Of a stretch of DNA of 64,000 bases, positions 1 to 64,000 are shown one piece after another. Origin of the DNA: an uncultured Acidobacteriota bacterium (GTDB lineage: Bacteria > Acidobacteriota > Vicinamibacteria > Vicinamibacterales > CAVVIG01); the NCBI GenBank assembly GCA_963724695.1, contig CAVRVW010000007.1:46503-110502 (forward strand). The letters are read 5' to 3'. Made by a program: the position numbers and the translations under genes. The notes below the pieces were generated by a model. That model was given only the letters and a program-made list of their open reading frames with translations, had not been told where the DNA came from and made no database searches. Positions within the stretch are counted from its first letter, which is position 1. Each line of letters starts with the position of its first letter.

Positions 1-2
1 GG

Positions 3-185
3 ATCGCCGAGCTCAAGAGCAAGTCGATTCGCTACGACGCCGTCCTGACGAAGGACGGCGAGAACCTCGCCTTCGGATCGCTGACCATTGTCTGCGTCAC
101 GCGCAGGCCGGGCGAGCCGATGAAAGCGACGACGATTCCCGCCGACATCTCTTCAAGATTTAGGATTTGGGACTCAGGGACTTAG
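3..185 (+). CDS. hotdog-fold acyl-CoA thioesterase-like protein, C-terminal fragment (5' end outside window)
   Basis: The frame is open from the window edge to TAG 183-185. The tail IAELKSKSIRYDAVLTKDGENLAFGSLTIVCVTRRPGEPMKATTIPADI resembles the last strands of 4HBT/YbgC-type thioesterases, and third codon positions are G/C-rich. The last ~8 codons run into the word repeat at 161-232. Confidence 0.4.
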   Translation: MAELKSKSIRYDAVLTKDGENLAFGSLTIVCVTRRPGEPMKATTIPADISSRFRIWDSGT

Positions 186-232
186 GGATTGACCTCTCAG
201 TCCCTCAGTCCCTCAATCCTCAGTCCTCAATG
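161..232. repeat. imperfect inverted repeat built from short-period words (gggactcag / ctcagtccc)
   Basis: The left arm aggatttgggactcagggacttagggattga faces ctcagtccctcagtccctcaatcct. It lies between convergent genes. Confidence 0.6.
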
Positions 233-245
233 TGCTGCTCTCCTC

Positions 246-491
246 CTAATTCCCAATTCCGTTGGGCCTTTTGCCGGTGGCCCAGTAGAGCACCTGCGTG
301 TACTCCGGGTGCTCCCGGTAGAGGACGTCTTCGAGGATCTCGATCCGGCGTTCCAGGTCGTCGGTGTGCTGCTGGTTCCGCTCCCAGGCAACAGCGACGC
401 CGATGATGACCGCTCCGATGGCCGCGACCGTCGCGATGACCGACGAGACTTCTTTCAGCATGGCGAACTCCCCTGACAGAAGCTGGTGCAT
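246..491 (-). CDS. small membrane protein, hypothetical (one TM helix plus charged helical tail)
   Basis: 81-aa ORF with G/C-rich third positions. It has a hydrophobic stretch VSSVIATVAAIGAVIIGVAVAW followed by ERNQQHTDDLERRIEILEDVLYREHPEY. An alternative start is MLKEV at 461. Confidence 0.5.
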   Translation of the reverse strand: MHQLLSGEFAMLKEVSSVIATVAAIGAVIIGVAVAWERNQQHTDDLERRIEILEDVLYREHPEYTQVLYWATGKRPNGIGN

Positions 492-604
492 CCACCCGCC
501 CTGGCGTTACACGGAGGGCTGGAGGCTGGAGTCCACCGTCGCCCTTCCCGCAACCTAGAGAACGCCTTCACACGCGATTTTGAACAGCCACCCGCCTTCG
601 ATCA

Positions 605-1414
605 ATGATCGGCCCCATGGCGGGCATCAAAGTGTTCGTGAGCGTCGGCCGGACGTCGACACCGCAGCAGGAGGGATTTGTCAGCACCATCGAGGCGCAC
701 ATGATCGACCATGGGCTGACGCCGCAGTCGCTCGGTCGAAACTACTGGTCCAGCCAACAGCCGCTCAGGGCCATCGATGAGTTGATGAGCCAGTGTTCCG
801 GGGTCGCGATTGTCGGCTTCGAGCGCCTGCGCGTCGTACAGGCCATCGATCGCCGCGGAAGCGAGAATGAACGCGCGCTGGTGGACTTCGCCCTGCCCAC
901 CGTCTGGAATCAGATTGAGGCGGCGATGGCGTATGCCCGGGGCCTGCCGTTGCTGGTGCTGGTGCAGGAGGAACTTCGGACCGAAGGGCTCCTGGAGACG
1001 GGGTACGACTGGTACGTCAAACGGATGCGCTTGACCACGAGCGCCGTGTCCGACCGCGAGTTCTGCGGCATTTTCGACGACTGGCGCTCTCGGGTGGAAA
1101 GCCACCGCGCGAGCCACGAACCGGCTGCGCGGTCGGGCGAGCACACCGGGAGCTCGCCGACGAGCGTGGCCCAGGCCAAGCCGGAACCGGCACCCCCGCT
1201 CGACCGTCGTCAGCTGCGGAGGATCCTCGAGACCCGGTTCAATGACGACGAGCTGCGCGCCTTGTGCTTCGACCTGAGCGTCGACTACGAGAACCTGCCG
1301 GGGGCGACAAAAGCTGCGAAAGCGATCGAGATCATCACGTATTTCGAGCGCATGAACCAGGTGGGGTCGTTGATGCGCTCGGTCAAGGAGCTGCGTCCTG
1401 ACGAAGCGGTGTAG
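605..1414 (+). CDS. TIR-like (flavodoxin-fold nucleotide-processing) domain protein with C-terminal effector-associated domain (EAD)
   Basis: The N-terminal ~140 aa alternate beta/alpha elements (KVFVSVG, GVAIVGFER, PTVWNQIEAAMAYARGLPLLVLV), with the W-x3-E pattern seen in TIR / nucleoside 2-deoxyribosyltransferase-like folds. A Pro/Ser-rich linker follows. The C-terminal helical module is LRRILETRFNDDELRALCFDLSVDYENLPGATKAAKAIEIITYFERMNQVGSLMRSV. An alternative start is at 617. Confidence 0.65.
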   Translation: MIGPMAGIKVFVSVGRTSTPQQEGFVSTIEAHMIDHGLTPQSLGRNYWSSQQPLRAIDELMSQCSGVAIVGFERLRVVQAIDRRGSENERALVDFALPTVWNQIEAAMAYARGLPLLVLVQEELRTEGLLETGYDWYVKRMRLTTSAVSDREFCGIFDDWRSRVESHRASHEPAARSGEHTGSSPTSVAQAKPEPAPPLDRRQLRRILETRFNDDELRALCFDLSVDYENLPGATKAAKAIEIITYFERMNQVGSLMRSVKELRPDEAV

Positions 1415-1438
1415 ACACCCGCGTCGGACCGACATTAG

Positions 1439-1993
1439 ATGACCAGCGACAACCGGCAGCTCGAGACGCTCTACCAGGCATTGTTGTCCGCCTTTCCCAC
1501 CGAGGGCGAGCTGGAGCGGATGCTTCGCTTCGGCATGGCCGTGAACCTCCCGGAAATCGCCTCCGGCAACCTGTCGAATCAGGTGTTCGCGGTCGTCAGG
1601 TTCGCGGAGGCGCGAGGGCTCCTCCCGACCCTTGTCGAGAGCGCGCTTGCCGCAAGCCCGAACAACGCCGCACTTCGGGCGCTGCCCGACTATCGCACCC
1701 TGGCCCCCGGCACGCCGGTCGCCTCGTCACCGCGACCGGCAATGAGCGTCGACCCAGTCGCGCTCCGCAATGCGATTCAGCGAGCCTACGGACTGGAAGA
1801 ATTGCAGCTGCTCTGCGCAGACATCCAGGAGCGCTGCCTGGCGCGCGGGCATGACATCCGGCTGTCGATCGACGACCTCGGGGGCACGACCAAGCCGGTC
1901 AAGGTGCTGAACCTCATCGAGTTTCTCGCCAGGCGGCGCCTGCTGGACGTGCTCGTCGAAACTGTGCGTGAACAGCGGCCGGGAAGCCTCTGA
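1439..1993 (+). CDS. adaptor-like protein made of two tandem effector-associated domains (EAD1-type plus an EAD matching the C-terminus of the upstream gene)
   Basis: The first module is LETLYQALLSAFPTEGELERMLRFGMAVNLPEIASGNLSNQVFAVVRFAEARGLLPTLVESALAASPNN (EAD1-like pattern). The second is LRNAIQRAYGLEELQLLCADIQ...LSIDDLGGTTKPVKVLNLIEFLARRRLLDVLVETV, the same pattern as the C-terminus of 605..1414. The gene starts 24 nt after the upstream stop. Confidence 0.65.
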   Translation: MTSDNRQLETLYQALLSAFPTEGELERMLRFGMAVNLPEIASGNLSNQVFAVVRFAEARGLLPTLVESALAASPNNAALRALPDYRTLAPGTPVASSPRPAMSVDPVALRNAIQRAYGLEELQLLCADIQERCLARGHDIRLSIDDLGGTTKPVKVLNLIEFLARRRLLDVLVETVREQRPGSL

Positions 1994-1994
1994 T

Positions 1995-2032
1995 ATTGCA
2001 AATTTGCAATCAGCAATTTGCAATCAGCAATT
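1995..2032. repeat. AT-richer palindrome/tandem repeat of tgcaat words between convergent genes
   Basis: attgcaaatttgcaat is a perfect 16-bp palindrome and is followed by cagcaatttgcaat cagcaatt. The repeat fills the whole gap between stop 1993 and stop 2036. Confidence 0.7.
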
Positions 2033-2035
2033 CTT

Positions 2036-3377
2036 CTAGGTGTATCTAACCGTGGTGTGTTCGGGCTTGAAGAAGCGCGGGAGGAGGCTGTCGACGCGCA
2101 GCAGACCCTGGCGGGTCAGCGCAAGGACTTCGCGGCCGGGCTGGAGCCAGCCTTCCTGCTCGAGCGAGGCGAGCGGCGCGCGGAAGCGGTCGACCACGTC
2201 GACGCCGTACTTGGCCTCGAAGTACGACGGCGTGACCCTCCCGAGCTTGAGCTGCAGCACGAACTCGCGGATGAGGCGCTCCTCCGCAGTCGGCCGGAGA
2301 CCGCGCGCCAGCGGGATGTGTCCCTGCTCGATGCTGGCGCAGTAGGCCTCGAACGAGTCGAGGTTCTGCATGTGCACGCCGTTGACGTGCCCGAACGACG
2401 CCACGCCGAGGCCGACCATGTCCGCGCCCTGCCAGAGCCTGTCGCGGTACACGAACTTGGTCGACGGGCTCTTCACCGCCGTGTAGGCCGACCCGATGTG
2501 ATACCCCGCGCGCTCGAGGGCCTCGAAGGCCTCTTCGACCCACCGGCGCTTCGTTGACCAGTTCGCCACGCCGCCATTCGCGCCTGGGCCGGGAACGCCC
2601 TCACCAGCATTCGGCGCCAGCAGGTTCTTGCTGATCGTCGTGTTGAACGGCAGCTCCATCTGGTAGATGGTGATGCTGTCCGGCGCCATGTCGATGGTCT
2701 TCCGAACGCACTCGCGCCAGTTGTCGTCGGTCTCGCCCAGCATGCCGGCGATGAGATCGATGTTGATCTGCGGAAACCCGAGCGTCTGCGCAAACGCGTA
2801 CGCCTTGCCGATCTCACCGGACCGGTGCGCGCGCCCGTTGGCCTCGAGGATCGCGTCGTCGAAGTTCTCGACGCCGAGGCTGAGACGCGTGACGCCGATG
2901 TTCCGGATGGAGGCGAGCTTGTGTTCGGTCAGCGTGCCTGGCTCGCACTCGAAGGTGATCTCTTCGGCCTGCCGCCAGGTGCTGACCGCATCCATGCGCG
3001 ACACGAGGCTCTCGAGCTGCTTGGTGGAGATGTAGGACGGCGTGCCGCCACCGAAGTAGACGAAGTTCAGCGGCCGGCCGGCAATGGCCGCGCTGTTCCG
3101 CGTAGAGCTCCCACTCGCGCGCGAGCGTGTCGAGATATCCCTGCACCTCGGACGCGTTCTTGTCGGTGTAGACGCGGAAGTAGCAGAAGTGGCAGCGCTT
3201 CCGGCAGAACGGGATGTGCAGGTACAGCCCGAGCGGCGTGCCGGCCACCGGCGGAGACGCGAGCGCCGGCCGCGCGTCGGCCTCGACCGCTTCGGGTTTC
3301 CACACGGAGAACGGCGGATAGTTGGCGATGAAGTAGTTGCCGACTTCGGTGCGGTCCACGGCCGGGGAGGTGCTCAT
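2036..3377 (-). CDS. HemN/HemW-like radical SAM protein (coproporphyrinogen III oxidase family), one frame break near 3085
   Basis: ORF pieces 2814..3377 and 2036..3004. They carry the CxxxCxxC motif PFCRKRCHFCYF plus FECEPGTLTEHKLASIRNIGVTRLSLGVENFDD and QINIDLIAGMLGETDD. Removing one g in cagcgcggccattgcc restores AIAGRPLNFVYFGGGTPSYIS. Confidence 0.8.
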
Positions 3378-3386
3378 TCGGTTCCG

Positions 3387-3394
3387 ACTATACT
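3387..3394. promoter_or_regulatory. overlapping face-to-face -10-like boxes in a 27-bp divergent intergenic region
   Basis: TATACT (3389-3394, plus strand) lies 10 nt before ATG 3405. TATAGT (complement of 3387-3392) lies 9 nt before the minus-strand ATG at 3377. No Shine-Dalgarno sequence is present on either side, so both transcripts would be nearly leaderless. Confidence 0.3.
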
Positions 3395-3404
3395 AGCTTT
3401 CGCC

Positions 3405-4829
3405 ATGGTGCAGCTACCCGTCCTCCGCTGGGGCCAGCCGTACACGAGCATGGACATCGACGAGGTTCTGCACTTCAGAACCGGCGAGCCCATCGCGCGT
3501 GTCAGCCGTGCAAACGGCGGCCTTATTCAGCGCGACATCAAGAAAGCGCAGCGCGCGCGAGAAGCGCTCCGCGCGATCCCGGTCGAAGAGCTGATCGCCC
3601 GCGTCGGCAAGGCCGGCGAGCTCTACATGAACGCCGAGCTGCCGATGGGCGACGGGACGCAGTCGCCCGACGACTTCGCCCGGGCCCAGTCGGGAACCAC
3701 CGGCATCCCGGAGCACCTGTGCCGCGGGAACATGAAGAAGAACGGCTTCGTGCTGGCCGAGATGGGACGCATCCTCACCTCGCTGACGCGCGATCTCGAT
3801 CTCACCGTGCTCTCGCGCGGTTACGGCGAAGAACGCGGCGTGCCGATCAGCTACCAGGCCGAGAGCCCGGTGCTCGGGTTGGTCCTCCCGTCCAACTCGC
3901 CCGGAGTGCACACGCTGTGGCTGCCGGTCATCCCGATGCAAATCGGGCTGGTGCTCAAGCCCGGACCGCAGGAACCCTGGACGCCGTTCCGCATGGCGGA
4001 GGCCTTCTTCGCAGCCGGCATCCCGCGCGAGGCCATCTCCATCTATCCGGGAGAAGGCGATGTCGGCGCGGCCGTGCTCGAGGGCTGCGCGCGCAGCCTG
4101 ATCTTCGGCGGCACGCCCACGGTGGATCGGTACAAGGGCAACCCGCGCGTCCAGGCCCACGGCCCCGGCTTCTCGAAGATCCTGCTCGGAGACGACGTCG
4201 TCGACCAATGGGAGCAGTATCTGGACATCATGGTCAGCAGCGTGTTCGCCAACAGCGGCCGCGGCTGCATCAACTGCTCGGGGATCTGGGCGAGCCGCCA
4301 CGGCCGCGAGATCGCCGATGCCATCGCCAAGCGCATTGGCGGCGTCCGCCCGTTGCCGGTCGATCACCCGGAGTCGAGCCTCGCGGCCTTCACCGTGCCC
4401 GGCACCGCGGACGCGATCTCGCAGTCGATCGACGTGGACTGCCAGGCGCCGGGCGTGACCGAAGTGTCGACGAAGTACCGCCAGGGCGCCAGGGTCGTCA
4501 AGGAAGAACGCGCGGAGTACCTGCTGCCGACGGTGGTGCACTGCGATTCGCCGGATGCGGCCATCGCGAAGAAGGAGTACATGTTCCCGTTCGTCACGGT
4601 GGTCGACTGCCCCGAAGAGCAGATGCTCGGCAAGATCGGCTCCACGCTCGTGTGCAGCGCGATTACCGCCAAGCCCGAGTTCCAGCGCGCGCTGGTGGAC
4701 GCGGTGCACATCGATCGGCTCAACCTCGGCCCGGTGCCGACAATCCAGCTCAACTGGCTCCAGCCGCACGAGGGCAACATCGTGGAGTTCCTCTTCCGCG
4801 CCCGGGCCTTTCAGTCAGCGGCGGTGTAG
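3405..4829 (+). CDS. aldehyde dehydrogenase-superfamily protein (divergent member)
   Basis: 474-aa ORF (the track ORF 3084..4829 trimmed to ATG 3405). ALDH-like blocks are LVLPSNSPGVHTLW, IFGGTPTVDRY and FANSGRGCINCSG (catalytic-Cys region). The canonical ELGG block is replaced by HGPGFSK. Confidence 0.75.
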   Translation: MVQLPVLRWGQPYTSMDIDEVLHFRTGEPIARVSRANGGLIQRDIKKAQRAREALRAIPVEELIARVGKAGELYMNAELPMGDGTQSPDDFARAQSGTTGIPEHLCRGNMKKNGFVLAEMGRILTSLTRDLDLTVLSRGYGEERGVPISYQAESPVLGLVLPSNSPGVHTLWLPVIPMQIGLVLKPGPQEPWTPFRMAEAFFAAGIPREAISIYPGEGDVGAAVLEGCARSLIFGGTPTVDRYKGNPRVQAHGPGFSKILLGDDVVDQWEQYLDIMVSSVFANSGRGCINCSGIWASRHGREIADAIAKRIGGVRPLPVDHPESSLAAFTVPGTADAISQSIDVDCQAPGVTEVSTKYRQGARVVKEERAEYLLPTVVHCDSPDAAIAKKEYMFPFVTVVDCPEEQMLGKIGSTLVCSAITAKPEFQRALVDAVHIDRLNLGPVPTIQLNWLQPHEGNIVEFLFRARAFQSAAV

Positions 4830-4841
4830 CCGGAATACCAC

Positions 4842-6179
4842 GTGAGGATTCTCTCGCTGGCCGCCGGCGCCGCAGGCATGTATTGCGGCAGCTGCCTGCG
4901 CGACAACGCGCTCGCGGCCGAGCTCGTGGCGCGCGGCCACGAGGTGACGCTGGTCCCGCTGTACACACCGCTCCTCACCGACGAGCGGAACGTCACGCGG
5001 CCCGAGGTGCTCTTCGGCGGCATCAACGTCTACCTGCAGCACTACTCGTCGCTGTTCAGGCGGCTGCCGCCGGTCATCAGCAGGTGGCTCGACCGACCTG
5101 GCTTGATCAGTCTGTTCGCCGATCGAGCCGTCTCGACCGACGCGAAGCTGCTCGGCGACCTGACGGTGTCGATGCTCGAAGGACGCGACGGTGTCCTGCA
5201 CAAGGAGTTCGAGAAGCTCGTCGACTGGGTGCGCGCCGAGCCGGCCCCGGATGTCGTCAACCTGCCGAACTCCCTGCTCATCTCCCTGGCGCGGCCGCTC
5301 CGCGAAGCGCTCGGGCGACCGATCTGCTGCACGCTGTCAGGCGAGGAGCTGTTTCTCGGCAATCTCCACGAACCATATCGATCCAGGGCGCTTGCCCTCA
5401 TCCGGAAGCAGGCGGCCGAAGAAGTGTCGCGGTTCATCGCCGTCAGCGAGTACAGCGCGCGGTTCATGTCCGGGTACCTCGGAGTTCCGCGCGAGCGAAT
5501 CGCGGTCGTGCCGCTCGGCGTCAACGTGCACGAGTTCGACGGCAAGCGCCCGGCACGGCACGCCGATGATCCGTTCCGCGTGGGCTATTTCGCCCGCGTG
5601 GCTCCGGAGAAGGGGCTGCACGTCCTGGTCGACGCCTTCCTCCGGTTCCGCCGGAACGAACCCTCCGCCAGAGCGCGCCTCGACGTCGCCGGATACCTGG
5701 CAGCCGCCGACAAGCCGTACCTGGCCGCAGCCCAGGACCAGATCGCTCGCGCCGGCCTGTCCGCCGACTTCACCTACCACGGCATCGTCGATCGCGCACA
5801 AAAGATCGCGTTTCTCCAGAGCATCGACGTGCTGTCGGTGCCAGCGACCTACGACGAACCCAAGGGTTTGTTCCTCCTCGAGGCGCTCGCAAGCGGAACC
5901 GCGGTCCTGCAGCCGCGCCGTGGCTCGTTCACCGAGGTCGTCGAGAAGACCGGAGGAGGCCTCCTCGTTGCGCCCGACGACGCTGATGCCCTCGCGGCGG
6001 GCCTCGCGGGCCTCTGGCGCGACCGCGCGCTGACCGCGCGCCTCGGCCAACAGGGCCAGACAGGCGTTCGCGGGCACTACACCGTGCAACAGTCCGCGGC
6101 GCGCCTCGTCGCCACCTACTCCGATGTCATCGCCGGACGATCCGAGACCGCCGCCGCACCGCGCGTCGCCGCACATTGA
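4842..6179 (+). CDS. glycosyltransferase family 4 (GT-B fold)
   Basis: 445-aa ORF. The C-terminal GT-B nucleotide-sugar block is EPKGLFLLEALASGTAVLQPRRGSFTEVVE, and the N-terminus carries GMYCGSC. Confidence 0.8.
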   Translation: MRILSLAAGAAGMYCGSCLRDNALAAELVARGHEVTLVPLYTPLLTDERNVTRPEVLFGGINVYLQHYSSLFRRLPPVISRWLDRPGLISLFADRAVSTDAKLLGDLTVSMLEGRDGVLHKEFEKLVDWVRAEPAPDVVNLPNSLLISLARPLREALGRPICCTLSGEELFLGNLHEPYRSRALALIRKQAAEEVSRFIAVSEYSARFMSGYLGVPRERIAVVPLGVNVHEFDGKRPARHADDPFRVGYFARVAPEKGLHVLVDAFLRFRRNEPSARARLDVAGYLAAADKPYLAAAQDQIARAGLSADFTYHGIVDRAQKIAFLQSIDVLSVPATYDEPKGLFLLEALASGTAVLQPRRGSFTEVVEKTGGGLLVAPDDADALAAGLAGLWRDRALTARLGQQGQTGVRGHYTVQQSAARLVATYSDVIAGRSETAAAPRVAAH

Positions 6180-6898
6180 GCGTGCCAATGAACCCGCCCG
6201 CCCCGCCTGCCCCGCCTGCCCCATCTGCCCTTACCGTGAGCCACGTCAGCAAGAGCTATCCCACGGCTCGCGGTCCGCTGGCCGTGCTCGACGATGTGTC
6301 GCTGACGCTCGCCGCCGGGGACGCTGCGGCCATCATGGGACCGTCGGGAAGCGGCAAGAGCAGCCTGCTGTATCTCCTGGGCGCTCTCGAGCCGCCCTCG
6401 TCCGGCACGATCACGCTCAACGGCCAGAATCCGTTTGCGCTCGAAGGGCAGGCGCTGGCGCGATTCCGCAACGAACAGATCGGGTTCGTGTTCCAGGATC
6501 ACTGCCTCCTCCCGCAGCTGAGCGTGCTCGAGAACGTGCTGCTGCCGACGCTCGTCGCCAGGGGCGGCGCCGACGACACCGCCAGAGCGAAGGCGCTCGT
6601 CGAGCAGGTCGGGTTGACCGATCGCCTGGATCACCGGCCTGCGGCGCTCTCGGGCGGCGAGCGGCAGCGGGCCGCGATTGCACGCGCGCTTATCCGCCGG
6701 CCGCGGCTCCTGCTCTGCGACGAGCCAACGGGGAACCTCGACCGCGCGTCGGCCGAGAACGTCGCCGCAGCGCTGCTCGATCTTCACGGCCGGCAGCAGA
6801 CCATCCTGATCATCGTCACGCACAGCGCACAGCTCGCGGAGAAGTGCCCGATTCGGTTCGAGCTCGGCGACAGGAGGCTTCGCCGTGCTGGTGCTTAG
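6176..6898 (+). CDS. ABC transporter ATP-binding protein (LolD/MacB/YbbA-like)
   Basis: Walker A GPSGSGKSS, signature LSGGERQRAAIARAL and Walker B LLLCDEPT. The TTG start overlaps the GT stop by 4 nt. Confidence 0.9.
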   Translation: MSVPMNPPAPPAPPAPSALTVSHVSKSYPTARGPLAVLDDVSLTLAAGDAAAIMGPSGSGKSSLLYLLGALEPPSSGTITLNGQNPFALEGQALARFRNEQIGFVFQDHCLLPQLSVLENVLLPTLVARGGADDTARAKALVEQVGLTDRLDHRPAALSGGERQRAAIARALIRRPRLLLCDEPTGNLDRASAENVAAALLDLHGRQQTILIIVTHSAQLAEKCPIRFELGDRRLRRAGA

Positions 6899-7060
6899 TC
6901 CTTGGGGCTTGGTCCTTGGGCTGTCCCTGGACCTTGGCAGTCCTTCGTCCTTGGTGCGTGGACGGACTGGCGCGGTGAGCCGCTGGAACCAAGTGACAAA
7001 GTGCCAAGAACGCCAGGGACCAAGGCCCGCCCAAGGACCAGGGCCCAAGACCCAAGGACG
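6898..7060. repeat. long hairpin of tccttgg/ccaagga words
   Basis: The left arm tccttggggcttggtccttgggctgtccctggaccttgg faces ccagggaccaaggcccgcccaaggaccagggcccaagacccaagga. It belongs to the same family as 33423-33600. Confidence 0.8.
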
Positions 7061-7063
7061 ACG

Positions 7064-10000
7064 ATGAGGCTGAGGCAACTGGTACAGCGAAGCCTCCTCC
7101 ATTACTGGCGAACGAACCTCGCCGTAGTCGCTGGTGTGGCCGTGGCCGTCACCGTGCTGGCGGGAGCGCTGCTCGTGGGCGACTCGGTGCGCGGGAGCCT
7201 GCGGGATCTGGTGCTGCAGCGGCTCGGCAACACCGAGCTGGCGGTCGTGTCGCCGGAGTTCTTTCGCACCGCGCTCGGCGACGACATCCGTGCGGATCCG
7301 GAGTTCGCCGCGGCGGGCGGTCAGCTGGTCGCACTCGTGGCGGTCGACGGCATCGCGATCGATCAGGCAAGCGGCCGGCGCGCGTCGCGCGTCTCGGTCT
7401 TCGGCGTCGACGATCGCTTCTGGGCCTTCCATGGCACCCCGCGCACCGGACCTGGCGGCCGCGAGGCGTTCTTCAGCCCGGCGCTCGCTCACGAGATCGG
7501 CGCCGAGCAGGGCAACACCGTGCTGGTCCGGTTCGAGCGGCCCTCCGCGATCCCGCTCGAGTCGATGCACGGGCGGAAGGATGATGTCGGACGCACGCTG
7601 CGGCTGCAGGTTGGGGCCGTGCTTCCGGCCGCCGAGCTCGGCGAGTTCTCGCTCCAGCCCCAGCAGGGAGATGTCCGCGCCGTCTTCGTGCCCCTCGCCC
7701 GCCTGCAGGAGGAGATCGAGCTTCCCGATCGCGCCAACGTGATGCTCGTTTCGGGTCGGGAGGGTCAGGTGGGTCAGGAGGGTCGGGCGGGCCCACGCCA
7801 AGCCGAGGATGAGCAGATCCGAGGCGAGGCGTCGGCGTCAGTTCGCGCCGGGGGTGGGGCCCCGGCGCCAGTGAGTAATGTTGACGAGGGCCTTCTGCAG
7901 TCGCTCATCCGGAAGCACGCGGCGCTCGACGACATCGGGCTCAAGCTCCGCGTGCTCGAGGCCCAGGGCGTGGTCGCGCTCGAAGCCAACGGGTCGCTGA
8001 TCGACGCGACGCGCGAAGAAGCCGCCATGGCAGCCGCAGAAGCCATCGGCGAGCGGCGGCCGGTGCTCACCTACCTCGTCAACGACATCCGGCTCGGCGA
8101 TCGCACAATCCCCTACTCGCTCGTCACGGCGATCGAACTCGAGACGATCGTGCCCGGCTTCCGGCGCCCCGACGCGAGCCTGCCGCCGATTGTCCTGAAC
8201 GACTGGGCCGCGAAGGACCTGAACTCGAAGGTCGGCGACCGCGTCACGCTCGAATACTTCGTCTGGGAGGATCCGGGACAGCTCGCCACGAAGACGGCGA
8301 GTTTCGTGCTGGCGGCCATCGTGCCGATGACGGGCGCGGCAGCCGATCGCGATCTCGCGCCCGAGTACCCGGGCATTACCGGATCCGACACCTTCGCGGA
8401 CTGGGATCCGCCGTTCCCGCTCGATCTGAAGCGCGTCCGCCCGGCCGACGAAGACTACTGGGAGAAGTTCAGGACGACGCCGAAGGCCTTCATCCCGGAG
8501 CTCGACGGCAGGGTGCTATGGCGGTCACGCTACGGTGAGCTGACCTCGATCCGCGTTGTGCCGAAAACGGGCACGGCGCTGCCGCAAGCTCGCGACGCAT
8601 TCGCGGCGGGCCTTCGCGACGGCCTCGATCCTGTCGCGGCGGGCCTCGCCGTCCGAGCGGTGCGCGAGGAAGGCCTCGCCGCGTCGCGCGGCGCCACCGA
8701 TTTCGGCGAGTACTTCACCTACTTCAGCTTCTTCCTGGTCATCTCGGCAGTGCTCCTCGCCGCGCTCTTCTTCAAGCTGGGCGTCGAGCAACGGGGGCGC
8801 GAGATCGGCCTGCTCCGGGCGGTCGGCTTCTCGACGCCAGCCGTGCGGCGGCAGTTCGTCGTCGAAGGCGCGATCCTCGCCGCCGTCGGAAGCCTCGCCG
8901 GCATCGGCGGCGCCCTGCTCTACGGCGAGCTGATGATGACGGGCCTCCGGACCTGGTGGGTCGGCGCCGTCGGCACCACGGCCCTCGTGCTCCACGTCTC
9001 GCCAGTGTCGCTGGCCATCGGCGCCGTCGGCGGCATCGCGGCCGCGGTCGCGTGCATCTGGTGGACGCTCCGTTCGCTCGCGCGCATTTCCGAGCGGAGC
9101 CTGCTCGCGGGCCAGGTGTCGCTCGATCCGTCTTCTGGCTCGAAGGCCGGAAGCCGCGTGAGCGCGCCGAGGCTGGCGGCAGGCTTCGGTGCGCTGGGTG
9201 GCGTGCTGATCGCCCTGGGGATCGTCGGCACAGTCGGCCGGACCGGCGCGTTCTTTGGCGCCGGCGGCGCGCTGCTCGCTGCGGCGCTCGCCGCGATCGC
9301 CTCCCGGCTGCAGATCCCTTCCGCGTCACCGCTTTCCGGCCACGGCTGGTGGCCGCTCGTGCGCATCGGCTCGAGGAACGCTTCGTTCAGGCCGTCGCGC
9401 AGCGTCCTGTCGATCGCCGTCGTCTCGTTCGCGGCGTTCATCCTCGTCTCCGTGGATGTGTTCCGCCGAGACGGACACGCCGATGCTGCCGATCGGCAGT
9501 CGGGCACAGGTGGATACGCGCTCCTCGTCAACACGGTGCTGCCGGTCGTCCAGGATCCCAACAGCGCCGAAGGCCGCGAGGTCTTCGGCACCCCAGCCGA
9601 TGTGAAGGTCGAGCCGTTTCGAGTGCGGCCGGGAGACGATGCGAGCTGCCTGAACCTCTATGCGCCGACGGCGCCGCGGATTGTTGCGCCGCGGCCGGCG
9701 TTTGTGGCCGAGGGCCGGTTCCGGTTCGCGGGCGTCCTGGATCGTGCGGACGAGGCCGAGCAGGCCAACCCCTGGCTGCTGCTGAACCGCGACAACCTCG
9801 GGGGAGCCGACGATCCGTCAACGATCGTTCCGGTGATAGGCGACGCCAACTCGATGACCTATGTCCTGCACAAGCAGGTCGGCGACGACATCGTCTTTCC
9901 CCATGCGGGTGGAGAGATACGCCTGAGAGTGGTCGCGACGTTGTCTGACAGCCTGCTGCAGGGCGAGCTGATCATGTCGGAGGCCAACTTCATCCGGCTC

Positions 10001-10540
10001 TTCCCCGACGAGGAAGGCGCCCGCTTCTTCCTCGTCGAAGCGTCCGCGGGCCAGGTCGAGGCGGTGATGACGGCGGTCGAGGACCGGATGAGCGACTTCG
10101 GCGCGGATGCGCAATCGACGGTTGAGCGCATCGCGGAGTTCCACCGGGTCGAGAACACGTACCTGTCCACGTTCCAGACCCTCGGCGGCCTCGGCCTGCT
10201 GCTCGGCACCGTGGGCTTCTCGGCGGTGCTCTTGCGAAACGTCCTCGAGCGGCGGCGCGAGTTGGCCCTTCTGACCGCCGTCGGGTACGGCCACGCACAG
10301 CTGTTCGCGATCGTCCTGTCCGAAGGCCTCCTGCTGCTCAGCCTGGGGCTGGCGGTGGGTGTGGTCTGTGCCCTCGTGGCCATCGCGCCCGCCGCGATCG
10401 ATCGCGGAGGCTCCCTGCCGACGGGCGCCAGCACGTGGCTGCTGCTCGGAGCCATCTTCGCCACGGGCGCGGCCGCCTCGATCGTCGCGACCCGGGCCGC
10501 AATTCGGACCCACCTGCTCGGCGCGTTACGGGCGGAATAG
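7064..10540 (+). CDS. FtsX-family ABC transporter permease with duplicated permease modules (YbbP-like)
   Basis: In-frame ATG at 7064 gives MRLRQLVQRSLLHYWRTNLAVVAGVAVAVTVLAGALLVG. There are two FtsX-like TM clusters (around FGEYFTYFSFFLVISAVLLAALFF and LSTFQTLGGLGLLLGTVGFSAVLL). The reading frame is intact over 3.5 kb. Confidence 0.8.
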   Translation: MRLRQLVQRSLLHYWRTNLAVVAGVAVAVTVLAGALLVGDSVRGSLRDLVLQRLGNTELAVVSPEFFRTALGDDIRADPEFAAAGGQLVALVAVDGIAIDQASGRRASRVSVFGVDDRFWAFHGTPRTGPGGREAFFSPALAHEIGAEQGNTVLVRFERPSAIPLESMHGRKDDVGRTLRLQVGAVLPAAELGEFSLQPQQGDVRAVFVPLARLQEEIELPDRANVMLVSGREGQVGQEGRAGPRQAEDEQIRGEASASVRAGGGAPAPVSNVDEGLLQSLIRKHAALDDIGLKLRVLEAQGVVALEANGSLIDATREEAAMAAAEAIGERRPVLTYLVNDIRLGDRTIPYSLVTAIELETIVPGFRRPDASLPPIVLNDWAAKDLNSKVGDRVTLEYFVWEDPGQLATKTASFVLAAIVPMTGAAADRDLAPEYPGITGSDTFADWDPPFPLDLKRVRPADEDYWEKFRTTPKAFIPELDGRVLWRSRYGELTSIRVVPKTGTALPQARDAFAAGLRDGLDPVAAGLAVRAVREEGLAASRGATDFGEYFTYFSFFLVISAVLLAALFFKLGVEQRGREIGLLRAVGFSTPAVRRQFVVEGAILAAVGSLAGIGGALLYGELMMTGLRTWWVGAVGTTALVLHVSPVSLAIGAVGGIAAAVACIWWTLRSLARISERSLLAGQVSLDPSSGSKAGSRVSAPRLAAGFGALGGVLIALGIVGTVGRTGAFFGAGGALLAAALAAIASRLQIPSASPLSGHGWWPLVRIGSRNASFRPSRSVLSIAVVSFAAFILVSVDVFRRDGHADAADRQSGTGGYALLVNTVLPVVQDPNSAEGREVFGTPADVKVEPFRVRPGDDASCLNLYAPTAPRIVAPRPAFVAEGRFRFAGVLDRADEAEQANPWLLLNRDNLGGADDPSTIVPVIGDANSMTYVLHKQVGDDIVFPHAGGEIRLRVVATLSDSLLQGELIMSEANFIRLFPDEEGARFFLVEASAGQVEAVMTAVEDRMSDFGADAQSTVERIAEFHRVENTYLSTFQTLGGLGLLLGTVGFSAVLLRNVLERRRELALLTAVGYGHAQLFAIVLSEGLLLLSLGLAVGVVCALVAIAPAAIDRGGSLPTGASTWLLLGAIFATGAAASIVATRAAIRTHLLGALRAE

Positions 10541-10700
10541 GCTTCGGGGGCTCAGGGCTTAGGGCTCAGGGCTTACGGCTCAGGGCTCAGGGCTCCAAGA
10601 GACGCGGGAATCAGTTTAGACTTCCGTCGAGGCTCTTCACCAGCCGTCAGCCATAAGTCCTAAGTCATGAGCCGAGGCTGAGCCATGAGCCCGAGCCCTC
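10541..10700. repeat. hairpin/array of ggctcaggg words
   Basis: ggctcagggcttagggctcagggcttacggctcagggctcagggctcc faces gagccgaggctgagccatgagcccgagccc. Confidence 0.75.
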
Positions 10701-10714
10701 TGGAGACGCGCTCT

Positions 10715-12002
10715 ATGCCCTTATTGATAACGTTGAAGCTCTCCGTAAAGCTCGCCTTGCTCCTCGCCTTCTTTGTGACCGCTTCGCCGCGCGCCGAGAA
10801 CTGGCCGGCGTGGCGCGGACCGTCGGCCAACGGCCTGAGCGGCGAGATCAACCTGCCCGTCAAGTGGTCGAAGACCGAAGGCATCACGTGGCGGCTGCCG
10901 CTTGCCGGCGTGGTCCGGCTCGACGGCCATCATCTGGGGCGACCGCATCTTTCTCAACGTGGCCGAGAAGGGCGAGGACCTTCACCTGTGGTCCGTCGAT
11001 CGGAACAGCGGGAAGATGCTCTGGAAGCAGCATCTGAGCGGCGGCAACCACACCGAGCGCAAGCAGAACATGTCGTCGCCCTCGCCCGTGACCGATGGCC
11101 GGCATGTGTGGGTGATGACCGGTACCGGCTTCCTGCGCGCGTTCGACTACGCCGGCAAGGAGGTCTGGGGCCGCGACATCCAGAAGGAGTACGGCCGGTT
11201 CGGCTTGAACTGGGGCTACGCGTCTTCTCCCCTGCTGCACGGCGACGCGCTCTACGTGCAGGTCATCCACGGGATGAGGACGGACGACCCGTCGTACATC
11301 CTGAAGATCGACAAGGCCTCGGGCAAGACGCTCTGGCGCCAGGAGCGGCTGACCAAAGCCATCCGCGAATCTCCGGACTCCTACACCACGCCGGCGCTGC
11401 TCCGTTACGGGACGACCGAAGAGATCGTGATCACGGGCGGCGACGTCGTGACCGGCCACGATCCGGCGACGGGCCGCGAACTGTGGCGCGCCGATGGCTT
11501 GAACCCGCAGAACAACCCGGCGTACCGAATCGTGGCCTCGCCCTTCGTCTTCGACGGCATCGTGTACGCGCCGACGCGCGAGCGGCCCATGCTCGCCATC
11601 AAGTCCGGCGGGCGCGGCGACATCACGACCAGCCACCGGCTCTGGTCGTTCGACAGCGGCCCGGACGTGCCCACACCGGTCACCGACGGCAAGCTGCTCT
11701 ACGTCGTCCGCGACAACGGCGTGATGTTCTGTCTCGACGCGAAGACCGGCAAGCCAATCTACGGTCCGGAGCGCCTGCGCCCGGCCACCTATAGCGGGTC
11801 GCCGGTGCTCGCCGACGGGAAGATCTACGTGACCAACGAGGACGGCGTGACGATGGTCGTGCGGGCGGGCCCGAAGTTCGAGATCCTCGCCGAGAACGAC
11901 TTCGGCGAGTACACGCTCAGCTCGCCGGCGGTGTCCGAGGGCCAGATCTTCATCAGGACCGACGCGGCGCTCTACGCCATCGGGAAACGCACGAAGGGCT
12001 GA
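10715..12002 (+). CDS. secreted PQQ-like beta-propeller repeat protein, one frame break near 10905
   Basis: Signal peptide [36 protein letters not shown] (piece 10685..11794), then piece 10902..12002 with propeller blades ([47 protein letters not shown]). Confidence 0.75.
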
Positions 12003-12009
12003 GACCGCC

Positions 12010-12324
12010 GTGGCTATCACGCCGGCGCAGCTGCAAGCCAGGATCGACGCCGGCGATCCGCCGCCGATTCTCGATGTAAGGTCGGCGCAGGAGTTCGCCG
12101 ACGGTCACGTGCCCGGCGCCGCGCATGTCCCGTTCTGGGAAGTGGTCGTCGGCGCCACGGTCCCTTTCCCGCCCGACCAGGAGCTCGTCGTTTACTGCGG
12201 CCACGGTCCGCGCGCCTACATGGCCGGCGCCGCGCTCAAGCGGCGCGGTTACAAGCGCATTACCTACCTGACGGGGCACATCACGCGATGGAGAGAGGAA
12301 CGCAGACCAGAGGCCAGGGGCTAG
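12010..12324 (+). CDS. rhodanese-like domain protein
   Basis: 104-aa ORF with ILDVRSAQEFADGHVPGAAHVP and the active-site loop VVYCGHGPRA. The 3' end overlaps the ggggctag word repeat at 12308-12356. Confidence 0.8.
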   Translation: MAITPAQLQARIDAGDPPPILDVRSAQEFADGHVPGAAHVPFWEVVVGATVPFPPDQELVVYCGHGPRAYMAGAALKRRGYKRITYLTGHITRWREERRPEARG

Positions 12325-12371
12325 GGGCAGGGGCTAGAGGCTCGGGCCAGGGGGCTGACTATAATTCGACG

Positions 12372-13391
12372 ATGGGCATGTCCGCGGGGCGCAGGGTTCC
12401 GATTAAAGCAGCGCTGCTGGCTGCCATGTTGGCCAGTCCGGTGACGACGGCGCAGACGCCCACTCAGCAACCGCGAAGCACGGCCACAACCCGTGACGGC
12501 GCACCTGATCTCCAGGGCGTCTGGACGATCGCGACGCTGACGCCGCTCGAGCGTCCGGCGCGATTTGCCGGGCGGGCGTCCCTGACCGACACGGAGGCCG
12601 CCGAGCTCGAGGCGCAGGCGGCCAGGAGCTTCGAGCAACAAGCTGCCGACCGCCCTCAAACGGCGGCCGTGCCGCGTGCGGGCGCGGCCGTCGGCAGCTA
12701 CAACCAGGCGGTCTGGGCCGACGCCAGAAGGGTCGTCTCGACGCGTCAGACGTCTCTCGTGATCGACCCGCCGGATGGACGGGTGCCTGTCCGGCCGGAG
12801 GCGGAACGGCAGCGCGACGCCCAGAACGCGCGGGCGACCGACGCGCACGACTTCATGAACGTCTGGGACCGGTGCATCACACGCGGCGTGCCTGGCGGAC
12901 TGTTCCCCGCCGGCTACAACAACGCGTACCAGATTCTCCAGACACCCGGCTACGTCGTCATCGTGTCGGAGATGATCCACGAGGCGCGCATCATCCCGAC
13001 CGATGGACGTCCGCATCGTGCCGCACACCTGCGATCCATCACCGGCGACTCCGTCGGGCACTGGGAGGGAGACACCCTCGTCGTGGACACGACGAACTAC
13101 AACGACAAGGGCACAATTGCGACCGCCTCGACGGCGGGCCGCATGCGGGGCGTTCCCCAAAGCGAAGCGCTGCACGTCGTCGAACGCTTTCGCCGGGTGG
13201 GCGAGGGCACCATCAGCTACACCGCGATCATCGACGACCCGAACGTCTACACCCGGCCCTGGACGGTGTCCATGCCGCTGACAAGAGATGACGGCTACCG
13301 CATCTACGAGTACGCCTGCCACGAGGCGAACTACGCGGTAGGCAACATCCTGCGAGGCGCGCGCCTGGGGGACGGCGAGGGCGCACGATGA
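12372..13391 (+). CDS. secreted conserved hypothetical protein (paralog of 28752..29801)
   Basis: Signal peptide MGMSAGRRVPIKAALLAAMLASPVTTAQ. Blocks shared with the paralog are DLQGVWT..TPLERP, SLVIDPPDGRVP, YNNAYQILQTPGYVVIVSEMIHEARIIPTDGRPH and YEYACHEAN. Confidence 0.7.
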   Translation: MGMSAGRRVPIKAALLAAMLASPVTTAQTPTQQPRSTATTRDGAPDLQGVWTIATLTPLERPARFAGRASLTDTEAAELEAQAARSFEQQAADRPQTAAVPRAGAAVGSYNQAVWADARRVVSTRQTSLVIDPPDGRVPVRPEAERQRDAQNARATDAHDFMNVWDRCITRGVPGGLFPAGYNNAYQILQTPGYVVIVSEMIHEARIIPTDGRPHRAAHLRSITGDSVGHWEGDTLVVDTTNYNDKGTIATASTAGRMRGVPQSEALHVVERFRRVGEGTISYTAIIDDPNVYTRPWTVSMPLTRDDGYRIYEYACHEANYAVGNILRGARLGDGEGAR

Positions 13392-13436
13392 GGCGGTCAG
13401 GCCGGAGGGCCTAGAGACCGTCGATGCTTTCGCGGC

Positions 13437-15563
13437 TCAGGGTACCACCCGAAACGCCACCAGGCTGACGGAGCCATCGCCCGAGAGCTCGAGCACATAG
13501 TCTCCGGGCCCGAGTGGGACCAGCGCCAGCTCCGCGCTCCTCCAGCGGCTGCCGTCGGGATCGGTTCTTAGAGTGGCCGTCACCGGAACGGGCATTTCCC
13601 TGCCGGTGCGATCGAGGAGACGGGCGACAACGGGTTGCGCGGCAGGCGCCGGATGTTCGACGCGCAGTCGCTCATTCCGCCTGAAGCGGCGATCGGCGGT
13701 TGGCACATCGCGATTGGCCGTGGCCGGGCCCCTTCGATAGACCAACGCGTCGCCCGGCGCAGGCGACGCGGGCAGCGTGGTTCGGACGATCTCCGTCAAT
13801 GGTCCTTGACCGGGGTCGGCTGGCCGCACCCGCACTCGGGCCACGTAGTCTCCACTCGCGATGGAGCCCGCCTTCGACAGCGCGATCATGAAGGTCCGCC
13901 GCCCCACGGGCAGCTGCGCGCGTCCCGTCGTGACCGTGTCACCGCTGGCGGTCGCGAGCGACACATCGACTTCCGCGCCTGCCTTCGCCGTGGCGGCATC
14001 AAGGTCGCCAACCACCCAGAACGTCGCCGCTTGTTCCCCGACCCAGCCGCCCGCCACCGACAAGCGCAGCGGCACGTCCCTCGCAATCGCGGCCAGGGTT
14101 GCAACGGCCGACGCGACAGCCGCGGTAGCCGGCAGCAGGGCGGCCGGGCTACGAGACCCGGCCACGGCGCCGGCGCGCGCAACCTCTGCGGCCGTCGCCG
14201 CCAGGTACCCCCGCCGCGCACGAACCTGCACTCCGGGGCGTCTGGCGCGCACGCGGATCTCGTGAAACTTTCCGTCAAGCCTGCCAGTCGAGTAGTAGCC
14301 GAGCAAGTAGTAGGAAGAGAGATCGTCCGTGATCCGTTTCAGGCCGGCGTCCAGATCGTTCGAGCTGGTAAACGCCATGCCGTCGGTCGCCGCCGCGAGC
14401 GTTCGCAGCGAATCCTGCCTCGCTCTCAGCTGGGCGCTGTCGACAGCCAGCGGAACGATGGTCGGCTCACCGGCCGGTCGAATGCCGGTACGCATAGTGC
14501 CGAGCGGGGTATCGAACACCACCAAACCGCGAGGATCGATCGGATAGAACGAGACATTGCCACGGTTCGCCTGATCGAGGATGGCTCTGAATGTTGCGTC
14601 GTTGTCTACCGCCGCCAGCATCGCGCGCTCAGCCTCGCACTGTGTCGTGCTCGAGGCCTGACCCGCCGCGGAACGCCCCGTCACCCCGCCTGTCGTCGGA
14701 TTGATGCCGCCAGGCGCCTGCGGCACCTGACACGCGAGTCGGCGGCCCAGAGTGCTACTCGGACGAAACAGCCTCCATCCATCCGAGATGACGACCACGG
14801 CTTTGCGTTCCTCGCGAACGCCGCGGAGAAACAGCACCAGATCGCTGAGCGCGTCGATGGTCTCCATCTCGGTGTATCGCGCAATCATCTCGTCCGCGAT
14901 CCCCCGGTCGTCGTCAGAGCACAGCGGCGTCGTTCCAAAACCGGGATAGCAGCGCTGATACTGCTCGAGGCGAGGGTCAGTCGGGCGATCGCGCTTCCCC
15001 CAGCCTGCGCCGCTGGACAACATCCCTTCGATCGTTTCGGTCTTCCTCGCGAACGTCACATCCGAGGCGGACATCTCCGGCGTCATGACGGCGACCAGAT
15101 CCTCGCTCCCGATCATCCGATTCAGCGCGTTGATGAGAGGCCGGCTGATCGCCGCTGAGGCTTCCGGCTCGACGTGGTTGACGTCGAGGAAGAGCACGAA
15201 GACGCGGGCTCTGGAGTTCTCGAGCATCGCGCGCGACTGCGCCACGCTGCCGGGTTCAACGCGCTCGGTCTGTGGGCGCGGTCGGCCCACGGCGATCCGC
15301 TCGAACGCCACGATCTTCTGCGGCACGCCGTCTTCGAGCACCTCGAGATCCTGGAGGGATAGGTCGTTGACGGGAACACCGCCGGCCGTGGGGTACAGGT
15401 CCACGCGAACGTAGTTCGCCTCGGTGGTGAATGTCGGCTGCGGCTGGTTCGGGCTCCCTTGCGGAGATCGAGCAGGGTCCTGACGCCCCGCGACCAGCGC
15501 CACGGCAAGGACACATCCCGCTGAAAGACCGAGCACCGATCGCCGATGGGTGTGAGTGCCCAC
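13437..15563 (-). CDS. VWA domain protein of the acidobacterial VWFA-related type
   Basis: Intact 708-aa ORF. The N-terminal block FTTEANYVRVDLYPT..GVPVNDLSLQDLEVLEDGVPQKIVAFE..VFVLFLDVNHV is typical of the VWFA-related acidobacterial domain (TIGR03436-like, recognised by eye). Confidence 0.8.
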   Translation of the reverse strand: MGTHTHRRSVLGLSAGCVLAVALVAGRQDPARSPQGSPNQPQPTFTTEANYVRVDLYPTAGGVPVNDLSLQDLEVLEDGVPQKIVAFERIAVGRPRPQTERVEPGSVAQSRAMLENSRARVFVLFLDVNHVEPEASAAISRPLINALNRMIGSEDLVAVMTPEMSASDVTFARKTETIEGMLSSGAGWGKRDRPTDPRLEQYQRCYPGFGTTPLCSDDDRGIADEMIARYTEMETIDALSDLVLFLRGVREERKAVVVISDGWRLFRPSSTLGRRLACQVPQAPGGINPTTGGVTGRSAAGQASSTTQCEAERAMLAAVDNDATFRAILDQANRGNVSFYPIDPRGLVVFDTPLGTMRTGIRPAGEPTIVPLAVDSAQLRARQDSLRTLAAATDGMAFTSSNDLDAGLKRITDDLSSYYLLGYYSTGRLDGKFHEIRVRARRPGVQVRARRGYLAATAAEVARAGAVAGSRSPAALLPATAAVASAVATLAAIARDVPLRLSVAGGWVGEQAATFWVVGDLDAATAKAGAEVDVSLATASGDTVTTGRAQLPVGRRTFMIALSKAGSIASGDYVARVRVRPADPGQGPLTEIVRTTLPASPAPGDALVYRRGPATANRDVPTADRRFRRNERLRVEHPAPAAQPVVARLLDRTGREMPVPVTATLRTDPDGSRWRSAELALVPLGPGDYVLELSGDGSVSLVAFRVVP

Positions 15564-15567
15564 TTGC

Positions 15568-15632
15568 CTGCTTCGTCGTGCTTTCGTGCTTTCGTGGCTG
15601 TGTCTTCGTGTCCTCGTGGCCCTCTTCTTCGT
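15568..15632. repeat. array of cttcgtg words
   Basis: cttcgtcgtgctttcgtgctttcgtggctgtgtcttcgtgtcctcgtggccctcttcttcgtgcc. Same family as 16385-16461, 32095-32130, 37482-37572 and 39742-39830. Confidence 0.75.
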
Positions 15633-15635
15633 GCC

Positions 15636-16313
15636 CTATGACACCCGATAGACCAGGAACATCTGCCGCGGCAGAAAATCGTGTTGCGCGGCCAGCGTGA
15701 AGCCAGCCTTCGTGAGCTCGCCTGTAATCTCTTCGGGCGTGAAGCGGAACTCGACGGGCGGGCCCTCGGGCGCGTCCTTGCGGAAGTCGATGATGGCGAG
15801 CCGCGCGCCAGGGTTCATCGACTTTCGCAGCTCCCAGAAGTACGCGCGACGGTCCGGGATGTGGTGGTAAGTGTCGACCACGAGCACCAGGTCCACGGCC
15901 TCTGGCAGGTTGGTGCGGTCGGCTCCCGCCTGCACGACGACGACGTTCTTGAGCCCTTCCTTGGCAGCGCGCTGGCGGACGTAGTCGACCATCGACTTCT
16001 CGATGTCGACGGCGAACACCTTCGGCGTCGCTGAAGACTTCGCCAGGCGCACCGTGAAGTAGCCGGTGCCGGCGCCGATGTCCGCCACGCTCTGGCCCGG
16101 TCGGAGACCGAGCGCGTCGATCACACGCGCGGGCATCTGCCACGCGTCGCGGGCCGGATCGTCGAACTGCTTGGCGTACTTCTCCGCGTCCTCGAAGCGA
16201 TGGTCCATGTGCCCGCCCTGAGCAGCCGTAGGGGCGCCACCGTGCTGGTGCTGAGCGACGAGCACGGCGCCGGCGCCGATCAGTCCGACCGCCACACAGA
16301 TGATTGTCTTCAT
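15636..16313 (-). CDS. class I SAM-dependent methyltransferase with N-terminal signal/anchor
   Basis: SAM-binding motif VADIGAGTGYFTVRLA. The N-terminus is MKTIICVAVGLIGAGAVLVA. Confidence 0.85.
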   Translation of the reverse strand: MKTIICVAVGLIGAGAVLVAQHQHGGAPTAAQGGHMDHRFEDAEKYAKQFDDPARDAWQMPARVIDALGLRPGQSVADIGAGTGYFTVRLAKSSATPKVFAVDIEKSMVDYVRQRAAKEGLKNVVVVQAGADRTNLPEAVDLVLVVDTYHHIPDRRAYFWELRKSMNPGARLAIIDFRKDAPEGPPVEFRFTPEEITGELTKAGFTLAAQHDFLPRQMFLVYRVS

Positions 16314-16334
16314 TCTGCCCCCCCTAGGAGGTCA

Positions 16335-16461
16335 CTGTACTCCAGGCTCAGGGCTCAGGGCTCAGGGCTCAGGGCTCAGGGCTCAGGCTTTCGTGTTTTC
16401 GTGTTTTCGTGGCGTCTTCGTCGTGTCTTCGTGTCTTCGTGGCCAATCTTCTTCGTGCCCT
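16335..16461. repeat. compound array: ggctcag x6 followed by cttcgtg words
   Basis: caggctcagggctcagggctcagggctcagggctcagggctcagg, then ctttcgtgttttcgtgttttcgtggcgtcttcgtcgtgtcttcgtgtcttcgtggcc. Confidence 0.85.
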
Positions 16462-17301
16462 CTATCCGACGATGCAGCGCATCCCTCGAACGACCTCGCC
16501 GATCGCCGGGTCGCCCTCGATGCGCACAGCGGGCTGCTGACCGCTACGGTCGAACCCCTTCGTGAACAAACGCCACGCATCGTCGTCGGCGAGGGTGGCC
16601 GACGCGCCTGGGGCGGCGCTGACGTCAACGACGAGCTGCCAGCGACCGGCCTCGCGATAAAGGAACCACGCGCCGCCGGCGGGGCCGGAGATCTCGACCT
16701 TCCAGAGGGCCCCATCGTCGGCCGGGGTAGAGCGGCTGGCGTGCGGCAGCGCGCGCATGAAGGTATCGAGGACCGGATGCAGAAACTCGCGTGTCGTCAG
16801 CGGCTCGGCGCCGACGGCATCGCGAATCTGCTGCTGGTGGTGCCAGCGCTCGGTGAACTCGCGTGCGACGTCGAACCAGACGAGCGACCGCGACTCGCCC
16901 GCCCAGGACACGGCGAACGCCGCGTCGCCATGCGGGTCCAGGCGACGGAAGTACTCGTGGAGCCTGGCGGTCGTGACTTCCATGAGATCGATTAGGTGCC
17001 GGGGGCTCGTCCCCCGGTAAAACTCCACGCCCGCCCGGTTCGCCAGGTTGACAAACGCACCGACCTTCGCCTCGGTGCCGAGATCGGGCGGCGGGCCTGG
17101 TGGCGCATGTCGATCGCGATCGAATGACAGTCTCCGCGTCGCGGTATCGAGAAGGTGCCCGGCGACATCCTTGACCGACCATCCGACGCAGACCGTCGGC
17201 CGGCTCCAGTCGGCCGGCGTCAGCCCTCTGAGAAGCGCGAGCAGGTGGTTGTCCAGCGAGGGGAACAGGTCGGCGACGAGGATGGGAAGGGGCTGACGCA
17301 C
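16462..17301 (-). CDS. DinB / maleylpyruvate-isomerase N-terminal-domain family protein
   Basis: 279-aa ORF. The N-terminus LLALLRGLTPADWSRPTVCVGWSVKDVAGHLLD is typical of the mycothiol-dependent maleylpyruvate isomerase/DinB fold. Confidence 0.7.
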   Translation of the reverse strand: MRQPLPILVADLFPSLDNHLLALLRGLTPADWSRPTVCVGWSVKDVAGHLLDTATRRLSFDRDRHAPPGPPPDLGTEAKVGAFVNLANRAGVEFYRGTSPRHLIDLMEVTTARLHEYFRRLDPHGDAAFAVSWAGESRSLVWFDVAREFTERWHHQQQIRDAVGAEPLTTREFLHPVLDTFMRALPHASRSTPADDGALWKVEISGPAGGAWFLYREAGRWQLVVDVSAAPGASATLADDDAWRLFTKGFDRSGQQPAVRIEGDPAIGEVVRGMRCIVG

Positions 17302-17305
17302 AGGA

Positions 17306-17395
17306 GGGAACTTTGAAGTTAGAACTGAGAACTACAAAGGACAGCGTCGCGAAGCGCAGTGTCCTTCGTAGTTTTCAGTTCTCAGTTCTCAATTT
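17306..17395. terminator. long hairpin (about 35-nt arms) of gaagttagaac...gaaggaca words just after the TonB receptor stop
   Basis: gaagttagaactgagaactacaaaggacag - cgtcgcgaagcgc - agtgtccttcgtagttttcagttctcagttctcaatttc. There is no U-tract. The same 34-nt word recurs at 47862, 49579, 49889, 50595 and 51767. Confidence 0.45.
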
Positions 17396-17407
17396 CGGTG
17401 TGCGCGT

Positions 17408-20400
17408 CAGAATCTGACGCGCACTCCGAGTTGCAGTTGCCGCGGGTCGCCGTAGCCGCTCTGGACGGTGCCGTCGAAGTTGAACACGAGGTTCGTGACC
17501 TCCGGGCGCTTGATGTTCGTGCTGTTGGTCAGGTTGAACACCTCGAAGATCGGCTGGATCGTCATGCCGCCCGCGGTGAAGTCCTTCGAGATCGCGCAGA
17601 TCCCATGTGAAGAACTCGTTGTCCTTCCTGAGCGTGTTGCGCTTGATGATCGAGCCGTCGGGCTGGATGCGGTCCTGCGGCGTGTTGCCGATCGACTTCG
17701 GCTGCGCCGACCGTCCGGAGATGCGCGATGTTGAAGTCGAATGCCCTTGCTGCACGGTCAGGAACCACGCGTTGAACCGGTGCCGCTGGTCGCGATCCGA
17801 GTAGTTGTATTCGGGCTCGAGCGTGTCGGCCCGTGGCGTAGCGGAACGTGAACGGATCGCGCTCGTTGTCGTCGTCCGACATGTCGCGCGACAGCGTGTA
17901 GTTGACCTGGAACTGGTAGTTCTGCGAGTAGCGTCTTGTTCAGGCCGAACGTCACGCCGTCGTACTCGGCTCCGGCCGAGCTCTCGACCACCGTCAGCGT
18001 CGCCGATGCCGTTGGTGCCGTTCGGCGCCGAGGCCCGTGCACCACGGCGATCCGAACACCGGGTCGTTGCGGTTGATGAAGCGGGTGATGAAGTCCGTGT
18101 TCGAGTGCGTGTAGGTGACTGACGCCGACAGGTTGGACGCCAGCTCGCGCTCGTACGCGAACGTCGTCGAGCACGTGCGCGGGTTCTGGAAGTTCTTGTC
18201 GAACACGAACACGTCCGGGTGGTTCGGGTTGGAGATCTCCGACTGCGGAATCAGGTTCGGCCAGGTCGGCGGCGTGAGGCCGAACCCGTTGAAGGTGCTG
18301 TCGCGGTACAGCGTCTGGCCGCGGCTGCCGTTGGTCGAGCGCGAGCTGGCCAGGTTCAGCCCCGGAATGCGCGCGTAGAACAGGCCCGTGCTGAAGCGCA
18401 GCACCTGCTTGCCGTCGCCGGCCGGATCCCACGAGATGCCCAGGCGCGGCTGGAACATCTTCATGTCCGACGGGATCGTGCCGTCGGAGGGGAACCCGGG
18501 CTTGCCGATGAAGCGGCGCGTAGAACACCTCGTTGGGCGGCGTGATCGGGTCCGGCTGGATCTGCGCTTCCCAGCGCAGGCCGTAGCTGACCGTCAGGCT
18601 GCGCGTTGGGCTGCCACTTGTCCTGGATGAACAGCGACGGCTCGAGCTGCGGGATGTCCTGCGTGCCGGCCTCCTCGACCGACAGGCCGCCGACGCCGGC
18701 CTGCTGCAGGAACAGCAGCAGCGGACCGGTGATCGATGGTGCCCGCCGGGCACGCGCCCGTCGTGCTGGTGGTCCCGTTCGAGCACTCGACGTACTTCGG
18801 CCCGAACTGCGCGTAGTTGAGGAAGCCGTCGCGTGCTGCCGAAGACGTAGCGGCCGTTGGCGAACCCGATGAAGGTCTGCGACCGAGTTCACGCGGTTGA
18901 ACTCGCCGCCGACCTTGATCGTGTGGCTGCCCTTGATGAGCGAGAAGTTGTTCGTGATCTGGAAGCGCGTGTCGTAGTACTCGACCGGCAGGAAGAACGG
19001 CATGCCGAAGCGGTAGCTGCTCCCGAAGTCGAAGGCGGTGTCCGGGAACGGCCGCGTCTGGCCGTTGACGTTCGGGCCCGTCGTAGGGCCGCGGCCGGTC
19101 TTCGCGCGCGAACTGGAAGCGGAACTCGTTGAGCTTGTTGCTCGAGATGCGTCGATAGCAGCGATCCCGACACGCGCGTTCGAGAAGTCGCGCTCGATGC
19201 CGTTGGCGCTGCGGCCCCACGAGTCGACGTCGAACGTGCCGTTCTCCTGCCGCTCCACGTGTAGTTGTAGCGGACGGTGAACAGGTTCGACGGGTTCAGC
19301 TGGTAGTCGATCTTGCCGAGGAACACGCGCGCGTCGTTGGTGCGGTCGATCGAGCCCGTTCTCGTCGGGGCTGCCGAGCGCCGCGAAGAGGTCGACGACG
19401 CGCTGTTCGATGCGCGCGGGATCGAGCTGCTTGGTCTGGTCGAACTGCTGCTGGTCGTAGGCGAAGCAGGAAGAACATCTTGTCCCGCTTGATCGGCCCG
19501 CCGAAGCGTCGCGCCGAACTGCTGCTGATCGAACGGGAACTTCTCGCCCGTCCGAGTTCTCCGACGACAGGCGCGTCGTCCTTGAAGAAGAAGGTGCGCC
19601 GACCCGGCCGGGCGTGTTCGTGCCCGACTTGGTCACGACGTTGACGAAGCCCGGCGCCGCTCCGGCCGAACTCCGCGGCCGCGCCGTCGGCGACGACGAC
19701 CATTTCCTGGATCGCGTCCTGGTTGAACGTGAACGCCGGCCGCTGGCCGCCGCGCTGCTCGCCGAAGAACGGGTTGTTGAAGTCGGCGCCGTCCACCGAG
19801 ATGTTGTTGTTGATGCCCTTCTGCCCGTTGATGCTGATCTCGTCGCCGTCGGGCCCCTGCACGATGGTGACGCCGGGCGTGAGCTGCATGAAGCTCAGGA
19901 AGTTGCGCCCGTTGTTCGGCAGGTCCGCGATCGACTCCTCGTTGATCTGCGTCGGCTCTCGGCCCGCGTGGTCTCGACGATCGGCGAGTCGGCGGTGACC
20001 GCGCACTTCCTGCGACACCGACGACAGGCGCAGCGTGATCGGCAGGTTCAGCCGTCTGACCCACGCCGAGCTGGATGCCCTCCTGGACGTATCGTGCCGA
20101 ACCCGCTGAGCGTGACCGTCAGCACGTAGTCGCCGAGCGGCAGCAGCAGGCCGCGGAAGCGGCCGTCGGCGTCGGTGGCCAGCTCGCGCGTGAAGTTGGT
20201 GCCCGTGATTGACCAGCGTCACGGTCGCGCCGGGCAAGCGTCCGCCCGTTTCGTCCGACACGGTGCCTTCGATGACGCCCGTCGTCGCCTGCGACTGGGC
20301 GAAGCCCGTCGCGGCGAACGCCGTTGTGACAATGAACATCAACACGAGTCTGGCAATTGCTCGACGCAACAGGCACCTCCCCGGAGGCAAATTGGAAACT

Positions 20401-20423
20401 GGGTTCGACGAAGAGTCTACCAT
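17408..20423 (-). pseudogene. TonB-dependent receptor with CarboxypepD_reg-like N-terminal domain; reading frame broken many times
   Basis: Receptor sequence hops among all three minus frames (pieces 19296..20789, 18461..19636, 18889..19326, 17758..18786, 17994..18464 and others). Recognisable parts are the signal RRAIARLVLMFIVTTAFAATGFAQ, GVIEGTVSDETGGRLPGATVTLVN, the plug INEESIADLPNNGRNFLSFMQLTPGV / ISINGQKGINNNISVDGADFNNPFFG, and the C-terminus GDPRQLQLGVRVRF-stop at 17408. Confidence 0.75.
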
Positions 20424-20434
20424 TCCGCCGCCGC

Positions 20435-22300
20435 TCACACGGCGTCGAAATCGACGTTTTCCGTGATGCGCCTGCCGTCGTCGTGAAACGTGCGGCGAAG
20501 GTGCTCGATGCGTCGGAGCGCTTCTGCAAGATTCGGGCTGCCGAGCGTGATGTTCAGCAGATTGATGTACCACGGCAGCTTCACGCTGTCTGTCACGTAT
20601 GTCTCGGCGATCGCCCTCGCGACGGGCAGCGTCGTTTCCTTGGAGTGGGCGTGGACATCGCGGTCGCCTGCGCGGAGGAGCTTGTCGTACTCCTCGGCGA
20701 GGAGGCGGGCGAAGAGCTCGCCCGTGAAGGCTTGTCCGGAAGCGACATCCGTGTCGGTCAGCCTGGCCTGTTTGTGCAGCCACTCCCACAGAATGCTCAG
20801 CCGGATTTCACCGGTGGCCATGTCTTCCATCAGGTACAGGACATCGTCGTTGCCGAAGAAGTCCGCCGGCTTGAGCGCCGCCGCCTGCAGGCCCTGGCCG
20901 AAGGCGTTGCCGTACTGCAGCGCCACGCTGATGAGATCGCGGGCGCCACGAACGGTTCGCGGTCCAGGGTCGAGCTCGACCAGCGCCGCGCGGTCCGCGG
21001 CCGTGTAGGTCAGCGGGGGAAACGGCCGACCGAGCTGGTTGTCGCGCCCCTGCCGCTCCCACACCGGCCGGACGATGTGGACCATCTTCCAGTGGGCCAC
21101 CCACTTGCCGCTCGCGCCTTCGCGCTCTTCGCGCTCGGCTCCCGCGACGGCTTTCTTCATGCCCTGCTCGACCCCCAGGGGCGACCCGACAGGAATGTTC
21201 GGCTCCATCCCGCCCTGCCAGAGCGCCGCCTGGCCGCCGTCATCGGGTGTGTTGACAGCGCGTCGCACCCGGTCCTCGTAGTGGCGCATGTAGCCGAACG
21301 TCATCGTGATGGCGTCGATGTTCGGGTTGACGAAGGTCGCGTCCCCGGCCATCGCGTCGGCGACGCTGTTGATGTAGTCCCATCGGCCCGTGTTGAACCC
21401 CACGAAGTGCGGACCGAGGGCCGCGCGGATCTCCATCAACTGGAAGCACGCGTCGATCTGCTCGACGAGCACATAGGTCTTGACGGCGCCGACGCCGAGG
21501 CCCAGGTGCTGCTCGAGCGCCGCGATGATGTCGTTCCACAGCGCCGCTTCTTCCGCCGTTTGAATCTTCGGCAGGTAGAGCACGATCGAGCGGCCGGCGT
21601 CGCGAAGGGCCTGCTGGTTGTTGACGACGTAGAGCACGAGGTCGACGATCGAGGCCGAGAAGCCGCCGCGATCGGAGCGGCGGACGTGGCGGTCGTCGAG
21701 GTGCAGCCCCCGCGCCCGGAAGATTCGCGTCGTGAAGTCGAGCTGCGTGCGCCACTCGGGCACGATGGGACGCCCGAAAAAGGCCAGGGCCCAGGCGTTC
21801 ATCTCGCCGGCGACCTCTTCGGCCACGGCCAGGAATCGCGGGTCGTTGTGGAAGGCGAGCTTCAGGTTCCTCTGGTTGTCGAGCGACATGGTCGACAGCT
21901 GGCCGAGCGCGTCCTCGCCGTCGAACATCCAGCCATCGGCCCCCGAGAGAAGCGCGTAGGCGACGTTTCGCAGGCTTCGGGCGAGCGTGGCGTTGGGCCG
22001 TGCCGCCGGCCCGGTGCCCTGGACCCACTGTCGGCGGAGGTCTGGCGGGATCTGGCTCCCGGCGAACCGGCCGTCACGGGCGTCCCGAACCCGGAGCCGT
22101 GTCCGGGGAATGGTGGAGTCGGGATCGAGGAAGTTCAGGCCCTGCTGTGCGGCGAAACGGCTGGCGCGGCGCGCCAGCCGCCTGCTCATGACGTCCTGAC
22201 GATCGAGGTCGAACGGCGCGAGCGCTTCGAGCGCGTCGACCGCCTCAGCAGTAAGAACATCGGTATAGACCGCGGCTGCAGGACGGATTTGTAATTGCAC
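20435..22300 (-). CDS. malate synthase
   Basis: Blocks WMFDGEDALG, IVLYLPKIQTAEEAALWNDI, TYVLVEQIDACFQLMEI and NTGRWDYINS. I prefer the GTG start at 22300, preceded by GGAG 8 nt upstream, over the track start at 22513. Confidence 0.85.
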   Translation of the reverse strand: MQLQIRPAAAVYTDVLTAEAVDALEALAPFDLDRQDVMSRRLARRASRFAAQQGLNFLDPDSTIPRTRLRVRDARDGRFAGSQIPPDLRRQWVQGTGPAARPNATLARSLRNVAYALLSGADGWMFDGEDALGQLSTMSLDNQRNLKLAFHNDPRFLAVAEEVAGEMNAWALAFFGRPIVPEWRTQLDFTTRIFRARGLHLDDRHVRRSDRGGFSASIVDLVLYVVNNQQALRDAGRSIVLYLPKIQTAEEAALWNDIIAALEQHLGLGVGAVKTYVLVEQIDACFQLMEIRAALGPHFVGFNTGRWDYINSVADAMAGDATFVNPNIDAITMTFGYMRHYEDRVRRAVNTPDDGGQAALWQGGMEPNIPVGSPLGVEQGMKKAVAGAEREEREGASGKWVAHWKMVHIVRPVWERQGRDNQLGRPFPPLTYTAADRAALVELDPGPRTVRGARDLISVALQYGNAFGQGLQAAALKPADFFGNDDVLYLMEDMATGEIRLSILWEWLHKQARLTDTDVASGQAFTGELFARLLAEEYDKLLRAGDRDVHAHSKETTLPVARAIAETYVTDSVKLPWYINLLNITLGSPNLAEALRRIEHLRRTFHDDGRRITENVDFDAV

Positions 22301-22391
22301 AATACTGCTCCGATTTATCGAAGAGCTTCGCTCAGCGGCTCCAAAGGAGTATCTTGGATCTGGCTTCCCCAGCCTTATGGAAGAGGTCGGT

Positions 22392-22841
22392 ATGACAGCT
22401 CGGAACTTCGCCGTCGCCCTCGTCCTGTCGGCATGTGCCGTATCGCCAGCTCTTGCGCAGGCCCCAGTCGCGGCCGGGCGCGTCAAGATTGCGTCCGGCA
22501 ACGCGTTTATCATCCGTCAAAACGTGGAGATTCCGGCGACCGTCGGGATGCCGGTGTTCCAATCCGACAGCCTGCGGACCGGGGATGGCCGCATTGGCGT
22601 CACGATGAAGGACGACACCCGCGTCTCGATCGGGCCCCGCAGCGAAGTGCGTCTCGACCGCTTCGCGTACGCGCCCGCCGACGGCCAGGTGGGCTTTGCC
22701 ATGCGCGTCGTGCGCGGCGTCGCCGCCTATGTCTCGGGCCACATCGCGAAGCTGGCCCCCGACGCGGTGCGCCTCGAAACCCCAGCGGCCATCGTGGGAG
22801 TTCGGGGCACGAGCCTCGCCATCAGCGCCGGCGTCGAATGA
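22392..22841 (+). CDS. FecR-domain protein, secreted
   Basis: Signal MTARNFAVALVLSACAVSPALAQA, then GRVKIASGNAFIIRQ...VFQSDSLRTGDGRIGVTMKDDTRVSIGPRSEVRL (FecR-like beta sandwich pattern). GAGG lies 6 nt upstream of ATG 22392. Confidence 0.7.
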   Translation: MTARNFAVALVLSACAVSPALAQAPVAAGRVKIASGNAFIIRQNVEIPATVGMPVFQSDSLRTGDGRIGVTMKDDTRVSIGPRSEVRLDRFAYAPADGQVGFAMRVVRGVAAYVSGHIAKLAPDAVRLETPAAIVGVRGTSLAISAGVE

Positions 22842-23476
22842 ACCGGAGGCGCGCCGTCTCGTCGCTTGCCCTGGGCATGGCCTTCTTGGCTCTTGCCTGC
22901 GGTCCGAAGCGGCCCGCCACCCCTTCGCAGCCCAGCGGCGACCTCATCGTGCTCCTTCCCGATCGCACCACCGGGGCGATCGGCCAGATCGTCGTCTCGA
23001 ACGCGTCCGGCTCGGTCGACATCGGCGGGTCCCGACAGGCGACCGAGGTTCGCGCCGGCCTGGCTCCATCGCCGCCCAGGGATCTGGACGAGGAGGCCAT
23101 CCGGCGGATCTTCGGCGACGCCCTCGCGGCCATCCCGCCCGATCCCGCCCTCTTCACGCTTTATTTCGAGTTCGAGTCGAACCAGCTCACGGCCGAGTCG
23201 CGCAAGCTGCTGCCGGCTATTCTGGACCTGGTAGTGAAGGCGCGGCCAGCGCCCGAAGTCATGGTGATCGGCCACACCGATACGACCGGCGGGGCGGCCG
23301 CGAACCTGGCGCTCGGCCTCAAGCGCGCCGCGACCGTGCGCCAGCTCCTCGTCGACACCGGCATCGAGGCTTCGCTCGTCGAGATCAACTCGCACGGCGA
23401 GGGAAACCCGCTCATCCGCACGCCCGACAACACACCTGAGCCGCGCAATCGCCGCGTCGAGATCGCGGTCAGATAA
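22838..23476 (+). CDS. OmpA-family lipoprotein (OmpA_C-like peptidoglycan-binding domain)
   Basis: ATGA start/stop overlap with the FecR gene. Lipobox FLALACG. The C-terminal block is VMVIGHTDTTGGAAANLALGLKRAATVRQLLV...NRRVEIAV. Confidence 0.85.
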   Translation: MNRRRAVSSLALGMAFLALACGPKRPATPSQPSGDLIVLLPDRTTGAIGQIVVSNASGSVDIGGSRQATEVRAGLAPSPPRDLDEEAIRRIFGDALAAIPPDPALFTLYFEFESNQLTAESRKLLPAILDLVVKARPAPEVMVIGHTDTTGGAAANLALGLKRAATVRQLLVDTGIEASLVEINSHGEGNPLIRTPDNTPEPRNRRVEIAVR

Positions 23477-23487
23477 GCGGTCCGGCC

Positions 23488-25425
23488 ATGCCGCCCCCGC
23501 CACGGCTCGCGATCAAGCATCGACGTCGCATCATCGTCGCGGCACTGCTCCCGATCTTCATCATGGGGGTGCTCGCGCTGTACCGGCCGGCGTTTCTGAC
23601 GCGGCTCGATTCTGCCGTCTACGATGTGCTGCTTCGCGCCGCACCGGTGAACCCGCCGGGCGAGCGTGTGGTGATCGTGGACGTCGACGAGCGAAGCCTT
23701 GCGGCGGTCGGGCAGTGGCCCTGGCGGCGGACGATCGTGGGCGACCTCTTGAACCGCGTTCGCGAGCTCGGCGCCGCGACGGTGGCGCTCGACATCGTGT
23801 TCGCCGAGCCGGATCGATTCGACCAGGCTGTCGAAGGCGCGGCGCCGACGAGTCCGTCGGATGATGCGCTGGCGTCGGTTCTCAAGGGGGGACGCATCGC
23901 CCTCGGGTACGGGATGACGTTCGATCCCGCCGCCAACGTCAAGTGTGTGATGCACCCCCTCAACCTCGTCCTCGTCGAGCCGCGACCGGGGGCGGACCAG
24001 CCGTTCTTCGACGCGACCGGAGCGGTGTGCAGCCTGCCGGTGCTGTCGCAGGCCGCGGGCGCCTCGGGGTTCCTGAACGCGGCGCCGGACCTCGACGGCA
24101 TCCTGCGGCGGGCGCCGCTCTTGCTCGGTTTCAACGAGCGCATCTATCCGGCCCTCGGCCTGGTCGCCTATCTGGCCCGCACCAGGGCCGCGGACGTCAC
24201 GCTGCGCGCCGAGCACGCCAACGCCAGCATTCTGACGATCGACGGGCGGAACGTGCCGCTCGACGGGCGCAGCAACCTGCTGCTCCGCTATCGCGGCGAG
24301 AAGCGCGCGTTTCCGTACCACTCGGCGGCCGACGTGCTCGCGGGCCGCCTCGCGCCGAACGCCTTCCAGGACAAGATCGTCTTTGTCGGGACGACGGCCC
24401 TCGGCACGCGCGACGTCGTCTCGACGCCGCTCGACACGCTGTTTGCGGGTGTCGAGGTCCATGCCACGGTGGCCGACAACCTGCTCGAAGGCGATTTCGT
24501 GTGGCGCCACCAGGACGCGCCGCTCATCGAAACGGTCGTGCTCCTGGCCCTCGGCATCGCCGCGGCGCTGCTCGTCGCGTGGACCGGCCTGGCCTGGGGT
24601 ACGGTCGGTGTCGTTGTCGCGCTGACGCTCCTGTGGATCGGGGCCTTTCGGATGCTCGCCGAGAGCGGGGCGTTCTGGTCGCCGCTGCTGCCGACGACTG
24701 GATTGACGCTCTCGCTCGCCGCGATGACGGTGGCGCGTTTTACCGTCGAGCGCGTGCGCGCGGAGCAGGCCGGTCAGCAACGAAGCGACGCGCAGCGGCT
24801 GATGGTGCAGGCCCTGCTGTCGCTCACCGAGGTCCGCGACGCGGAGACGGGCCGGCATTCGCGCCGCACCCAACGCTACACGCGTGTGCTCGCCGGCCAG
24901 CTGTCGTCGAACCCGGCCTATCAGGCGTACCTGACACCGGCGAGGGTCGAGCTGATGGCCAGCCTCGCGCCGCTGCACGACATCGGCAAAGTCGGCGTCC
25001 CGGATGCCCTCCTCAACAAGAAAGGCGACTTGACGCCGGAGGAGATGGCCGAGATGCGCCGGCACCCGATTTACGGGCGCGATGTCATCCTCAACGCCGA
25101 GAAGCGCACCGGCATCAGGGACGATGAGACGCTGGAGCTCGCCAAAGAGATCGTCTACACACACCACGAGAAGTGGGATGGCGGCGGATATCCCCAGGGG
25201 CTCCGGGGCGAAGCCATACCCGTCGCCGGCCGCGTCCTGGCCATCGTCGACGTCTACGACGCGGTGCTGACCCGCACGCTGTACCGCAACCCGATGACCC
25301 ACGACCAGGCGGTCACGTTCATCAGCAAGGGCCGCGGCACACACTTCGATCCCGCGGTGGTCGACGCCTTCGTCCAGGTCGAACGGACGTTCAAGGAAGT
25401 GTCTACGGAGGAAGCGCGGGGGTAG
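23488..25425 (+). CDS. CHASE2 sensor domain - HD-GYP phosphodiesterase
   Basis: CHASE2-type N-terminus VVIVDVDERSLAAVGQWPWRRTIVGDLLNRVRELGAATVALDIVFAEPD, followed by TM helices, then HDIGKVGVPDALLNKKG...HHEKWDGGGYPQGL. Confidence 0.85.
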   Translation: MPPPPRLAIKHRRRIIVAALLPIFIMGVLALYRPAFLTRLDSAVYDVLLRAAPVNPPGERVVIVDVDERSLAAVGQWPWRRTIVGDLLNRVRELGAATVALDIVFAEPDRFDQAVEGAAPTSPSDDALASVLKGGRIALGYGMTFDPAANVKCVMHPLNLVLVEPRPGADQPFFDATGAVCSLPVLSQAAGASGFLNAAPDLDGILRRAPLLLGFNERIYPALGLVAYLARTRAADVTLRAEHANASILTIDGRNVPLDGRSNLLLRYRGEKRAFPYHSAADVLAGRLAPNAFQDKIVFVGTTALGTRDVVSTPLDTLFAGVEVHATVADNLLEGDFVWRHQDAPLIETVVLLALGIAAALLVAWTGLAWGTVGVVVALTLLWIGAFRMLAESGAFWSPLLPTTGLTLSLAAMTVARFTVERVRAEQAGQQRSDAQRLMVQALLSLTEVRDAETGRHSRRTQRYTRVLAGQLSSNPAYQAYLTPARVELMASLAPLHDIGKVGVPDALLNKKGDLTPEEMAEMRRHPIYGRDVILNAEKRTGIRDDETLELAKEIVYTHHEKWDGGGYPQGLRGEAIPVAGRVLAIVDVYDAVLTRTLYRNPMTHDQAVTFISKGRGTHFDPAVVDAFVQVERTFKEVSTEEARG

Positions 25426-25544
25426 ATCGGGGATCGGGGATCGGGGATCGGGGATCGCTGTTCTCCGTTCCGCTTTCTCCGTTCCCAGTTCCCTGTTCCC
25501 TGTTCCCCGTTCCCGTGTTCCCCGATCCCCGATCCCCGATCCCT
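25426..25544. repeat. clean long hairpin: ggggatc x4 arms enclosing ctgttcc words
   Basis: atcggggatcggggatcggggatcggggatcg ... cgatccccgatccccgatccc. The interior is ctgttctccgttcc...ccctgttccctgttcc, the complement of the gaacagg array at 29840-29945. Confidence 0.85.
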
Positions 25545-25546
25545 CG

Positions 25547-25552
25547 TATAAT
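25547..25552 (+). promoter_or_regulatory. perfect TATAAT box directly after the hairpin, upstream of the DUF1800 gene
   Basis: cgTATAATccgccagaGGAGccccATG. The box ends 16 nt before ATG 25569. I see no convincing -35. Confidence 0.25.
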
Positions 25553-25568
25553 CCGCCAGAGGAGCCCC

Positions 25569-27470
25569 ATGCTCACGCCGATCCTTCGGCATGCCGCTTC
25601 ACTTGGCGCGCGTCGGCTGGCAGCGATTGCCCTCCTGATGGGCCTGGCCTGTGTCGTCGCGCCGGGCGCCCGCAGCGTTCAGACGGCCGGGCTTCAGGCG
25701 TCGGCGCCCGACACCTGGAAAGACAATCTGTCGCCGATCACGGCTGCCGACTGGAACGCCGACCGGGCCAGGCACCTGCTCGAGCGGGCCGGGTTCGGCG
25801 GCACTCCGGAAGAGGTGGCCCGTCTCGCGCGGATGTCCCCCCAGCAGGCCGTCGCGTCTCTCGTCGCATTCGACTCGGTCCCCAATAACGAGCTGAAGCC
25901 GTTCGAAGAGTCGGGCATCTGGGACCCCGGGATGGATCCCTTTCCGCCGAGCCGCGCGGAGGCCGTCAGGCTGGCGCGCGAACGTGGCGAGGGCCTCGGC
26001 GAGAAGGTGCGGCCCGCGGGCTCGCAGCGCCGGCTGCAGCCGATCGTGGACAAGTTCTTCTACAGCCTCGCCGCCAACAACATCGAGACGCAGCGCCTGG
26101 GTCTCTGGTGGGCCAACCGCATGCTGACCACCAATCGGCCGCTGGAGGAGAAGCTGACGCTCTTCTGGCACGGTCACTTCGCGACGGGCCAGAACAAGAC
26201 GCGCGACTACCGGATGATGCTCCGCCAGAACACGATGCTCCGCGCCCAGGCCGCGGGCGACCTGCGGGGGCTCCTGCTCGGGATCCTGAAGGATCCCGGC
26301 ATGCTCGTGTACCTGGACAACGGCGAGAACGTGAAGCGGCATCCGAACGAGAACTTCGGCCGCGAGCTGCTCGAGCTGTTTTCGATGGGCGTCGGCAACT
26401 ACACGGAACGCGACGTGCGCGAGGCCGCGCGCGCCTTTACCGGGTGGACCAACGACGCGCTGGAGTTCCGCTTCGACGCGGATCAGCACGACTTCGGCGA
26501 GAAGACGTTCCTCGGCCAGACGGGCCCGTTCAACGGCGAGGACATCATCGACATCATCCTGAAGCAGCCGGTGACCTCGGAGTTCGTCGCAGGAAAGATC
26601 TACAGGTTCTTCGTACGGGACGAGGTGTCGGCGGCCGTCAGGACCAGGCTCGGCCAGACGTTCTGGAACAGCCAGTATCAGGTGAAGCCGCTCCTGACCG
26701 AGATCCTGCTCTCCAGGGATTTCTACAGCACGGCGTCGGTGGCCACGCAGATCAAGAGCCCGGTGCACCTCGTGGTGTCCACCTACAAGAAGCTGGGCCT
26801 TCGGGAGATCCCGACGATTCCCGACTTCGGGCGCATGACGGCCAGCCTCGGCCAGTCGCTCTTCGATCCGCCGAACGTGGCAGGGTGGGCCGGAGGCCGC
26901 ACCTGGATCACGCCGTCAACGCTGCTGCAGCGCGGGAACCTGTTCCGCGAGGTGCTCTTCCCCGACGTCAAGAACTTCCGTCCGCCTGATCGTGCGCTGT
27001 CGGCGACCGATCGTGCCGTCGGCGAGCGGCTCGCACGGGGCATGGACATCACCGAGGCGACCAGGGAAAGCGACGCCACGCCGAACATGATGGCCGAGTC
27101 CAACATGATGGTGGAGCGCGACGAGGACTACAACACGCGCTACGGGGGCTATAAGGGCTACCTGATGGCGTTCGAACGCACCAAGGCGATCCCGCGCCGG
27201 CCTGCGGCGATCGACCTGGCGGCGACGGCGAAGGCCGCGGGCGCGGACACCGTCGACAAGGTCATCGACCACTTCGCCCTCCGGTTCCTCTCGGTGCCGC
27301 TTGCGGCCAAGGACCGGGCCGTGCTGGTCGCGCTGCTTCGCGACCGGCTCGGTTCGACGGCATTGCCAGCCGCCTCGCCAACCGCGGTTCGCGCCGATGA
27401 CACGCTCGAAGGCGCGCTTCGAGAAGTGCTTTACGTTCTGCTGAGCATGCCGGGCTATCAGGTGGGGTGA
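25569..27470 (+). CDS. DUF1800 family protein
   Basis: Start MLTPILRHAASLGARRLAAIALLMGLA, preceded by GAGGAG. Characteristic blocks are LTLFWHGHFAT and NENFGRELLELFSMGVGNYTERDV. Confidence 0.85.
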   Translation: MLTPILRHAASLGARRLAAIALLMGLACVVAPGARSVQTAGLQASAPDTWKDNLSPITAADWNADRARHLLERAGFGGTPEEVARLARMSPQQAVASLVAFDSVPNNELKPFEESGIWDPGMDPFPPSRAEAVRLARERGEGLGEKVRPAGSQRRLQPIVDKFFYSLAANNIETQRLGLWWANRMLTTNRPLEEKLTLFWHGHFATGQNKTRDYRMMLRQNTMLRAQAAGDLRGLLLGILKDPGMLVYLDNGENVKRHPNENFGRELLELFSMGVGNYTERDVREAARAFTGWTNDALEFRFDADQHDFGEKTFLGQTGPFNGEDIIDIILKQPVTSEFVAGKIYRFFVRDEVSAAVRTRLGQTFWNSQYQVKPLLTEILLSRDFYSTASVATQIKSPVHLVVSTYKKLGLREIPTIPDFGRMTASLGQSLFDPPNVAGWAGGRTWITPSTLLQRGNLFREVLFPDVKNFRPPDRALSATDRAVGERLARGMDITEATRESDATPNMMAESNMMVERDEDYNTRYGGYKGYLMAFERTKAIPRRPAAIDLAATAKAAGADTVDKVIDHFALRFLSVPLAAKDRAVLVALLRDRLGSTALPAASPTAVRADDTLEGALREVLYVLLSMPGYQVG

Positions 27471-27473
27471 ACC

Positions 27474-28733
27474 ATGTCGCGCAGACCGAATGATTTGTCG
27501 CGCTCACGACGGGACTTCCTGGTCCGCGGCCTGTACGGCATCGGCATCGGCGCCGGATTGCCGTTGCTGCTCAGCCGCACCTCCGCGGCCCTCGCGGCCG
27601 AGGCCCTGCAGGGCACGAGCGTCGAGAAACATCCCGAGAGGATCCTCGTCGTCATCGAGCTGAGCGGAGGCAACGACGGCCTGAACACGGTCGTGCCGTA
27701 CGCCGATCCCGCCTACTACAAGGCGCGGCCGAAACTCGGCATTCCGGAGCGGGATGTCATCAAGGCCGCCCACGGCTTCGGCTTCCATCCATCGATGGTC
27801 GGCTTCGAGCGTTTGTTCAAGGACGGGGTGCTCGGCATCGTGCATGGGTGCGGCTACGACCACCCGAGCCTCTCCCACTTCTCCTCGATGGGCTTCTGGC
27901 ATACCGGCGTGCCGAATGGCGGCGAACCGCTCGGCTGGCTGGGACGGGTGGCGGACAAGACGTACGACCCGAAAACGCGCAATGTGATCGTGAACCTCGG
28001 GAGCTCCCAGTCGCTGGCCGTCCGCAGCGGCGGCCATTCGCCGCTGGTCTTCGACGATCCTGCGCGCTTCCGCCGCGAAGGCGCCGATGTCGAGAAGCAG
28101 GCCCTGCTGGAGTTGAGCCAGCCGCGCACGACGAACAATGCGACGCTCGACTTCCTGGCGTCGACGGCGCAGAACGCCGCCGAGAGTTCAGATTTTGTCC
28201 GGCAGGCCACCGCCGGGTACCGCACGCCAGTCGACTACGGCATCGGCGGCGGGCTCGCCGGCAACCTGCAGCGGGTGGCATCGCTCATCTCGTCTGGCAT
28301 GCCCACGCGGCTCTACTACGTCACCTACCAGGGCAACTCGTTCGACACCCACGTGCAGCAGGCCGATCTCCACAGCCGGCTGCTCATGTACACCGCCGAC
28401 GCCGTGCGCGGCTTCGTCGAGGACATGTCCCGTATCGGCCGGGCCGACCAGGTGGCGGTCATGATCTTCACCGAGTTCGGACGCCGCGTCGAAGAGAACG
28501 GCAGCCTCGGCACCGATCACGGCACGGCCACGCCGATGTTCGTCATCGGCAAGGGCGTCAAGGGCGGGTTCTACGGCAAGCACCCGAGCCTCACCGACCT
28601 CGACGACGGGAACATGAAGATGACGACGGACTTCCGGCGCGTTTACGCCACGATGATCAAGGAGTGGCTCGGGTACAGCGACATCGAAGCCGTGCTCAAG
28701 GGAAAATTCGAGCCGATGGGCGTATTCGCGTAG
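27474..28733 (+). CDS. DUF1501 family protein with twin-arginine signal
   Basis: SRRDFLVRG Tat motif. Further blocks are ELSGGNDGLNTVVP, FHPSM and TEFGRRVEENGSLGTDHG. The gene starts 3 nt after the DUF1800 stop. Confidence 0.9.
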   Translation: MSRRPNDLSRSRRDFLVRGLYGIGIGAGLPLLLSRTSAALAAEALQGTSVEKHPERILVVIELSGGNDGLNTVVPYADPAYYKARPKLGIPERDVIKAAHGFGFHPSMVGFERLFKDGVLGIVHGCGYDHPSLSHFSSMGFWHTGVPNGGEPLGWLGRVADKTYDPKTRNVIVNLGSSQSLAVRSGGHSPLVFDDPARFRREGADVEKQALLELSQPRTTNNATLDFLASTAQNAAESSDFVRQATAGYRTPVDYGIGGGLAGNLQRVASLISSGMPTRLYYVTYQGNSFDTHVQQADLHSRLLMYTADAVRGFVEDMSRIGRADQVAVMIFTEFGRRVEENGSLGTDHGTATPMFVIGKGVKGGFYGKHPSLTDLDDGNMKMTTDFRRVYATMIKEWLGYSDIEAVLKGKFEPMGVFA

Positions 28734-28751
28734 CGAGCGGCTTCGCCCTGA

Positions 28752-29801
28752 TCAGTTGGCGCCGGACTTCTTCGCGCCGGCGCTCTCCTTTTCCAGGAAC
28801 TGGCGGCCGCGCAGCATCCCTTCCATCGACTTGTTGGCCTCGTGGCAGGCGTACTCGAAGATCTGCTCGTTCTTCGCCGCCAGCGGAATCATCGCCGTCC
28901 ACGGCTTGGTCCACGTCGTGCGGATCGTTGACCGTGAACTCGTAGTTCAGGACGTCTGCGGAGACGCGGGTGAACCGCTCGGTGAGCTGCAGCTTCTCGT
29001 GTGAGCCCATGAACTCGCTCTTCGGCGAGAAGTTCGTCGTCTCGATGACCAGCGTGTCGCCTTCCCAGTGCCCGCGCGAATCGCCGTTCCAGCACGCGCA
29101 TGTTCTGGCCGAGGTGCGGCCGGCCGTCGATCGGGATGATGCGCGCGTCGTGCGCCATCTCGTTCATGATGATCACGTGGCCGGGCGTCTGCACGATCTG
29201 CAGGTAGCTGTTGTAGCCGGCCTGCAGCCGCGGAATGCCGAAGTTGACGCAGCGCTCGCCGAGCGGGAACGACCTCGGGATCCTCGAACGCGTGCGTCTT
29301 CGGCGATGCGCCATTCGCCGCGCGCCGCTTCTGACCGTCGGGCGTCATCGCGGGGCAGCTTGCCGTCCGGCGGATCGGTGATGAGCGAGGTCCGGCGATC
29401 GTGCCAGTCGCGTTCGACGAGCCAGAACTGGTTGTAGTTGCCGGTGCCCGGATCGTACGAACTCGGGTTTCGTGATCCGTTCGAGGACGGCGAGGATGAG
29501 GCCGTCACCGAACTGCGCGTCGCCGTCGTTGTCGTAGATCTGCGCTGCGAACCTTCTGCAGCTCGGCGACTTCCGCGTCGGTGAGGCGCGTCTTGCCTTC
29601 CCACTGCTTGGGACGCTGCAGCGGCGTGACGGTGTTGTTCGCCCAGACGCCCTGAAAGTCCGGGTGACCGTCCGCCGTCCTCGCGGGCGTCCACGTGACA
29701 GCGGAGGACGCGGGCTGCCCCTGGGCACCAGGGGCGGCAGAACCGGCCGCGACCCCGAGCGCGGCCGCGACGGCCAGCGCCGAACCGAATCGTCTTGTCA
29801 T
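28752..29801 (-). pseudogene. frame-disrupted paralog of the secreted protein at 12372..13391
   Basis: Pieces 29505..29801 (MTRRFGSALAVAAALG...DFQGVWANNTVTPLQRP), 29173..29694 (SLITDPPDGKLP), 28889..29314 (YNSYLQIVQTPGHVIIMNEMAHDARIIPIDGRPH) and 28696..29010. The C-terminus EQIFEYACHEANKSMEGML...SGAN-stop ends at 28752. Confidence 0.65.
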
Positions 29802-29839
29802 GCCATCTCTCCTCGAGAAGCTCTTCGGCGAATTCTACC

Positions 29840-29945
29840 CGAACAGGGAACAGAGAACAGGGAACTGGGATCGGGGAACAGGGAACAGGGAACAGGGAAC
29901 AGGGAACAGAGAACAGAGAACAGGGAACGGGGATCAGGGAACGGA
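29840..29945. repeat. tandem array of gaacagg words with gggatcgggg interruptions
   Basis: gaacagggaacagagaacagggaactgggatcggggaacagggaacagggaacagggaacagggaacagagaacagagaacagggaacggggatcagggaacgg. It is a one-sided array, the complement of the interior of the 25426-25544 hairpin. Confidence 0.85.
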
Positions 29946-32108
29946 CTGCACGACGGGTCGGCCGGCGCGGTAGAGCGCCAACCGGGCGCGAATCTCTCCG
30001 ACAAGGACCGGCGCTGAGCCGCTGGCGAGCTTTTCTGCGGCTTCGGCTGACGCCACGGCCTCCTGAAACCGTCCGGCGGACGCATACGCCGCGGCGAGCG
30101 AGTCGAGCACCGAAGCGTCCTTTCTTCCAGACAGTTCCGCGGCCCGGGATGCGAGAGCAATCGCCTCATCAGGATTCCTGGCGGCGGCATCGGGATGCGT
30201 GGCCAGCAGCCACGAGAGCTGCGCCATGGCATCGGTCCAGTCGGGACGCGCGACGAGCGCGCTCCTCAACTGCGCGATCGCCTCCGAATACCGATGAAGC
30301 CCGGCGAGCACACGGGCGAGGTTGTAGCGGGCTTCCGGGAACGACGGGCTGATCTGCACCGCGCGCTCGAGGGGCGCGACCGCGTCGGCGAGCCGGCCCG
30401 CGGCAATCTCGGCCACGCCGAGGTTGTAGTGAGGCGAGAGCTCCGTCGGGTCGAGTCGAGTGGCCTCGCGCAAGTGAACGATTGCCTCGTCGACACGTCC
30501 CTGGCTCAGCACGATCTCGCCCACACGGGCGTGCGCGCGTGCGTGCGACGGGTCGAGCCTGAGCGCCTCCCGATACTCCGCCGTCGCCCCGCCCACGTCC
30601 CCTGACGCCTGAAGCGCCGAACCGAGGTTGAACCGCGCTGCCGCGGACCGCGGTTCGAGCCGCACGACCTGCGCGAAGTGCGCGGCCGCCTTCTGCGGCT
30701 GACCGGTCCGGATGTAGAGGACGGCGGCGTCGTTCCTGATCGCCGCGTAGTCCGGGCGCACGGCGATCTGCGTCTCGAGGCCGACGATGGATTCGGCGGT
30801 CATCTTGCGGTCGGTTTCGCCGAAGAGCCGCACGCGATCGGCGTCCGTGCGCGCGAGCAGCTGCACCCAGACGTCGCCCATTTCGTCAGACGATCGGAAC
30901 CCCCACACGACGCGCCTGGGCGGCATGTCCGGGTTGTGCGGGTTGTCGGCGGAGTTGTCGTAGACGTACTCGAGGTGGAGGGCTGTGCCCGCGGGCAGCC
31001 AGAAGGGCTGCGCGTATCGGTACTGGTCCTGCCATTTGAAGTCCCACTGTCGAACGAGGATCAGCCACCGTCTGCTCCCGTCGGGAAGGTCCGCCCATGC
31101 GCGAACCTCACGCGCGCGCAGGTGCGCGTGCGGCTGAACGGCTTGCACTTCGGCGTCCACCGGCAGGGTGAACGAGTCGGAAACGACGTAGGCCTTATCG
31201 CCAGGCGGGATGTCGATGCTCTGGCGGCCCAGCCGCAGCATGACCGGCGTGCGCGTCGGCGGTTCGTTCGTGAAGAAGAGACCGATCGACGGGCGGATCC
31301 GTTCCGGCTTTCCGGTGGCCTGCAGATGCAGTTGCACGAGCAGCGACGAGCCGTTCTCGAGGCGCCAGGAAAGTCCGGCAGGGGCCAGCGGCGGCGCCTG
31401 GCCAGGCGTCCAGCCCAGGAAGTGCCCGTCGGGGAACATCGCCGAGTTCGGGATGAGGCCCGAGTACCCCGCCAGGGGATCCTCATCGTCCAGCCGCCGG
31501 GAGGCTGCCGTCCGGTCCACGAAGATGTTGGCGTGGTGCACGTTGGTGTTGCCCGGCAGGAACTCGAGGCCGCGGACGTACCGCGTGGCAGCCCCCGGCG
31601 CAGCGGGAACATCGACGACGAAGTTGCGGTAGAGATCGGTTTCGCCGGAGGCGGGCACGGTGTATTCGGGAAGCGTGAGCACGAGGTCAGGCTGACCGAC
31701 CTGCCAGCCTGCCGACCAGGTGGGCGCCGGCGGCAGGCGCGAGCGATCGCCTTCGCGCGCCCCGGAGGTGACCCAGCGCTCGATGATCGAGATCTCCTCG
31801 TCGGTGAGGCGGCGCTCGCCGGCGAACTCGCCGTAGCCGGGCTCGGGCCGCCAGGGCGGCATGTAGCGGCTCTTCGTCACGGCGGCGATCTGCCGCGCGC
31901 GAGCGGAGGCTTCCGCGTACGTCACGAGGCTGAAGGGCGCCGATCCGCCGGGGCGGTGGCAGCCGGCGCAGCGCGCGAAGACGATCGGCGCGACGTCGTG
32001 GGAGAAGGTCGATCTCAAGCGGCGTCTGCGCCCCCAACAAGTGCCGGCCAGAACGAGCAGCGAGAAGCGCCAGGCGGCCGGCCATTCGCCAACTGTAGCG
32101 CGGGCCAC
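29934..32108 (-). CDS. PHM/DBH-like copper type II monooxygenase domain protein with N-terminal CxxCH block and C-terminal TPR repeats
   Basis: The track ORF 29934..33152 is trimmed to GTG 32108 (VARATVGEWPAAWRFSLLVLAGTCWG). N-terminal block APIVFARCAGCHRPGGSAPFSL...MPPW. His/Met pattern VHHANIF, LHLQ, QPHAHLRA and SSDEMGDVW, spaced like the CuH/CuM sites of peptidylglycine alpha-hydroxylating monooxygenase. About 8 TPR-like repeats follow. The exact start is uncertain. Confidence 0.7.
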   Translation of the reverse strand: MARATVGEWPAAWRFSLLVLAGTCWGRRRRLRSTFSHDVAPIVFARCAGCHRPGGSAPFSLVTYAEASARARQIAAVTKSRYMPPWRPEPGYGEFAGERRLTDEEISIIERWVTSGAREGDRSRLPPAPTWSAGWQVGQPDLVLTLPEYTVPASGETDLYRNFVVDVPAAPGAATRYVRGLEFLPGNTNVHHANIFVDRTAASRRLDDEDPLAGYSGLIPNSAMFPDGHFLGWTPGQAPPLAPAGLSWRLENGSSLLVQLHLQATGKPERIRPSIGLFFTNEPPTRTPVMLRLGRQSIDIPPGDKAYVVSDSFTLPVDAEVQAVQPHAHLRAREVRAWADLPDGSRRWLILVRQWDFKWQDQYRYAQPFWLPAGTALHLEYVYDNSADNPHNPDMPPRRVVWGFRSSDEMGDVWVQLLARTDADRVRLFGETDRKMTAESIVGLETQIAVRPDYAAIRNDAAVLYIRTGQPQKAAAHFAQVVRLEPRSAAARFNLGSALQASGDVGGATAEYREALRLDPSHARAHARVGEIVLSQGRVDEAIVHLREATRLDPTELSPHYNLGVAEIAAGRLADAVAPLERAVQISPSFPEARYNLARVLAGLHRYSEAIAQLRSALVARPDWTDAMAQLSWLLATHPDAAARNPDEAIALASRAAELSGRKDASVLDSLAAAYASAGRFQEAVASAEAAEKLASGSAPVLVGEIRARLALYRAGRPVVQSVP

Positions 32109-32252
32109 GAAGACACGAAAACACGAAATCGACCAGGTTGCCCGGCAGATTGCCGACATCGCGCTCGCCGGGCTATTGTTGCCCTGCCCAGGGCGGCGCC
32201 GACGTCCGCACTTCAGCGCGTCCGGCGTTCCTTCACATCGGGAGGTCATATC

Positions 32253-33422
32253 GTGAAACGGATAGCCTTCGTCGTCGCCGTTGTCACTCTTGTCTGCCTG
32301 ACGCTCCTGGCGCTGCCGACCCTCCTGATGCCGCCGCTGGAGGCACAGCAGGCGGCGCCGATCGAGGTCCCGAGGATCCCCTTCGAGACCGACATGAACT
32401 TCCTGAAGTACTCCGCCGACATGAACCTCGGCGAGGTGCTCGGCATCGCGGTCAACTCCAAGGGCCACATCGCCGTGCTCAACCACCCTGGAAGCGCGAC
32501 GTCCGGGCCGATGTATGGGAACGCGTCGACGCAGCTCTTCCTCTTCGACGAGACCGGCAAGTTCGTCCGCGAGATCGGCAAGGGGGTCTACGGCCTCGGC
32601 TACTCGCACGGCATCCGCTACGACCGGTACGACAACCTCTGGGTCGTCGACAAGGGCACGCACTCGATCATGCGGTTCAATCCGGCGGGCTACGTGACGA
32701 TGAACCTGGGCCGGCGGCCAGAGGGCCCCGACGATCCGGAGGAGCTGTACTATCGCGGCGGCCGAGGGGGCGACAAGCCGCCCGTCCACCAGGACAGCTA
32801 CTACCGCGGGCCGACCGACGTCGCGTTCGACAGCGACGACAACGCCTACATCAGCGACGGCTACACGAACTCGCGGATCGCGAAGGTGGACAAGAACGGC
32901 AACTGGATCAAGTCGTGGGGCCAGAGAGGCCCCGGCGGCCCGAGCGCCGACCAGAACCCCGGCAACCTCAACACGCCGCACAACATCGGCGTGGATCGCC
33001 AGAACAACGTCTACGTGGCCGATCGCAACAACCGCCGCATCCAGGTGTTCGATCGCGACGGCAACTTCTTGCGCTATATGTTCCAGAATGCGGCGTACGA
33101 CAAGAAGCGGCAGCCCGTCCTCGGCAACATCTCGGCAAACGCGCCTGACCAAACGCAGCCGTGGACGATCTGCATCACGCCCGGGCCGACGCAGTATCTC
33201 TACAGCTCGGACTCAGAGCCCGGGCGGATCTACAAGTTCTCGATGGACGGGAAGCTCCTCGGCACGCTCGGCGAGAGCGGCAGGGGTCCGGGACAGTTCA
33301 ACTGGATCCACGGCATCGCCTGCCCGTCGGAGAACGTGTTGTTTGTCGCGGACATGAATAACTGGCGGGTGCAGAAGCTGACGCTCCGCCCGGGAGGCAA
33401 GCCGGCGACGGCTTCGCGCTGA
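32253..33422 (+). CDS. NHL-repeat six-bladed beta-propeller, peptidyl-alpha-hydroxyglycine alpha-amidating lyase (PAL)-like
   Basis: GTG 32253 is preceded by GGGAGG. Signal anchor VKRIAFVVAVVTLVCLTLLAL. NHL blades are YSHGIRYDRYDNLWVVDKGTHSIMRF, PTDVAFDSDDNAYISDGYTNSRIAKV, TPHNIGVDRQNNVYVADRNNRRIQVF and IHGIACPSENVLFVADMNNWRVQKL. Confidence 0.8.
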   Translation: MKRIAFVVAVVTLVCLTLLALPTLLMPPLEAQQAAPIEVPRIPFETDMNFLKYSADMNLGEVLGIAVNSKGHIAVLNHPGSATSGPMYGNASTQLFLFDETGKFVREIGKGVYGLGYSHGIRYDRYDNLWVVDKGTHSIMRFNPAGYVTMNLGRRPEGPDDPEELYYRGGRGGDKPPVHQDSYYRGPTDVAFDSDDNAYISDGYTNSRIAKVDKNGNWIKSWGQRGPGGPSADQNPGNLNTPHNIGVDRQNNVYVADRNNRRIQVFDRDGNFLRYMFQNAAYDKKRQPVLGNISANAPDQTQPWTICITPGPTQYLYSSDSEPGRIYKFSMDGKLLGTLGESGRGPGQFNWIHGIACPSENVLFVADMNNWRVQKLTLRPGGKPATASR

Positions 33423-33600
33423 ATAGTCCTTGGGGCTTGGTTCCTGGTCCTTGGGCGGTCCTTGGTCCCTGGCTGTCCTGAGTCCTTTGTCCCTGGTTCG
33501 CGCCAAGGACGAAGGACCAAGACAACCAAGGACGAAGACGAGCCCAGGGACCAAGACCGAAGGCCCGCCCAAGGACTAAGACCCAAGAACCCAGGCCTTG
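33423..33600. repeat. long hairpin of tccttgg/ccaagga words (same family as 6898-7060)
   Basis: tccttggggcttggttcctggtccttgggcggtccttggtccctgg ... ccaaggacgaaggaccaagacaaccaaggacgaagacgagcccagggaccaagaccgaaggcccgcccaaggactaagacccaagaaccc. Confidence 0.8.
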
Positions 33601-33606
33601 TGTAGC

Positions 33607-36581
33607 TCAGGGCTTCAACTCGGCCGTCCAGTTCAGCACGACACGAATAGGGGCAGTCGAGACTGGCGGTTCTCATTTGAGAGACGAGGAAACGTTGGCC
33701 ATCTGCGCTGGCGTCGTACGGGCACGCTGGCCCGGTGGCGCTTTTGGAGTCCCACTCTCGCAGCGGCAGAGTCGATGGAAATAGCTTTTCGGATTTGCCC
33801 ATCGTGAATGCGCCTTCAGTGTTGACCGACACTGCCGTCAGCGCACCGTCCGACTCGAGAAAGAACAGCTCGCGGCCGTCGCGCCGCCATCGTGGGCATG
33901 CGCCGCTTGTCGAGACCACGCGACTGCCTTGCGACGGATCCGGAAACGAGCGTACCGACCAGGTCGTTGGCTCCACGCTCTCGGTCTACGAGGGCGAGCC
34001 AGCGGCCGTTGGGCGAGAGTGCGGCTGTTGTTCTTTCCGTCAGACCGGTGAGATACCGGAAGGCCGCTCGATTGCCCGATGTCGGCTGCGCCCAGAGCTC
34101 GACGCTGGCAGGCTCGTCAGGTTTTGCGGGTTGATTGGGTGTTCTGACGCGCTCAAACAGAATGGTACTCGGCTGTCCAGTCCAGCAGGCCGTATCCGAA
34201 GCCTGGCTCGTGAGGCAACAGCACCCGAGGAGGATCGGCTTGATCCACAAGCTGTTCGTAGATCACGTGCTCGGGGGTGTTTGGTAGGCCGCTGTCGAAG
34301 CCTATCCTTGAGCCATCTGGCGACCAGACAGGCCAGTGTTCGAGGACAGGATCGCTGGCGAGCAGCGTCTTCTGATCGTGGACGATGTCGTAAACCCAGA
34401 TGTCCACATCGACGTCCAGTCGACCATTGCTGAGCGCCACCCGCTTGCCATCGGGCGAGAGCCTGATGAGGGGGGTGTCGAACGAACCGAACGGAGCGCT
34501 CGCTTTGCCGCTCCGCTCGATCCACGACAGCGCGAACCGGTCGGTGTCGCCCGTCGCGGTACGGTACGCCAGGGTCTCCTCGGAGGCCGAAAACGCCCCT
34601 CGGTCGCCGGACGGGCTGTGAAGCAGGTTCTCGCCGAGTGGCGCGGGCTCACCTGACAGTTCTAGGGCCGAGGTGATGAATCGTTGCGCCAGCAGGCGTC
34701 CTTGTCTCGTGAACAGGAGGTAGCCTGGAGGCACGTACATCGCCATCGAATCCGCCGGCATGAGCAGTGTCCGGTCGCTCGAATCGAGCGACCCGACAAA
34801 GATTGCTCGCGCCGAGGGTTGGCTGTCACTCCAGGCCAGAAAGAGGAACCGGCGGCCATCCGGCAGGAATTGTGGCCAGAGATGACCTGTCTCGCCGACT
34901 GCCCGGTCGGCGAAATCGAGCGCGATCGGAACGCCGCCTTCGGCGGGCACGCGATGGAGCGTCACGCCCCGACCCGTCTGAGGAGGTCGGGACAAGGTTC
35001 CCGCACTGGCGAAGAGGATGACGCCGTCCCGGCTCCAGCTGGCACCGGCGAACGTCGTCGGCTCCAAGGCTCGAGCGTAGTCGCAAACGACACGAGCCTC
35101 TCCTCCACTCGCTGCGACGACCTTCAGCTTTCGCTCCAACTGCGATGCGAAACCGACCTGCTGGTTGTCCGGAGACCAGAACGGCGCATGAGCATTTTCG
35201 GTCCCGGGGACCATTCGGGCCTCGAGGGATTCAATCGTCCCTCAGAAACAGCATGGTTGGCCCGCCCGAGGGCGCGGCCACGAACGCGACTGTTCGACCA
35301 TCTGGCGAGACCGCCAGGCCGACCGGGCTGCGGCATCGGAGGCGGTTGAATGGAGAACCGCACCGACGGAGCACCGTCGGTGCGCGACCCGACCCTCGTC
35401 CAGGCCGCTACGGCGGCCGCCACGGTCACGACTGCGAGCGCTCCGACAATCCACGCGGCTCGGCGACGGATGAAGGGAACGTCTGCTCCTTCGGATGCGG
35501 AGGCTCGACTGGAGCGGCCAGCGCATCCTCGATCTCGAGCCGGACATCGCGAGCGTCGCGAATCCGCCAATCGATACCCTTCTCCAGGCAGCGGCGGAGC
35601 ATCCGGCGAATCGCGAGGGGCGTGCTGGCTGGCAGCGCGCGTCCAATCCGGCTCGTGCTCGATCACCTGCGCCAGCACATCGGTGATGGTCTCCCCCACG
35701 AATGCCGCGCGCCCGGTGAGCATCTCGTAGAGCACACAGCCGAACGCCCAGATGTCCGTGGACCGGTCTACGGTCTGTCCGCGCGCCTGCTCCGGGCTCA
35801 TGTACGGCGCGGTCCCGAGAATCTGGCCGCTGACTGTTCGTGCGGAGACCGGCCTCGTCGCCTCGTCGGCGCTCGCCGCGTCGCCGAGGTCCTTGGCGAG
35901 CCCGAAATCCAGGACCTTCACTCACGCCGGCCGGCGTGAACGCGATGTTCGCCGGCTTGAGATCGCGGTGGACGATGCCTTTCTCGTGGGCCGCCTCGAG
36001 CGCCTCGGCGATCTGCCGGGCCACGTCGAGCGCGCGCGGCACGCTCAGCCTGCCGCGTCGTCGCCAGCGTGGCCTTGAGCGTCGGCCCGTCCACCAGCTC
36101 GAGCACCAACGCCTGGACGTCGACGCCGTCGACGATCGCGTTTTCGAACCCGTAGATCGCCGCGATGTGCGGGTGGTTCAGCGCGGCCAGCGTCCGCGCC
36201 TCGCGCTCGAAGCGACGGCGCCGATCCGCATCGAGCGCGAACTCTGGCGATATGACCTTGATCGCGACTGGCCGGCCCAGGCGGGTGTCGCGGGCCCGAT
36301 ACACGCGGCCCATGCCGCCCTCATCAAGGAACGTCTCGACGTCGTACACGCCAAAACGCTTTCCACCGCAGGTCGATGGGCGTCGACTCGACCGCCAGCC
36401 GGCGCGCCGTCGAGAAACCCCTCTCGCCTTCGACGCGTCGGCGAGCAACTTCTCGACCGCCTCACGCACGCGCTCGTCGCCGGCGCAGCTTTCGACGAGG
36501 AAGGCCAGAGCGATCCTCCGGCGCGCGCGCCAGCGCCTCCTCGAACCGCTCCTTGACGATGCGCCATCGTTCCGGCGTCAC
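33607..36581 (-). pseudogene. Ser/Thr protein kinase with TM segment and C-terminal TolB-like (PD40/WD40-like) beta-propeller; frame broken repeatedly
   Basis: GTG 36581 gives VTPERWRIVKERFEEAL. Kinase blocks are spread over pieces 35918..36469 (GGMGRVYRARD..VAIKVI), 35242..36042 ([12 protein letters not shown]) and 35124..35921 (KVLDFGLAK...APYMSPEQ...[15 protein letters not shown]). The propeller is in 34153..35214 and 33230..33976. The terminal VVLNWTAELKP-stop is at 33607. Confidence 0.75.
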
Positions 36582-36583
36582 CC

Positions 36584-37170
36584 TCAGTCCGTCCGCTTGG
36601 AGTCTTTCCGCCCAGCGCCCGTCATCAGCCGTCCGTAGAGCCACGTCCTGGCGATCTTCCACTCGCGGCTGACCGTCGACCGTGATGTGCCAAGCACTTC
36701 GGCCGCCTCTTGCTCGGACAGGCCGCCGAAGTACCCGCAGCTCCACGATGCGGCTCTGCGTGCGATCGAAGGCCTCGAGCTCCGCAAGCGCCTGATCGAG
36801 CAGAAGCACATCGCAGGACGGCGGCTCGACCCGCACCGATCCGGTCGTCGAGGGTGAGCTGCAGGCCCGCGCCGGGGCGTTTGGCCGCCTGACGCGCTCT
36901 GGCGTGGTCGACCAGGATGCGCCGCATCATCTGCGAGGCGACACCAAAAAACTGCGCGCGGTTCTGCCAGCGTGCTTTGTCCTGCCCAATGAGGCGCAGG
37001 TAGGCCTCGTTGACCAGCGCCGTCGGCTGCAGTGTGTGGTTGGGGCGTTCGCGGCGAAGCCGCGCCGCGGCTGCCCGACGCAGCTCGGCATACACGAGGG
37101 GAAGGAGCTCGTCCCTGGACTCCAGATCGCCCCGCCCCCACGCCTGCAGCAGACCGGTGACCGTCGTCAT
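36584..37170 (-). pseudogene. ECF-type RNA polymerase sigma factor, two frame breaks
   Basis: [60 protein letters not shown] (piece 36625..37170), then [24 protein letters not shown] (36462..36836), then [32 protein letters not shown] (36584..37141). The stop lies 2 nt before the kinase GTG. Confidence 0.75.
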
Positions 37171-37324
37171 GACCGGAACAAGGCCCTTCAGCTGCGAATA
37201 GTAGGGTCTGGCCCCCGGTCAGTCAACGCATGTCCGCCTGCGGCTGGCTCCTGACACAGTCCTTCCACGGCTTCCCGCGTTAGACCCCAGCGCGGGCCCA
37301 TCAGGGACGCGCGGGAGGCGCGTC

Positions 37325-37465
37325 ATGACGCTGGGGATGCTGGTGCTGGCCGTGGGAGTCGCGTGCAGTGGCCCGGAGCCCCCGTGCGAGATTCGGGTCT
37401 ACGACCCCCTGCTGATCGAACTGTGCAAGCCGGCCGGCGCGAAGCCGACGAGCGCTTCACGATAG
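37325..37465 (+). CDS. possible small lipoprotein (46 aa)
   Basis: Not in the ORF track because it is under 60 aa. GGGAGG lies 7 nt upstream of the ATG. Product is MTLGMLVLAVGVACSGPEPPCEIRVYDPLLIELCKPAGAKPTSASR with lipobox-like LAVGVAC. Confidence 0.3.
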   Translation: MTLGMLVLAVGVACSGPEPPCEIRVYDPLLIELCKPAGAKPTSASR

Positions 37466-37481
37466 GCTGACGATCGCCCAC

Positions 37482-37572
37482 GGCCACGAAAGCCGCCACG
37501 AAAGCACGAAAAAGACGTAGCGTTCTTCTCGGCCTTCGTGCCTTCGTGTCTTCGTGGCCGGATTTCTTCGTG
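37482..37572. repeat. hairpin of cacgaaa/cttcgtg words
   Basis: ggccacgaaagccgccacgaaagcacgaaaaag ... ggccttcgtgccttcgtgtcttcgtggcc. Confidence 0.8.
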
Positions 37573-37580
37573 GGCTCCGC

Positions 37581-39735
37581 TTAGAAGCTGACCCCCGCGC
37601 GGACGCCGAAGGTCCTCGGCGCGCCGTTCTCCCCCACGAACCCTGACGGCGCCAGGCCTGGATAGGCGAACGCCAGCGGGATGTACTTCGTGTCGAACGC
37701 GTTCCGCAGCCACGCCTCGGCGAACAGCTGCCGCCCGCGCACGCCCGCGCGGAAGTTCGACAGCGAGTACGCGTCCTGCTGCTCGGTGTTCGCATCGTCG
37801 TAGTACATGCCGCCCTTGAAGGAGATGTCGGCCCGGCCGTAGACGTTCAGGCTCGAGCTCACGGCGACGGTGTACTGGCCGCCGAAGTCAGCGGTGTAGT
37901 TCGGCGTGTTCGAGAGCCTGTTTCCGGCGACCGGCACGCCTCCCGACAGGCTGTCGTCGCCGAACGTCGCGTTGGCATAGCCGAGGCCCGCGAAGAAGTC
38001 GCAGCCCGGGGCCAGCCGAGCGTTCATCTCGAGCTCGATGCCCGTGCTCGCGGCGCCGGCCGCGTTCGAGATGTAGAACTGGCCGGGCACGAACGGGTCC
38101 GGCAGGTTCACCTGCATGTCGCTCCAGTCCAGGTGGTAGAAGGTCGCGTTCATCGACATGCGGCGGTCGAACATGAGCGTCTTGACGCCGCCCTCGTAGT
38201 TCCAGGAGTGCTCTTCGCCGTACGCCTCGCTGCCCGCTGGCGACGCCGGGTTGAACCCGCCCGCCTTGAAGCCCTTGGCCGCCGTCGCGTACAGCGTATG
38301 GTCGGACGAAAGGCGGTAGGCGGCGCTGAACTGCGGCGACACGTCGTTGAAGTCGTCTTCGGCGATCACGATCGTCGGCGGCGCGATGGCCGGCGTAAAG
38401 GACGTCAGCAGGTTCGCTTCCTTGTGCTCGAAGTCTCCCCGGAGCGCCACCGTCGCATCGAACCTCGGACCGAAACCCGACCGTGGTCTCGCCGTACAGC
38501 CCGAACCCGCGATCGTCGAGCTCCGCCTGGGGCGACAGCTGGCTCACCGGAAAACCGACGAACTGCGACAGCACGAACGGCGAGTAGCTGTTGACCGCCT
38601 CCTGATCGTAGGCCTGCGTGAAGAACGAGCCGCCGGCCTGCCACTTCAGCGTCATCGTGTCGGAGAGCGACACGCGGCGCGCCTTCGCCGAGGCTACGCG
38701 CACTTCCTGGGTGAACTGGAAGTCCTGCTCGTTGTTGACACGCGTCGCCAGCGGGTACGGCGAATAGTCGAGGTCCGTCGCGTCCTCGGTCTCCCACGAC
38801 ACGAAGCCCGTCGTGGCCGTCAGGTCGATGCCGGAGCCGGTACGGCTCAGCAGCAACGTCGGGGCGACGATGTCACGGTTGGTGTAGCCCTCGTAGTCGC
38901 GCGCGGCGTGAAGTGGATTCGCCCGCAGCGCATCGAGATCGTTGAGCGCGTAGTCGCCATCCCTGGCGCGCTCGGTGGTGACAATCGCGCGGGCCTCCCA
39001 GTTGGACGCCGGCGTCCAGAGCAGTTGTGTCTTGCTGAAGAGGGCCGACCGCGAGTCGAGATCGTTGCCCGTCATGTCGTTGACCGTGAAGCCGTCGCGC
39101 GACGAGTGGCCCAGGGAGAAGCCCAGCGCCAGCTTGTCGGCCACGACAGGGCCGGAGACCGACCCGCGGACGTCCGCCGTGCCGAAGTTGCCGAACGGCC
39201 CGGACACCGCGCCGTGCCAGCCCTGGAGCGACGGCCGGCTGCTCGTGATGTTGATGAGGCCGCCAAGCGTGTTCCGTGCCGAAGAGCGCGCTCTGGGGTC
39301 CGCGCACGAACTCGATCTGGTCGACGTCCGTCAGCTCGATGCTCGACGAGTTGGCGTTCAGCTGCGGCACGCCGTCGATGTACGTCGTCACGCCCGGGTT
39401 GGCCGGGCTCGAGCCCGACGCCGCGGAACCTGGCGTTGCTCAGCTTGCGGGCCGAGAACTCGTTGAAGAACACGTTCGGCGCGTAGTCGCCCGCCTCGCT
39501 CACCGACCGCAGGTTGGCATCGCTCGATGAGTGCCCTCGGCACGACGGTCACGCGACCGGCGCCACCTGCACGTTCTCGGCCTCCTTCTGCGCGGTGACG
39601 GTCAACGTCGGCAGCTGGATTCTTAGCGTCCCATCCGGGTTGGTCTGCGTCTGACTCTGCGACTGTCCGGAGACGACCGGGCGGAAGCACCAGCGCCACC
39701 GCGACAACAAGGATGGGTATGCGGATGTTCGTCAT
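37581..39735 (-). pseudogene. TonB-dependent receptor, frame broken several times
   Basis: Start MTNIRIPILVVAVALVL (ATG at 39735). Plug TTYIDGVPQLNANSSSIELTDVDQIEFVRGPQSALFG (38873..39391). Barrel pieces are 37888..39207 and 37581..38450, ending GAPRTFGVRAGVSF-stop. Confidence 0.75.
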
Positions 39736-39741
39736 AGAATG

Positions 39742-39830
39742 TTCTTCGACGTTAATGCGGCGTTCCGGGTTCGCGACGTGCTTTCGTGGCCCGTCGTTCC
39801 TGCGTTTTCGTGTATCGTGTTTTCGTGGCT
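39742..39830. repeat. array of cttcgtg words
   Basis: gttcttcgacg...gacgtgctttcgtggcccgtcgttcctgcgttttcgtgtatcgtgttttcgtggc. Confidence 0.7.
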
Positions 39831-40283
39831 CTACGCCGTCGGCCTGAAGTACAGCACCATGCCCGCCCCGATCGACGCGAACAGCGAACCCGAGATACAG
39901 CATCGGGTTCGGCGCCATCTTCGGCGGATGGACCAACATCGTGTACAGCACGTTGACGATCGGCGCGCCGCCGAACACGAGCGGCATGACGTAGAGCGGG
40001 ATGCCGCCCGTGCGGAACGACCAGATGATGCAGACGGCGCCGATCGCACCGAGCACGCCGGCAATGGTCGCGGTCCGCAGGCCCGTCGCATCGAAATTCG
40101 ACAGGTTGCCCTGCGCCGAGAGCGTCGCAACCGGGCACGATCACGCCGACCAGAAAGTAGGCGACGCCGACGCACAGCAGCGCCTTGAGCGGGTTGCCCG
40201 AGCTGCGTCTGGCCCTGGTGGAGCATCGAGCCGTAGACACCCCACGAAAGCACGGCTCCCGCCACGAAGACGACCCATCTCAT
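39831..40283 (-). pseudogene. small polytopic membrane protein (about 150 aa), at least three frame changes
   Basis: The N- and C-termini are in one frame (MRWVVFVAGAVLSWGVYGSMLHQGQTQLG ... FASIGAGMVLYFRPTA). The middle lies in the other two frames (NPLKALLCVGVAYFLVGVIVP; LGAIGAVCIIWSFRTGGIPLYVMPLVFGGAPIVNVLYTMLVHPP). Confidence 0.55.
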
Positions 40284-40307
40284 GAGATGCCTCTTCTTGT
40301 GCTCCTG

Positions 40308-41468
40308 TTAGCCGAAACAGTAGACGACGCCGTCGGCGGAGCCGATGACGACCGGCCCGCAGCAATCGCCGGGGACGAGACGAGCGCGGACCCGGCCTCG
40401 AACTCCCACTGCTTCTCGCCCGTCGCCGCGTCGAGCACGTAGAGGCGGCCGTCGCTCGAGCCGACGTAGACGCGGCCGCCCGCCACGGCCGGCGACGAGT
40501 CGACCCGGGCCCGCGTCGTGAACGTCCACGCGGCCTTGCCGGTGGCCGCGTCGATCGCGTGCACCAGCTTGTCGCGGCTGCCGACGATCACGCGGCCGCC
40601 GACGAGCGCCGCCGACGAGTAGAACGGAAACTGCCGTTCAGGGTTCTCGTACCGCCAGAGAATCTTGCTGCGCCTTGATGTCGAACGCCAGCACCTCGTT
40701 GTTGAAGGTCCCGAAGTAGGCGCGATCGCCGTCGATGACCGGCGACGCGCCGGTGTTGGCGCCGGCGGGAATCTCGCACGACTTCCTTGCCCGTCTGCGA
40801 GGCTGACCGCCGCGGAAGCTCTCGTCGCAGCCGGCGATGTAGACACGACGCCGTTCTGCACGGCCGGCGTGGCGTGCACGGGGCCCATCGGTCTCGAACT
40901 TCCACCGCAGCTTGCCCGTCGCGGCGTCGAGCGCGTAGAGAAAGCCGTCGTAGGAGCCGGCAAGCACCGTGCTCGCCCGCGACGACCGGCGACGACTTGA
41001 CTTCCTGGGTCGGTCTTGAAGGTCCAGACGCTTCTGTCCGTCGGCCGCCCGGACGGCGTGCACGACGCCGTCGCCGTCGCCGACGAAGACGGTTCCGCCC
41101 GCAACCGCCGGCGACGACTCGCCGATCGGATGCTGCCCGTCGCGTACTTCCAGCGCACCTTGCCGGTCGCGAGGTCGAGGGCCATGAGATCGCCGGTGAG
41201 CGATCCGACGTACACGGCGCCGTCCGACGATGGCCGGCGACGAGTCGATCGAGTCGCCCGCTTCGTACTTCCAGAGCAGCTTGAGCTGCGCAGGCGGCGC
41301 GCCGGTGGCGACGCCGGTCGAGCCGGGCGTTGCCCCGGAACTGCGGCCAGTCGCGCCGGCGTCCGCCGTACCGTGCGGCCGCGCCGGCGCGCTGCGCGGG
41401 CGCCTGCGCCAACGCGACGGCCGCAGAGCGCGACCGTGAGAGCGACCGCGTAGGTTCCCCGTCGTCAT
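40308..41468 (-). pseudogene. PQQ-like beta-propeller repeat protein A, frame-disrupted
   Basis: Blades are scattered over pieces 40638..41468, 40588..41505 and 40280..41215: DWPQFRGN, LLWKYEAGDSIDSSPAIV, LYALDAATGKLRWKFETDGP, AIDAATGKAAWTFTTRARVDSSPAVAGGRVYVGSSDGRLYVLDAATGEKQWEF, and the end ADGVVYCFG-stop at 40308. ATG 41468 overlaps the upstream stop (ATGA). Confidence 0.7.
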
Positions 41469-42931
41469 TGCGTCGACAATCTGCGTAGAGCTGGTTGCGG
41501 TTCATGATGAACAGCGCGTTGTTCGCCGGGCACGGCGGTCCCGTAGACGGCGCTCCCCATGTTCATCGTGGCGATCACCTTCTTCTCCTTGCCGGCCTGC
41601 CAGGATGACGATGTCGCCGTCCTCGTTGCCGAGGTAGACCTTGCCGTCGGCGACGAGCGCCGAGCCCCAGATGGCCGACGTCAGGTCGTGCACCCAGTAC
41701 TCCTGCCCGGTCTTCGCGTCGAGGCAGTGGAAGAAGCCGCTGAAGTCAGGGATGTAGATCGAGGTCGTCGACGATGGCCGCCGTCGAGATCGATCGGCGG
41801 ATCTTGTCGAAGTGGAAGATCAGGCCCGTCTTCGGTGATGTCGCCGCGCTTGGTCGCGTCGATCGCGTAGAAGTGGCCGACGCCTTCGCCGTGCTCCGGA
41901 TCCTGCCCGTTGGCGATGTAGACGCGGTTCTCGTAGATCACCGGCGTGGCGATGATCTCGTTGCGGGTGCGCGGCCAGACCGAGTCCTTCGGGTTGGTGT
42001 CGAACTCCCAGAGCTTCTTGCCCGATCGCCGCCTCGTAGCCGCGGACCCAGCCGTCGCCCTGCGCCGGAGATCGACCTGGACCGACGCCGCCGATCGTCC
42101 GACCGTCGGCGTGGACCACTGGCCGTGGAGGATCCGATCCTCGACCGAGTTGTCCTCCCACACCAGCTTGCCCGTCGTCTTGTTGAGGGCGATGATCGCC
42201 GGCGCCCGCGGCGACGGCACGTTGACGTGGCTCTCGTCGTGGCCGTTGGACGTGCTGACGTAGATCAGGTCGCCCCAGATGACCGGCGACGAGTTGGCCA
42301 GGTTGTGGGGATACGTGCCGACCTCTTCCATCATGTCGAACGACCAGATCGCGTCGGCGTCCTTCGGACCGGTCAGCTTCTCGTCGGTGATCGGGCCGTC
42401 GTTCTCGCCGTCGGTGAAGCCCTTGATGTCGAGGCACCAGAGCACGCCGCGGTTGCTGACGTAGTAGAGCTGCTCGCCCTCGACGAGCGGCGAACTGGCG
42501 ACGCCCTGGAACGGCCAGTCGTTGGCGCGGCCCGACTCGAGCTTCGGGTGGGTCTGCTGCCACATGAACTCGCCGTCCGACTCGCGGAACGCCATCAGCA
42601 CGCCGCGATCGCCGCCCTGGTTCGGGTCGCGCGGCGCTTCGTTGTTCGTGCCGACGAACACCATGCCGCCCGCCACGACCGGATTGCCGTAGCTCTGCGA
42701 TCCGAGCTCGGCGACCCACTTCACGTTCTTCTTCGTCTTGACGTCCCACTCGGTCGGCAGCCCCTTCATCGACGACACCATGTTGCGGTCGGGCGTGCCG
42801 CCCCACATCGGCCAGTCGCCGTTGCCGGGATCGGACGCGCCGCGACGCGCACGGGACGCGCGACGCGCGCGAGCACAGAACGATCGTCGAGGAGAAGGCC
42901 GAGCGCGCAATACGAGGAATGCATGCGTCAT
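41465..42931 (-). pseudogene. PQQ-like beta-propeller repeat protein B, frame-disrupted
   Basis: Piece 41681..42931 holds most of the protein (DWPMWGGTPDRNMVS, VKWVAELGSQSYGNPVVAGGMVFVGTNN, SSPLVEGEQLYYVSNRGVLWCLD, SSPVIWGDLIYVSTSNG). Later blades are in 41820..42806 and 41502..41693 ([17 protein letters not shown]). Confidence 0.7.
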
Positions 42932-42970
42932 GATGACTTCAGGCGCTCAACGGCTCAAGGCTGTGCGTCG

Positions 42971-45223
42971 CTACTGGTTCGCCGCGACTTTCAGGTTGTC
43001 CACGTGCGCGCCGAACTCGGCGTCGACGAACACGCCGGGCGCGCCCTGACGGTTGCCGATCGGATCGATCTTCTCGATCGTCCAGGCCGCCGGCTCGGGC
43101 TCGCCGGTCGGCCAGGCCTTGCCGCGCGCGCGCACGCTGCCGTTGGCCTGGTTCTCGACCCGCAGCTTGAGGTGATACCAGGTGTCGGGCTTCCACGCGA
43201 ACGGCATCGTGACCGTACGCGCGGTCTCCGGCTCCCACGGCTCGATCTTCAGCCGCTGCGAGGTTGCCGTACAGAACGAGCGAGTAGCGCTGCGCGGTGA
43301 TGCCGATGTCGCCCTGCTGCCGGCGCCGGGTCGGCGTGCGCACGTCGGCCTCGACGGTGTAGTTCGACCAGTCGGTCGAGCCCATGAACATCCGGATGCG
43401 CTTGAACAGCGTGTTGTCGGGCGCCTTCTGCAGCGACCTTCTGGCCGTCGATCGTGACCACGGTGAACTTGCCGGCCACGCGCGTTGATCCAGCCCGCGC
43501 GGCACGGCGCCCTCGGCGTAGCCGTCGAAGTTCTCGGTCCACGGCAGCGGGCCGGACGACGCGGGCCCGCGCCTCGCCGGTCAGGCCGCCCGACCGTCGC
43601 CTTGATCGACGCCGGCCTGATCTTCCAGGTCGCTTGGCGACCGTAAACGCGCCGTCGGTGACGGTGCCCTTCGAGCCCCTGCAGCGACCAGGTGGCCGCC
43701 GGCTCTTCGCGAAGGAACCGACCCTTGGCGTCGAAGAGCCGGGCGCGCAGCTTGGCGGTCTCGCCCGGCTGCAGCGTAATCTCGGTCGGCGACACCTGCA
43801 CGTACGCCGGCGCGCCTTCGCCCTTCGACCGCCGGTTCGTCGACCGCGAACCCGGTCAGCGCTCTTCGGCGCCTTCGGTCCGAACGCGTACACGGCGTCG
43901 CTCGACACGAAGAAGACGCGGCCGCGCGAGATGGCGGCGCCCGACACGATCTGTTCGGGCGTGCCCTCGGATCCGCCGACGCTGTTGGTGCTGATCGGCA
44001 GCAGCACTTCGCTCAGCACCTCGGCCTGGTCGGCCTGAGGCCGGAGGATGAAGAACCTGCCGTTCTCGGTGCCGACGTAGAGCTTGCCGTCGGCCAGCAC
44101 GAGCGGCGCCTTCTGGCCGGTCCCGATCGGTGCTCCCACAGCATGTTGCCGGTCTCGACGTCGAAGGCGTGCAGCACCGCGCCGTTGTCGATCTGATAGA
44201 GGCGGTTGCCCGTCGATGACCGGGCGACGAGAACCCGAACTCGGTCCCCTTCATCACCCACTTCGTCGTCTTGATGTCGCCCGTCTGCGAGCCGTCGATC
44301 GCGGCGATCATGCCCATCCGCGACGTGTCGAGGTTCTCGTCGCCGTGCGAGACGATGACGCTGGTCCCGCTGACGACCACGCCGGTGTTGATGGCGCGCT
44401 TGGCGGCGACGAAGCTCCAGACCTTCTCGCCGGTCTGCGGCTTGATCGCGTGCACGGCGCCGTCGCCGCTGCCGGAGATGAGCAGCCGCAGGCCGTTGAT
44501 CGTGGCGATGAGCGGCGCCGAGTAGTTCGTGTCGTACGGCCGGCCGCCGGGCGACGCGACGTAGACGATCTCGCCGGTGCGCTTGTCGAGCGCGATGAAC
44601 CGGTGCTGGCGCGCCGCGAGCGCGCCCCAGTTGGACACGGCGCGCTGACACGATCACCAGGTCGCCGTCGATGAGGGGCGAGGCCGTGCGGCCGCCGTGC
44701 GTCGTGAAGGCCGCGAACTCTTCGCCGACCGATCGCTGCCAGAGGAGCTTGCCGTCGTGGCTGAGCGCGATGACCAGCGCGCCGACGCTCAGCGCGTAGA
44801 CGTTGCCGGTTTCGGGATCGGCCGCCGGCGACGCCCATCCGACCCGGTGCGGCGGCACATCGCTCTGGAAGAGGTTGAACTTGTATTCCCAGACCATCTT
44901 GCCCGTGTTGGCGTCGAGGCACATGACGCGCTCCTGCAGGTCGGCGCCGCGGCCGGACGGGTTCTGCACGTACACGTGATCGCCCATCACGATCGGCGCC
45001 GAGCGCCCGCCGTAGGGCGCGCGCCACAGGAAGTTCTCGCCGTTGACCGCCCACTTCTCGGGCAGGCCCGTTTCCGTCGAGACGCCGTGCGGCCGGGCCC
45101 GCGCATCTCCGGCCAGTCGCCGAGCGGGACGCGCCGCGGGCCCTGCGCGTCGGGCGCCGAGCCGGCCGCGAAGACGAGACCCGCCAGAACCAGGGTGCCT
45201 GCGGCGAACGAGGGCTTGAACAT
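42971..45223 (-). pseudogene. large PQQ-like beta-propeller protein C with C-terminal Ig-like and concanavalin/DUF1080-like region, frame-disrupted
   Basis: Signal MFKPSFAAGTLVLAGLVFAAGSAPDAQ (ATG 45223). Blades are in 44013..44990, 43856..44638 and 43249..44139. The C-terminal piece 42971..43801 reads QVSPTEITLQPGETAKLRARLFDAKG ... WYHLKLRVENQANGSVRARGKAWPTGEPEPAAWTIE...NLKVAANQ-stop. Confidence 0.7.
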
Positions 45224-45301
45224 GTCGTGAGGTCCCCGCTAAACAGATGAACCTTAGGATGATAGCGGAAATGAATACGATATGATCGCCGCGTCCGTTT
45301 C

Positions 45302-46533
45302 ATGCCGTCCTCCTCCCCAGAAGTCGTTCAGCCGTTCGAGTTTGTGCCCCGTACGCGGGTCGTCTTCGGGTCCGGAGCGTTCTCGAAGCTCGGCGATCTG
45401 GCCGCCGAGCTGGGCTTCACCCGAACGCTCCTCGTGGCCGACCCCGGACTGGTCGCGGCCGGCTACGTCAGCCGCGCCGAGGGCCTGCTGACCGAGGCCG
45501 GGATCGCCGCCTTCGGCTTTCACGACTTCGACGCCAATCCCGACAGCCGCATGGTCGAGGCTGGACGCCTCGTCGCCTCCTCCAGCCAGGTCGACTCCAT
45601 CGTCGCTCTCGGCGGCGGCAGCTCGCTCGACTGCGCGAAGGGGATCAACTTCCTGCTGACCGGCGGCGGCACGATGCGCGACTACCGGGGCTTCGGCAAG
45701 GCGAGGCGGCCGATGCTGCCGTCGATCGGCATCCCGACCACGGCCGGCACCGGCAGCGAGGCGCAGAGCTACGCGATCATCTCCGACGCCGAGACCCACG
45801 CGAAGATGGCCTGCGGCGATCCGGGCGCGGCGTTCAAGGTCGCCATCCTGGATCCGCAGCTGACGACGACCGCGCCGTCGGGTGTGACGGCGATCGCCGG
45901 CTACGACGCGCTGTCGCACGCCGTCGAGGCGTACGTGACGACGAAGCGCAATCGCGTCTCCGCTCTCTTCGCGGCGACGCCTGGCGGCTGCTGGCGTCGA
46001 ACTTCACCCGGGTTCTCGAGGCGCCGGACGACGAAGCGGCTCGCGGCGCGATGCTCCTCGGATCGCACGAGGCAGGGATCGCCATCGAGCAGTCGATGCT
46101 CGGCGCAACACATGCGCTCGCCAATCCGCTCACCGCGATGCACGGCACCATCCACGGCGTGGCCATCGCCGTGATGCTGCCGCACGTGGTGCGGTGGAAC
46201 GGCGACGTCGTCGGGGAGCAGTACGCGGAACTGCTGCGCGCCGTGGGAGACGACCTGGCCACACCGGTCACGGCTGGTGCACGGCTGGCGGACCGTCTCT
46301 GGACGCTCGCGCGGCTCGGCGGCCTGCCCTCGACGCTCGGCGAGATCGGCGTCTCGCTCGCCGAGCTGCCGGCGCTCGCGGCCGACGCGGCCACGCAGTG
46401 GACGGGGACGTTCAATCCGCGGCCGTTTGGAGTTCAGGACGCCCTGGAGCTATATGGAAGGGCGATTCGAACTCACCACGGTTCAAGGTTCAAGGTTCAA
46501 GGTCCAGGGTGCTGGTTGAACCCTGAACCTTGA
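45302..46533 (+). CDS. iron-containing alcohol dehydrogenase, one frame break near 45960-45975
   Basis: Pieces 45302..46174 (GGGSSLDCAKGINFLL, IPTTAGTGSEAQSYA, GYDALSHAVEAY) and 46051..46533 (GATHALANPLTAMHGTIHGVAIAVMLPHVV). The last ~20 codons are read from the ggttcaagg hairpin. Confidence 0.8.
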
Positions 46534-46537
46534 ACCG
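46479..46537. repeat. hairpin of ggttcaa words overlapping the ADH 3' end
   Basis: cggttcaaggttcaaggttcaaggtccaggg - tgct - ggttgaaccctgaaccttgaaccg. Confidence 0.85.
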
Positions 46538-46549
46538 CAAGGATCATGA

Positions 46550-47854
46550 ATGACTGACGTCGTCGTCATCGGCGGCGGCCCGGCGGGGTCGACCGCTTCG
46601 ACGCTGATCGCGCAGCACGGGCATTCCGTGACGCTCTTCGAGCGCGAGCACTTTCCGCGCTTCCATATCGGCGAATCGCTCATCCCCGAGACCTACTGGG
46701 TGCTCAAGCGGCTGAACATGCTGCCGAAGATGCAGCAGAGCCACTTCGTGAAGAAGCACAGCGTGCAGTTCGTCAACGCGCAGGGCAAGCTGTCGGCGCC
46801 GTTCTACTTCTGGGACAACAAGCCGCACGAGTGCTCGCAGACCTGGCAGGTGGTGCGGAGCGAGTTCGACCAGATGATGCTCGACAACGCGCGCGAGCAC
46901 GGCGTCGACGTCCACGAAGGCGTGCGCGTCGTCGACGTGCTGTTCGACGGCGATCAGGCGAACGGCGTCGCGATCCAGAACGACGGGCGGCGCGAGGACC
47001 GAGGTCCGCTGCAAGGTCGTCGTCGACGCCAGCGGCCAGAACGGCCTGCTGCAGAACCGCTTCAGGCTGCGCGTCTGGGATCCGATCCTCAACAAGGGCG
47101 CGATCTGGACGTACTGGAAGGGCGCGTACCGCGACACCGGCCGCGACGAAGGCGCGACGATGGTGCTGCAGACCACCAACAAGAAAGGGTGGTTCTGGTA
47201 CATCCCGCTGCACGACGACCTGGTCAGCGTCGGCATCGTGTCGCCCTTCGACTATCTGTTCAAGGGCCGCGGCGACCAGGAGCAGACCTACCAGGAAGAG
47301 GTCGCGCGGTGCCCTGCCGTCACCGATCGCGTCTCGAAGGCGACGCGCGCGACCGGGTATTTCGCCACGAAGGACTACTCGTACCGGGCGACGAAGGTCG
47401 CCGGCGACGGGTGGGTGCTCGTCGGCGACGCGTTCGGCTTTCTCGATCCGCTCTACTCGTCCGGCGTGCTGCTCGCGCTCAAGTCCGGCGAGCTGGCCGC
47501 CGACGCGATCGTCGAGGGCTTCCAGAAGAGCGACCTCTCGGCCGCCCAGCTCGGGAACTGGGGTCCGGCGTTCAACGACGGCGTGGACCGCATGCGCCGC
47601 CTGGTCTGCGAGTACTACGACGGCTTCAGCTTCGGCAACTTCGTCCGCAACTACCCGCGACCTGCAGGGCACCGTCACCGATCTGCTGATCGGCGATCTC
47701 TTCAACGAGCGCGTCGACAAGGTGTGGCCGCCGATGGAGTCGCTCTACCCGCCGGACAAGCGGGCGATTCCGAGGTGGAACGCCGGCACGCCGCCGGAGA
47801 TTGCCGAGAACAAGGTCAACGAACTGTTCTCTGCCCGATGGCGCAAAGCCCTGA
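46550..47854 (+). pseudogene. FAD-dependent oxidoreductase (geranylgeranyl reductase / flavin halogenase-like fold), three frame breaks
   Basis: VVVIGGGPAGSTAS dinucleotide motif (piece 46550..47689). The middle is in the frame of 47160..47873 (VVVDASGQNGLL..., GDGWVLVGDAFGFLDPLYSSGV). The tail DLQGTVTDLLIGDLFNERVDKVWPPMESLYPPDKRAIPRWNAG is in the frame of 46831..48411. Comparison with the duplicate at 49441 places the true end at LPDGAKP-stop (TGA 47852-47854). Confidence 0.75.
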
Positions 47855-47905
47855 GGGCAAACTTCGAAGTTAGAAGTGAGAACGACGAAGGACACTGCTG
47901 GCGAG

Positions 47906-48152
47906 CGGGGCGAGGCCTGCCGGCTGCCGCCGGACGGCGTCGTGCGCCGGGAAGATGGCCGTTGCTCGTACCCTCTTCAGTTTCCACGGCGACTAAGGGG
48001 TCAACCTGCCGAGGGCCACTCACGGCATGCACCGACATGGCTTTCGCGAGCGCCACGGATCGCGGAGGCCGAAGTCGCCGTGCGGAATCGCGACGGCCAT
48101 CTTCCGGTCACGGAGCGCGTCGGCGCACGACGACGCCGGCGTCATCCGGCAC
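47906..48152 (+). repeat. structured non-coding element, copy 1 (candidate ncRNA or MITE-like element)
   Basis: The termini pair (ggggcgagg...cctcgcccc). Internal helices are ccgggaagatggccgt/acggccatcttccgg and cacggcgact/agtcgccgtg. The invariant core ggccactcacggcatgcaccgaca is shared with copies 2 and 3. Confidence 0.6.
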
Positions 48153-48358
48153 GCCTCGCCCCGATCGAAGAGGCCTCACGCAGCCGTCAGTCGAGTCCGA
48201 AAGAACTGGAGTACCCAGCGGTCTACTACCAGGTGTTGCACCAACCGTAAGTGTCATTGATGCTAACGACATAGCCAAGAAGGAAGCTGTAACCGGTAAG
48301 TCCCTGCGCAAACTTAAAGCTAGTTGGTACGCAACCGGGCAGGCTCCTGCACAGATAC

Positions 48359-48691
48359 TTGGAGAGCAAGAACATGTTGCCCGAAGGCTGGGTTCAGCCT
48401 GCCGTCCCTAGTCTCTACTGGATTCCTCTCAGTATAACGATGCTGATGGGGGCACCGTTCGGATTGCTCGGCGGAGCGGCGGCCAGGCGCTTCCTCAAGC
48501 CCGCGGACTCTCGGCGTTGGTCGCGCACTGGGGCCGTGGTCGAGATGGCTCTCAGCGGAGCGTGGTGGTCATTCTCCGCGATATTGCCTTCGTGGGGGTT
48601 TCCACCGACTCTAGTACGAAGCCTTATCGGTGCGGTGCTCATAGCGGCTCTCTGTGAATGCTGTATTGCCTTCGGTCGCAAAGTAGTCTGA
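48359..48691 (+). CDS. small membrane protein, hypothetical, in lower-GC islet
   Basis: 110-aa ORF with three hydrophobic segments (LYWIPLSITMLMGAPFGLLGGAA; VVEMALSGAWWSFSAILP; LIGAVLIAALCECCIAF). The surrounding DNA is visibly less GC-rich than the rest of the window. Confidence 0.45.
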   Translation: MESKNMLPEGWVQPAVPSLYWIPLSITMLMGAPFGLLGGAAARRFLKPADSRRWSRTGAVVEMALSGAWWSFSAILPSWGFPPTLVRSLIGAVLIAALCECCIAFGRKVV

Positions 48692-48867
48692 CTTAGCTCA
48701 GGGTTGTTCTCCGATCTCAGGCTTGGACTCCGTAAAGAAGGTCTCGAGGCGGTGCGTTACCCGTGCCAAAGCCGTTACCGAGCCCCAACACGACGGGGCC
48801 CATGCCCTAGATGTTTAGTCCCATGGTGTGGTGGTGAGACGATTGGCCTCACCGCCAAGGAGACGCT

Positions 48868-49440
48868 ATGGGCCAGGTACTCCACGGAAGCGCCACGACG
48901 ACTCACGCCGTCCGAGCAGCGGTACAGCGATCGAAGGCTTCGCTCCAGGCGCTGAGCGAGCGGCACGGAATCAATCCAAAGACCGTCGCCAAATGGCGGA
49001 GGCGCGTCAGTCCTGAAGACTGCCGAATGGGGCCAAGGGTGCCGCACTCGACGGTGCTGTCGGCTGAGGAGGAGACCCTCATCGTCGCGTTTCGTCGACA
49101 GACACTGTTGCCTCTCGATGATTGCCTCTACGCCCTGCAAGCGACCGTCCCACACCTGACCCGGTCCTCCCTGCACCGCCTGTTTCAGCGCCAGGGCATC
49201 AGCCGCCTGCCGAATGCCGAGGGCACGCGCGTGCGTCGGAAGTTCAACAACTATCCGATCGGGTACATCCACATCGATCTCGCGGAGGTCTGGACGGACG
49301 AAGGCAAGCTCTATCTCTTCGTCGCCATCGATCGCGTGAGCAAATTCGCCTTCGCGGAATTACACGCACGAGCGACCCCTCGGATTGCGGCGGACTTCCT
49401 GCGTCGGCTGATCGAGCATGTCCCGTGCACGATCCACACG
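48868..49440 (+). mobile_element. IS481-family transposase, N-terminal remnant (about 190 aa), truncated after ...VPCTIHTV
   Basis: MGQVLHGSATTTHAVRAAVQRSKASLQALSERHGINPKTVAKWRRR...TLLPLDDCLYALQATVPHLTRSSLHRLFQRQGISRLP...YPIGYIHIDLAEVWTDEGKLYLFVAIDRVSKFAFAELHARATPRIAADFL matches the conserved N-terminal half of IS481-type DDE transposases. AAGGAG lies upstream of the ATG. The expected LTDNG...DDE continuation is missing, and the ORF instead reads into a duplicated host-gene segment. Confidence 0.8.
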
Positions 49441-49632
49441 GTCTGGCCGCCGATGGAGTCGCTTTACCCGCCGGACAAGCGGGCGATTCCGAGTTGGAAC
49501 GCTGGCACTCCTCAGGCGATCGCAGAGAACAAGGTCAACGAACTGTTTCTGCCTGAGGGCGTAAAACCTTGAGGGGAACTTCGAAGTTAAAACTTAGAAC
49601 TACGAAGGACACCGTTGGCGACCGGGGCGAGG
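49441..49632 (+). repeat. diverged direct duplicate of 47722..47915 (3' end of the FAD-oxidoreductase gene, its terminator word and the edge of the structured element)
   Basis: gtctggccgccgatggagtcgctttacccgccggacaagcgggcgattccgag...gagaacaaggtcaacgaactgtt aligns base for base with 47722 onward, with scattered substitutions. It encodes VWPPMESLYPPDKRAIPSWNAGTPQAIAENKVNELFLPEGVKP-stop in frame with the transposase remnant. Confidence 0.85.
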
Positions 49633-49872
49633 GGGGCGGATGAGCGGCGTCGTCGTGCGCGACGCACTCCGTCAACGGAAGGTGGCCGGCGCGATTCCTC
49701 ACGGCGACTTCGCTGTCCGCGATCCGTGGCCGTGGCGTCAGCTGTGTCGGTGCATGCCGTGAGTGGCCGTCGACGGATTAGCCCGTAGTCGCCGTGGCAG
49801 CGGCAGGACACGAGCGACGGACAGCTTCCCGGCGCACGACGCCGACGGCGGCAGACGGCACCCCTCGGCCCG
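49623..49872 (-). repeat. structured non-coding element, copy 2 (inverted relative to copies 1 and 3)
   Basis: The reverse complement carries the core ggccactcacggcatgcaccgaca, ggatcgcgga, gaagtcgccgtgaggaatcgcg and the pairing cacggcgact/agtcgccgtg. It is flanked on both sides by direct copies of the 34-nt word cttcgaagt.agaacttagaact.cgaaggacac (49579, 49889). Confidence 0.6.
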
Positions 49873-49931
49873 AACGCCCTCACGGGACCTTCGAAGTCAG
49901 AACTTAGAACTGCGAAGGACACTGACTGCGA

Positions 49932-50594
49932 TCACCACCCCGCCCCATGGTCATACGTGGACTTGTTGCCGGGATGGATTGAGAACTGCCCGTAGCAGAG
50001 CTTGCGGAGAATCGACGCCGGTCGCAGGTGCCAGCTCGCCCAACTGAGGGGCGTGTCTCCGTTCATGTCCTTCGCCTCCCGATCGGCGCCCGCGCCCAGG
50101 AGTAGATCGACGGCCCTCTCGGTGCCGAACGCCGCAGCCCGATGCAGCGGCGTTTCGCCCTTCGTCCGGACGTCGCGCATGAAGCCACCCGTCTCGACCC
50201 CTGTCCTCGTCGCGCTGTTTGGATTCGCGCCACCCGCGAGCAGGATCTCGACGACGTGGTCGTAGATGGGCCGGTTGGCCTTGCAGAGCGCCGTGTGGAG
50301 CGGCGTCTCTCCGGTGTCGGGCATCGGGTGGTTGACGTCGGCGCCGCGCTCGACGAGGAACTGGCACAGCTGCCAGTGTCCATGGAACGCCGCGCCGTTC
50401 AGGTCGAGGTTCTCGCCGAGCGAGGCGAGCGACTCGCCGTTCGCGAGGAGATACCGGATCGCGCTCACATCGCCGTAGTACGCACACCACTCGATGAGTC
50501 GCGTGCCATGCTCATCCGCCGAAGTTGCCGCATGCCCCTGGGCGACGTGGTCGAAAACCAGGTCGGTCCGTCCGTCCCGTATTCGCTGCAGCAT
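49932..50594 (-). CDS. ankyrin repeat protein
   Basis: 220-aa intact ORF with ankyrin repeats, for example GETPLHTALCKANRPIYDHVVEILLAGGANPN, GETPLHRAAAFGTERAVDLLLGAGADREAKDMNGDTPLSWA. Confidence 0.85.
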   Translation of the reverse strand: MLQRIRDGRTDLVFDHVAQGHAATSADEHGTRLIEWCAYYGDVSAIRYLLANGESLASLGENLDLNGAAFHGHWQLCQFLVERGADVNHPMPDTGETPLHTALCKANRPIYDHVVEILLAGGANPNSATRTGVETGGFMRDVRTKGETPLHRAAAFGTERAVDLLLGAGADREAKDMNGDTPLSWASWHLRPASILRKLCYGQFSIHPGNKSTYDHGAGW

Positions 50595-50636
50595 CTCTGT
50601 CCTTCTTACTTCTCACTTCCAAGTTCGAACTTCCCG

Positions 50637-51437
50637 CTAGAGTCCGCTAGGGCCAAAGCGGGTTCCAGCCGGCATCTTCAGGCCGAAGTACTCCTCGAGC
50701 ACGCGGAGCAGCTCCTCTGCGGAGGCGATCCGGCGCACGTCGCTCGACCCATCAGCCTTGCGGATCGTGAGCTCGTTGTTGAGCAGCGTGTACCGACGGC
50801 CATCCGGCACCGCCAGCGCTGCGACGAGCCGGTTCTTGAAGTGCGACTCCGGGTGCGCGCTGGTGTACCAGTTGGCGAGCACGCGATCGATCTGGCGGCA
50901 TCTCCTCGAGGGTGAACTCGTTGATGTCGGACCATTCCTGGCCGAAGCGGACCTGGTGGTAGAGCAAGCCGCCCTCGCGGACGATCGGCGGGTGTCGTGC
51001 GGGGTCGCCTGCGGCTCGACGGTATTCAGGCGGATCGCCGAGGTGAGCGAGAGCCCGCCGATCCCCACATCCGCGAGCCAGGACTCGCCGTCGATCTCGA
51101 CGCGGAGGAAGAGGTGCGTCCGCGCCGGCGTCACGCTGCGCGGCTGCTGCCAGCGCACCCTGGCGCTGATCGGCACGGCCTTGAAGCCGAGCGCCTCGAG
51201 CACGAGCAGGAGCAGCCCGTTCTGCTCGAAGCAATACCCGCCCCGCCGCTGGCGCACGAGCTTGTCGAAGAGCGACGCCGGATCGAGCGCAATCGGCCGC
51301 TCGAGCAGCACGTCCAGGTTCTCGAACGGAATCGAGCTCGTGTGCGCGAGCGAGATGGCGTTCAGGACGTCCAGCGTCGGCTCACGCGGGCCCTGGTATC
51401 CGATGCGTTCGAAGTAGCCGTCCAGATCGATGCTCAT
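50637..51437 (-). pseudogene. arylamine N-acetyltransferase, two compensating frame breaks in the middle
   Basis: MSIDLDGYFERIGYQGPREPTLDVLNAISLAHTSSIPFENLDVL and the catalytic-Cys block RRGGYCFEQNGLL. The central segment IVREGGLLYHQVRFGQEWSDINEFTLEEM lies in the frame of 50752..51234. The C-terminus ANWYTSAHPESHFKNRLVAALAVPDGRRYTLLNNELTI is back in the first frame. Confidence 0.8.
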
Positions 51438-51474
51438 TCAGTCCTCGAAACACGCTGCGGATCAAAGCGACCTT

Positions 51475-51736
51475 GCGACGGGACGGGAGAGGCCGGCTCC
51501 GGCGTCGGCGTCCTGCGCCGGGAAGCTGGCCGTCGCTCGTACTCTATCGGTCACGCGGCGACTATCGGGCTCATCCATCGCGGGCCACTCACGGCATGCA
51601 CCGACACGGGTTACCCACGCGTTCTGGATCGCGGAGAACGAAGTCGCCGCGCGGAATCGCGACGCCCACCTTCCGGTCACGGAGTGAGTCGGCACGAGGA
51701 CGACTCCACCGGAGCCGACCTCTCCCGTCCCGTCGC
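51475..51736 (+). repeat. structured non-coding element, copy 3
   Basis: The terminal pairing differs in sequence from copy 1 but is still complementary (gggacgggagagg...cctctcccgtccc). The internal helix cgcggcgact/agtcgccgcg shows a double compensatory change relative to copies 1 and 2. The core is the same. Confidence 0.6.
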
Positions 51737-51794
51737 AACTGACTTCGGGCTCCCCGTGAGGGTGCAGTGTCCTTCGTAGTTCTCACTTCTAAGT

Positions 51795-53298
51795 TCAAAC
51801 TTCCCTGAAGAGCCACGTCCATTCGAAGGGATCGAGATCCACCTGCGATGCCGAGCGCCTCGATGTCGACTGATTGAGTCGTCGATCCCAGGTTGGCCAG
51901 CACCAGTATCTCCTCGTGCTCGTGCTGCCTGGTGAGCGCAAGGATACGCGGGTTGCCAGCGTCGATGAACGCGACCGAACCGCGCCCGAACGCGGGATGT
52001 TGACGCCGCGTGGCGATCATCCGCTTGATCACTGACAGCAACGACTCCGCGCCGTCGCCCCTGTCAGCAATGTCCAGGACCGGCCGAAGCTCCTGTCGTT
52101 CAACGTCCTGCCATCGCATCGGCAGCCGCAGGCCATCCCGATCCGGCAGCCCGATATCGTCGCCCATGCCAAGCTCGTCGCCGTAGTAGATGACGGGCGA
52201 GCCTGGCAGCGAGAAGAGCAGCGCGAACGCGAGCTCCACGCGCGCGAGATTGCGGCCCAGGAGCGGCGAGAGCCGGCGCCGCACGCCGCTGATGAGCCGC
52301 ATGCCCGGCTCAGGCCCGTACTCGTCGAGAAGCTGCTCGAGATCCGGGTCCTCGACGCTGGAGAACGACAGCTCGTCGTGGTTCCGGAGGAAGGTCGCCC
52401 ATTGCGCGCCGGCGGGCAGATTCGACGCGGCCGTGACCACCTCCACAATCGGGCGCGCATCCTGACGGGCGAGCGCCAGGAACAGCCGGTGCACCAGGGG
52501 GAAGTGGAACGCCATCTGGCACTCGTCGCCGTCGCCGAAGTACGACCGGATGACGTCGAGCGGCTGGTTGGCTTCCGCGATGAGGATCCGATCCTCGTAG
52601 GCCTCGTCGATCGCTGCCCTGAGCCGCTTGATGAACGCATGCGTCTCCGGAAGGTTGTCGCAGGCCGTGCCCTCGCGCTCGAAGAGATGCGGGATCGCGT
52701 CGAGCCGCAGGCCGTCCACACCCAGATCGAGCCAGAAGCGCATGACGTCGAGCACGGCGTCCTGTACGCGCGGGTTGTCGAAATTCAGATCCGGCTGGTG
52801 GCTGAAGAAGCGGTGCCAGTAGAACGCACGGGCCTCGGGGTCCCAGGTCCAGTTGCTGGTCTCGGCGTGATGAAAGATCACGCGCGCATCCGGATAGCGG
52901 TCGGCGGTCTCGCTCCACACGTAGAAGTCGCGCTCGGCCGAGCCGGCCGGCGCGCGGCGTGCGGCCTGAAACCACTGGTGCTCGTCGGAGGTGTGGTTGA
53001 TCACCAGTTCGGTGATCACTTTGATGCCGCGCTCGTGGGCCGCCGCGACGAAGCGCCGGCAGTCTTCGAGCGTGCCATAGCGCCGGTTCACGACGCGATA
53101 GTCCGCGATGTCGTATCCGCCGTCCCTGAGCGGCGAGTCGTAGAACGGCAGGAGCCACACGCACGTCACGCCCAGCAGCTCGAGGTAGCCGAGCTTCTCG
53201 ATGAGTCCCCGAAAGTCGCCCACACCGTCACCATCGCTGTCGTGGAAGGTGCCCACGTGGAGCGAATAGATGACCGCGTCCTTGTACCAGTCGCTCAC
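51795..53298 (-). CDS. treS: trehalose synthase (maltose alpha-D-glucosyltransferase), probable frame break near 51850
   Basis: WYKDAVIYSLHVGTFHDSDGDGVGDFRGL, LLPFYDSPLRDGGYDIADY, YWHRFFSHQPDLNFDNP, DGLRLDAIPHLFEREGT, ECQMAFHFPL, FLRNHDEL and SLPGSPVIYYGDELGMGD. As written the ORF runs on to 51589 through the repeat element. A shifted frame gives a TreS-like end VDLDPFEWTWLFREV-stop at 51795. Confidence 0.85.
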
Positions 53299-54044
53299 GC
53301 CCGCCTCGGCCTCAGGTCGAGCAACCGCTGAAGGAACACGTCGATGGCGAGCTGGTTCGAGAGGCAGAAGGGCGCGAGCGTCGTGCCGCGCGTCCCGACG
53401 TGGACCGCCAGCAGGCGGTTCGGCGGCAGCGCGCCAAATGCGTCCTCGTCGGTGTCATCGTCTCCAACGAAGATCGCGAGGTCACAACCGAGCAGGCGCT
53501 GCACCCTCCGGAGCGCCACGCCCTTGTTTGGCGCACCCGCCGGCACGACGTTCACGGCCTGGCTGCCCGCGACGACCCTAGTCCCGCGAAGCGCATCCAC
53601 CGCTGCGTGAACCTCCCGGATCACGCGCGACTTGTCGCGGGACTTCCGGTAGTGGACGGTCAGGGAATACGTCTTCTGTTCGACGAACACGCCCGCATGG
53701 CCGGCCAGCGCGTCCCTGAGCGTGCGCGCCCAGCGCGCGACCCGGGACGCGTACTCGGGACGTTCGCCCCAGGGCTCCATCCCATGGTTTCCGGAGAGGT
53801 GCCGCACGGGCACCGATCCGATTCGTGCGGCAAGATCGGCGCGGCTTCGGCCGGAGATGACGACACAGGGATAGCGGCGGGCAACGGCAGTGAGGAGCCG
53901 GCGCGTGGACGGCCGCATGCGGGCCTGATCGGGAGTTTCAGCGATCGGCGCGAGCGTGCCGTCGTAGTCGAAGCCGACGACGACGCTGGAGAGGGCGAAG
54001 CGGCGGAAGGCGGGTTCGCAAGCGCTCGAGAGAATATTGGGCAC
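53295..54044 (-). CDS. otsB: trehalose-phosphatase (HAD-IIB)
   Basis: VVGFDYDGTLAPI, VVISGRSRADL, LSGNHGME, VEQKTYSLTVHYR and FVGDDDTDEDAF. The stop overlaps the treS start. Confidence 0.85.
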   Translation of the reverse strand: MPNILSSACEPAFRRFALSSVVVGFDYDGTLAPIAETPDQARMRPSTRRLLTAVARRYPCVVISGRSRADLAARIGSVPVRHLSGNHGMEPWGERPEYASRVARWARTLRDALAGHAGVFVEQKTYSLTVHYRKSRDKSRVIREVHAAVDALRGTRVVAGSQAVNVVPAGAPNKGVALRRVQRLLGCDLAIFVGDDDTDEDAFGALPPNRLLAVHVGTRGTTLAPFCLSNQLAIDVFLQRLLDLRPRRA

Positions 54045-54047
54045 GAG

Positions 54048-54121
54048 TCTCAGCCGAAGCCTGGAGCCTGGAGTCTGACGCCTGGAGCCCCAGAAGCCCG
54101 GAGGCTGAAGGCCGAAGCCTA
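54048..54121. repeat. array/hairpin of gaagcc/ggagcc words
   Basis: tctcagccgaagcctggagcctggagtctgacgcctggagccccagaagcccggaggctgaaggccgaagcc. Same family as 61515-61775. Confidence 0.75.
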
Positions 54122-54915
54122 TTATCGTTCTTCGACGAGAATCTTGCCGGTCAGGAGCGAGCTCAGCGTGTCGTTCAGCTCCTGCTCGTTGCCCGCGGCC
54201 AGCACGAGGCCGCCGGCGTCACGGACGCTGTCGAACCGGCTCGCCGCGATGTCGAACGCGACGAAGTACACCGACGGGCGCTCTTCGGGAGGCCGTCTCG
54301 CCAGCGCGGCCATGACGTCCTCGGGCTCGTGACCGTCCGTGTTCTCGCCGTCGGTGACGACGAGCAGGTGCCGCTTCGTCAGGCCCGAGCGGTCGAGGAC
54401 GCGCTTGCCCACGACCACGGCCTCGCCGATCGGCGTGCCGCCGCGCGCCCGCAGCCCGGCCAGGGCCGTTCGGCCTGCCGCGGGTCCGCCGGCGACAAGC
54501 CGATGATCTCGCGTGTGTCGTCGCCGCTCGAGTTGCTGAACTCGTAGAGGCCGACGAGCACCGGCTCCTCCGGATGCGCGCTGGCGTAGGTCGCAAACTG
54601 CTTGATCAGGGCGAGGGCCGACCGCTTGGCGATCTCGATCTTGGGCGGGCCGCCCTTCTGCACCGGATCGGCCATGCTGCCCGACACGTCCATCAGGACC
54701 AGCGCGGCGATGCCGTCCTTGGTCGCGGGGAGCACTTCCGACGGCGTGAGGTCGTCGGCGATGCGCTCGATGCGGCGCTCGGATCTGGAGCGCCCGGCCT
54801 CGGCGTCGGCCGCCGCCCGCTCGGCCGGGCTGGGTGCGAACTGGGCAATGAAGACCGCCCAGACCACCACCGCTGCGAGAGCGACCACGATGCGCGCCGA
54901 ACGGCTGATGGCCAC
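54122..54915 (-). CDS. membrane-anchored VWA domain protein, one frame break near 54400-54440
   Basis: TM segment IVVALAAVVVWAVFIAQF and MIDAS motif ALVLMDVSGSM (piece 54379..55269). The C-terminal piece 54122..54418 reads HLLVVTDGENTDGHEP...VYFVAFDIAASRF. The GTG at 54915 is a tentative start. Confidence 0.7.
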
Positions 54916-54918
54916 GCT

Positions 54919-56387
54919 ACGCGACTTGACCCCGTCGCGCTGGGCGATGCGCCGGGCCACGAGCGCGCCGGAGTTCAGCGCGCCCTCCATGTAGCCGACG
55001 AAGGCGTAGCAGGTGTGCTCGCCGGCGAAGTGCAGGTCGCGCCTCCTCGGGCCACAGCAGCGGGCCGACCGTCGTGACCTGCCCGGGCGCCGGGAACGAG
55101 TACGACGCGCGCGTCCACGCGTCGGACGGCCAGTCCATGAAGCGATCGCTGACGAAGCTCGCCCGATGCCCGGGTACACCTTGCCGAGCTCGGGCAGGTA
55201 GTTCTCGACCGCGGCGCCGCCGGCCACTCGCGGCACGTGTCGGCGGCGGCGCCGCCCGAGAAGGCGCACATCGCGCGCCGGGGCCTTTCTGGCCGTCGGT
55301 CTCGTGCCAGGTCAGTTGATCGGGCCGTCGGTCAGCAGTCGGGCGCCAGCTCGGCGCGCCGCCAGAACCGTTGCTGCAGCGCGATGAGGAACTTGACGTT
55401 GCTGCCCATCTGCGGCGTCAGCGCGCGGCGGCAGCGGCGGCTCGATCCCGATCTTGTTCCAGATCGACGGCGGCATGGCGAGGATCACGTCGTCGCCTCG
55501 AGCGTCTCGCCGGACGCGAGCGTGACGCGACGCCCGCGGCGCCGTGGTCGATGCCTTCGACGGTGTCGAGGCGCACGCGCGCGCGGGCCGATCGCCGCCA
55601 GCAGCTTCCGCGCCAGCGTCTGGTTGCCCCGGGCGCAGCGGTAGACCTCGCTGTCGGTCCAGTACTTCTCGACGCCGCCGCCCTTCACCATCGCCAGGTT
55701 GCCGAGATAGCTCTGCCACTCGCTGCGGACGCCGTTGTCGCCGTCATCATCGCGTCGATGCGCCTGCTTGCAGCGGCGAGGCGTTCAGCGTCGGGATCCA
55801 CGACGCGAGCGTCCGCTCGTCGAGCGCCTCGGCGTTCGGCGCGTCCACGGCCGGTCCGCGTCGGCCACCTTGGCCGCGTCGGCGTTCATCTGGTTGACGG
55901 CCTCGTCCATCTCCTCCCAGAGCGCTTCGGCCTCCTCCTCGGTCGAGGCGCTTGCCGCCGAGCATCATCGGGAAGTCGAAGTCCTCTTCCTCGGTGACGT
56001 CGAGGAACGTCAGCTTGAAGCGATCGGCGTAGGCGACCCAGGTCGGATGGTTCGAGCCGACCAGCTCGCCGCCGCCTTCGACGTGCTTGCCGGGGACGAA
56101 GTCGCGGAAGGTGATGACGCGGCCGCCGACGCGGTTGCGCGCCTCGAGCACCGTCACGTCGTAGCCGGCGCTCTTCAGCTCGAAGGCGGCGGCCAGGCCG
56201 GAGAAGCCGGCGCCGACGACGATGACGCGCTTGCCGGCTTGGCCTGCGCGAAGGACCCCGAGCGCTGAGGAGCAGGCCGGCGGACGCGGCGAGCGTCGCC
56301 TGCAGCATCTCGCGGCGGGTGAGATCCGCGTGCGTCGTGGCGCTCGCCGAACGCGCTCGATGCGTCGCCGCGTAGAACAGCGGCCAC
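54919..56387 (-). pseudogene. flavin-containing amine oxidase (monoamine oxidase family) with Tat-like signal, heavily frame-disrupted; 3' boundary unresolved
   Basis: AGGAGG lies 4 nt upstream of GTG 56387. Recognisable parts are [19 protein letters not shown], the dinucleotide fold [39 protein letters not shown], and the C-terminal LHFAGEHTCYAFVGYMEGALNSGALVARRI. There is no in-frame stop before the VWA gene in the frame as written. Confidence 0.65.
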
Positions 56388-56434
56388 TGATCCTCCTTAG
56401 GCTGACGCGCCGCGTCGCCGGCATCGCGGCCTGT

Positions 56435-58106
56435 CTACTCGATCGTGAACCACTGCACTTCGACGCGCCGGTTCTGGTCCGAGTCCGGCGACACCGGCTC
56501 TTCCCAGCCGCGGCCGACGACCTCGATGCGGGCGGCGTCGACGCTTGTAGCGCTCGATCGAGCAGCTGCCGGATCTCGGCCGCGCGCTTCTTGCTCAGCT
56601 CCATCGCCTTGAGCGCCTGTGTGCGCACGAACGCCTCGCCGCCCTTCTTGCGGAACTCCTCGACCAGCGCGTTGTCGACGTGGCCGCGCAGCAGGATCGT
56701 CGAGCCCGGGCTCACCTGCAGCAGCTGCTTGATCGCGTCGAGGTTCCTGCAGGTTCGCCTGGTTCGCGAGGTCGAGCGTCGCCGAGTTCGGCTCGAACAG
56801 GAAGCGGATGTCCTTGCTGAGCAGCGGATCGCCCTCGAGCGACCCGGTGCCGCCGGTGCGGATCGGCGCGATCGCGACCTTCTGATCCTTGAACTGCCCG
56901 CCCTTCGAGCGCCTTGAGCGCCGCCAGGTCGACGAAGCGGTCGGCGTCGGGCGGATCCTTGATCAGGTCGGAGCCGTAGGCGAGCACCGCCGACTGGTAG
57001 ATGCCGCCGAAGCTGCCGGCGGCGTCGATCGCGCCGGAGAAGAACGCGAGGTTCTCCGGCAGGTTCGACAGGTGCACCTTGGCGAGCTCGGCCTCGCGCG
57101 TCGTCGCGCGTCCACTTGAAGGCCTTGCCGACGGTGTCGAGGTGCGCGTCGCGGTTGTCGCGCACCATGCGGTTGCCCTCGAGCAGGCCCTGCACGAGGC
57201 CCGCGACGATCTTCGGGTTCTGCTCGGCGAAGCCGCGGTGCACCACCAGGACGTCGGCGACGACGAGCAGGTTCGGTTGGTGGTGAGCACGTGCGCCTTG
57301 CCGCCGCTCTCCTCGACGACCTCGGAGACCTTCGGCTCCCACGTCACGCACCCGGCGAGCTGGTTCGCGCCCGACTTGATGTCGCGCAGGAACAGCTCGC
57401 CGGCCGCGACGCCGTCCTCGGTGTAGACCAGGTTGATGCGGTCGGGCTCGGCGTGGCGTCGAGGCTGCCGAGCATGTTGACCGCCAGGCCGGCTTCCTGC
57501 GCGAGGTAGCGGAGGAAGAAGTCGGCCTCGGTGAACTGCGCGGTGGCGACCATCTTGCCCTTGAGGTCGTTGATCTTCTTGATGTCCGCGCGGACGACGA
57601 GGCCGTCGGCGCCGCGCGAGTAGCCGATCTGCACCGGCACCACGGCGTGGAACTGGCGGCCGTAGGCGGCGAGCACGTCGACGGTCGTCACCGAGGCGGC
57701 GATCTTGCCCTGGTTCAGGTCGCGACCAGCTCTCGTCCTCGCTGATGGTCAGCTTCACCTTGAAGCCGCCGTTCTTGAAGAAGACCGAGTTCTCGGTCGG
57801 CTCGAGGCCGCCGTTGGCGGCGATGAGCCCGGCGTAGCCGGCGTACTCGCTGATCTCGATCGGGACGATGTTGTCCTTCAGCGTGAACGGCGCCGGCGGC
57901 GCCAGCCGCGGCACTTCGACCTTGAAGTCGACGACCGCCGGCGCCTCGCCGGCGTCCCGCCGCTCTGCCGCCGCGGGATCGCCGGCCGCGCCTCCGCCGC
58001 CCCGGGCGATCCTGACCAGGTAGGCGCCGAGCGCGACGCAGCCCGCGCGATGAGGGCCGATGGAAGCGAGCTTTCCGACCGCGGTGATGCGGCGCTTCGA
58101 GCGCAT
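56435..58106 (-). pseudogene. membrane-anchored NMT1/THI5-like substrate-binding domain fused to a C-terminal OmpA-like domain, frame-disrupted
   Basis: MRSKRRITAVGKLASIG start (ATG 58106). SBP-like blocks are [62 protein letters not shown] and [16 protein letters not shown]. The OmpA-like end is [48 protein letters not shown]...[12 protein letters not shown]-stop at 56435. Confidence 0.65.
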
Positions 58107-58842
58107 CAGTCGTCCTGGGCCGATCTGCTTCTCGGTCGCCGGCGCGCTCGCTCGCCGACGCCGGCGCCTGCACGCCCTGGCTGGCGAGGAACTCGGCCAG
58201 CGCGTTCTGCTCGAGCGCCTTGCGCTCGCTTTCCTTCTCCTGGATCTCGTCCATGTCGACCATGTCCTTGGCGACGCGGGCCTTGCCGGCCGAGACCTCG
58301 TAGCGCTTCTGCGAGGACGCCTTCGACGTCCTTCAGCGTGTCGCCGAGATCGCCGACCTTGAAGGCGGTGTTGCCGAGGGCGGCGGCGGCTTCCGCCTGC
58401 GCCTCCTTGATCTGCACCTGCGAGAGCTGCTTCTCGAGCCGGCGGACCTTGTCCTCGAACTCGCGCTGGACGACCTTGGCCTGGCGCAGGTTGGTCTGGT
58501 AGGCCTCCTCGGTCTCCTTCAGCTCCTCGGTGTCGGTCGTCAGGTCGGCCTTCAGCTCCTGCAGCTCGCGCGCGAGCGTGCCGGCGAGCTCCATGTTGCC
58601 GGCGCGTGGTTGGCGAGGATGCGGCGCTCGAGATCCTGGGCCCTGGCCGTCTTGCTCTTGACCTGACCCTTGAGGCGCTCGGCGACGCCGGCCATGCGGG
58701 CCAGCGCCATGTTGTATTGCGCCATCTTCGCGCGGAAGTCGTCGCGGGCGGCCGCCATGAGGGCTTCAGGGTTGGCTTCCTCGATGCCGCTGATGAACAG
58801 GCTGAGGAAGCCGCGGACCAGCCGTCCGATGCGTGCAAACAT
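58106..58842 (-). pseudogene. PspA/IM30 (ESCRT-III superfamily) coiled-coil protein, frame-disrupted
   Basis: GGAG lies 8 nt upstream of ATG 58842. MFARIGRLVRGFLSLFISGIEEANPEALMAAARDDFRAKMAQYNMALARMAGVAERLKGQV (58552..58842) continues in 58106..58594 (ELAGTLARELQELKADLTTDTEELKETEEAYQTNLRQAKVVQREFEDKVRRLEKQLSQVQIKEAQAEAAAALG) and 57715..58263 (VDMDEIQEKESERKALEQNALAEFL). Confidence 0.7.
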
Positions 58843-58906
58843 GCGAAGTCTCCGTCGAAGGTGAGCTCGAATTCGCGAGTGTAGCCGCCAGGGAGAACGT
58901 CACGCC

Positions 58907-60626
58907 TCAAACGAACCGCCGCAGCTCGGTGATCCGCGTCTCGATCTGCTCCGGGGTCAGGTCGCGGAACCGCGGCGGCAGGAAGCGCTGTCGGTGCACT
59001 CCTTGACCGCCACGAGGTCCATGTATTCGAGCTTGCGCGTGTGCGCGCTCGGCCGCACTTCGCCGAGCACGCCGGCCGAGGATGTCGCGCAGCGGCCGGC
59101 TTCGGCTCGGGCGCCAGCTCCCACACGCGGAGGGCGCGCACCAGCACGCCCTCGATCTCGTTGCTGCCGAGGCCCTGCGACGGGTCGAGCGCCGGCAGGT
59201 CGTCGTCCGTCAGCGGGAACTTCAGCTTGCGGGCGATGGCCCGGAACAGCGCCCGCATCTCGTCGGGCGTCTCCGGCGCGAAGAGCGGGATGTGGACGTC
59301 GAGGCGGCCCTGGCGCTTCAGGTCGACCTCGAGGAGGTCGGGCCGTGACGTGGCGAAGACCCAGAGAATCCGACCGCGGTTGCGCGTGTCCGACATCTCC
59401 TTCGCGAGCATCGCGTAGACGCGGCCGGAGAGGCCCCCGTCCGTGTCGCCGCCCTCGCGCTTGCCGGCGGCCTGGTCGGCTTCGTCGACGAAGACCAGCA
59501 CCTGTCCGATAGCTTTCAGGACGGAAAAGATCTTCTCGAGGTTCGATTCGGTGGCGCCGACCCACCGATCGCGGAAGTTCTTGAAGACGACGCACGGGAT
59601 GCCGAGCTCGCCGGCCCAGCACTGCACCAGGTAGGTCTTGCCGGTGCCGATGCGCCCGGCGACGAGATACCCCATCGGCAGCGCGTGCAGCGCGCCCTTC
59701 TCGAGCAGCTTCTGGTCCTCCCGCAGCCACGCCTTGACGGCGTCGCTGCCGGCCATGTCGTCGAGCGTCAGCTTCGACTCGATGAAGTCGAGCAGCCCCT
59801 GGCACTCCGACTCGATCAGGTCCTTCTTGATCTTCGACACCCAGTCGGCGGTGAGGCGCTGGCCGCTCCGCGTCGCCATCGTCACCAGGCGGCGGGCGCC
59901 GACGCGGCTCAGGCCGGTGAGGCGCTGGCCGAGCGTCGCAGCGGCAGGTCGCTGCGCTGCGAGGTCCGGGATCGGCGGCGGCCGCGAGCGACTCGACGTA
60001 GGCGCCATCTCGGCCTCGTCCGGCAGCGGCAGCTTGATCTCGGCCGCGTGCGGGTTCTCGACCACCAGCGCGTTCAGGTCGTGCAGGCCTTCGGCGATCA
60101 GCACGGTGATGATGTTGGCCTGCAGGATCGCCGGATCGTTGGCCCAGCCGAGCACCTTGACGACGTTGGCGGCGAACGGGCCGCCGAGCTGCGCGGCGTC
60201 GCCGCGCGGCACGACGAACTCGGCGAAGTCGACGATGACGGCGACCTTGCGCGGCGTCGCCGCGCCGCGCCGGCCGCTCGGCCGACCGCCGCCAGGTTCA
60301 GCGTCCGCAGCAGGTAGCGATCGATCAGCTCCAGCGCCACGCCCGGCTCGCGCGTCGAGCTGATCGGGTTGGCGTCGCCGAGCGCCTGCTGCAGCCAGGC
60401 GCCCCAGTCGTCGGCGCCGCGCGTCGCGCGCACGCCGCGGCTGCGGTCGTAGTGCAGCACGGTGTCGTAGGCGCGCGAACATCGCCTCGTCGAGGAACGC
60501 CTTCAGCGAGAGCTGGCGATCGCCGTGCGGGATGACGTCGAAGACGTTGCCGTGGAGCAGGAACTGGGCGACCGATCCGGATCGGAACAGGTCGCGCATC
60601 TTGGAGGCCCAGGCGGGGAGCGGCAT
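58907..60626 (-). pseudogene. classical-clade AAA+ ATPase with a distinct N-terminal domain, frame-disrupted
   Basis: Walker A GYLVAGRIGTGKTYLV, Walker B VLVFVDEADQ, second region of homology ATSRPDLLEVDLKRQGRLD. The N-terminus is MPLPAWASKMRDLFRSGSVAQFLLHGNVFDV. Pieces lie in 56712..60626, 60098..60460 and 58957..59805. The reconstructed end is FLPPRFRDLTPEQIETRITELRRFV-stop at 58907. Confidence 0.75.
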
Positions 60627-60645
60627 GTCGGCGTCGGCGTGTCCG

Positions 60646-61507
60646 TCAGTTCAGCTCGCCGGGCGCGCGTCTGGCGCGGACGCAGCGGCGGCGGCTCGGA
60701 AATCAGGTCGTCCATGGCGCCGATCGTCTTCTGCTGATCGGCGATCCACTCGCCGGTCGTGCCGAGCGTGGCGCTGATCTCGTCGATCCGCTGCGACAGG
60801 TGCTCGGGATCGGTCGAGAGCGCGGCCTGCTCGCGGATCAGCTCGACCTGCTCCTCGATGCGGGTCAGCTCCGCGTCGAGGAACGCGAGCTTCTGCGGCC
60901 TCGCCGCGCCGCGCGACGCGCTGCTCGAGGAGGTCGGCCTGGCTCGAGGCTGCGGCGCAGATCGTCGCCGACCGACGGGTCGGCCAGCCGCCGCCTCAAC
61001 TCGGCGAGCCGCTGCTCGAGGCTGGGGCCCCGCAGGCTAGTATCGGCATCTTCGACCACCCTCACCACGGCTTGCCGCGTGACGAGCAACCTCAGGTACA
61101 TCCATAACAGACGACCCAGGCCCTCGTCGTGTTCCCGCAGACCGTGCGGCACGGAGCCGCCCTGCGCAAGTTGATCGAGCACGGTCTGGCACCGCGTGGA
61201 CAGCGTCTGGTAGCGCCGGCGTTCCCGATCGCCGAGGCGTGCGACGAGGCCGTCAATTTCTCGCGTCATCCCGATCGGATTCGCTCGCATCCGCCGCGTC
61301 GACCACGCGCTGAAACCGCTGGTTCGTCGCGAGCACCGCCAGGTAGCCGAGCTCGAGCCCCGCGCCGAGCACCCAGAAGCCGGGGTTGGCCACGCCGAGC
61401 AGCGCAAACGCGCCGAGCCCCACCCAGTTCGGCGGCACGAACATGCCGATCGGCCGCGCGCTGAAGGCGGCTCGCACGTAGTCGAAAAAGCCGTGAGGCT
61501 TGGGCAT
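60646..61507 (-). pseudogene. membrane protein (two hydrophobic helices) with long C-terminal coiled coil, first gene of the PspA/AAA+ operon, frame-disrupted
   Basis: MPKPHGFFDYVRAAFSARPIGMFVPPNWVGLGAFALLGVANPGFWVLGAGLELGYLAVLATNQRF (61253..61507), then REIDGLVARLGDRERRRYQTLSTRCQTVLDQL...LEQRLAELRRRLADPS (60865..61521), then a further helical segment. The stop TGA lies 19 nt before the AAA+ ATG. Confidence 0.55.
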
Positions 61508-61514
61508 CGGGTTG

Positions 61515-61775
61515 GGGGCAATTGTACTGGCTCTGGGCTCCGGGCTTCAGGCTCCAGGGCCTGCGGGCTCGGGCTTCTGGCTACGGGCTCAGGGCTTACG
61601 GCTCAACACCTCACTAAGTGTTGACGGAGTCTGGAAGCTCGCCGCAGAAGATCTCGGCAGACGGAGTACCAGAGCCGGCGAATGGTAATTGCCTGGAGGC
61701 TAGAGGCTAGAGGCTGGAGGCTAGAGCCTGAAGGCCGAAGCCCCTGAAGCCCGAAGCCTGGAGCCCGAAGCCCGT
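61515..61775. repeat. large hairpin of gggctc/gaagcc words enclosing a ~90-nt unique core
   Basis: ggctctgggctccgggcttcaggctccagggcctgcgggctcgggcttctggctacgggctcagggcttacggctc ... ggaggctagaggctagaggctggaggctagagcctgaaggccgaagcccctgaagcccgaagcctggagcccgaagccc. Confidence 0.8.
61658..61672 (-). promoter_or_regulatory. sigma54-type -24/-12 promoter-like element upstream of the PspA/AAA+ operon
   Basis: The minus strand reads TGGTACtccgtCTGC, with GG and GC at the canonical spacing of TGGCACG-N4-TTGC. It sits in the unique core of the 61515-61775 hairpin, about 150 nt upstream of ATG 61507. A competing sigma70-like TACAAT lies at 61521-61526 (minus strand), 13 nt from the ATG. Confidence 0.25.
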
Positions 61776-64000
61776 TAAGGCAGCGTCCACTCCACGCCGA
61801 CCCACGCCGCGCGAGGCGCGCCGGGGCTGAGGAAGCGCGGATTGTCGAAGTCGTCGCCCAGCACGTCGTCCGCCTCGCCGAGAAGACCGAAGGTTTCGAA
61901 CCCGGCATCGAACAGGTTCGTGACACGCGCCGTCAGACGGAGGCCGCGGCCGAGCGTGTAGCCGGCCGTCAGATTGACGGTGGCAAATCCATCCACCGGC
62001 TCGAGCAGGTTGGCTTCGTCGCCGCGCAGGAACTGCGACGAATTGACGAGCACGTTCGCGCCCGCCGACCAGCGGTTGCTGGCATAGAACAGGCCGCCCT
62101 TCAGGTTGTGACGCGGGAGGCCCGGCAGTCGCTCCCCGGCTCCACTTCGATCTCGCCGTCCTCTTCGTCCGGATGGTTGGGGCTGCTGAGCGTCAGCGGG
62201 GTCTGGAACGTCGCGCGCAGGTAGGTGTACGCCGCCGTCCAGCCAAGGCAGGCGTCCACTGACCCGAGGCGCCGAGCTCGAGGCCGCTCCGGACCGTGTC
62301 GCCGACGTTCTCGAAGTGCCCGTCGTTGGTCAGCGCGCCGCTGCTGATGAAGATGATGTCGTCCTGGTTCGCGGTCCGGAACACCGCGGCAAACCAGGTG
62401 GCGCGCCCGGTCCGGCCCCGCATGCCGCCCTCCAGGTGTCCGCCACGACCTGATCGAGCGGCGGATCGGCCACGAACGCGTTCGGCAGCCGGCACGGATC
62501 GTCTGGATCCGCGCAGCTCAATTCTGACGGCGTCGGCACTCGCGACGACACGCTGTAGCTTCCGTACGCCGAAACGCCGCGAGGCAGCTGGAAGGTCGCG
62601 CCCGCGGCGGGATTCAACCGGGTGAACGTGTGATCGCCGTTCAGGTCGTCGCCGATCTGATCCCGCAACTCCACGGTGCTGTGCGTGAGGCGCGCCGATC
62701 CCGCTCAAGGTGAGGCGAGGTGTGACGCTGAAGAAGTCCGCCACATAGAGGCCGGCGTTGCGCACGGTGGTCTTCAAGCGAACCGACGCGTCATCGTCGA
62801 AAATGCCGACACCTTGCGCCCCTCGCGTGTCGTCCAGCCTGGCCAGCTCGGTGTCCGCCTCGTAGTCCGACCCCGCTCCATCGAAGCTTCCGCCGGCAAT
62901 CAGGCTGTTGGCACGCGCTCCGAAGGGGCTCGACATCGTGGCCTGCAGACCGGTGCCCCAGCCCTGCGAGCTCGTCCTCGATGTGTTCGTGGTCCCGTTG
63001 TAGGCGTCGGCGGGCACGGGCACGACCTGTCCGAACTGGTCGCGAATCGGGTCGTCGTCTCCCTCGACACACAACAGGTGGTCAAACTCATCGTCATCGC
63101 ACGGCTCGTAGGCGCTGTCGTCGCCGTTGAGCGTGCGCACCGTGGCGGGCCGATACGAGACGATGAGGTCGAGCAGGAAATCGGGGCGGACCGTATGACG
63201 GGCCGAGAGCGTGAAGAGACCGAGGCTGGTCTTCGTCTCGTCGGGATGCGTGAAGATGGCTGCGCGGTCCTCGTCGAGGAGCTGCACCGGCGCCGGGCCG
63301 TTGCCAATCAAGCGATTGCCGCCGGCCGTGACCGACGCGCCGACCGTCGTGGCATCGCCCCGCCACTCGATGTTGCCGAAGAACTGCTTGATGCGCGACT
63401 CGGAGAAGTCGCGCCACCCGTCTTCGCCGAGCAGCCGCGCGGCGGCAAGGTACGACAGACCGCCGCTCTGGCCGATCCGGCCGCCGCTCGAGAGGTCGGT
63501 CCACACGCGGCCGAACGAGCCGGCGAACACGCTTGCCGCGTGCCCCGGATGGCTCGCGCCGGTCTTGGTCTGCACCGACAGTGCGCCACCGAGGGCGTTC
63601 AGGCCGAACAGCGGATTCGACCCGGGCATCAGGCTGATGCTGGCGATGGCGCTCGTCGGAAGCAGATCCCAGTTGACCGTGTCGCCAAAGGGCTCGTTGA
63701 CGCGGGCGCCGTCCTGATAGACGGCGATGCCTTGCGGCAGCCCGAGCAGCGGAGATGCCGCGAAGCCGCGAAACTGGATGTCCGGCTGGAACGGGTTGGC
63801 TTGCGCCTCGTTGAAGGTCACGCTGCGGAAGCCACGTGCCAGCACGTCGCTCGCCTGCGCCCCCGGCACCCGCGCGATCTCCGCTGCGGTCGCCGTCTGC
63901 ACGTTGGCGGGCACCTTGTCGCGGGAAACGCCGAGCCCATGGATGGGCGTGACGCCGACCACTTCAACCGTCTCTTCGATCTGGACCGGCGGCGGGTCCG
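61775..64000 (-). pseudogene. TonB-dependent receptor, 5' end outside window, frame-disrupted
   Basis: Plug and early barrel are in 62193..63962 (FNEAQANPFQPDIQFRGFAASPLLGLPQGIAVYQDGARVNEPFGDTVNWDLLP; SLMPGSNPLFGLNALGGALSVQTKTG). Later strands are in 62330..62674. The C-terminal piece 61775..62053 reads LTARVTNLFDAGFETFG...AAWVGVEWTLP-stop. The frame stays open to the window end. Confidence 0.7.

What the first reader, a model, noticed from the sequence alone, without database searches (positions are those of the whole stretch)
605..1993. Orphan effector-adaptor pair: TIR-like domain fused to an effector-associated domain, followed by a two-EAD adaptor protein
Seen in sequence: two co-directional ORFs lie 24 nt apart. 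ORF1 (605..1414) has an N-terminal ~140-aa alternating beta/alpha domain (KVFVSVG; GVAIVGFER; PTVWNQIEAAMAYARGLPLLVLV) with the x-W-x3-E plus hydrophobic-strand pattern that I associate with TIR / nucleoside 2-deoxyribosyltransferase-like NAD/nucleotide-processing folds. A Pro/Ser-rich linker follows, then a ~65-aa helical module (LRRILETRFNDDELRALCFDLSVDYENLPG...IIEIITYFERMNQVGSLMRSV). ORF2 (1439..1993) consists only of two such helical modules. The first is an EAD1-like module (LETLYQALLSAFPTEGELERMLRFGMAVNLPEIASGNLSNQVFAVVRFAEARGLLPTLVESALAASPNN). The second has the same pattern as the ORF1 C-terminus (LRNAIQRAYGLEELQLLCADIQ...DDLGG...VLNLIEFLARRRLLDVLVETV). Established knowledge: effector-associated domains (Kaur, Burroughs, Iyer and Aravind 2020) are death-like helical adaptors that couple effectors such as TIR, caspase and trypsin domains to STAND/GTPase NTPases by homotypic contacts in bacterial conflict systems. 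Inference: ORF1 is an effector, and ORF2 is an adaptor bridging it through the shared EAD type to an EAD1-bearing NTPase. No such NTPase is encoded within this window. The flanks are a thioesterase, a small membrane protein and a convergent radical SAM gene. The module is therefore either trans-acting or a minimal, undescribed variant.
Basis: partly seen in the sequence, partly recalled or inferred. Interest (0 to 1): 0.8.

Follow-up and report, generated by a model that had tools for sequence, protein, structure and literature searches.

The report
Satellite immune effector plus bridging adaptor
Two adjacent genes in an Acidobacteriota-like genome encode a probable nucleotide/NAD-attacking enzyme from a family with no Pfam model and a small two-headed adaptor that most likely plugs it into an NTPase immune sensor encoded elsewhere; this is a new variation on a bacterial conflict system so far known only from computational work.

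Summary
ORF1 (605..1414, 269 aa) and ORF2 (1439..1993, 184 aa) are intact, co-directional and 24 nt apart. Pfam places EAD7 on ORF1's C-terminus and EAD1 plus EAD7 on ORF2, all far above the curated cut-offs. ORF1's N-terminal 170 aa belong to a large, highly conserved family (at least 683 clusters) that no Pfam, NCBIfam or PADLOC model hits. A confident AlphaFold model is flavodoxin-like, and its best fold matches are nucleoside 2-deoxyribosyltransferases and TIR domains, though weakly (TM about 0.5). In relatives this domain is fused to EAD7, EAD1, bDLD1 or CHAT, or stands alone. ORF1 and ORF2 are adjacent in about eight contig lineages with at least three different kinds of flank, and fused N-domain–EAD7–EAD1 proteins exist. 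The 64-kb window holds no core NTPase. In a related Acidobacteriota contig, however, an EAD1–iSTAND gene and a MoxR-like AAA+ gene lie 6–8 kb upstream of the pair. EAD1s 49–65% identical to ORF2's over the aligned stretch head NACHT NTPases whose closest relatives carry a TIR in that position. Best reading: a trans-acting satellite effector module with a FADD-like bridging adaptor. This is a new variant of the known EAD-coupled systems. All functional steps are inferred.

The parts
605..1414 (+). ORF1, 269 aa: putative effector protein (N-domain, linker, EAD7). The true start may be the second ATG at 617, because most homologues begin MAGI/MPGI.
   Evidence: more than 680 homologue clusters, the closest at 94% identity over the full length.
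605..1120 (+). N-terminal domain (aa 1 to about 172). It belongs to a TIR/NDT(DRHyd)-like flavodoxin-fold family with no Pfam model. Order of elements: b1(8-13)-aA-b2-aB-b3(66-71)-beta-hairpin insert(75-97)-aC(100-111, WNQIE)-b4(116-121)-b5(137-141)-aE(151-171). Invariant residues include S13, G15, R45, E73, R74, W101, N102, Q103, E105 and D135.
   Evidence: Alignment. AlphaFold with MSA gave pLDDT 90.5 and pTM 0.86. Foldseek results. No Pfam hit in 79 members. Homologues at 30% identity in Halorubrum and Rhodococcus keep S13, E73, W101, N102 and E105.
1121..1213 (+). Pro/Ser/Ala-rich linker (aa about 173-203), predicted disordered.
   Evidence: Read directly from the sequence. pLDDT is below 50 in the single-sequence model, and length and sequence vary among homologues.
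1214..1399 (+). EAD7 (PF19960), aa 204-265: a four-helix module.
   Evidence: 76.6 bits, E 1.2e-21, model positions 1-62 of 62. In the single-sequence AlphaFold model the helices are 201-211, 214-223, 236-249 and 253-263, with pLDDT 73-84.
1415..1438 (+). 24-nt intergenic spacer. No promoter-like or terminator-like site was found, so the two genes are probably co-transcribed.
1439..1993 (+). ORF2, 184 aa: an adaptor-only protein (EAD1, linker, EAD7) with no enzymatic domain.
   Evidence: The family is narrow (22 hits) and essentially all members have the same architecture of about 185 aa.
1448..1687 (+). EAD1 (PF19955), aa 4-83.
   Evidence: 72.1 bits, E 5e-20. It is 49-65% identical (best local alignment, covering 74% and 46% of ORF2) to the EAD1 of the EAD1-P-loop fragments P0140 and P0141.
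1763..1981 (+). EAD7 (PF19960), aa 109-181: a divergent subtype with an insert of about 11 residues relative to ORF1's EAD7.
   Evidence: 54.2 bits, E 1.3e-14, matched in two stretches. BLASTP against ORF1's EAD7 gives 26% identity, E 4e-8.

Best explanation
The two genes form a satellite effector module of an EAD-coupled, NTPase-controlled conflict (anti-invader or programmed cell death) system. ORF1 is the effector. It has an N-terminal Rossmannoid domain of the TIR/deoxyribosyltransferase (DRHyd) fold class and probably acts as an N-glycosidase on NAD+ or a nucleotide/nucleoside, using the invariant Glu105 (WNQIE) and possibly Glu73. It is tagged with a C-terminal EAD7. ORF2 has no enzyme and is a two-headed adaptor. 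Its EAD7 would bind ORF1's EAD7, and its EAD1 would bind the EAD1 on a core component encoded elsewhere in the genome. That core could be the iSTAND subunit of a vWA-MoxR-iSTAND ternary system or a NACHT/NB-ARC STAND NTPase. When the core senses an invader and oligomerises, the adaptor would recruit and concentrate ORF1. ORF1 would then deplete or convert its nucleotide substrate, giving growth arrest, death or a second messenger. ORF2 thus plays the role FADD plays in animals, where a Death domain plus a DED bridges receptor and caspase. What is shown: gene structure, domain identities, the fold class of the N-domain, conservation of the pair, the fusion variants, and the existence and occasional linkage of EAD1-bearing cores. 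What is inferred: every protein-protein contact, the catalytic activity and its substrate, the defence role, and the presence of a core in this particular genome.
For: (1) The Pfam EAD7 and EAD1+EAD7 assignments are far above the gathering cut-offs. (2) ORF1 and ORF2 are adjacent in the window, L001, L005/6, L007/8/11, L010, L027, L028 and L029. The flanks are of at least three unrelated kinds: radical SAM/aldehyde dehydrogenase, or metallophosphatase/GMC oxidoreductase/peptidase M10, or a ternary-system neighbourhood. (3) Single proteins with N-domain+EAD7+EAD1 exist (P0021-P0027, L009, L030), and others have the N-domain fused directly to EAD1 (P0067, P0076) or to bDLD1 (P0081). The same domain is therefore hooked to interchangeable adaptors, which is the effector-position behaviour defined by Kaur et al. 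2020 (PMC7159879). (4) The N-domain has a flavodoxin-like fold (pLDDT 90.5), and its top Foldseek hits are NDTs, DNPH1, TIR and CAP12/Pycsar TIR-like proteins (E down to 2.5e-5). An invariant W-x3-E sits at the N-terminus of the helix after the third core strand plus insert and is retained in homologues at 30% identity. (5) In L010 the same contig carries, on the same strand upstream of the pair, EAD1-iSTAND (PF19955 51.8 bits, PF19995 25.9 bits) and a MoxR-like AAA_5 ATPase. That EAD1 is 34% identical to the local ORF2 EAD1 (E 1e-14). EAD fusions to the N-termini of iSTAND components are a published core architecture. (6) P0140 and P0141 carry EAD1s 49-65% identical to ORF2's over the aligned stretch, followed by a Walker A motif. 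Full-length relatives are EAD1-NACHT, some with WD40 repeats. The same NACHT subfamily also occurs as TIR_2-NACHT, so a TIR occupies the slot that the EAD1 otherwise fills. L012 encodes EAD1-NB-ARC. (7) L007 has an EAD1-trypsin effector gene 3.6 kb from the pair, showing an EAD1 network in that genome. (8) Distant stand-alone homologues sit beside TIR genes and a nucleotide cyclase gene in Halorubrum pHLAC01, and beside a TIR-like ORF in Rhodococcus pRHL1. Another stand-alone form lies two genes from a SIR2-nSTAND1-TPR pair. (9) Kaur et al. state that additional EAD-tagged genes are commonly encoded elsewhere in the genome and correlate with a cognate EAD on a core.
Against: No core NTPase and no other EAD is present in the 64-kb window. 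The rest of the source genome could not be read, so a cognate EAD1 core in this organism is assumed, not shown. In most sampled loci no core lies within 10 kb. In L010 the core and the pair are separated by two unrelated genes, and the protein in the vWA position has no recognisable vWA domain. ORF2's EAD7 is a divergent subtype: it is 26% identical to ORF1's and no closer to it than to EAD7s from Chloroflexota homologues. That does not fit the published tendency for adjacent EAD copies to be each other's closest relatives. No TIR or NDT sequence profile matches the N-domain, hhalign against TIR_2 gives probability 2.7%, and fold-match TM scores are only about 0.5. The catalytic assignment therefore rests on fold class plus conserved residues. 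No PADLOC defence model hits either protein. No EAD interaction has been demonstrated experimentally in the literature I could search.
Confidence: 0.6

Rival explanations
1. The pair is an autonomous two-gene system that needs no NTPase. ORF2 self-assembles through its EAD1 (death-fold-like polymerisation) in response to some cue and nucleates ORF1 through EAD7, so the pair is a complete minimal module.
For: The pair is the only unit conserved across loci with different flanks, and most loci have no core within 10 kb. The ORF2 family is narrow and co-distributed with the ORF1 clade. Fused N-domain-EAD7-EAD1 proteins also occur alone.
Against: Nothing in either protein looks like a sensor or switch. 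By published analysis, EADs come with a cognate copy on a core component. Near-cognate EAD1 occurs on NACHT, NB-ARC and iSTAND proteins, once on the same contig as the pair. L007 has a second EAD1-tagged effector (trypsin) nearby, implying a shared hub.
Confidence: 0.15
2. The N-domain is not the executioner. It is a nucleotide-binding sensor or a signal-generating module, as proposed for TIR/DRHyd/SLOG domains at the N-termini of VMAP and iSTAND proteins. The pair would then feed a signal into the system, or regulate it, rather than kill.
For: In about 9 of 79 relatives the N-domain is fused upstream of a CHAT caspase-like protease, itself a typical effector. Many stand-alone copies of about 170 aa exist without obvious immunity or antitoxin partners. 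Kaur et al. assign TIR/DRHyd/SLOG-fold domains a second-messenger-generating role in some architectures. The Halorubrum homologue sits next to a nucleotide cyclase gene.
Against: According to Kaur et al., EAD1 and EAD7 primarily recruit effectors, whereas EAD2, EAD6 and EAD9 recruit signalling components. The TIR_2-NACHT relatives put an NADase-type effector in the equivalent slot. The tools used here cannot separate binding from catalysis.
Confidence: 0.17
3. The genes have nothing to do with conflict. ORF1 would be a housekeeping nucleotide-salvage enzyme of the deoxyribosyltransferase type with a helical tail, and ORF2 an unrelated helical protein.
For: The flanking genes are metabolic (thioesterase, radical SAM, aldehyde dehydrogenase, glycosyltransferase). 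The best fold hits include genuine salvage NDTs. There is no PADLOC hit.
Against: The EAD1 and EAD7 hits are strong and specific. The same N-domain is fused to CHAT, bDLD1 and EAD1. Its distribution is patchy and its genomic contexts vary. It co-occurs with TIR, SIR2-STAND and iSTAND/MoxR genes.
Confidence: 0.05

Closest known systems
EAD-coupled effectors of NTP-dependent conflict systems (Kaur, Burroughs, Iyer and Aravind 2020, eLife 9:e52696; PMC7159879)
   Same: ORF1 is a putative enzyme tagged with a small all-helical EAD. A second gene carries the same EAD type. Such genes are often scattered in the genome away from the core, and the same effector domain swaps between EAD1, EAD7 and bDLD1 in relatives. 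EAD1-iSTAND, MoxR and EAD1-trypsin are found in related contigs.
   Different: The published principle is one-step: the core carries EADx and the effector carries EADx. Here the partner gene is an adaptor-only protein with two different EADs (EAD1+EAD7) and no enzyme or core domain, which implies a two-step relay. I did not find such a protein described in the main text of either Kaur paper. The effector domain itself has no Pfam model.
FADD (Death domain + DED) and similar bipartite death-fold adaptors of animal apoptosis and innate immunity
   Same: Both are small proteins made only of two different homotypic-interaction helical modules, placed between a sensor or receptor complex and an enzyme effector. 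Kaur et al. 2021 (PMC8195603) draw the general parallel between EADs and Death domains.
   Different: There is no detectable sequence homology to DD or DED. EAD1 and EAD7 are shorter (about 60-90 aa, about four helices in the EAD7 model). The interaction is inferred, not shown. The downstream enzyme is a Rossmannoid domain, not a caspase.
TIR domains (PF01582, PF13676) and TIR-like CAP12/Pycsar and ThsB domains
   Same: Both have the flavodoxin-like alpha/beta fold, a hydrophobic first strand followed by Ser (VFVSVG against the TIR 'FISY' type), a W-x3-E motif at the start of the helix after the third strand, and use as an effector or signal generator with STAND NTPases. TIR_2 occupies the EAD1 slot in the closest NACHT relatives.
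   Different: No sequence-profile match was found. A 23-residue beta-hairpin is inserted between strand 3 and the WxxxE helix. Additional invariant residues (R45, E73-R74, N102-Q103, D135-W136) are not TIR hallmarks. TM scores are only 0.39-0.57.
Nucleoside 2-deoxyribosyltransferase / DNPH1 (DRHyd) superfamily (PF05014 and relatives)
   Same: These are the best Foldseek E-values in both libraries: T. brucei NDT 2a0k at 2.2e-4, and a viral NDT at 2.5e-5. In both, a Glu at a helix N-terminus is followed about 8 residues later by Gly and a hydrophobic strand. Kaur et al. list DRHyd domains among effector and signalling modules of these systems.
   Different: No Pfam NDT-family profile hit was found. 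TM is about 0.45-0.55 with high rmsd. The canonical NDT residues were not checked by superposition. The comparison of the E-x7-G motif with NDT rests on my memory of NDT sequences and is a lead, not a test.
vWA-MoxR-iSTAND ternary system (Kaur et al. 2020)
   Same: In L010 an EAD1-iSTAND gene and an overlapping MoxR-like AAA+ gene lie upstream of, and co-directional with, a homologous ORF1-ORF2 pair.
   Different: None of these components is in the window. In L010 the third gene (849 aa, two predicted TM segments) shows no vWA signature, and two unrelated genes separate the system from the pair.

Membership tests
EAD7 (Pfam PF19960) | Sequence match to the family profile above the curated threshold | tested here: met
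   ORF1 aa 204-265 scores 76.6 bits against a cut-off of 32 and covers the full model. ORF2 aa 109-181 scores 54.2 bits against 32.
EAD7 (Pfam PF19960) | Small, non-enzymatic, all-alpha domain at a protein terminus | tested here: met
   It is C-terminal in both proteins. The AlphaFold single-sequence model shows four helices with pLDDT 73-84.
EAD7 (Pfam PF19960) | [quoted passage not shown] | tested here: met
   ORF1 and ORF2 both carry EAD7 and are adjacent in about eight contig lineages. The two copies are only 26% identical.
EAD7 (Pfam PF19960) | Adjacent copies are each other's closest relatives | tested here: not met
   ORF2's EAD7 scores about equally (roughly 20 bits) against the EAD7 of its own neighbour clade and against EAD7s from Chloroflexota homologues.
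EAD1 (Pfam PF19955) | Sequence match to the family profile above the curated threshold | tested here: met
   ORF2 aa 4-83 scores 72.1 bits against a cut-off of 24.2.
EAD1 (Pfam PF19955) | A cognate copy fused to a core component (VMAP, iSTAND, GAP1, Ubl or STAND NTPase) in the same genome | not testable with these tools
   None is in the 64-kb window, and the source contig and genome could not be fetched. The feature is met in a related contig: L010 has EAD1-iSTAND with MoxR-like AAA+. EAD1-NACHT and EAD1-NB-ARC with related EAD1s also exist.
TIR superfamily (PF01582, PF13676, PF10137, PF08937) | Match to a TIR or TIR-like sequence profile | tested here: not met
   None of 79 family members hits any TIR model at E<=5. 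hhalign against a 10-sequence TIR_2 alignment gives probability 2.7%, P = 0.017. Comparisons with the Halorubrum TIR neighbours found no similarity.
TIR superfamily (PF01582, PF13676, PF10137, PF08937) | Flavodoxin-like alpha/beta fold with five parallel strands | tested here: inconclusive
   The model is confident (pLDDT 90.5) and alternates beta and alpha elements. TIR structures appear among the hits (7fcc TMq/TMt 0.55/0.65; SfSTING 7un8 0.49; a viral TIR 0.57), but with E-values of 1e-3 to 1e-2 and alongside NDTs and flavodoxins.
TIR superfamily (PF01582, PF13676, PF10137, PF08937) | Catalytic Glu in the helix after strand C (W/C-x-x-E context) | tested here: inconclusive
   W101 and E105 are invariant at the start of helix 100-111 and are retained in homologues at 30% identity. 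No residue-level structural superposition was possible.
Nucleoside 2-deoxyribosyltransferase / DRHyd (PF05014 and relatives) | Match to an NDT-family sequence profile | tested here: not met
   There was no Pfam hit for ORF1 or any of the 79 relatives and no PDB sequence-profile hit.
Nucleoside 2-deoxyribosyltransferase / DRHyd (PF05014 and relatives) | Structural similarity to solved or predicted NDT/DNPH1 folds | tested here: inconclusive
   These give the best E-values in both libraries (2a0k 2.2e-4; BFVD NDT 2.5e-5; 6evs, 8rh3 and 9i9q also listed), but TM is 0.35-0.57 and rmsd 4-10 A.
vWA-MoxR-iSTAND ternary conflict system | MoxR AAA+, vWA and iSTAND genes in one neighbourhood | tested here: not met
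   The window has none of the three. In the related L010, iSTAND (25.9 bits against a cut-off of 24) and AAA_5 are present, but the 849-aa third protein has no vWA hit.
Catalogued anti-phage defence systems (PADLOC-DB v2) | Match to a PADLOC protein model | tested here: not met
   No hit for either protein at E<=1.

The most novel reading that the evidence does not exclude
ORF2 is a bacterial counterpart of FADD-type bipartite adaptors: a protein made only of two different death-like modules. It would convert an EAD1 signal from an NTPase hub (iSTAND/MoxR or NACHT/NB-ARC) into recruitment of an EAD7-tagged enzyme, giving a two-step adaptor relay not described in the main text of the two Kaur papers for prokaryotic immunity. 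The enzyme it recruits would be the founding member of an uncatalogued TIR/DRHyd-fold N-glycosidase family (at least 683 clusters across Acidobacteriota, Chloroflexota, Actinomycetota and haloarchaea) with its own active-site signature (S13, E73-R74, W101-N-Q-x-E105, D135).
Probability: 0.4. Interest if true: 0.7.

Novelty: new variant of a known kind. Interest (0 to 1): 0.55.

Why it matters
EAD-coupled systems are a purely computational prediction. As far as I could find, nobody has shown that EADs bind each other or that they deliver effectors. This pair is an unusually clean and small test case. It comprises one enzyme domain, three helical modules and two short proteins, and it gives a clear prediction: EAD7 binds EAD7, and EAD1 binds the EAD1 of an iSTAND or NACHT core. 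If ORF2 does act as a bridging adaptor, multi-step death-fold-like adaptor relays, a hallmark of animal apoptosis and inflammasome signalling, would also exist in bacteria. The N-domain is a large, strongly conserved family that the Pfam, NCBIfam and PADLOC releases searched here do not cover. Defining its substrate would add a new member to the TIR/NDT/SLOG group of nucleotide-targeting immune enzymes.

Tried and rejected
(1) Single-sequence AlphaFold of full-length ORF1 failed for the N-domain (pLDDT below 50 for residues 1-196). Only the EAD7 part was usable, so I repeated the prediction with a 79-sequence alignment.
It was uninformative.
(3) The genome-contig scan used a single peptide pattern and returned 6 loci. 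It could not enumerate all EAD1 proteins of the MAGs that carry the pair. The metagenome scan returned only 4 short contigs.
(4) The window's own source contig (414 kb) could not be fetched. P0141 is not on record.
(5) The 1304-aa ORF at 56712..60626 (-) with a Walker A motif looked like a candidate NTPase partner. It is a composite of several frames in GC-rich DNA. The only domain is a classical AAA (PF00004), and there is no EAD. I rejected it as a partner.
(6) The TPR ORF at 29934..33152 (-) has no P-loop and overlaps an NHL-repeat gene on the other strand. It is not a STAND.
(7) The 940-aa gene without a Pfam hit next to the pair in L007 corresponds, at the same position in L010, to a 942-aa ORF whose sequence reads like a secreted beta-propeller (read by eye, not tested against any profile). 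I rejected it as a core.
(8) The 1365-aa protein directly upstream of the N-domain-EAD7 gene in L023 has a Walker A motif and sub-threshold NPHP3_N and nSTAND5 hits but no EAD7. It is suggestive of a STAND neighbour but is not evidence for EAD coupling.
(9) Profile-sequence comparisons of the N-domain with the two Halorubrum TIR neighbours found nothing.
(10) The PDB sequence-profile search with the N-domain family found nothing meaningful.
(11) The promoter and terminator consensus scans around the pair were uninformative.


Full report
OBSERVATION. The window is 67% GC. Both have the coding signature of the real genes in this window (GC3 0.83-0.85, GC2 0.46). Both align end to end with database homologues. 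The flanks are a 4HBT thioesterase (truncated by the window start), an 80-aa protein on the opposite strand and a convergent radical SAM gene. I confirmed this by synteny with a contig whose ORF1 product is 94% identical to the window's (the DNA is 87% identical over 4 kb) (L001).

DOMAIN IDENTITIES. Pfam assigns EAD7 (PF19960) to ORF1 aa 204-265 (76.6 bits, E 1.2e-21, the whole 62-position model). It assigns EAD1 (PF19955) to ORF2 aa 4-83 (72.1 bits) and EAD7 to ORF2 aa 109-181 (54.2 bits). All three are well above the curated cut-offs. NCBIfam and PADLOC have nothing for either protein. The two EAD7 copies are recognisably related but distant: 26% identity, E 4e-8, with an 11-residue insert in ORF2.

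THE N-TERMINAL DOMAIN OF ORF1. A homologue search returned 683 clusters at E<=1e-3. The first ~170 residues are very strongly conserved. Invariant positions include F11, S13, G15, R45, P53, E73, R74, W101, N102, Q103, E105, D135, W136 and W160. None of 79 diverse members hits any Pfam model in this region, and a profile search of PDB sequences finds nothing.

A single-sequence AlphaFold run failed for this part. With the 79-sequence alignment the model is confident (pLDDT 90.5, pTM 0.86). It is an alternating beta/alpha domain: b1(8-13)-aA-b2-aB-b3(66-71), then a beta-hairpin insert (75-82 and 90-97), then aC(100-111), b4(116-121), b5(137-141) and a long C-terminal helix.

Foldseek against the PDB gives weak matches (TM 0.35-0.55) spread over nucleoside 2-deoxyribosyltransferases (2a0k, E 2.2e-4; 6evs; 8rh3), DNPH1 (9i9q), TIR domains (SfSTING 7un8, 7fcc, BtpA, Roq1) and flavodoxins. 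Against BFVD the top hits are again NDTs (E 2.5e-5), TIR proteins and a CAP12/Pycsar TIR-like protein, with TM 0.49-0.57. The invariant W101-x3-E105 lies at the N-terminus of helix aC. It survives in homologues at 30% identity from Halorubrum lacusprofundi pHLAC01 and Rhodococcus jostii pRHL1, as do S13 and E73.

My conclusion is that the domain belongs to the TIR/DRHyd(NDT)/flavodoxin-like fold class and carries an enzyme-like set of invariant polar residues. It is not a member of any catalogued TIR or NDT sequence family, and the tools used here cannot tell TIR-like from NDT-like.

WHAT THE DOMAIN IS FUSED TO. Across the family the C-terminal partner changes:
- EAD7: 26 of 79 members.
- CHAT caspase-like protease: 9.
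- EAD1: 7.
- bDLD1, the bacterial Death-like domain: 4.
- Nothing: many stand-alone proteins of 170-250 aa.
Proteins of about 363 aa carry N-domain+EAD7+EAD1 in one chain (P0021-P0027, L009 and L030). A constant enzyme-like domain with interchangeable adaptor tags is the behaviour Kaur et al. (2020) used to define the effector position in EAD-coupled systems (PMC7159879). The same paper lists 'TIR-deoxyribonucleotide hydrolase-SLOG fold' domains among effector and signalling modules.

CONSERVATION OF THE PAIR. ORF2's family is narrow: 22 hits, essentially all EAD1+EAD7 proteins of about 185 aa. Wherever an ORF2 homologue has upstream sequence, an ORF1 homologue lies immediately 5' of it. This holds in the window, L001, L005/L006, L007/L008/L011, L010, L027, L028 and L029. 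The flanks differ between these loci. Some have radical SAM and aldehyde dehydrogenase, L007 has metallophosphatase, GMC oxidoreductase and peptidase M10, and L010 has a ternary-system neighbourhood. The pair is therefore the conserved unit. Two of these contigs are labelled Acidobacteriota MAGs, so the window is probably from that phylum. More distant ORF1 homologues in Chloroflexota (L002, L023) lack ORF2.

WHERE IS THE CORE? The window has none. A six-frame Walker A scan found only an ABC ATPase, one chance match and a classical AAA gene. A Pfam survey of the large ORFs found malate synthase, CHASE2-HD, DUF1800, amylase, TonB receptor, TPR, NHL and PQQ proteins, but no STAND, MoxR or vWA. 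Profile searches found no other EAD copy. Three lines of evidence show what the EAD1 of ORF2 is likely to dock onto.

(a) P0140 and P0141 are fragments with an EAD1 49-65% identical to ORF2's (best local alignment) followed by 'LLILGAPGSGKTTVLLQLM'. An exhaustive HMMER search with P0140 recovered full-length EAD1-NACHT proteins of 610-938 aa and an EAD1-NTPase-WD40 protein. It also recovered the same NACHT subfamily with TIR_2 in place of EAD1. In that NTPase family, therefore, a TIR effector is either fused directly or replaced by an EAD1 docking site.

(b) L012 (Chloroflexia) encodes EAD1-NB-ARC.

(c) L010 is the strongest case. This Acidobacteriota contig carries a 70%-identical ORF1 and its ORF2 at 9163-10564. 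On the same strand upstream it also carries an EAD1-iSTAND protein (about 1062-2213; EAD1 51.8 bits, iSTAND 25.9 bits against a cut-off of 24), an overlapping MoxR-like AAA_5 ATPase (2194-3078), an 849-aa protein with two predicted TM segments (3056-5605) and a 345-aa protein. EAD-iSTAND plus MoxR is a published core architecture. The iSTAND EAD1 and the local ORF2 EAD1 are 34% identical (E 1e-14).

There are caveats. The 849-aa protein has no vWA signature. Two unrelated genes separate that operon from the pair. This linkage was seen in only one of the sampled lineages.

L007 has an EAD1-trypsin gene 3.6 kb from its pair, so several EAD1-tagged effectors coexist in that lineage. Kaur et al. 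state explicitly that extra EAD-tagged genes are often encoded elsewhere in the genome and correlate with a cognate EAD on a core component.

OTHER CONTEXT. The Halorubrum stand-alone homologue lies between two annotated TIR-domain genes and an adenylate/guanylate cyclase gene, in an island that also has DUF262, PIN and 8xMP membrane-protein genes. The Rhodococcus homologue has an upstream ORF with a TIR-like 'DWVRNEIELSL...IPIIFG' segment fused to a pterin-4a-carbinolamine dehydratase domain. A stand-alone bacterial form (P0118) lies two genes from a SIR2_2 plus nSTAND1-TPR pair. An N-domain-EAD7 gene in L023 is directly preceded by a 1365-aa protein with a Walker A motif and sub-threshold STAND hits but no EAD7. 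A CHAT fusion (L022) and a fused EAD7+EAD1 form (L009) are solitary.

MECHANISM (best explanation, confidence about 0.6). ORF1 is an EAD7-tagged effector whose Rossmannoid N-domain probably cleaves an N-glycosidic bond in NAD+ or a nucleotide/nucleoside. ORF2 is an adaptor-only bridge, with its EAD7 binding ORF1 and its EAD1 binding the EAD1 of an NTPase-controlled core encoded elsewhere. Activation and oligomerisation of the core would recruit and concentrate the effector.
- Shown here: the architecture, the fold class, conservation of the pair, the fusion variants, and the existence and occasional linkage of EAD1 cores.
- Inferred: all binding events, the catalysis and its substrate, the defence phenotype, and the presence of a core in this genome.
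- A real weakness: ORF2's EAD7 is a separate subtype, no closer to its neighbour's EAD7 than to EAD7s from Chloroflexota homologues. This departs from the published tendency of adjacent EADs to be closest relatives.

RIVALS. An autonomous two-gene module (0.15) is not excluded, because most loci lack a nearby core. The N-domain could be a sensor or signal generator rather than the executioner (about 0.17), which its fusion to CHAT proteases and its many stand-alone copies would suit. A housekeeping salvage enzyme (0.05) is hard to reconcile with the EAD, CHAT and bDLD1 fusions.

COMPARISON WITH THE KNOWN, AND NOVELTY. The EAD1 and EAD7 families, scattered EAD-tagged effectors and EAD-iSTAND cores are all described (Kaur et al. 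2020 and 2021). Three things appear not to be catalogued.
(i) The N-domain family has no Pfam, NCBIfam or PADLOC model, and PGAP calls its members 'hypothetical protein'.
(ii) ORF2 is an adaptor-only protein with two different EADs, which implies a two-step relay. The EAD section of the 2020 paper (read in full), term searches of the 2021 main text, and the passages I retrieved from the rest of both papers describe one-step coupling and multiple EADs on VMAP cores, but not such bridges. I did not check supplementary tables, and Pfam architecture listings probably already show EAD1+EAD7 proteins.
(iii) Multi-EAD scaffold proteins (7xEAD1+EAD7 in P0157; 6xEAD1+EAD7 in P0158) show that EAD-only proteins are a broader phenomenon.
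I found no experimental study of any EAD interaction. I therefore rate this a new variant of a known kind, of moderate interest (0.55). It is a well-supported and compact test case for an untested model, but it is not a surprise to specialists in the field.

Noticed in passing
window 2036..3377 (-), junction near 3089-3092: The convergent HemN-like radical SAM gene is split between two reading frames. Residues 22-64 of the L001 orthologue match frame -3 (3221..3093) and residues 66-415 match frame -1 (3088..2039). This is either a frameshift pseudogene or an assembly indel. L001's own gene call also has an odd N-terminus, so indel errors in these assemblies are plausible.
   Followed up: partly
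window about 158..232 (+), between the thioesterase gene end and the stop of the 80-aa minus-strand gene: A long, near-perfect hairpin (GGGACTCAGGGACTTAGGGATTGA...TCAGTCCCTCAGTCCCTCAATCC) folds at -39.4 kcal/mol, z = -4.75 against shuffles. It is probably a bidirectional terminator or a REP-like element.
   Followed up: partly
window 1994..2035, especially 2001..2028: An AT-rich island in a 67% GC genome lies between the convergent ORF2 and radical SAM genes. It holds a perfect tandem 14-mer, AATTTGCAATCAGC x2, which contains palindromic TTGCAA cores. Its predicted fold is modest (-13.3 kcal/mol, z = -1.7). It could be a protein-binding site or a terminator.
   Followed up: partly
window 56712..60626 (-): An apparent 1304-aa ORF is a composite. 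In-frame segments encode a classical AAA (PF00004) ATPase (Walker A GRIGTGKT), interrupted by Arg-rich out-of-frame-looking stretches. A coiled-coil-looking ORF overlaps at 58106..58594 (-). This may again reflect indels or overlapping frames in GC-rich DNA.
   Followed up: partly
P0157 (989 aa) and P0158 (1226 aa): These proteins are made of 6-7 tandem EAD1 domains plus an EAD7 with no other Pfam domain. They are potential multivalent EAD scaffolds or hubs.
   Followed up: partly
P0165, P0166, P0186 compared with P0160, P0164, P0171, P0264: One NACHT subfamily occurs with either TIR_2 or EAD1 at the N-terminus. The linker and P-loop region (residues 103-199 of P0140) is 49-59% identical between P0140 and the TIR_2-headed proteins. 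This is a clean example of direct effector fusion against adaptor docking.
   Followed up: partly
L010 3056..5605 (+): An 849-aa protein sits in the position where a vWA component is expected, downstream of EAD1-iSTAND and MoxR-like AAA+. It has a poly-Pro tract, two predicted TM segments and no Pfam or PDB sequence match. It could be a divergent or novel third component.
   Followed up: partly
L016 (Halorubrum lacusprofundi pHLAC01, record 36057..39580): A compact archaeal cluster reads: 8xMP membrane protein and a TIR gene on one strand, then divergently a TIR gene, the stand-alone N-domain homologue (WP_012660041) and an adenylate/guanylate cyclase gene. DUF262, PIN and an ISH3 transposase lie nearby. 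It looks like an uncharacterised haloarchaeal defence island.
   Followed up: no
L017 6736..7419 (+) (Rhodococcus jostii pRHL1): This ORF combines a TIR-like C-terminal segment with a pterin-4a-carbinolamine dehydratase domain (PF01329, E 7e-19). It lies directly upstream of the stand-alone N-domain homologue. The fusion is unusual.
   Followed up: no
P0136 (198 aa): This protein joins a Ser/Thr kinase C-lobe fragment to the second half of an ORF2-like EAD1 and a complete EAD7. It is either a real kinase-EAD fusion or an assembly chimera on a 1.4-kb contig.
   Followed up: no
L023 5660..9757 (+): A 1365-aa protein has an N-terminal Walker A motif (GEPGMGKS) and sub-threshold NPHP3_N and nSTAND5 hits. 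It lies 244 nt upstream of, and co-directional with, an N-domain-EAD7 gene, and a PemK toxin gene lies downstream. It may be a STAND partner lacking a recognisable EAD7.
   Followed up: partly

Follow-up and report, generated by a model that had tools for sequence, protein, structure and literature searches.

An undescribed family of dispersed, covarying non-coding elements in Vicinamibacteria-type Acidobacteriota

The 64,000-nt stretch of DNA analysed here (the window) contains three copies of a non-coding element, which lie in plus, minus, and plus orientation on the strand in which they were first described (hereafter the described strand; table 1). Their 24-nt core, GGCCACTCACGGCATGCACCGACA, occurs exactly three times in the window against an expected count of 0 (100 shuffles), in agreement with the preliminary description, which had placed three copies with an invariant core at this locus and quoted compensatory base changes between them, every one of which was found. 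Pairwise identity between the window copies is 80–86% across 66–138 nt. Copies 1 and 3 adopt long, rod-shaped folds; copy 2 has a decayed outer stem.

Each copy adjoins a heptamer-periodic intergenic repeat that contains the stop codons of neighboring genes. This repeat had been described as a 34-nt terminator word beside each copy; the words do adjoin all three, but no terminator-type signal was found in them, and the label does not hold. The word is also present without the element at 17309–17400 and 50598–50632. The segment 49433–49632 is a duplicate, 90% identical to 47714–47915. The lower-GC filler between copies 1 and 2 is missing from the relative L085, which has a single element at that place. 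Within the filler are a small ORF without a Pfam match (48359–48691) and a truncated IS481-type (rve) transposase fused to the duplicated 3' end of a halogenase gene (48868–49430). Lower GC (57–60%) is limited to 48.1–49.6 kb, and relatives carry the ankyrin and N-acetyltransferase genes in synteny. The copies therefore enclose no island, contrary to the proposal of a lower-GC islet that had included these two native genes. Across the family, the flanking genes are unrelated genes of ordinary metabolism, single copies have mixed orientation to them, and no recurrent gene family was found among 114 flanking ORFs at 21 loci. The element is therefore not cis-regulatory.

Table 1. Positions of the three copies, their parts, and neighboring features (CM, covariance model)
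Feature	Position	Strand	Remarks
Copy 1, whole hairpin	47902..48167	-	Subtype A; strand that probably folds (described sequence on +)
Copy 1, inverted arms	47902-47933 + 48136-48167		
Copy 1, fold			MFE rod, z -8.95 (+), -7.99 (-)
Copy 1, CM match	47942-48108		153 bits
Copy 1, conserved domain	47947..48107		
Copy 1, helix P-a	47947-47962 + 48093-48107		Covariation support
Copy 1, conserved 5' internal loop	47963-47974		
Copy 1, helix P-b	47985-47994 + 48073-48082		Covariation support
Copy 1, invariant core	48014-48037	+ (described)	
Copy 1, second invariant block	48054-48066		CACGGATCGCGGA
Copy 2, whole element	49615..49880	+ (described sequence on -)	Subtype A; orientation opposite to that of copies 1 and 3
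Copy 2, core	49745-49768	- (described)	
Copy 2, P-b	49787-49796 + 49700-49709		
Copy 2, P-a	49814-49832 + 49676-49692		
Copy 2, CM match	49674-49837	-	146 bits
Copy 2, fold			z -1.08 and -1.91
Element orthologous to copy 2 in L085	13430-13690		Single there
Copy 3, whole element	51473..51738	- (probably folding; described sequence on +)	Subtype A; CM match 150 bits
Copy 3, inverted arms	51473-51514 + 51697-51738		88% complementary
Copy 3, core	51583-51606	+ (described)	
Copy 3, P-a	51518-51536 + 51659-51676		
Copy 3, P-b	51554-51563 + 51642-51651		
Copy 3, second block	51623-51635		
Copy 3, fold			z -6.66 (+), -10.41 (-)
Word beside copy 1	47863..47895	+	Stop codon of a relative's halogenase gene inside word
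Word left of copy 2	49577..49612	+	Within duplicated segment 49433-49632
Word right of copy 2	49887..49924	+	Between copy 2 and ankyrin gene end
Word beside copy 3	51767..51805	-	Stop codon of the L085 alpha-amylase/TreS-like gene inside corresponding word
Lower-GC filler between copies 1 and 2	48170..49432		Lineage-specific; outside the element

ORFs of 77–124 aa overlap every window copy, and several frames are open across the 165-nt conserved domain in most copies, raising the question of whether the element encodes a small protein conserved at the amino-acid level. Open frames alone are uninformative here because GC content is 67%. Single-nucleotide indels adjoin the invariant block and separate the subtypes, the ATG-anchored frame meets early stops in three of six sequences (after 5–6 codons in copy 2, L001, and L002), and what the frames yield is Arg-rich junk; for the translated ORF that runs through copy 3, no homologue was found among 5.8 billion proteins. 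Base-pair covariation explains the substitutions. A coding function is thus exceedingly improbable, and the earlier statement that no reading frame is conserved stands. In line with the preliminary description, which could match it to no RNA family, Rfam 15 gave no match at the gathering threshold across the whole window, and at E<=10 the window region and L001–L003 returned only fragments of 19 nt or chance matches outside the elements.

Searches with sequence patterns and with a covariance model identified 26 further copies beyond the window, three in soil metagenome contigs and the others in nine Acidobacteriota/Vicinamibacteria metagenome-assembled genomes (MAGs) from soil, lake, and sea, with up to six copies per MAG. 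The model gave 29 matches in total (52–169 bits; window, soil contigs, and MAGs) and none in 550 kb of control DNA, whether chance pattern-matched loci (471 kb) or other Vicinamibacterales DNA (79 kb). Collecting more copies had been suggested as a check, and the 20–29 homologues much strengthen the structural inference. The elements are 250–350 nt long and strictly intergenic, frequently between convergent genes. A common arrangement is the doublet, an inverted pair combining two subtypes; all five doublets share one inverted orientation, with abutting rods and conserved domains 110–131 nt apart. The family is uncatalogued and undescribed, and belongs to Vicinamibacteria-type soil bacteria.

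All members share the anatomy of a rod comprising a variable outer stem, two covarying helices (P-a and P-b) with a conserved asymmetric internal loop between them (about 14 nt vs. 4 nt), and an apical domain of ∼80 nt. The apical domain, in which no conserved helix could be convincingly identified, carries the invariant blocks CCA.TCRCGGCATGCACC and CACGGATC (described strand) at a fixed spacing of 23 nt, identical in six of the first six sequences. The conserved domain is constant in length (162–170 nt), the exceptions being L003 and L013 with hairpin insertions. In an unfitted MAFFT alignment, 95% of cells in P-a and P-b are paired, compared with 75% after shuffling, and the covariation score is 0.514, compared with 0.161 for shuffled alignments (0 of 500 reach 0.514) and at most 0.063 for slid controls. 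Typical pair columns contain CG:9 UA:7 GC:4 or UA:13 CG:7. The extra copies, in which the covariation might have dissolved, instead support it, and the argument of the preliminary description that the compensatory changes reflect selection on secondary structure is upheld. Compensatory pairs beyond those attributable to relatedness and conserved unpaired nucleotides, two of the properties by which a structured non-coding RNA is recognized, are both present. Because the conserved parts are asymmetric and unpaired, arm-to-arm conversion of a DNA palindrome cannot explain their conservation.

The same blocks bear on the idea that the elements are passive GC-rich palindromes serving only as bidirectional terminators or 3'-end stabilizers, with a core that is invariant through shared ancestry and not through a specific function. 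Such a role would suit the many copies downstream of genes or between convergent genes (including the doublets in L002 and L030), the great stability of the hairpins, and the presence of other hairpin-forming intergenic words in the genome. However, the core and second block have stayed invariant, and their spacing fixed, while the stems diverged to about 55–60% identity between MAGs from soil, lake, and sea. Several copies are also located upstream of genes or antisense within operons, and no U-tract was seen after the rods, making a purely passive role very unlikely.

In their distribution the elements behave as a dispersed repeat, with multiple copies per MAG, unrelated flanks, and an empty copy-3 site in L086, an 80%-identical relative. 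Three copies in one MAG are 95–99% identical with unrelated flanks, the homology stopping at the hairpin base. In a 97%-identical relative, orthologous copies have diverged far more than their flanks and one has been palindromized, showing hairpin dynamics at the DNA level; relatives also show inversion of elements, and further small palindromic repeats are embedded in the elements or surround them. All of this, together with intergenic placement often between convergent genes and with two-subtype inverted doublets resembling the REP Y and Z types that are paired inverted in BIMEs, would be expected of a DNA-level mobile hairpin repeat like REP/BIME/REPIN or MITE/PATE. Such a repeat would work as single-stranded or cruciform DNA, its conserved core being recognized by a recombinase or transposase encoded in trans (e.g., Y1/RAYT-type) or by a nucleoid protein, and any transcripts would be incidental. 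Several features oppose this reading. Conservation is lowest at the termini of the element and highest in its interior, the reverse of transposase-recognized terminal inverted repeats (TIRs). No clear target-site duplication was visible when the filled (window, L085) and empty (L086) copy-3 sites were compared, which showed a weak 8–9-nt similarity, and L064 and L075 had none around them either. Apart from the unrelated IS481 fragment, neither the window nor the neighborhood of the 21 loci holds a transposase, RAYT, or reverse transcriptase; in particular, the 114 flanking ORFs and about 40 Pfam-scanned ORFs yielded no RAYT (Y1 transposase), the cognate gene that REPs and REPINs typically flank. 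The element is 6–10 times the size of a REP, and a 165-nt domain of constant length with an asymmetric conserved loop is typical of folded RNAs. We therefore regard a DNA hairpin repeat as possible, though doubtful.

A MITE with conserved TIRs matching a parent IS was rejected, given that the inverted arms are the most variable part of the element and that the IS481-type fragment, the only IS in the window, has no sequence in common with it. The canonical conserved TIRs, target-site duplications, and parent IS that the preliminary description had proposed looking for were not found. Its heading, “structured RNA or unusual MITE,” is apt on both counts, as the family combines the distribution of a dispersed repeat with structured-RNA-like conservation.

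The strand on which the structure had been written appears to be the wrong one, as folding energies, wobble pairs, and a small hairpin all favor its complement. For 26 of 27 elements the complement gives the more stable fold, the mean advantage being 13.5 kcal/mol, and it has 209 G-U pairs compared with 115 on the described strand (p 7e-5), a test that is partly confounded because the described strand is C-rich (36.5% C vs. 32.6% G). The variable RY dinucleotide in GGATC-RY-GG preserves a 4-bp hairpin on the complement only (pair counts GU:14 AU:5 and CG:13 UG:4 UA:1). The z-scores of the three window copies favor the complement in only two. As G-T wobble is tolerated in DNA hairpins too, the asymmetry fits single-stranded DNA equally well and is compatible with the DNA repeat discussed above.

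A consensus promoter/terminator scan, in itself uninformative, found no sigma-70-type promoter or intrinsic terminator adjoining the copies, an observation that counts against an RNA and in favor of a DNA repeat. In the doublets the rods abut, and if the complement is the RNA, the two transcripts would begin at adjoining ends, leaving no space for a promoter outside the rods.

The reading that we favor, with a probability of about 0.5, is that of an undescribed family of dispersed non-coding elements in Vicinamibacteria-type Acidobacteriota acting as a folded single strand, in which the multi-copy element is a structured RNA, or else a single-stranded DNA, and expands like a mobile element. 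We predict that the element gives rise to a transcript, most likely from the complement of the described strand, that the rod confers stability, and that the conserved apical domain serves as the platform to which a partner acting in trans, probably a protein, binds. Expansion within genomes by a mobile-element-like process would then give rise to dispersed copies, two-subtype inverted doublets, inversions, and losses. A more far-reaching proposal is that the family is a new Vicinamibacteria-specific class of large structured RNA with a catalytic or ribonucleoprotein core formed by the conserved 80-nt apical domain, and that it multiplies by way of the fold itself, through, for instance, reverse transcription of the rod RNA (bacterial SINE- or retroviroid-like) or hairpin-templated copying. 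Although we consider this unlikely, multiplication via the folded form would explain why homology ends exactly at the rod base and why conservation lies in the interior instead of at the ends.

Acidobacteriota, notably the Vicinamibacteria, are abundant in soil and have almost no described non-coding RNA biology. The family presented here is well defined: it has about 30 members, covaries strongly, is captured by a working covariance model, and is absent from Rfam. It unites structured-RNA-like conservation and mobile-repeat-like spread, which are usually studied apart. The model will also allow annotators to mask the elements, since gene calls run through them in the window and in relatives.

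Among known systems, integron attC sites are 57–141 nt long, with conserved R and L boxes (R''/L''...L'/R', GTTRRRY) at the ends and a variable center, and stand in one orientation in cassette arrays beside an integrase. The element resembles them as an imperfect palindrome, in the strand selectivity of its folded single strand, and in keeping structure more than sequence. It was rejected as an attC site on account of its length of 250–350 nt, mixed orientations, and lack of such end boxes and of an integrase. Some bacterial MITEs, among them ERIC, Correia/NEMIS, and RUP, are 100–300-nt non-coding repeats with inverted arms that are co-transcribed with neighboring genes and form long RNA hairpins (PMC3184786). 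In MITEs, target-site duplications flank conserved termini, and the copies in one genome usually differ little. The likeness lies in the non-coding nature, inverted arms, and insertion polymorphism between relatives. In contrast, variation in our element is greatest at the termini, no duplication was visible, and what distant MAGs have conserved is the interior.

In behavior the element appears closest to REP/BIME repeats and TwoAYGGAY RNAs. REPs are imperfect palindromes of 20–40 bp, one end of which bears a conserved tetranucleotide tag, GTAG or CGTC (PMC3733652). Like REP/BIME/REPIN sequences, our elements are intergenic GC-rich palindromes, often between convergent genes, dispersed in the core genome and persisting for a long time (PMC3733652, PMC3184786). 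As with REP Y and Z in BIMEs, two subtypes are paired in inverted orientation. They differ in their length of 250–350 nt, their asymmetric invariant interior, and the absence of a RAYT gene nearby in the loci examined; an assignment to REP/BIME was rejected because of this size and because the ends differ between copies and carry no common tag. TwoAYGGAY RNAs (RF01731) in Pseudomonas are multi-copy, mostly in divergent doublets and flanked by short repeats; their copy number varies between genomes, their expansion looks mobile-element-like, and a protein-binding role has been proposed for them (bioRxiv 10.64898/2026.09.22.753630). Our family is likewise a multi-copy structured intergenic element of variable copy number, with frequent inverted doublets and flanking short tandem repeats, and its invariant block CACGGATC holds one ACGGAU fitting AYGGAY on the described strand. 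It is nevertheless no TwoAYGGAY RNA, as cmscan gave no match to RF01731 even at E<=10 and there is no second conserved AYGGAY; it forms one long rod with an 80-nt apical domain instead of two AYGGAY-looped hairpins on a basal stem, its single AYGGAY-like hexamer is on the less well folding strand, and it belongs to another phylum. The TwoAYGGAY RNAs constitute a second, independent example of this combined behavior, and the two examples together would make it testable whether some bacterial “repeats” are self-propagating functional RNAs, and which protein reads them.

The three-copy repeat of the window is real and beyond chance: its 24-nt core occurs exactly three times there and not at all in 100 shuffles, even allowing three mismatches. 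Repeat finding aligned copy 1 to copy 3 with 80% identity over 138 nt, copy 1 to the inverted copy 2 with 82% over 125 nt, and copy 2 to copy 3 with 86% over 66 nt, and all of the compensatory changes quoted in the preliminary description are seen in the three-way alignment. Long rods are predicted for copies 1 and 3 (-172 kcal/mol, z -8.95, and -156 kcal/mol, z -6.66, respectively); in copy 2 the inner part of the structure is kept and the outer stem decayed (z -1.08).

The exact 20-mer core was found in three soil metagenome contigs, which have only about 64% overall identity to the window copies and retain the core, a second block (GGATCRYGG) and, via double changes, the helices. In an RNAalifold analysis of six sequences, 27 of 60 pairs show compensatory changes. 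Because the spacing between blocks was the same in all of the first six sequences, genomes were scanned with a gapped pattern (GGCATGCACC-N22-24-GGATCNNGG-N8-10-TCG), giving 78 hits. Seventeen also have the rest of the core, all of them in Acidobacteriota MAGs and several per genome (two Vicinamibacteria MAGs, ZH-3nov15-179, casp150-mb.205, three Microflora Danica bins, and MAG_Dt_03); the remaining hits, from Streptomyces and others, match by chance or in coding sequence. The preliminary description had proposed a search for further copies, and a covariance model of the family (R1), built from 20 sequences, finds 29 with the window copies included (52-169 bits). R1 had no hits in 471 kb of chance pattern loci or in 79 kb of other Vicinamibacterales contigs, indicating that the model is specific and the family patchy. 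The window is placed in the Vicinamibacterales because homologues of the neighboring TreS-like gene carry that name.

On the strand as originally written (copies 1 and 3 on plus; hereafter the written strand), the element comprises an outer stem variable in length and sequence, a helix P-a (CCGGGAAG.../...CUUCCGG in subtype A, which includes the window copies, and GGAACUGUGCGC/GCGCACAGUU in subtype B), an asymmetric internal loop whose 5' side has a conserved UCGUACNCU, a 10-bp helix P-b, and an apical domain of ~80 nt. The latter contains CCA.TCRCGGCATGCACC, 20 variable nt, CACGGATC-RY-GG, and 9 nt that lead back to P-b. In all members the conserved domain measures 162-170 nt, apart from two loci (L003 and L013) showing that the internal loop tolerates hairpin insertions. 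In a MAFFT alignment unfitted to structure, P-a and P-b are 95% paired versus 75% in shuffles, and their covariation score of 0.514 (0.161 shuffled) was reached by 0 of 500 shuffles; with partners slid by 1-3 columns the score is at most 0.063. Examples of single pairs are CG:9 UA:7 GC:4, UA:13 CG:7, and GC:15 CG:5. Inside the apical domain, RNAalifold on both strands, per-sequence MFE and an all-pairs scan gave no convincing helices other than two short complement-strand hairpins. With ends that vary, stems that covary and an interior of constant length bearing invariant unpaired blocks, the element is conserved like a folded functional single strand, not like termini recognized by a transposase. 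We consider that it may be a transcribed structured RNA with a trans-acting partner, with a probability of about one half.

As stated earlier, no reading frame is conserved, given single-nucleotide indels beside the core and between subtypes. In copy 2 and in two homologous loci (L001 and L002), the sole frame anchored on an ATG meets a stop after five or six codons, and a search of 5.8 billion proteins found no homologue of the ORF running through copy 3. A small protein encoded by such frames is ruled out, to near certainty, by these indels, early stops and absence of protein homologues. Every copy is intergenic, and the 114 flanking ORFs of 21 loci include no recurrent family. Pfam-scanned neighbors belong to ordinary metabolism and regulation (PhoD, M19 dipeptidase, SDR, AraC, methyltransferases, DNA polymerase III delta', and others), with no transposase, RAYT or reverse transcriptase among the scanned ORFs flanking elements. 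Single copies are oriented either way relative to their neighbors (9 vs. 6), which together with the unrelatedness of those neighbors excludes a cis-regulatory leader or 3'UTR of one gene class. That these intergenic rods, with their invariant unpaired interior, are passive terminators or stabilizers is improbable.

The complement of the written strand is probably the one that folds. It is predicted to fold better in 26 of 27 elements (mean gain 13.5 kcal/mol) and has 209 G-U pairs versus 115 (p 7e-5), an asymmetry partly confounded by composition as the written strand is C-rich. A cleaner sign is the single variable dinucleotide inside the second invariant block (GC, GU or AC), which on the complement keeps a 4-bp hairpin, C[G/A][C/U]G-AUC-CGUG (GU:14 AU:5; CG:13 UG:4 UA:1), and on the written strand produces A-C mismatches; a CGGU-GCAU-GCCG hairpin with an invariant U-G shows like behavior. 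The z-scores of the window copies are mixed (complement vs. written strand: copy 3, -10.4 vs. -6.7; copy 1, -8.0 vs. -8.9; copy 2, -1.9 vs. -1.1).

The family is distributed like a dispersed repeat. A single 1.9-Mb contig of MFD06742 has three copies with 95-99% identity over about 260 nt, unrelated flanks, and homology stopping at the hairpin base, one of them with a nested 44-nt hairpin inserted in its outer stem. A second hairpin repeat of about 45 nt (TTCGACTTCGCTCAG.CGCCCCGAGCYTGTCGAGGGGCGC) is present in the outer stem of the L025 element (about 5600-5650) and in the right flank of L075 (about 7250-7300) of the same MAG; palindromic repeats are thus nested. At another locus (L021) about 100 nt of additional palindrome on either side lengthen the rod. 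The two subtypes are often adjacent and inverted: all five doublets (L002, L011, L030, L034, and L039) share one relative orientation, their conserved domains being 110-131 nt apart, four of the five pair a subtype-A with a subtype-B unit, and two further loci (L027 and L066) keep partner remnants. Being tail-to-tail on the written strand, doublets are divergent on the complement.

A relative, L085 (TreS-like protein 97% identical), has the same gene order and a single element between the ankyrin and halogenase genes. This element combines parts of window copies 1 and 2 as a mosaic. Beyond what L085 has, the window carries copy 1, a small ORF, a truncated IS481-type transposase, and a duplicated 190-nt segment made up of the halogenase 3' end and a 34-nt word (7-nt units GAAGTTA GAACTTA GAACTAC GAAGGAC). 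The lower-GC islet formerly thought to be bracketed by the copies shrinks to the filler at 48.1-49.6 kb alone, the ankyrin and N-acetyltransferase genes being native. A 110-aa ORF in this filler, between copies 1 and 2, earlier called a membrane protein, is absent from L085 and has no Pfam hit. The transposase (HTH and partial rve) is fused in frame at ~49430 to the duplicated halogenase 3' end, a fusion that marks local duplication and deletion. At the copy-3 site, between flanks nearly identical to the window's, L085 has a palindromised element (5' arm, core, reverse complement of 5' arm). This near-perfect palindrome (L085 11540-11860), centered on GCATGCACCGCGTCGGTGCATGC and matched by the covariance model on both strands, is explained either by hairpin-driven template switching or by an artefact of assembly. 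In L086, a relative with 80% identity, the amylase gene overlaps the N-acetyltransferase gene with no word or element present, leaving the copy-3 site empty; comparison of filled and empty sites revealed no clear target duplication. The single L085 element, its palindromised copy-3 version and the empty L086 site indicate that elements are gained, lost, inverted and rearranged over short time spans, with the core constant family-wide.

These DNA-level rearrangements argue against the RNA reading, as do the abutting rods of doublets and the lack of a promoter in a consensus promoter/terminator scan beside the copies, itself uninformative. A hairpin repeat of the REP/BIME/MITE kind, acting as DNA and read by a recombinase, is a possible but less credible explanation; G-T wobble in a DNA hairpin would yield an identical strand signal, and the conservation pattern is not that of transposase-recognized termini.

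Positions of features in the window
Feature	Position	Remark
Copy 1	47902-48167	
Copy 2	49615-49880	inverted
Copy 3	51473-51738	
Word sites	17309-17400; 47863-47895; 49577-49612; 49887-49924; 50598-50632; 51767-51805	two words at 17309-17400
Tandem arrays, 7-8-nt units	10537-10609; 16326-16444; 25411-25514; 29827-29956; 6891-7059; 33425-33598; 61529-61765; 46479-46537	
Trp-halogenase-like gene, three frames	46550-47689; 46831-48411; 47160-47873	
Filler ORF	48359-48691	110 aa
Truncated IS481-type transposase with fused halogenase 3' end	48868-49572	
Duplicated halogenase 3' end	49433-49547	90% identical to 47714-47828
TreS-like alpha-amylase	51589-53298	1-nt insertion near 51846
TonB receptor and OMP pieces	17994-18464; 37581-38450	
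Two adjacent ORFs with Effector-associated domains	605-1993	EAD7; EAD1 + EAD7

Successive TAG/TGA triplets of the word lie 7 nt apart and so fall in different reading frames, and in L085 the halogenase (TAG) and TreS-like amylase (TGA) stops are both within a word. The word at 50598 fills the 43-nt gap from the N-acetyltransferase stop to the ankyrin start, ending in AAGGA before the ATG, and the pair at 17309 forms a hairpin with no element between. Many intergenic tandem arrays are present (units GGGCTCA, GGGAACA, TCGTGYTT, CCAAGGA, and GGTTCAA), several as hairpin-capable inverted pairs, and short-period repeats seem to be a general trait of this genome's intergenic DNA. The split halogenase and the amylase, whose insertion relative to L085 extends the ORF across the word into copy 3, are either pseudogenes or long-read assembly indel errors; several other genes of the window (TonB receptor and OMP pieces) also look fragmented. 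Effector-associated domains typically belong to conflict or NTPase-type signaling systems.

The earlier failure to match a known RNA family is borne out by cmscan of the whole window against Rfam 15 (0 hits at gathering threshold; only chance hits at E<=10 in the element region and first homologues), and the family is not catalogued in that release. Neither the GTDB species set nor the IMG/VR viral contigs contain the exact 20-mer core, blastn found no match in plasmids or phages, and three relaxed-pattern matches in viral contigs are all chance coding hits. Likenesses to 6S, SRP, Y RNA and retrons, and to attC, sso and dif/IMEX, were dropped for want of an Rfam hit, for multi-copy spread, or for missing defining boxes or neighbor genes, and a CsrA-type sponge based on GGA motifs was rejected as only one ANGGA is invariant, on the less favored strand. 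No published description of the family was found in the literature searched; it is of a kind already known, multi-copy structured intergenic elements. Among the precedents found, the closest is the TwoAYGGAY RNA of Pseudomonas, from which the window family is distinct in architecture and in having no cmscan hit. TwoAYGGAY RNA is likewise multi-copy, with 68% of doublets divergent and short repeats flanking it, and its expansion has been described as mobile-element-like (bioRxiv 10.64898/2026.09.22.753630).

Follow-up and report, generated by a model that had tools for sequence, protein, structure and literature searches.

A widely conserved bacterial gene cluster joins PspA to a Cdc48-like unfolding ATPase and two envelope partners

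Operons that encode PspA, a protein combining an inactive AAA with a classical AAA domain, a transmembrane protein described as "Snf7," and a PBPB+OmpA protein were reported by Ravi et al. (mSystems 2024, PMC11237479; examples, AEY64321.1 and OGG56892.1), who proposed the association, and the same reading of it that we prefer here, independently from comparative genomics. PspA, a membrane-repair protein, has been connected to AAA+ proteins in another way in E. coli, where it inhibits PspF (PMC7619361), and archaeal ESCRT loci also carry a gene for the solute-binding protein ProX (PMC10936438). The type of operon that we analyzed is therefore not new, as it is already described in PMC11237479, and the locus in our window (the whole 64,000-nucleotide stretch of DNA under analysis) is a reduced member of it that lacks the ABC transporter.

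As in the original prediction, four genes lie on the minus strand between positions 56435 and 61507, in the order TMCC (a membrane-hairpin coiled-coil protein, 60646..61507), tandem AAA+ ATPase of the classical clade (58907..60626), PspA/IM30 protein of the ESCRT-III superfamily (58106..58842), and SBP-OmpA, an inner-membrane-anchored periplasmic solute-binding protein (SBP) fused to OmpA (56435..58106). The Tat-signal amine oxidase and the VWA protein that had been placed downstream of SBP-OmpA were both confirmed on the same strand. The flavin amine oxidase with its twin-arginine (Tat) signal (54910..56383) was located by tblastn with the orthologue from an intact relative, L001, and the membrane-anchored VWA-domain protein (54122..54909), the last gene of the cluster, was identified from VWA and VWA_2 matches of its orthologues; both genes are frame-broken.

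The cluster is a real and widely conserved bacterial one. Every locus of sufficient length among 80 species genomes, which span Acidobacteriota, Gemmatimonadota, and Planctomycetota, shows the order TMCC, AAA+, PspA, SBP-OmpA; thus, the arrangement is not due to chance. In intact relatives, the start of one gene lies close to the stop of the previous one or overlaps it. Beyond this group, we sampled eight AAA+ relatives from a search whose profile was built from distant family members. Six of the eight have the same gene set in a different arrangement, to which genes for an ABC permease and an ABC ATPase are added, and their partners are all 24-30% identical to the window type, which argues that the module co-diverges as a unit. 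The neighborhood conservation proposed as a check of the original prediction was therefore found both as synteny across three phyla and as co-divergence in distant systems. Because two ATPase family members (from Treponema and Myxococcota) have no PspA gene within 6 kb, the ATPase family is not obligately linked to PspA. In type-2 loci and most of the more distant systems, permease and ABC ATPase genes adjoin the SBP-OmpA gene, whereas the window subtype, found in Vicinamibacterales and Gemmatimonadota, has lost these two genes and retains the other four in highly conserved form.

The assignment of the 58106..58842 product (about 243 residues) to the PspA/IM30 family, as originally predicted, is supported by several sequence comparisons. 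The stitched, that is, frame-corrected, products of the four genes were run against Pfam, and the PspA product aligned end to end with PF04012 (PspA_IM30), although its score of 28 bits is below the cut-off of 33.9; the same model matched 14 of 14 members of this PspA family (best E value, 3e-11). The family profile also matches Vipp1 structures (8qfv/7o3w) at 1e-5, starting from residue 1. The protein is 93% identical to its L001 orthologue. Its N terminus carries an amphipathic helix alpha0, MFARIGRLVRGFLSLFISGIEEANPE, and a variable linker leads to a conserved tail, K-x-[ILM]-G-P, at the C terminus.

The ATPase, a protein of about 575-580 residues that is 93% identical to L001/P0006, was predicted to belong to the classical AAA clade, and this placement is upheld by PDB matches and domain model scores. 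Its stitched product matches Pfam AAA (PF00004) at 1e-21. Judged by its motifs, the C-terminal half is an active-looking classical AAA translocase domain, with Walker A GRIGTGKT, Walker B VFVDEAD, pore loop RWVG, a sensor-1 and second region of homology, ATSRPDLLEVDLKRQGRLD (sensor-1, ATSRPD), and arginine fingers in KRQGRLD; beyond this domain, the protein continues into a C-terminal extension that is also conserved. The catalytic and pore-loop residues are invariant throughout the family, even in members that are only about 30% identical. An unusual N-terminal domain had also been noted; it is indeed present, but its actual nature is different, as a profile comparison of the two halves with hhalign (E value of 3e-5 over 134 columns) identifies it as a degenerate, inactive AAA domain, in which Walker A is replaced by FLLHGNVFD and Walker B by VIVDFAE.

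The label "Vps4-like," on the other hand, did not survive as a statement of family membership. The ATPase has neither a MIT domain nor a match to Vps4_C, and its N-terminal half is the inactive AAA domain described above. The active domain is nearer to the FtsH (63 bits), CDC48 (62 bits), and PAN (49 bits) models than to CdvC, which scored 32.5 bits against a cut-off of 650 bits, and the best PDB matches are to the D2 domain of Cdc48/p97 (3e-35). We therefore reject membership in the Vps4 family. AlphaFold2 modelled the ATPase poorly (pLDDT of 57); with this weak model as input, Foldseek aligned the full-length protein to p97 D1D2.

Stitching of the TMCC gene and comparison with the L001 orthologue (71% identical) gave a protein of about 285-300 residues, in which an N-terminal amphipathic helix is followed by a two-helix membrane hairpin with an invariant Glu, a long coiled coil that faces the cytoplasm, and a conserved acidic and proline-containing C-terminal tail, GAMDDLISEPPPL. 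Its AlphaFold2 model is all-helical (pLDDT of 73). The stitched product has no Pfam match, and none of 1,663 TMCC homologues contains a Pfam domain. The "divergent Snf7" call made by Ravi et al. for their transmembrane protein was not reproduced: with the tools used here, no ESCRT-III/Snf7 homology of TMCC was detectable. In all surveyed loci, the TMCC gene immediately precedes the AAA+ gene, the two coding sequences often overlapping or nearly so, and in distant systems the same position is held by TMCC homologues with 24-30% identity. In both PspA and TMCC, a variable linker precedes short C-terminal motifs that are preserved across wide divergence; the tail motifs that we propose for the two proteins are observations of pattern only.

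SBP-OmpA (about 555 residues; 81% identical to the L001 orthologue) is a periplasmic ligand- and peptidoglycan-binding partner, comprising an SBP domain of the NMT1/SsuA/phosphonate-binding type and a C-terminal OmpA-like peptidoglycan-binding domain. The stitched product matches Pfam OmpA at 7e-12 and NMT1 at 8e-5, SsuA_fam at 67 bits, and OmpA-type models of YiaD, MotB, and TssL; the SBP domain additionally matches phosphonate-binding and OpuAC models. The anticipated tether to the cell wall through OmpA, together with the inner-membrane anchor, is consistent with the sequence. No cognate ABC permease or ATPase for the SBP is present at the locus; SBP-OmpA is always found in the module, and ABC genes accompany it in other subtypes. 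The amine oxidase (PF01593 at 1e-53 in the L001 orthologue) is an accessory gene that is present only in Vicinamibacterales-type loci. The VWA protein carries a MIDAS motif (DxSxS, as LMDVSGSM), and its gene is linked to the module in Acidobacteriota, Planctomycetota, and one distant system (L087).

Inspection of the intergenic region 5' of the operon (61526..61775) revealed a long imperfect inverted repeat of tiled 7-nucleotide units (GGCTTCG/GGCTTCA/GGCTCCA), with a core of about 140 nucleotides and arms of 44-49 nucleotides that are 73-80% complementary. The unit pattern has eight matches versus 0.17 expected, one of them at 54104, past the 3' end of the VWA gene. The repeat could be a terminator or a REP-like element between the operon and a TonB-receptor gene. 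A search of the whole window for the sigma-54 promoter consensus yielded a single match with one mismatch, at 6248, which is far from the operon and at chance level.

The best explanation of the locus, to which we give about an even chance, is that it represents a reduced member of a conserved four-protein envelope module in which the ATPase remodels PspA, and that its frame breaks are assembly errors. From gene linkage, we infer ATP-driven remodelling of PspA assemblies as the best-supported mechanism. PspA would assemble on the stressed inner membrane via helix alpha0, with TMCC anchoring or nucleating the complex at the membrane; the ATPase, as a hexamer, would then engage conserved C-terminal tails (the candidates being, in PspA, K-x-[ILM]-G-P and, in TMCC, the acidic D-D-L-I..P-P-P-L) and thread subunits through its pore, so that the polymer is remodelled or recycled. 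The ATPase would thus be a functional analogue of Vps4 and not a member of its family, and SBP-OmpA may link this machine both to the cell wall and to a solute signal from the periplasm.

Frame breaks had been reported in every gene of the operon, and all four genes contain them: at least 4 in TMCC (61258, 60942, 60896, and 60658), at least 7 in the ATPase gene (60473, 60267, a cluster at 60003-59939, 59096, 59077, and 58988), 3 in the PspA gene (58604, 58312, and 58152), where an extra base near 58113 removes the stop as assembled, and 7 in SBP-OmpA (57722, 57444, 57274, 57090, 56903, 56746, and 56558). Coding-phase switches are frequent window-wide (16 per 8 kb versus 5.9 in L001), and dN/dS relative to L001 is 0.19 for the ATPase and PspA, as under purifying selection; therefore, assembly error is far more likely than gene decay as the source of the breaks. 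It might be argued that the breaks are genuine and that this organism carries the operon as decaying pseudogenes, given the number of breaks in each gene and the last 8-kb block of the window, where the density of phase switches is highest (26). However, we regard this as very improbable not only in view of the low dN/dS but also because the coding sequence is otherwise 93% identical at the amino acid level to intact orthologues through all frame segments, correctly framed segments have zero in-frame stops, phase switches are elevated elsewhere in the window, too, as they are in the flanking TonB-receptor gene, and the breaks are single-base indels, the type produced by long-read consensus errors.

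The module itself can be read differently. Released by stress, PspA might inhibit the ATPase or serve as its adaptor, the substrate of the ATPase being TMCC or other inner-membrane proteins that are extracted or unfolded as by Cdc48, Msp1, and FtsH. The proximity of the active domain to Cdc48/p97 D2 and FtsH, the constant place of TMCC immediately upstream of the ATPase along with its own conserved tail, the family members without PspA, and the PspA-PspF precedent (PMC7619361) all fit such reverse regulation; nevertheless, it appears unlikely, as neither a protease nor a downstream effector is encoded in the module, the divergence of PspA tracks that of the ATPase just as closely as the divergence of TMCC does, and PspF is from another AAA+ clade (NtrC-type), which makes the precedent an analogy only. 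We are more doubtful still that the core is an ABC-type uptake or sensing system for a periplasmic solute (for example, an osmoprotectant, sulfonate, or phosphonate), whose transporter PspA, TMCC, and the ATPase assemble or protect as accessory factors. The adjoining permease and ABC ATPase genes in type-2 loci and most distant systems, the range of SBP models matched, and ProX in archaeal ESCRT loci (PMC10936438) point in that direction, but the window subtype keeps the four genes despite the loss of its permease and ABC ATPase, so that transport is dispensable for the core, and an SBP with OmpA and a membrane anchor fused to it cannot move and is better suited to sensing or tethering than to shuttling. 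An anti-phage defense system related to Iet (IetA/IteA AAA+) has a negligible probability: the IetA/IteA matches are weak (31-35 bits), confined to the AAA domain, lower than those to FtsH and CDC48, and far under the family cut-off of 510 bits; an IetS-like protease partner is absent; PADLOC found nothing among the other module genes beyond a marginal TerY/VWA match; and a defense island would not be expected to show such conserved synteny with envelope protein genes on the chromosome.

Compared with known systems, the module shares with archaeal and eukaryotic ESCRT-III/Vps4 (CdvB/CdvC) the adjacency of genes for an ESCRT-III-superfamily protein and a classical-clade AAA+ with an intact pore loop, as well as a short conserved C-terminal motif of the polymer subunit after a flexible linker, at the position of the MIM. 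However, its ATPase has tandem AAA domains, the first of them dead, instead of the MIT, Vps4 beta-domain, and Vps4_C; its polymer partner is from the PspA branch rather than Snf7; and the module adds periplasmic and peptidoglycan-binding parts. Type II unfoldases (Cdc48/p97/VAT) also have two AAA modules per chain and gave the best PDB sequence matches, whereas the window ATPase has no Walker A and B in D1, no detectable double-psi-barrel N domain, a distinct conserved C-terminal extension, and only about 580 residues. In E. coli, too, there is genetic coupling between PspA and an AAA+ ATPase; however, PspF, with its DNA-binding domain, is a sigma-54 activator of the NtrC type, and the window ATPase is of the classical clade and has no HTH. 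With the operons of Ravi et al., the window locus shares PspA, the two-AAA-domain ATPase with an inactive N-terminal copy, the SBP+OmpA protein, and, immediately upstream of the ATPase, a coiled-coil protein with a membrane anchor; it differs in gene order, in the missing ABC genes, and in the added Tat amine oxidase and VWA genes. The order of those operons (PspA, SBP-OmpA, permease, ABC ATPase, transmembrane protein, AAA) was recovered exactly in the distant loci L086-L090.

The four genes of the proposed operon lie consecutively on the minus strand, exactly where the original prediction had placed them. Three-frame translation, comparison with an intact relative from another genome (L001, ENA contig_33268) and frameshift-aware protein-to-DNA alignment all located a membrane-hairpin coiled-coil protein (TMCC; 61507..60646), an AAA+ ATPase (60626..58907), PspA (58842..58106) and a fusion of a solute-binding and an OmpA-like domain (SBP-OmpA; 58106..56435). 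On the same strand, these are followed by a Tat-signal flavin amine oxidase (about 56383..54910) and then by a membrane-anchored VWA protein (54909..54122), which retains the DxSxS MIDAS motif. The cluster is flanked upstream by a TonB-dependent receptor and downstream by a trehalose phosphatase and an alpha-amylase-family gene.

As the original prediction noted, every gene of the operon is broken: frameshift-aware alignment detected at least four single-base indels in the TMCC gene, at least seven in the AAA+ gene, three to four in the PspA gene and seven in the SBP-OmpA gene. Read at face value, these breaks would make the operon a set of pseudogenes, which is unlikely. The correctly framed segments of the AAA+ protein and PspA are 93% identical to their L001 orthologues and have no internal stops, and both genes have a dN/dS of 0.19 against L001, a value inflated by residual mis-framed codons. 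Furthermore, the coding phase switches 16 times per 8 kb in the window versus 5.9 times in L001, and this switching is raised across much of the window, the adjoining TonB receptor included. Together, the high identity without stops, the dN/dS value and the window-wide switching point to consensus errors rather than decay; therefore, intact orthologues served as proxies for the protein analyses, and Pfam was run on hand-stitched window products. Searching the window with the intact orthologues by tblastn merged frames, because this high-GC sequence has few stop codons, and frameshift-aware alignment was used instead.

The density of phase switches is uneven (8-9 per 8 kb in the stretches 1-16 kb and 24-32 kb, 16-26 elsewhere); thus, the assembly is not equally prone to indel errors along the contig, perhaps owing to differences in coverage or to a mixture of strains. 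At 54909-54930 the amine-oxidase frame continues without a stop into the VWA gene (as assembled, a 296-aa open reading frame at 54379-55269), and in L083, a locus from another genome, the same two genes overlap by 4 nt; the read-through frame is probably an indel artefact and not a fusion. The reference contig L001 also seems to hold at least one frame error, since its VWA gene (16034-16886) is split into two overlapping frames of 173 and 120 aa where L083 has a single 256-aa gene.

The C-terminal half of the ATPase is a classical AAA domain with all catalytic elements and an aromatic pore loop. The window product carries a GRIGTGKT Walker A motif, a VFVDEAD Walker B motif, an RWVG pore loop, an ATSRPD sensor-1 and, in KRQGRLD, a second region of homology with two arginine fingers; in the family alignments (A1 and A5) the catalytic and pore-loop residues are invariant down to about 30% identity. 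This full motif set and the match to PF00004 (1e-21) confirm the predicted membership in the classical AAA clade. Among the best 60 PDB matches listed, the closest solved relatives were Cdc48/p97 D2, VAT, NVL, AFG2, Rix7 and FtsH (best E 3e-35), and none of the 60 was Vps4. NCBIfam scores were 63 bits for FtsH, 62 for CDC48, 49 for PAN and 32.5 for CdvC, whose cut-off is 650 bits; all of them fall far under the family cut-offs, so by these scores the ATPase forms a separate family inside the classical clade. This family comprises 752 representative clusters at E <= 1e-30. No MIT domain was detected by Pfam or NCBIfam in either the window product or P0006, the intact orthologue encoded in L001, and Pfam found no Vps4_C match in the window ATPase. 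Given these absences, the tandem architecture and the low CdvC score, the label "Vps4-like" does not hold in the sense of family membership.

The N-terminal 285 residues, which had been singled out as an unusual domain, match nothing in Pfam or among PDB sequences, also when a profile of the domain was searched against the latter. However, profile comparison identifies this region as a degenerate AAA domain rather than an unusual one. When profiles built from 47 diverse family members were compared, the N-terminal half aligned with the C-terminal half over 134 columns (E 3e-5, probability 73%), placing VAVIIDFAE on the Walker B strand, ITVLIAE on the sensor-1 strand and IKLPLPD on VHIPLFAP, the "IPLP" strand. 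The test was informative only with these diverse representatives; hhalign with a narrow alignment (65-95% identity) gave no match between the halves. The N-terminal half has neither a Walker A lysine nor a Walker B glutamate and is thus a dead D1-like domain, in agreement with the inactive first AAA domain described by Ravi et al. 2024 (PMC11237479). The ATPase therefore consists of two AAA modules in one polypeptide, as the comparison of its halves indicates. Its AlphaFold2 model is weak (pLDDT 57, shallow alignment), so the full-length Foldseek alignment of this model to p97 D1D2 (more than 600 columns, E 4e-10) is taken as no more than compatible with the profile comparison. Neither Pfam nor NCBIfam detected a CDC48-type N domain (double-psi barrel), and the chain starts with the degenerate AAA domain. 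A conserved LPxW segment lies in its N-terminal part. Some relatives of the ATPase, of about 820-856 aa (P0254, P0258, P0274 and P0280), have approximately 250 additional residues N-terminal to the dead domain. The literature on Ycf46 contained nothing relevant to this ATPase.

The window PspA matches PF04012 over profile positions 3-210 of 220 with 28 bits (E 1.7e-6), under the 33.9-bit cut-off. All 14 sampled members of its family match the same model (best 3.4e-11), and the orthologues in L083 and L086-L090 have precomputed PF04012 matches. From its first position onward, the family profile matches residues 1-163 of Synechocystis Vipp1 (8qfv, 8qhv and 7o3w; E ~1e-5), spanning alpha0 to alpha3, that is, the N-terminal amphipathic helix and the alpha1-alpha3 hairpin region. 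Thus, the PspA/IM30 identity proposed for this gene is supported. The family profile was needed for the Vipp1 match: a single PspA sequence searched against PDB with phmmer retrieved only spurious TPR-repeat matches. E. coli PspA was not significant against a narrow PspA profile. The C-terminus consists of a variable Ala/Pro-rich linker and an invariant K-E/Q-I-G-P, and distant orthologues from type-3 loci (a separate gene arrangement, described below) end in K-H/T/Q-L-G-P/K or K-T-M/L. Inspection of the E. coli PspA sequence revealed no such tail.

TMCC belongs to a family with 1663 detected members and no Pfam domain. It is predicted to be all-helical (AlphaFold2, pLDDT 73): a short helix at the N-terminus leads into a two-helix membrane hairpin, which holds an invariant Glu, and then into a coiled coil of about 230 residues interrupted by a proline-rich stretch; the tail is disordered. 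Basic residues flank the hairpin on both sides, and we therefore infer that both termini are cytoplasmic. The tail, G-A-M-D-D-L-I-S-E-P-P-P-L, is conserved, and of the five TMCC proteins from type-3 loci, three (L086, L087 and L090) still show a recognisable version of it, D-[DG]-L-[IL]...P-[PS]-I-L. Ravi et al. 2024 (PMC11237479) call the protein in this position a "divergent Snf7". We could not reproduce this assignment, as ESCRT-III/Snf7 homology was tested in five ways with a negative result each time: TMCC matched neither Snf7 nor PspA in Pfam even at E up to 10; hhalign against the operon PspA family, run once with narrow and once with wider profiles, gave probabilities of 0.3-0.6%; the TMCC family profile had no match among PDB sequences; and Foldseek against PDB returned generic coiled coils only (best E 0.34). 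A further comparison, with E. coli PspA, was negative as well.

In the fourth protein, an N-terminal membrane anchor precedes a type-2 periplasmic binding domain (NMT1, 8e-5), which is followed by an OmpA-like domain (7e-12). The peptidoglycan-binding assignment of the latter stands, because PF00691 scores 46 bits against a cut-off of 27.2; the domain also matches the YiaD, MotB and TssL OmpA-type models. The binding domain also matches SsuA_fam and, in an orthologue from a second gene arrangement, Phosphonate-bd and OpuAC as well. Since the protein is anchored at both ends and its cognate transporter is absent from clusters arranged as in the window, it would serve in sensing or tethering rather than in solute shuttling.

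A scan of one GTDB genome per species with two conserved ATPase peptides identified 163 species, and synteny was judged on the best 80 loci. These came from Acidobacteriota (mostly Vicinamibacterales), Gemmatimonadota, Planctomycetota and one short contig labelled Burkholderiales. The order TMCC>AAA>PspA>SBP-OmpA was found in every sufficiently long locus among the 80, so the four genes are syntenic across three phyla, as the original prediction expected of related genomes. Three types of arrangement were found. Type 1, that of the window, has the four genes; Acidobacteriota add a VWA gene, and the amine oxidase is confined to Vicinamibacterales-like genomes. The six genes of L083 lie so close together that stop and start codons overlap. 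Type 2, found in some Acidobacteriota and in Planctomycetota, has an additional gene for a coiled-coil protein of about 220 aa, placed between those for the AAA+ protein and PspA, an SBP-OmpA only 26-29% identical to that of type 1, and an adjoining ABC permease and ATPase. Type 3 came from a search with a profile of distant ATPase relatives, after which eight neighbourhoods were read: six have the order PspA>SBP-OmpA>permease>ABC ATPase>TMCC>AAA, preceded in some by the coiled-coil gene, and two (Treponema and Myxococcota relatives) have no PspA nearby. The ABC genes present in types 2 and 3 are absent from the window locus and from every type-1 locus. The type-3 PspA, TMCC and SBP-OmpA are 24-30% identical to those of the window type, and thus the partners have diverged together with the ATPase. 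Of the evidence available, this co-divergence argues most strongly that the partners function together.

The extra gene of types 2 and 3 (about 217-220 aa; L064 9738-10400, L088 1449-2102, L089 1242-1904, also L005, L006, L014 and others) has no Pfam match and is absent from the window. In type 2 its product has an amphipathic-looking N-terminal segment (MGLIDSLINFGGKLG) followed by a coiled coil, and hhalign aligns it only weakly with TMCC (E 0.0045, probability 8%). Between Acidobacteriota, Gemmatimonadota and Planctomycetota, PspA is 73-80% and the ATPase 65-70% identical (L001, L021, L064, L074 and others), far above the expectation for vertical descent. The high PspA identity suggests either recent cross-phylum spread of the module or very strong constraint, and these values suggest that the module moves horizontally.

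About 1.5 kb downstream of the module, L001 encodes a sigma-54 enhancer-binding protein (17694-19253; Sigma54_activat and HTH_8) that recalls PspF; the matching position in the window holds the trehalose-phosphatase and alpha-amylase-family genes instead. A consensus scan detected no sigma-54 promoter close to the window operon, and scans for sigma-70 promoters and terminators yielded nothing exceeding shuffled expectation. Some intergenic regions contain long imperfect inverted repeats of tiled 7-nt units (GGCTTCG/GGCTTCA/GGCTCCA; 61526-61775, also 54104-54119 and 30601-30616), the unit pattern matching 8 times versus 0.17 expected. A similar element with other units (CCAACTT/CCCAACT) lies between PspA and the SBP gene in L001 (12603-12740). 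Both kinds of element may be REP-like sequences or terminators in these Acidobacteriota.

The comparisons show that an ESCRT-III-superfamily protein, an ATPase that is apparently active and of the threading type, a membrane-anchored coiled coil predicted to be cytoplasmic and a wall-tethered periplasmic binding protein are inherited and diverge together. The ATPase would remodel or recycle assemblies of PspA, of TMCC or of both at the inner membrane, with the conserved C-terminal tails as candidate handles and SBP-OmpA supplying envelope input. In its fullest form, this proposal describes a bacterial ESCRT-III remodelling machine built from a Cdc48-like tandem AAA+ protein independently of Vps4. 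The ATPase would recognise the K-x-[ILM]-G-P end of PspA as a MIM-like tag, the acidic-proline tail of TMCC, or both; it would then thread the subunits, and PspA polymers would be recycled at places determined by a periplasmic sensor tethered to the cell wall. We regard this full version as possible but rather doubtful. Its main rival reverses the polarity in the manner of PspF: PspA would control the ATPase, and the substrate would be TMCC or other membrane proteins. A transport-centred reading draws on the ABC genes adjoining types 2 and 3 and is weakened by their loss from the window subtype. A role in defence is unlikely, as the match to the anti-phage protein IetA is limited to the generic AAA domain, and we rejected this reading.

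Should the ATPase remodel PspA, ATP-driven ESCRT-III turnover would be older than archaea or would have been invented convergently. A machine of independent origin would, if real, overturn the statement that bacteria lack an ESCRT-III-disassembling ATPase, and its cell-wall-tethered solute-binding partner would bring an envelope-sensing input with no counterpart in eukaryotic ESCRT. For the disassembly of bacterial PspA/Vipp1 polymers, the module offers a concrete, testable candidate, a PspA-linked AAA+ unfoldase from a family of hundreds of sequence clusters whose four-gene form occurs in at least three phyla. The system makes a good target for experiments; the idea is already published, the window sequence is error-ridden, and, because it needs polishing, the locus itself offers little beyond its intact relatives. 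To the published idea we add the three gene-order types, the co-divergence of the partners, the conserved tail motifs, sequence-level support for a dead D1 and the negative result on TMCC-Snf7 homology.

According to a 2025 review (PMC7619361), a Vps4-like ATPase appears to be absent in bacteria, and Makarova et al. 2024 (PMC10936438) confine Vps4+ESCRT-III systems to archaea and eukaryotes. The latter authors also report that some archaeal ESCRT loci include a gene for the solute-binding protein ProX, which may parallel the SBP of the module. The predicted likeness to ESCRT-III/Vps4 holds in outline and fails at Vps4 itself, since the ATPase is a tandem protein with a low CdvC score that lacks MIT and Vps4_C. 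With Cdc48 type-II AAA+ proteins it shares two AAA modules, although it lacks the CDC48-type N domain and an active D1. Ravi et al. 2024 (PMC11237479; section 18 of the main text, Text S2.2/Table S3) document the expected association of PspA with AAA+ ATPases: in their description PspA occurs with an inactive-AAA+classical-AAA protein, a "Snf7" anchored in the membrane, and PBPB+OmpA accompanied by ABC components. They suggest an ATP-dependent remodelling of membranes. The window locus shares with their module PspA, the inactive-AAA+AAA ATPase, the transmembrane coiled-coil protein and SBP+OmpA, and differs from their "longer operon" form in lacking the ABC ATPase and permease. Thus, the window locus represents, in reduced and re-ordered form, a type of module that only comparative genomics has described.
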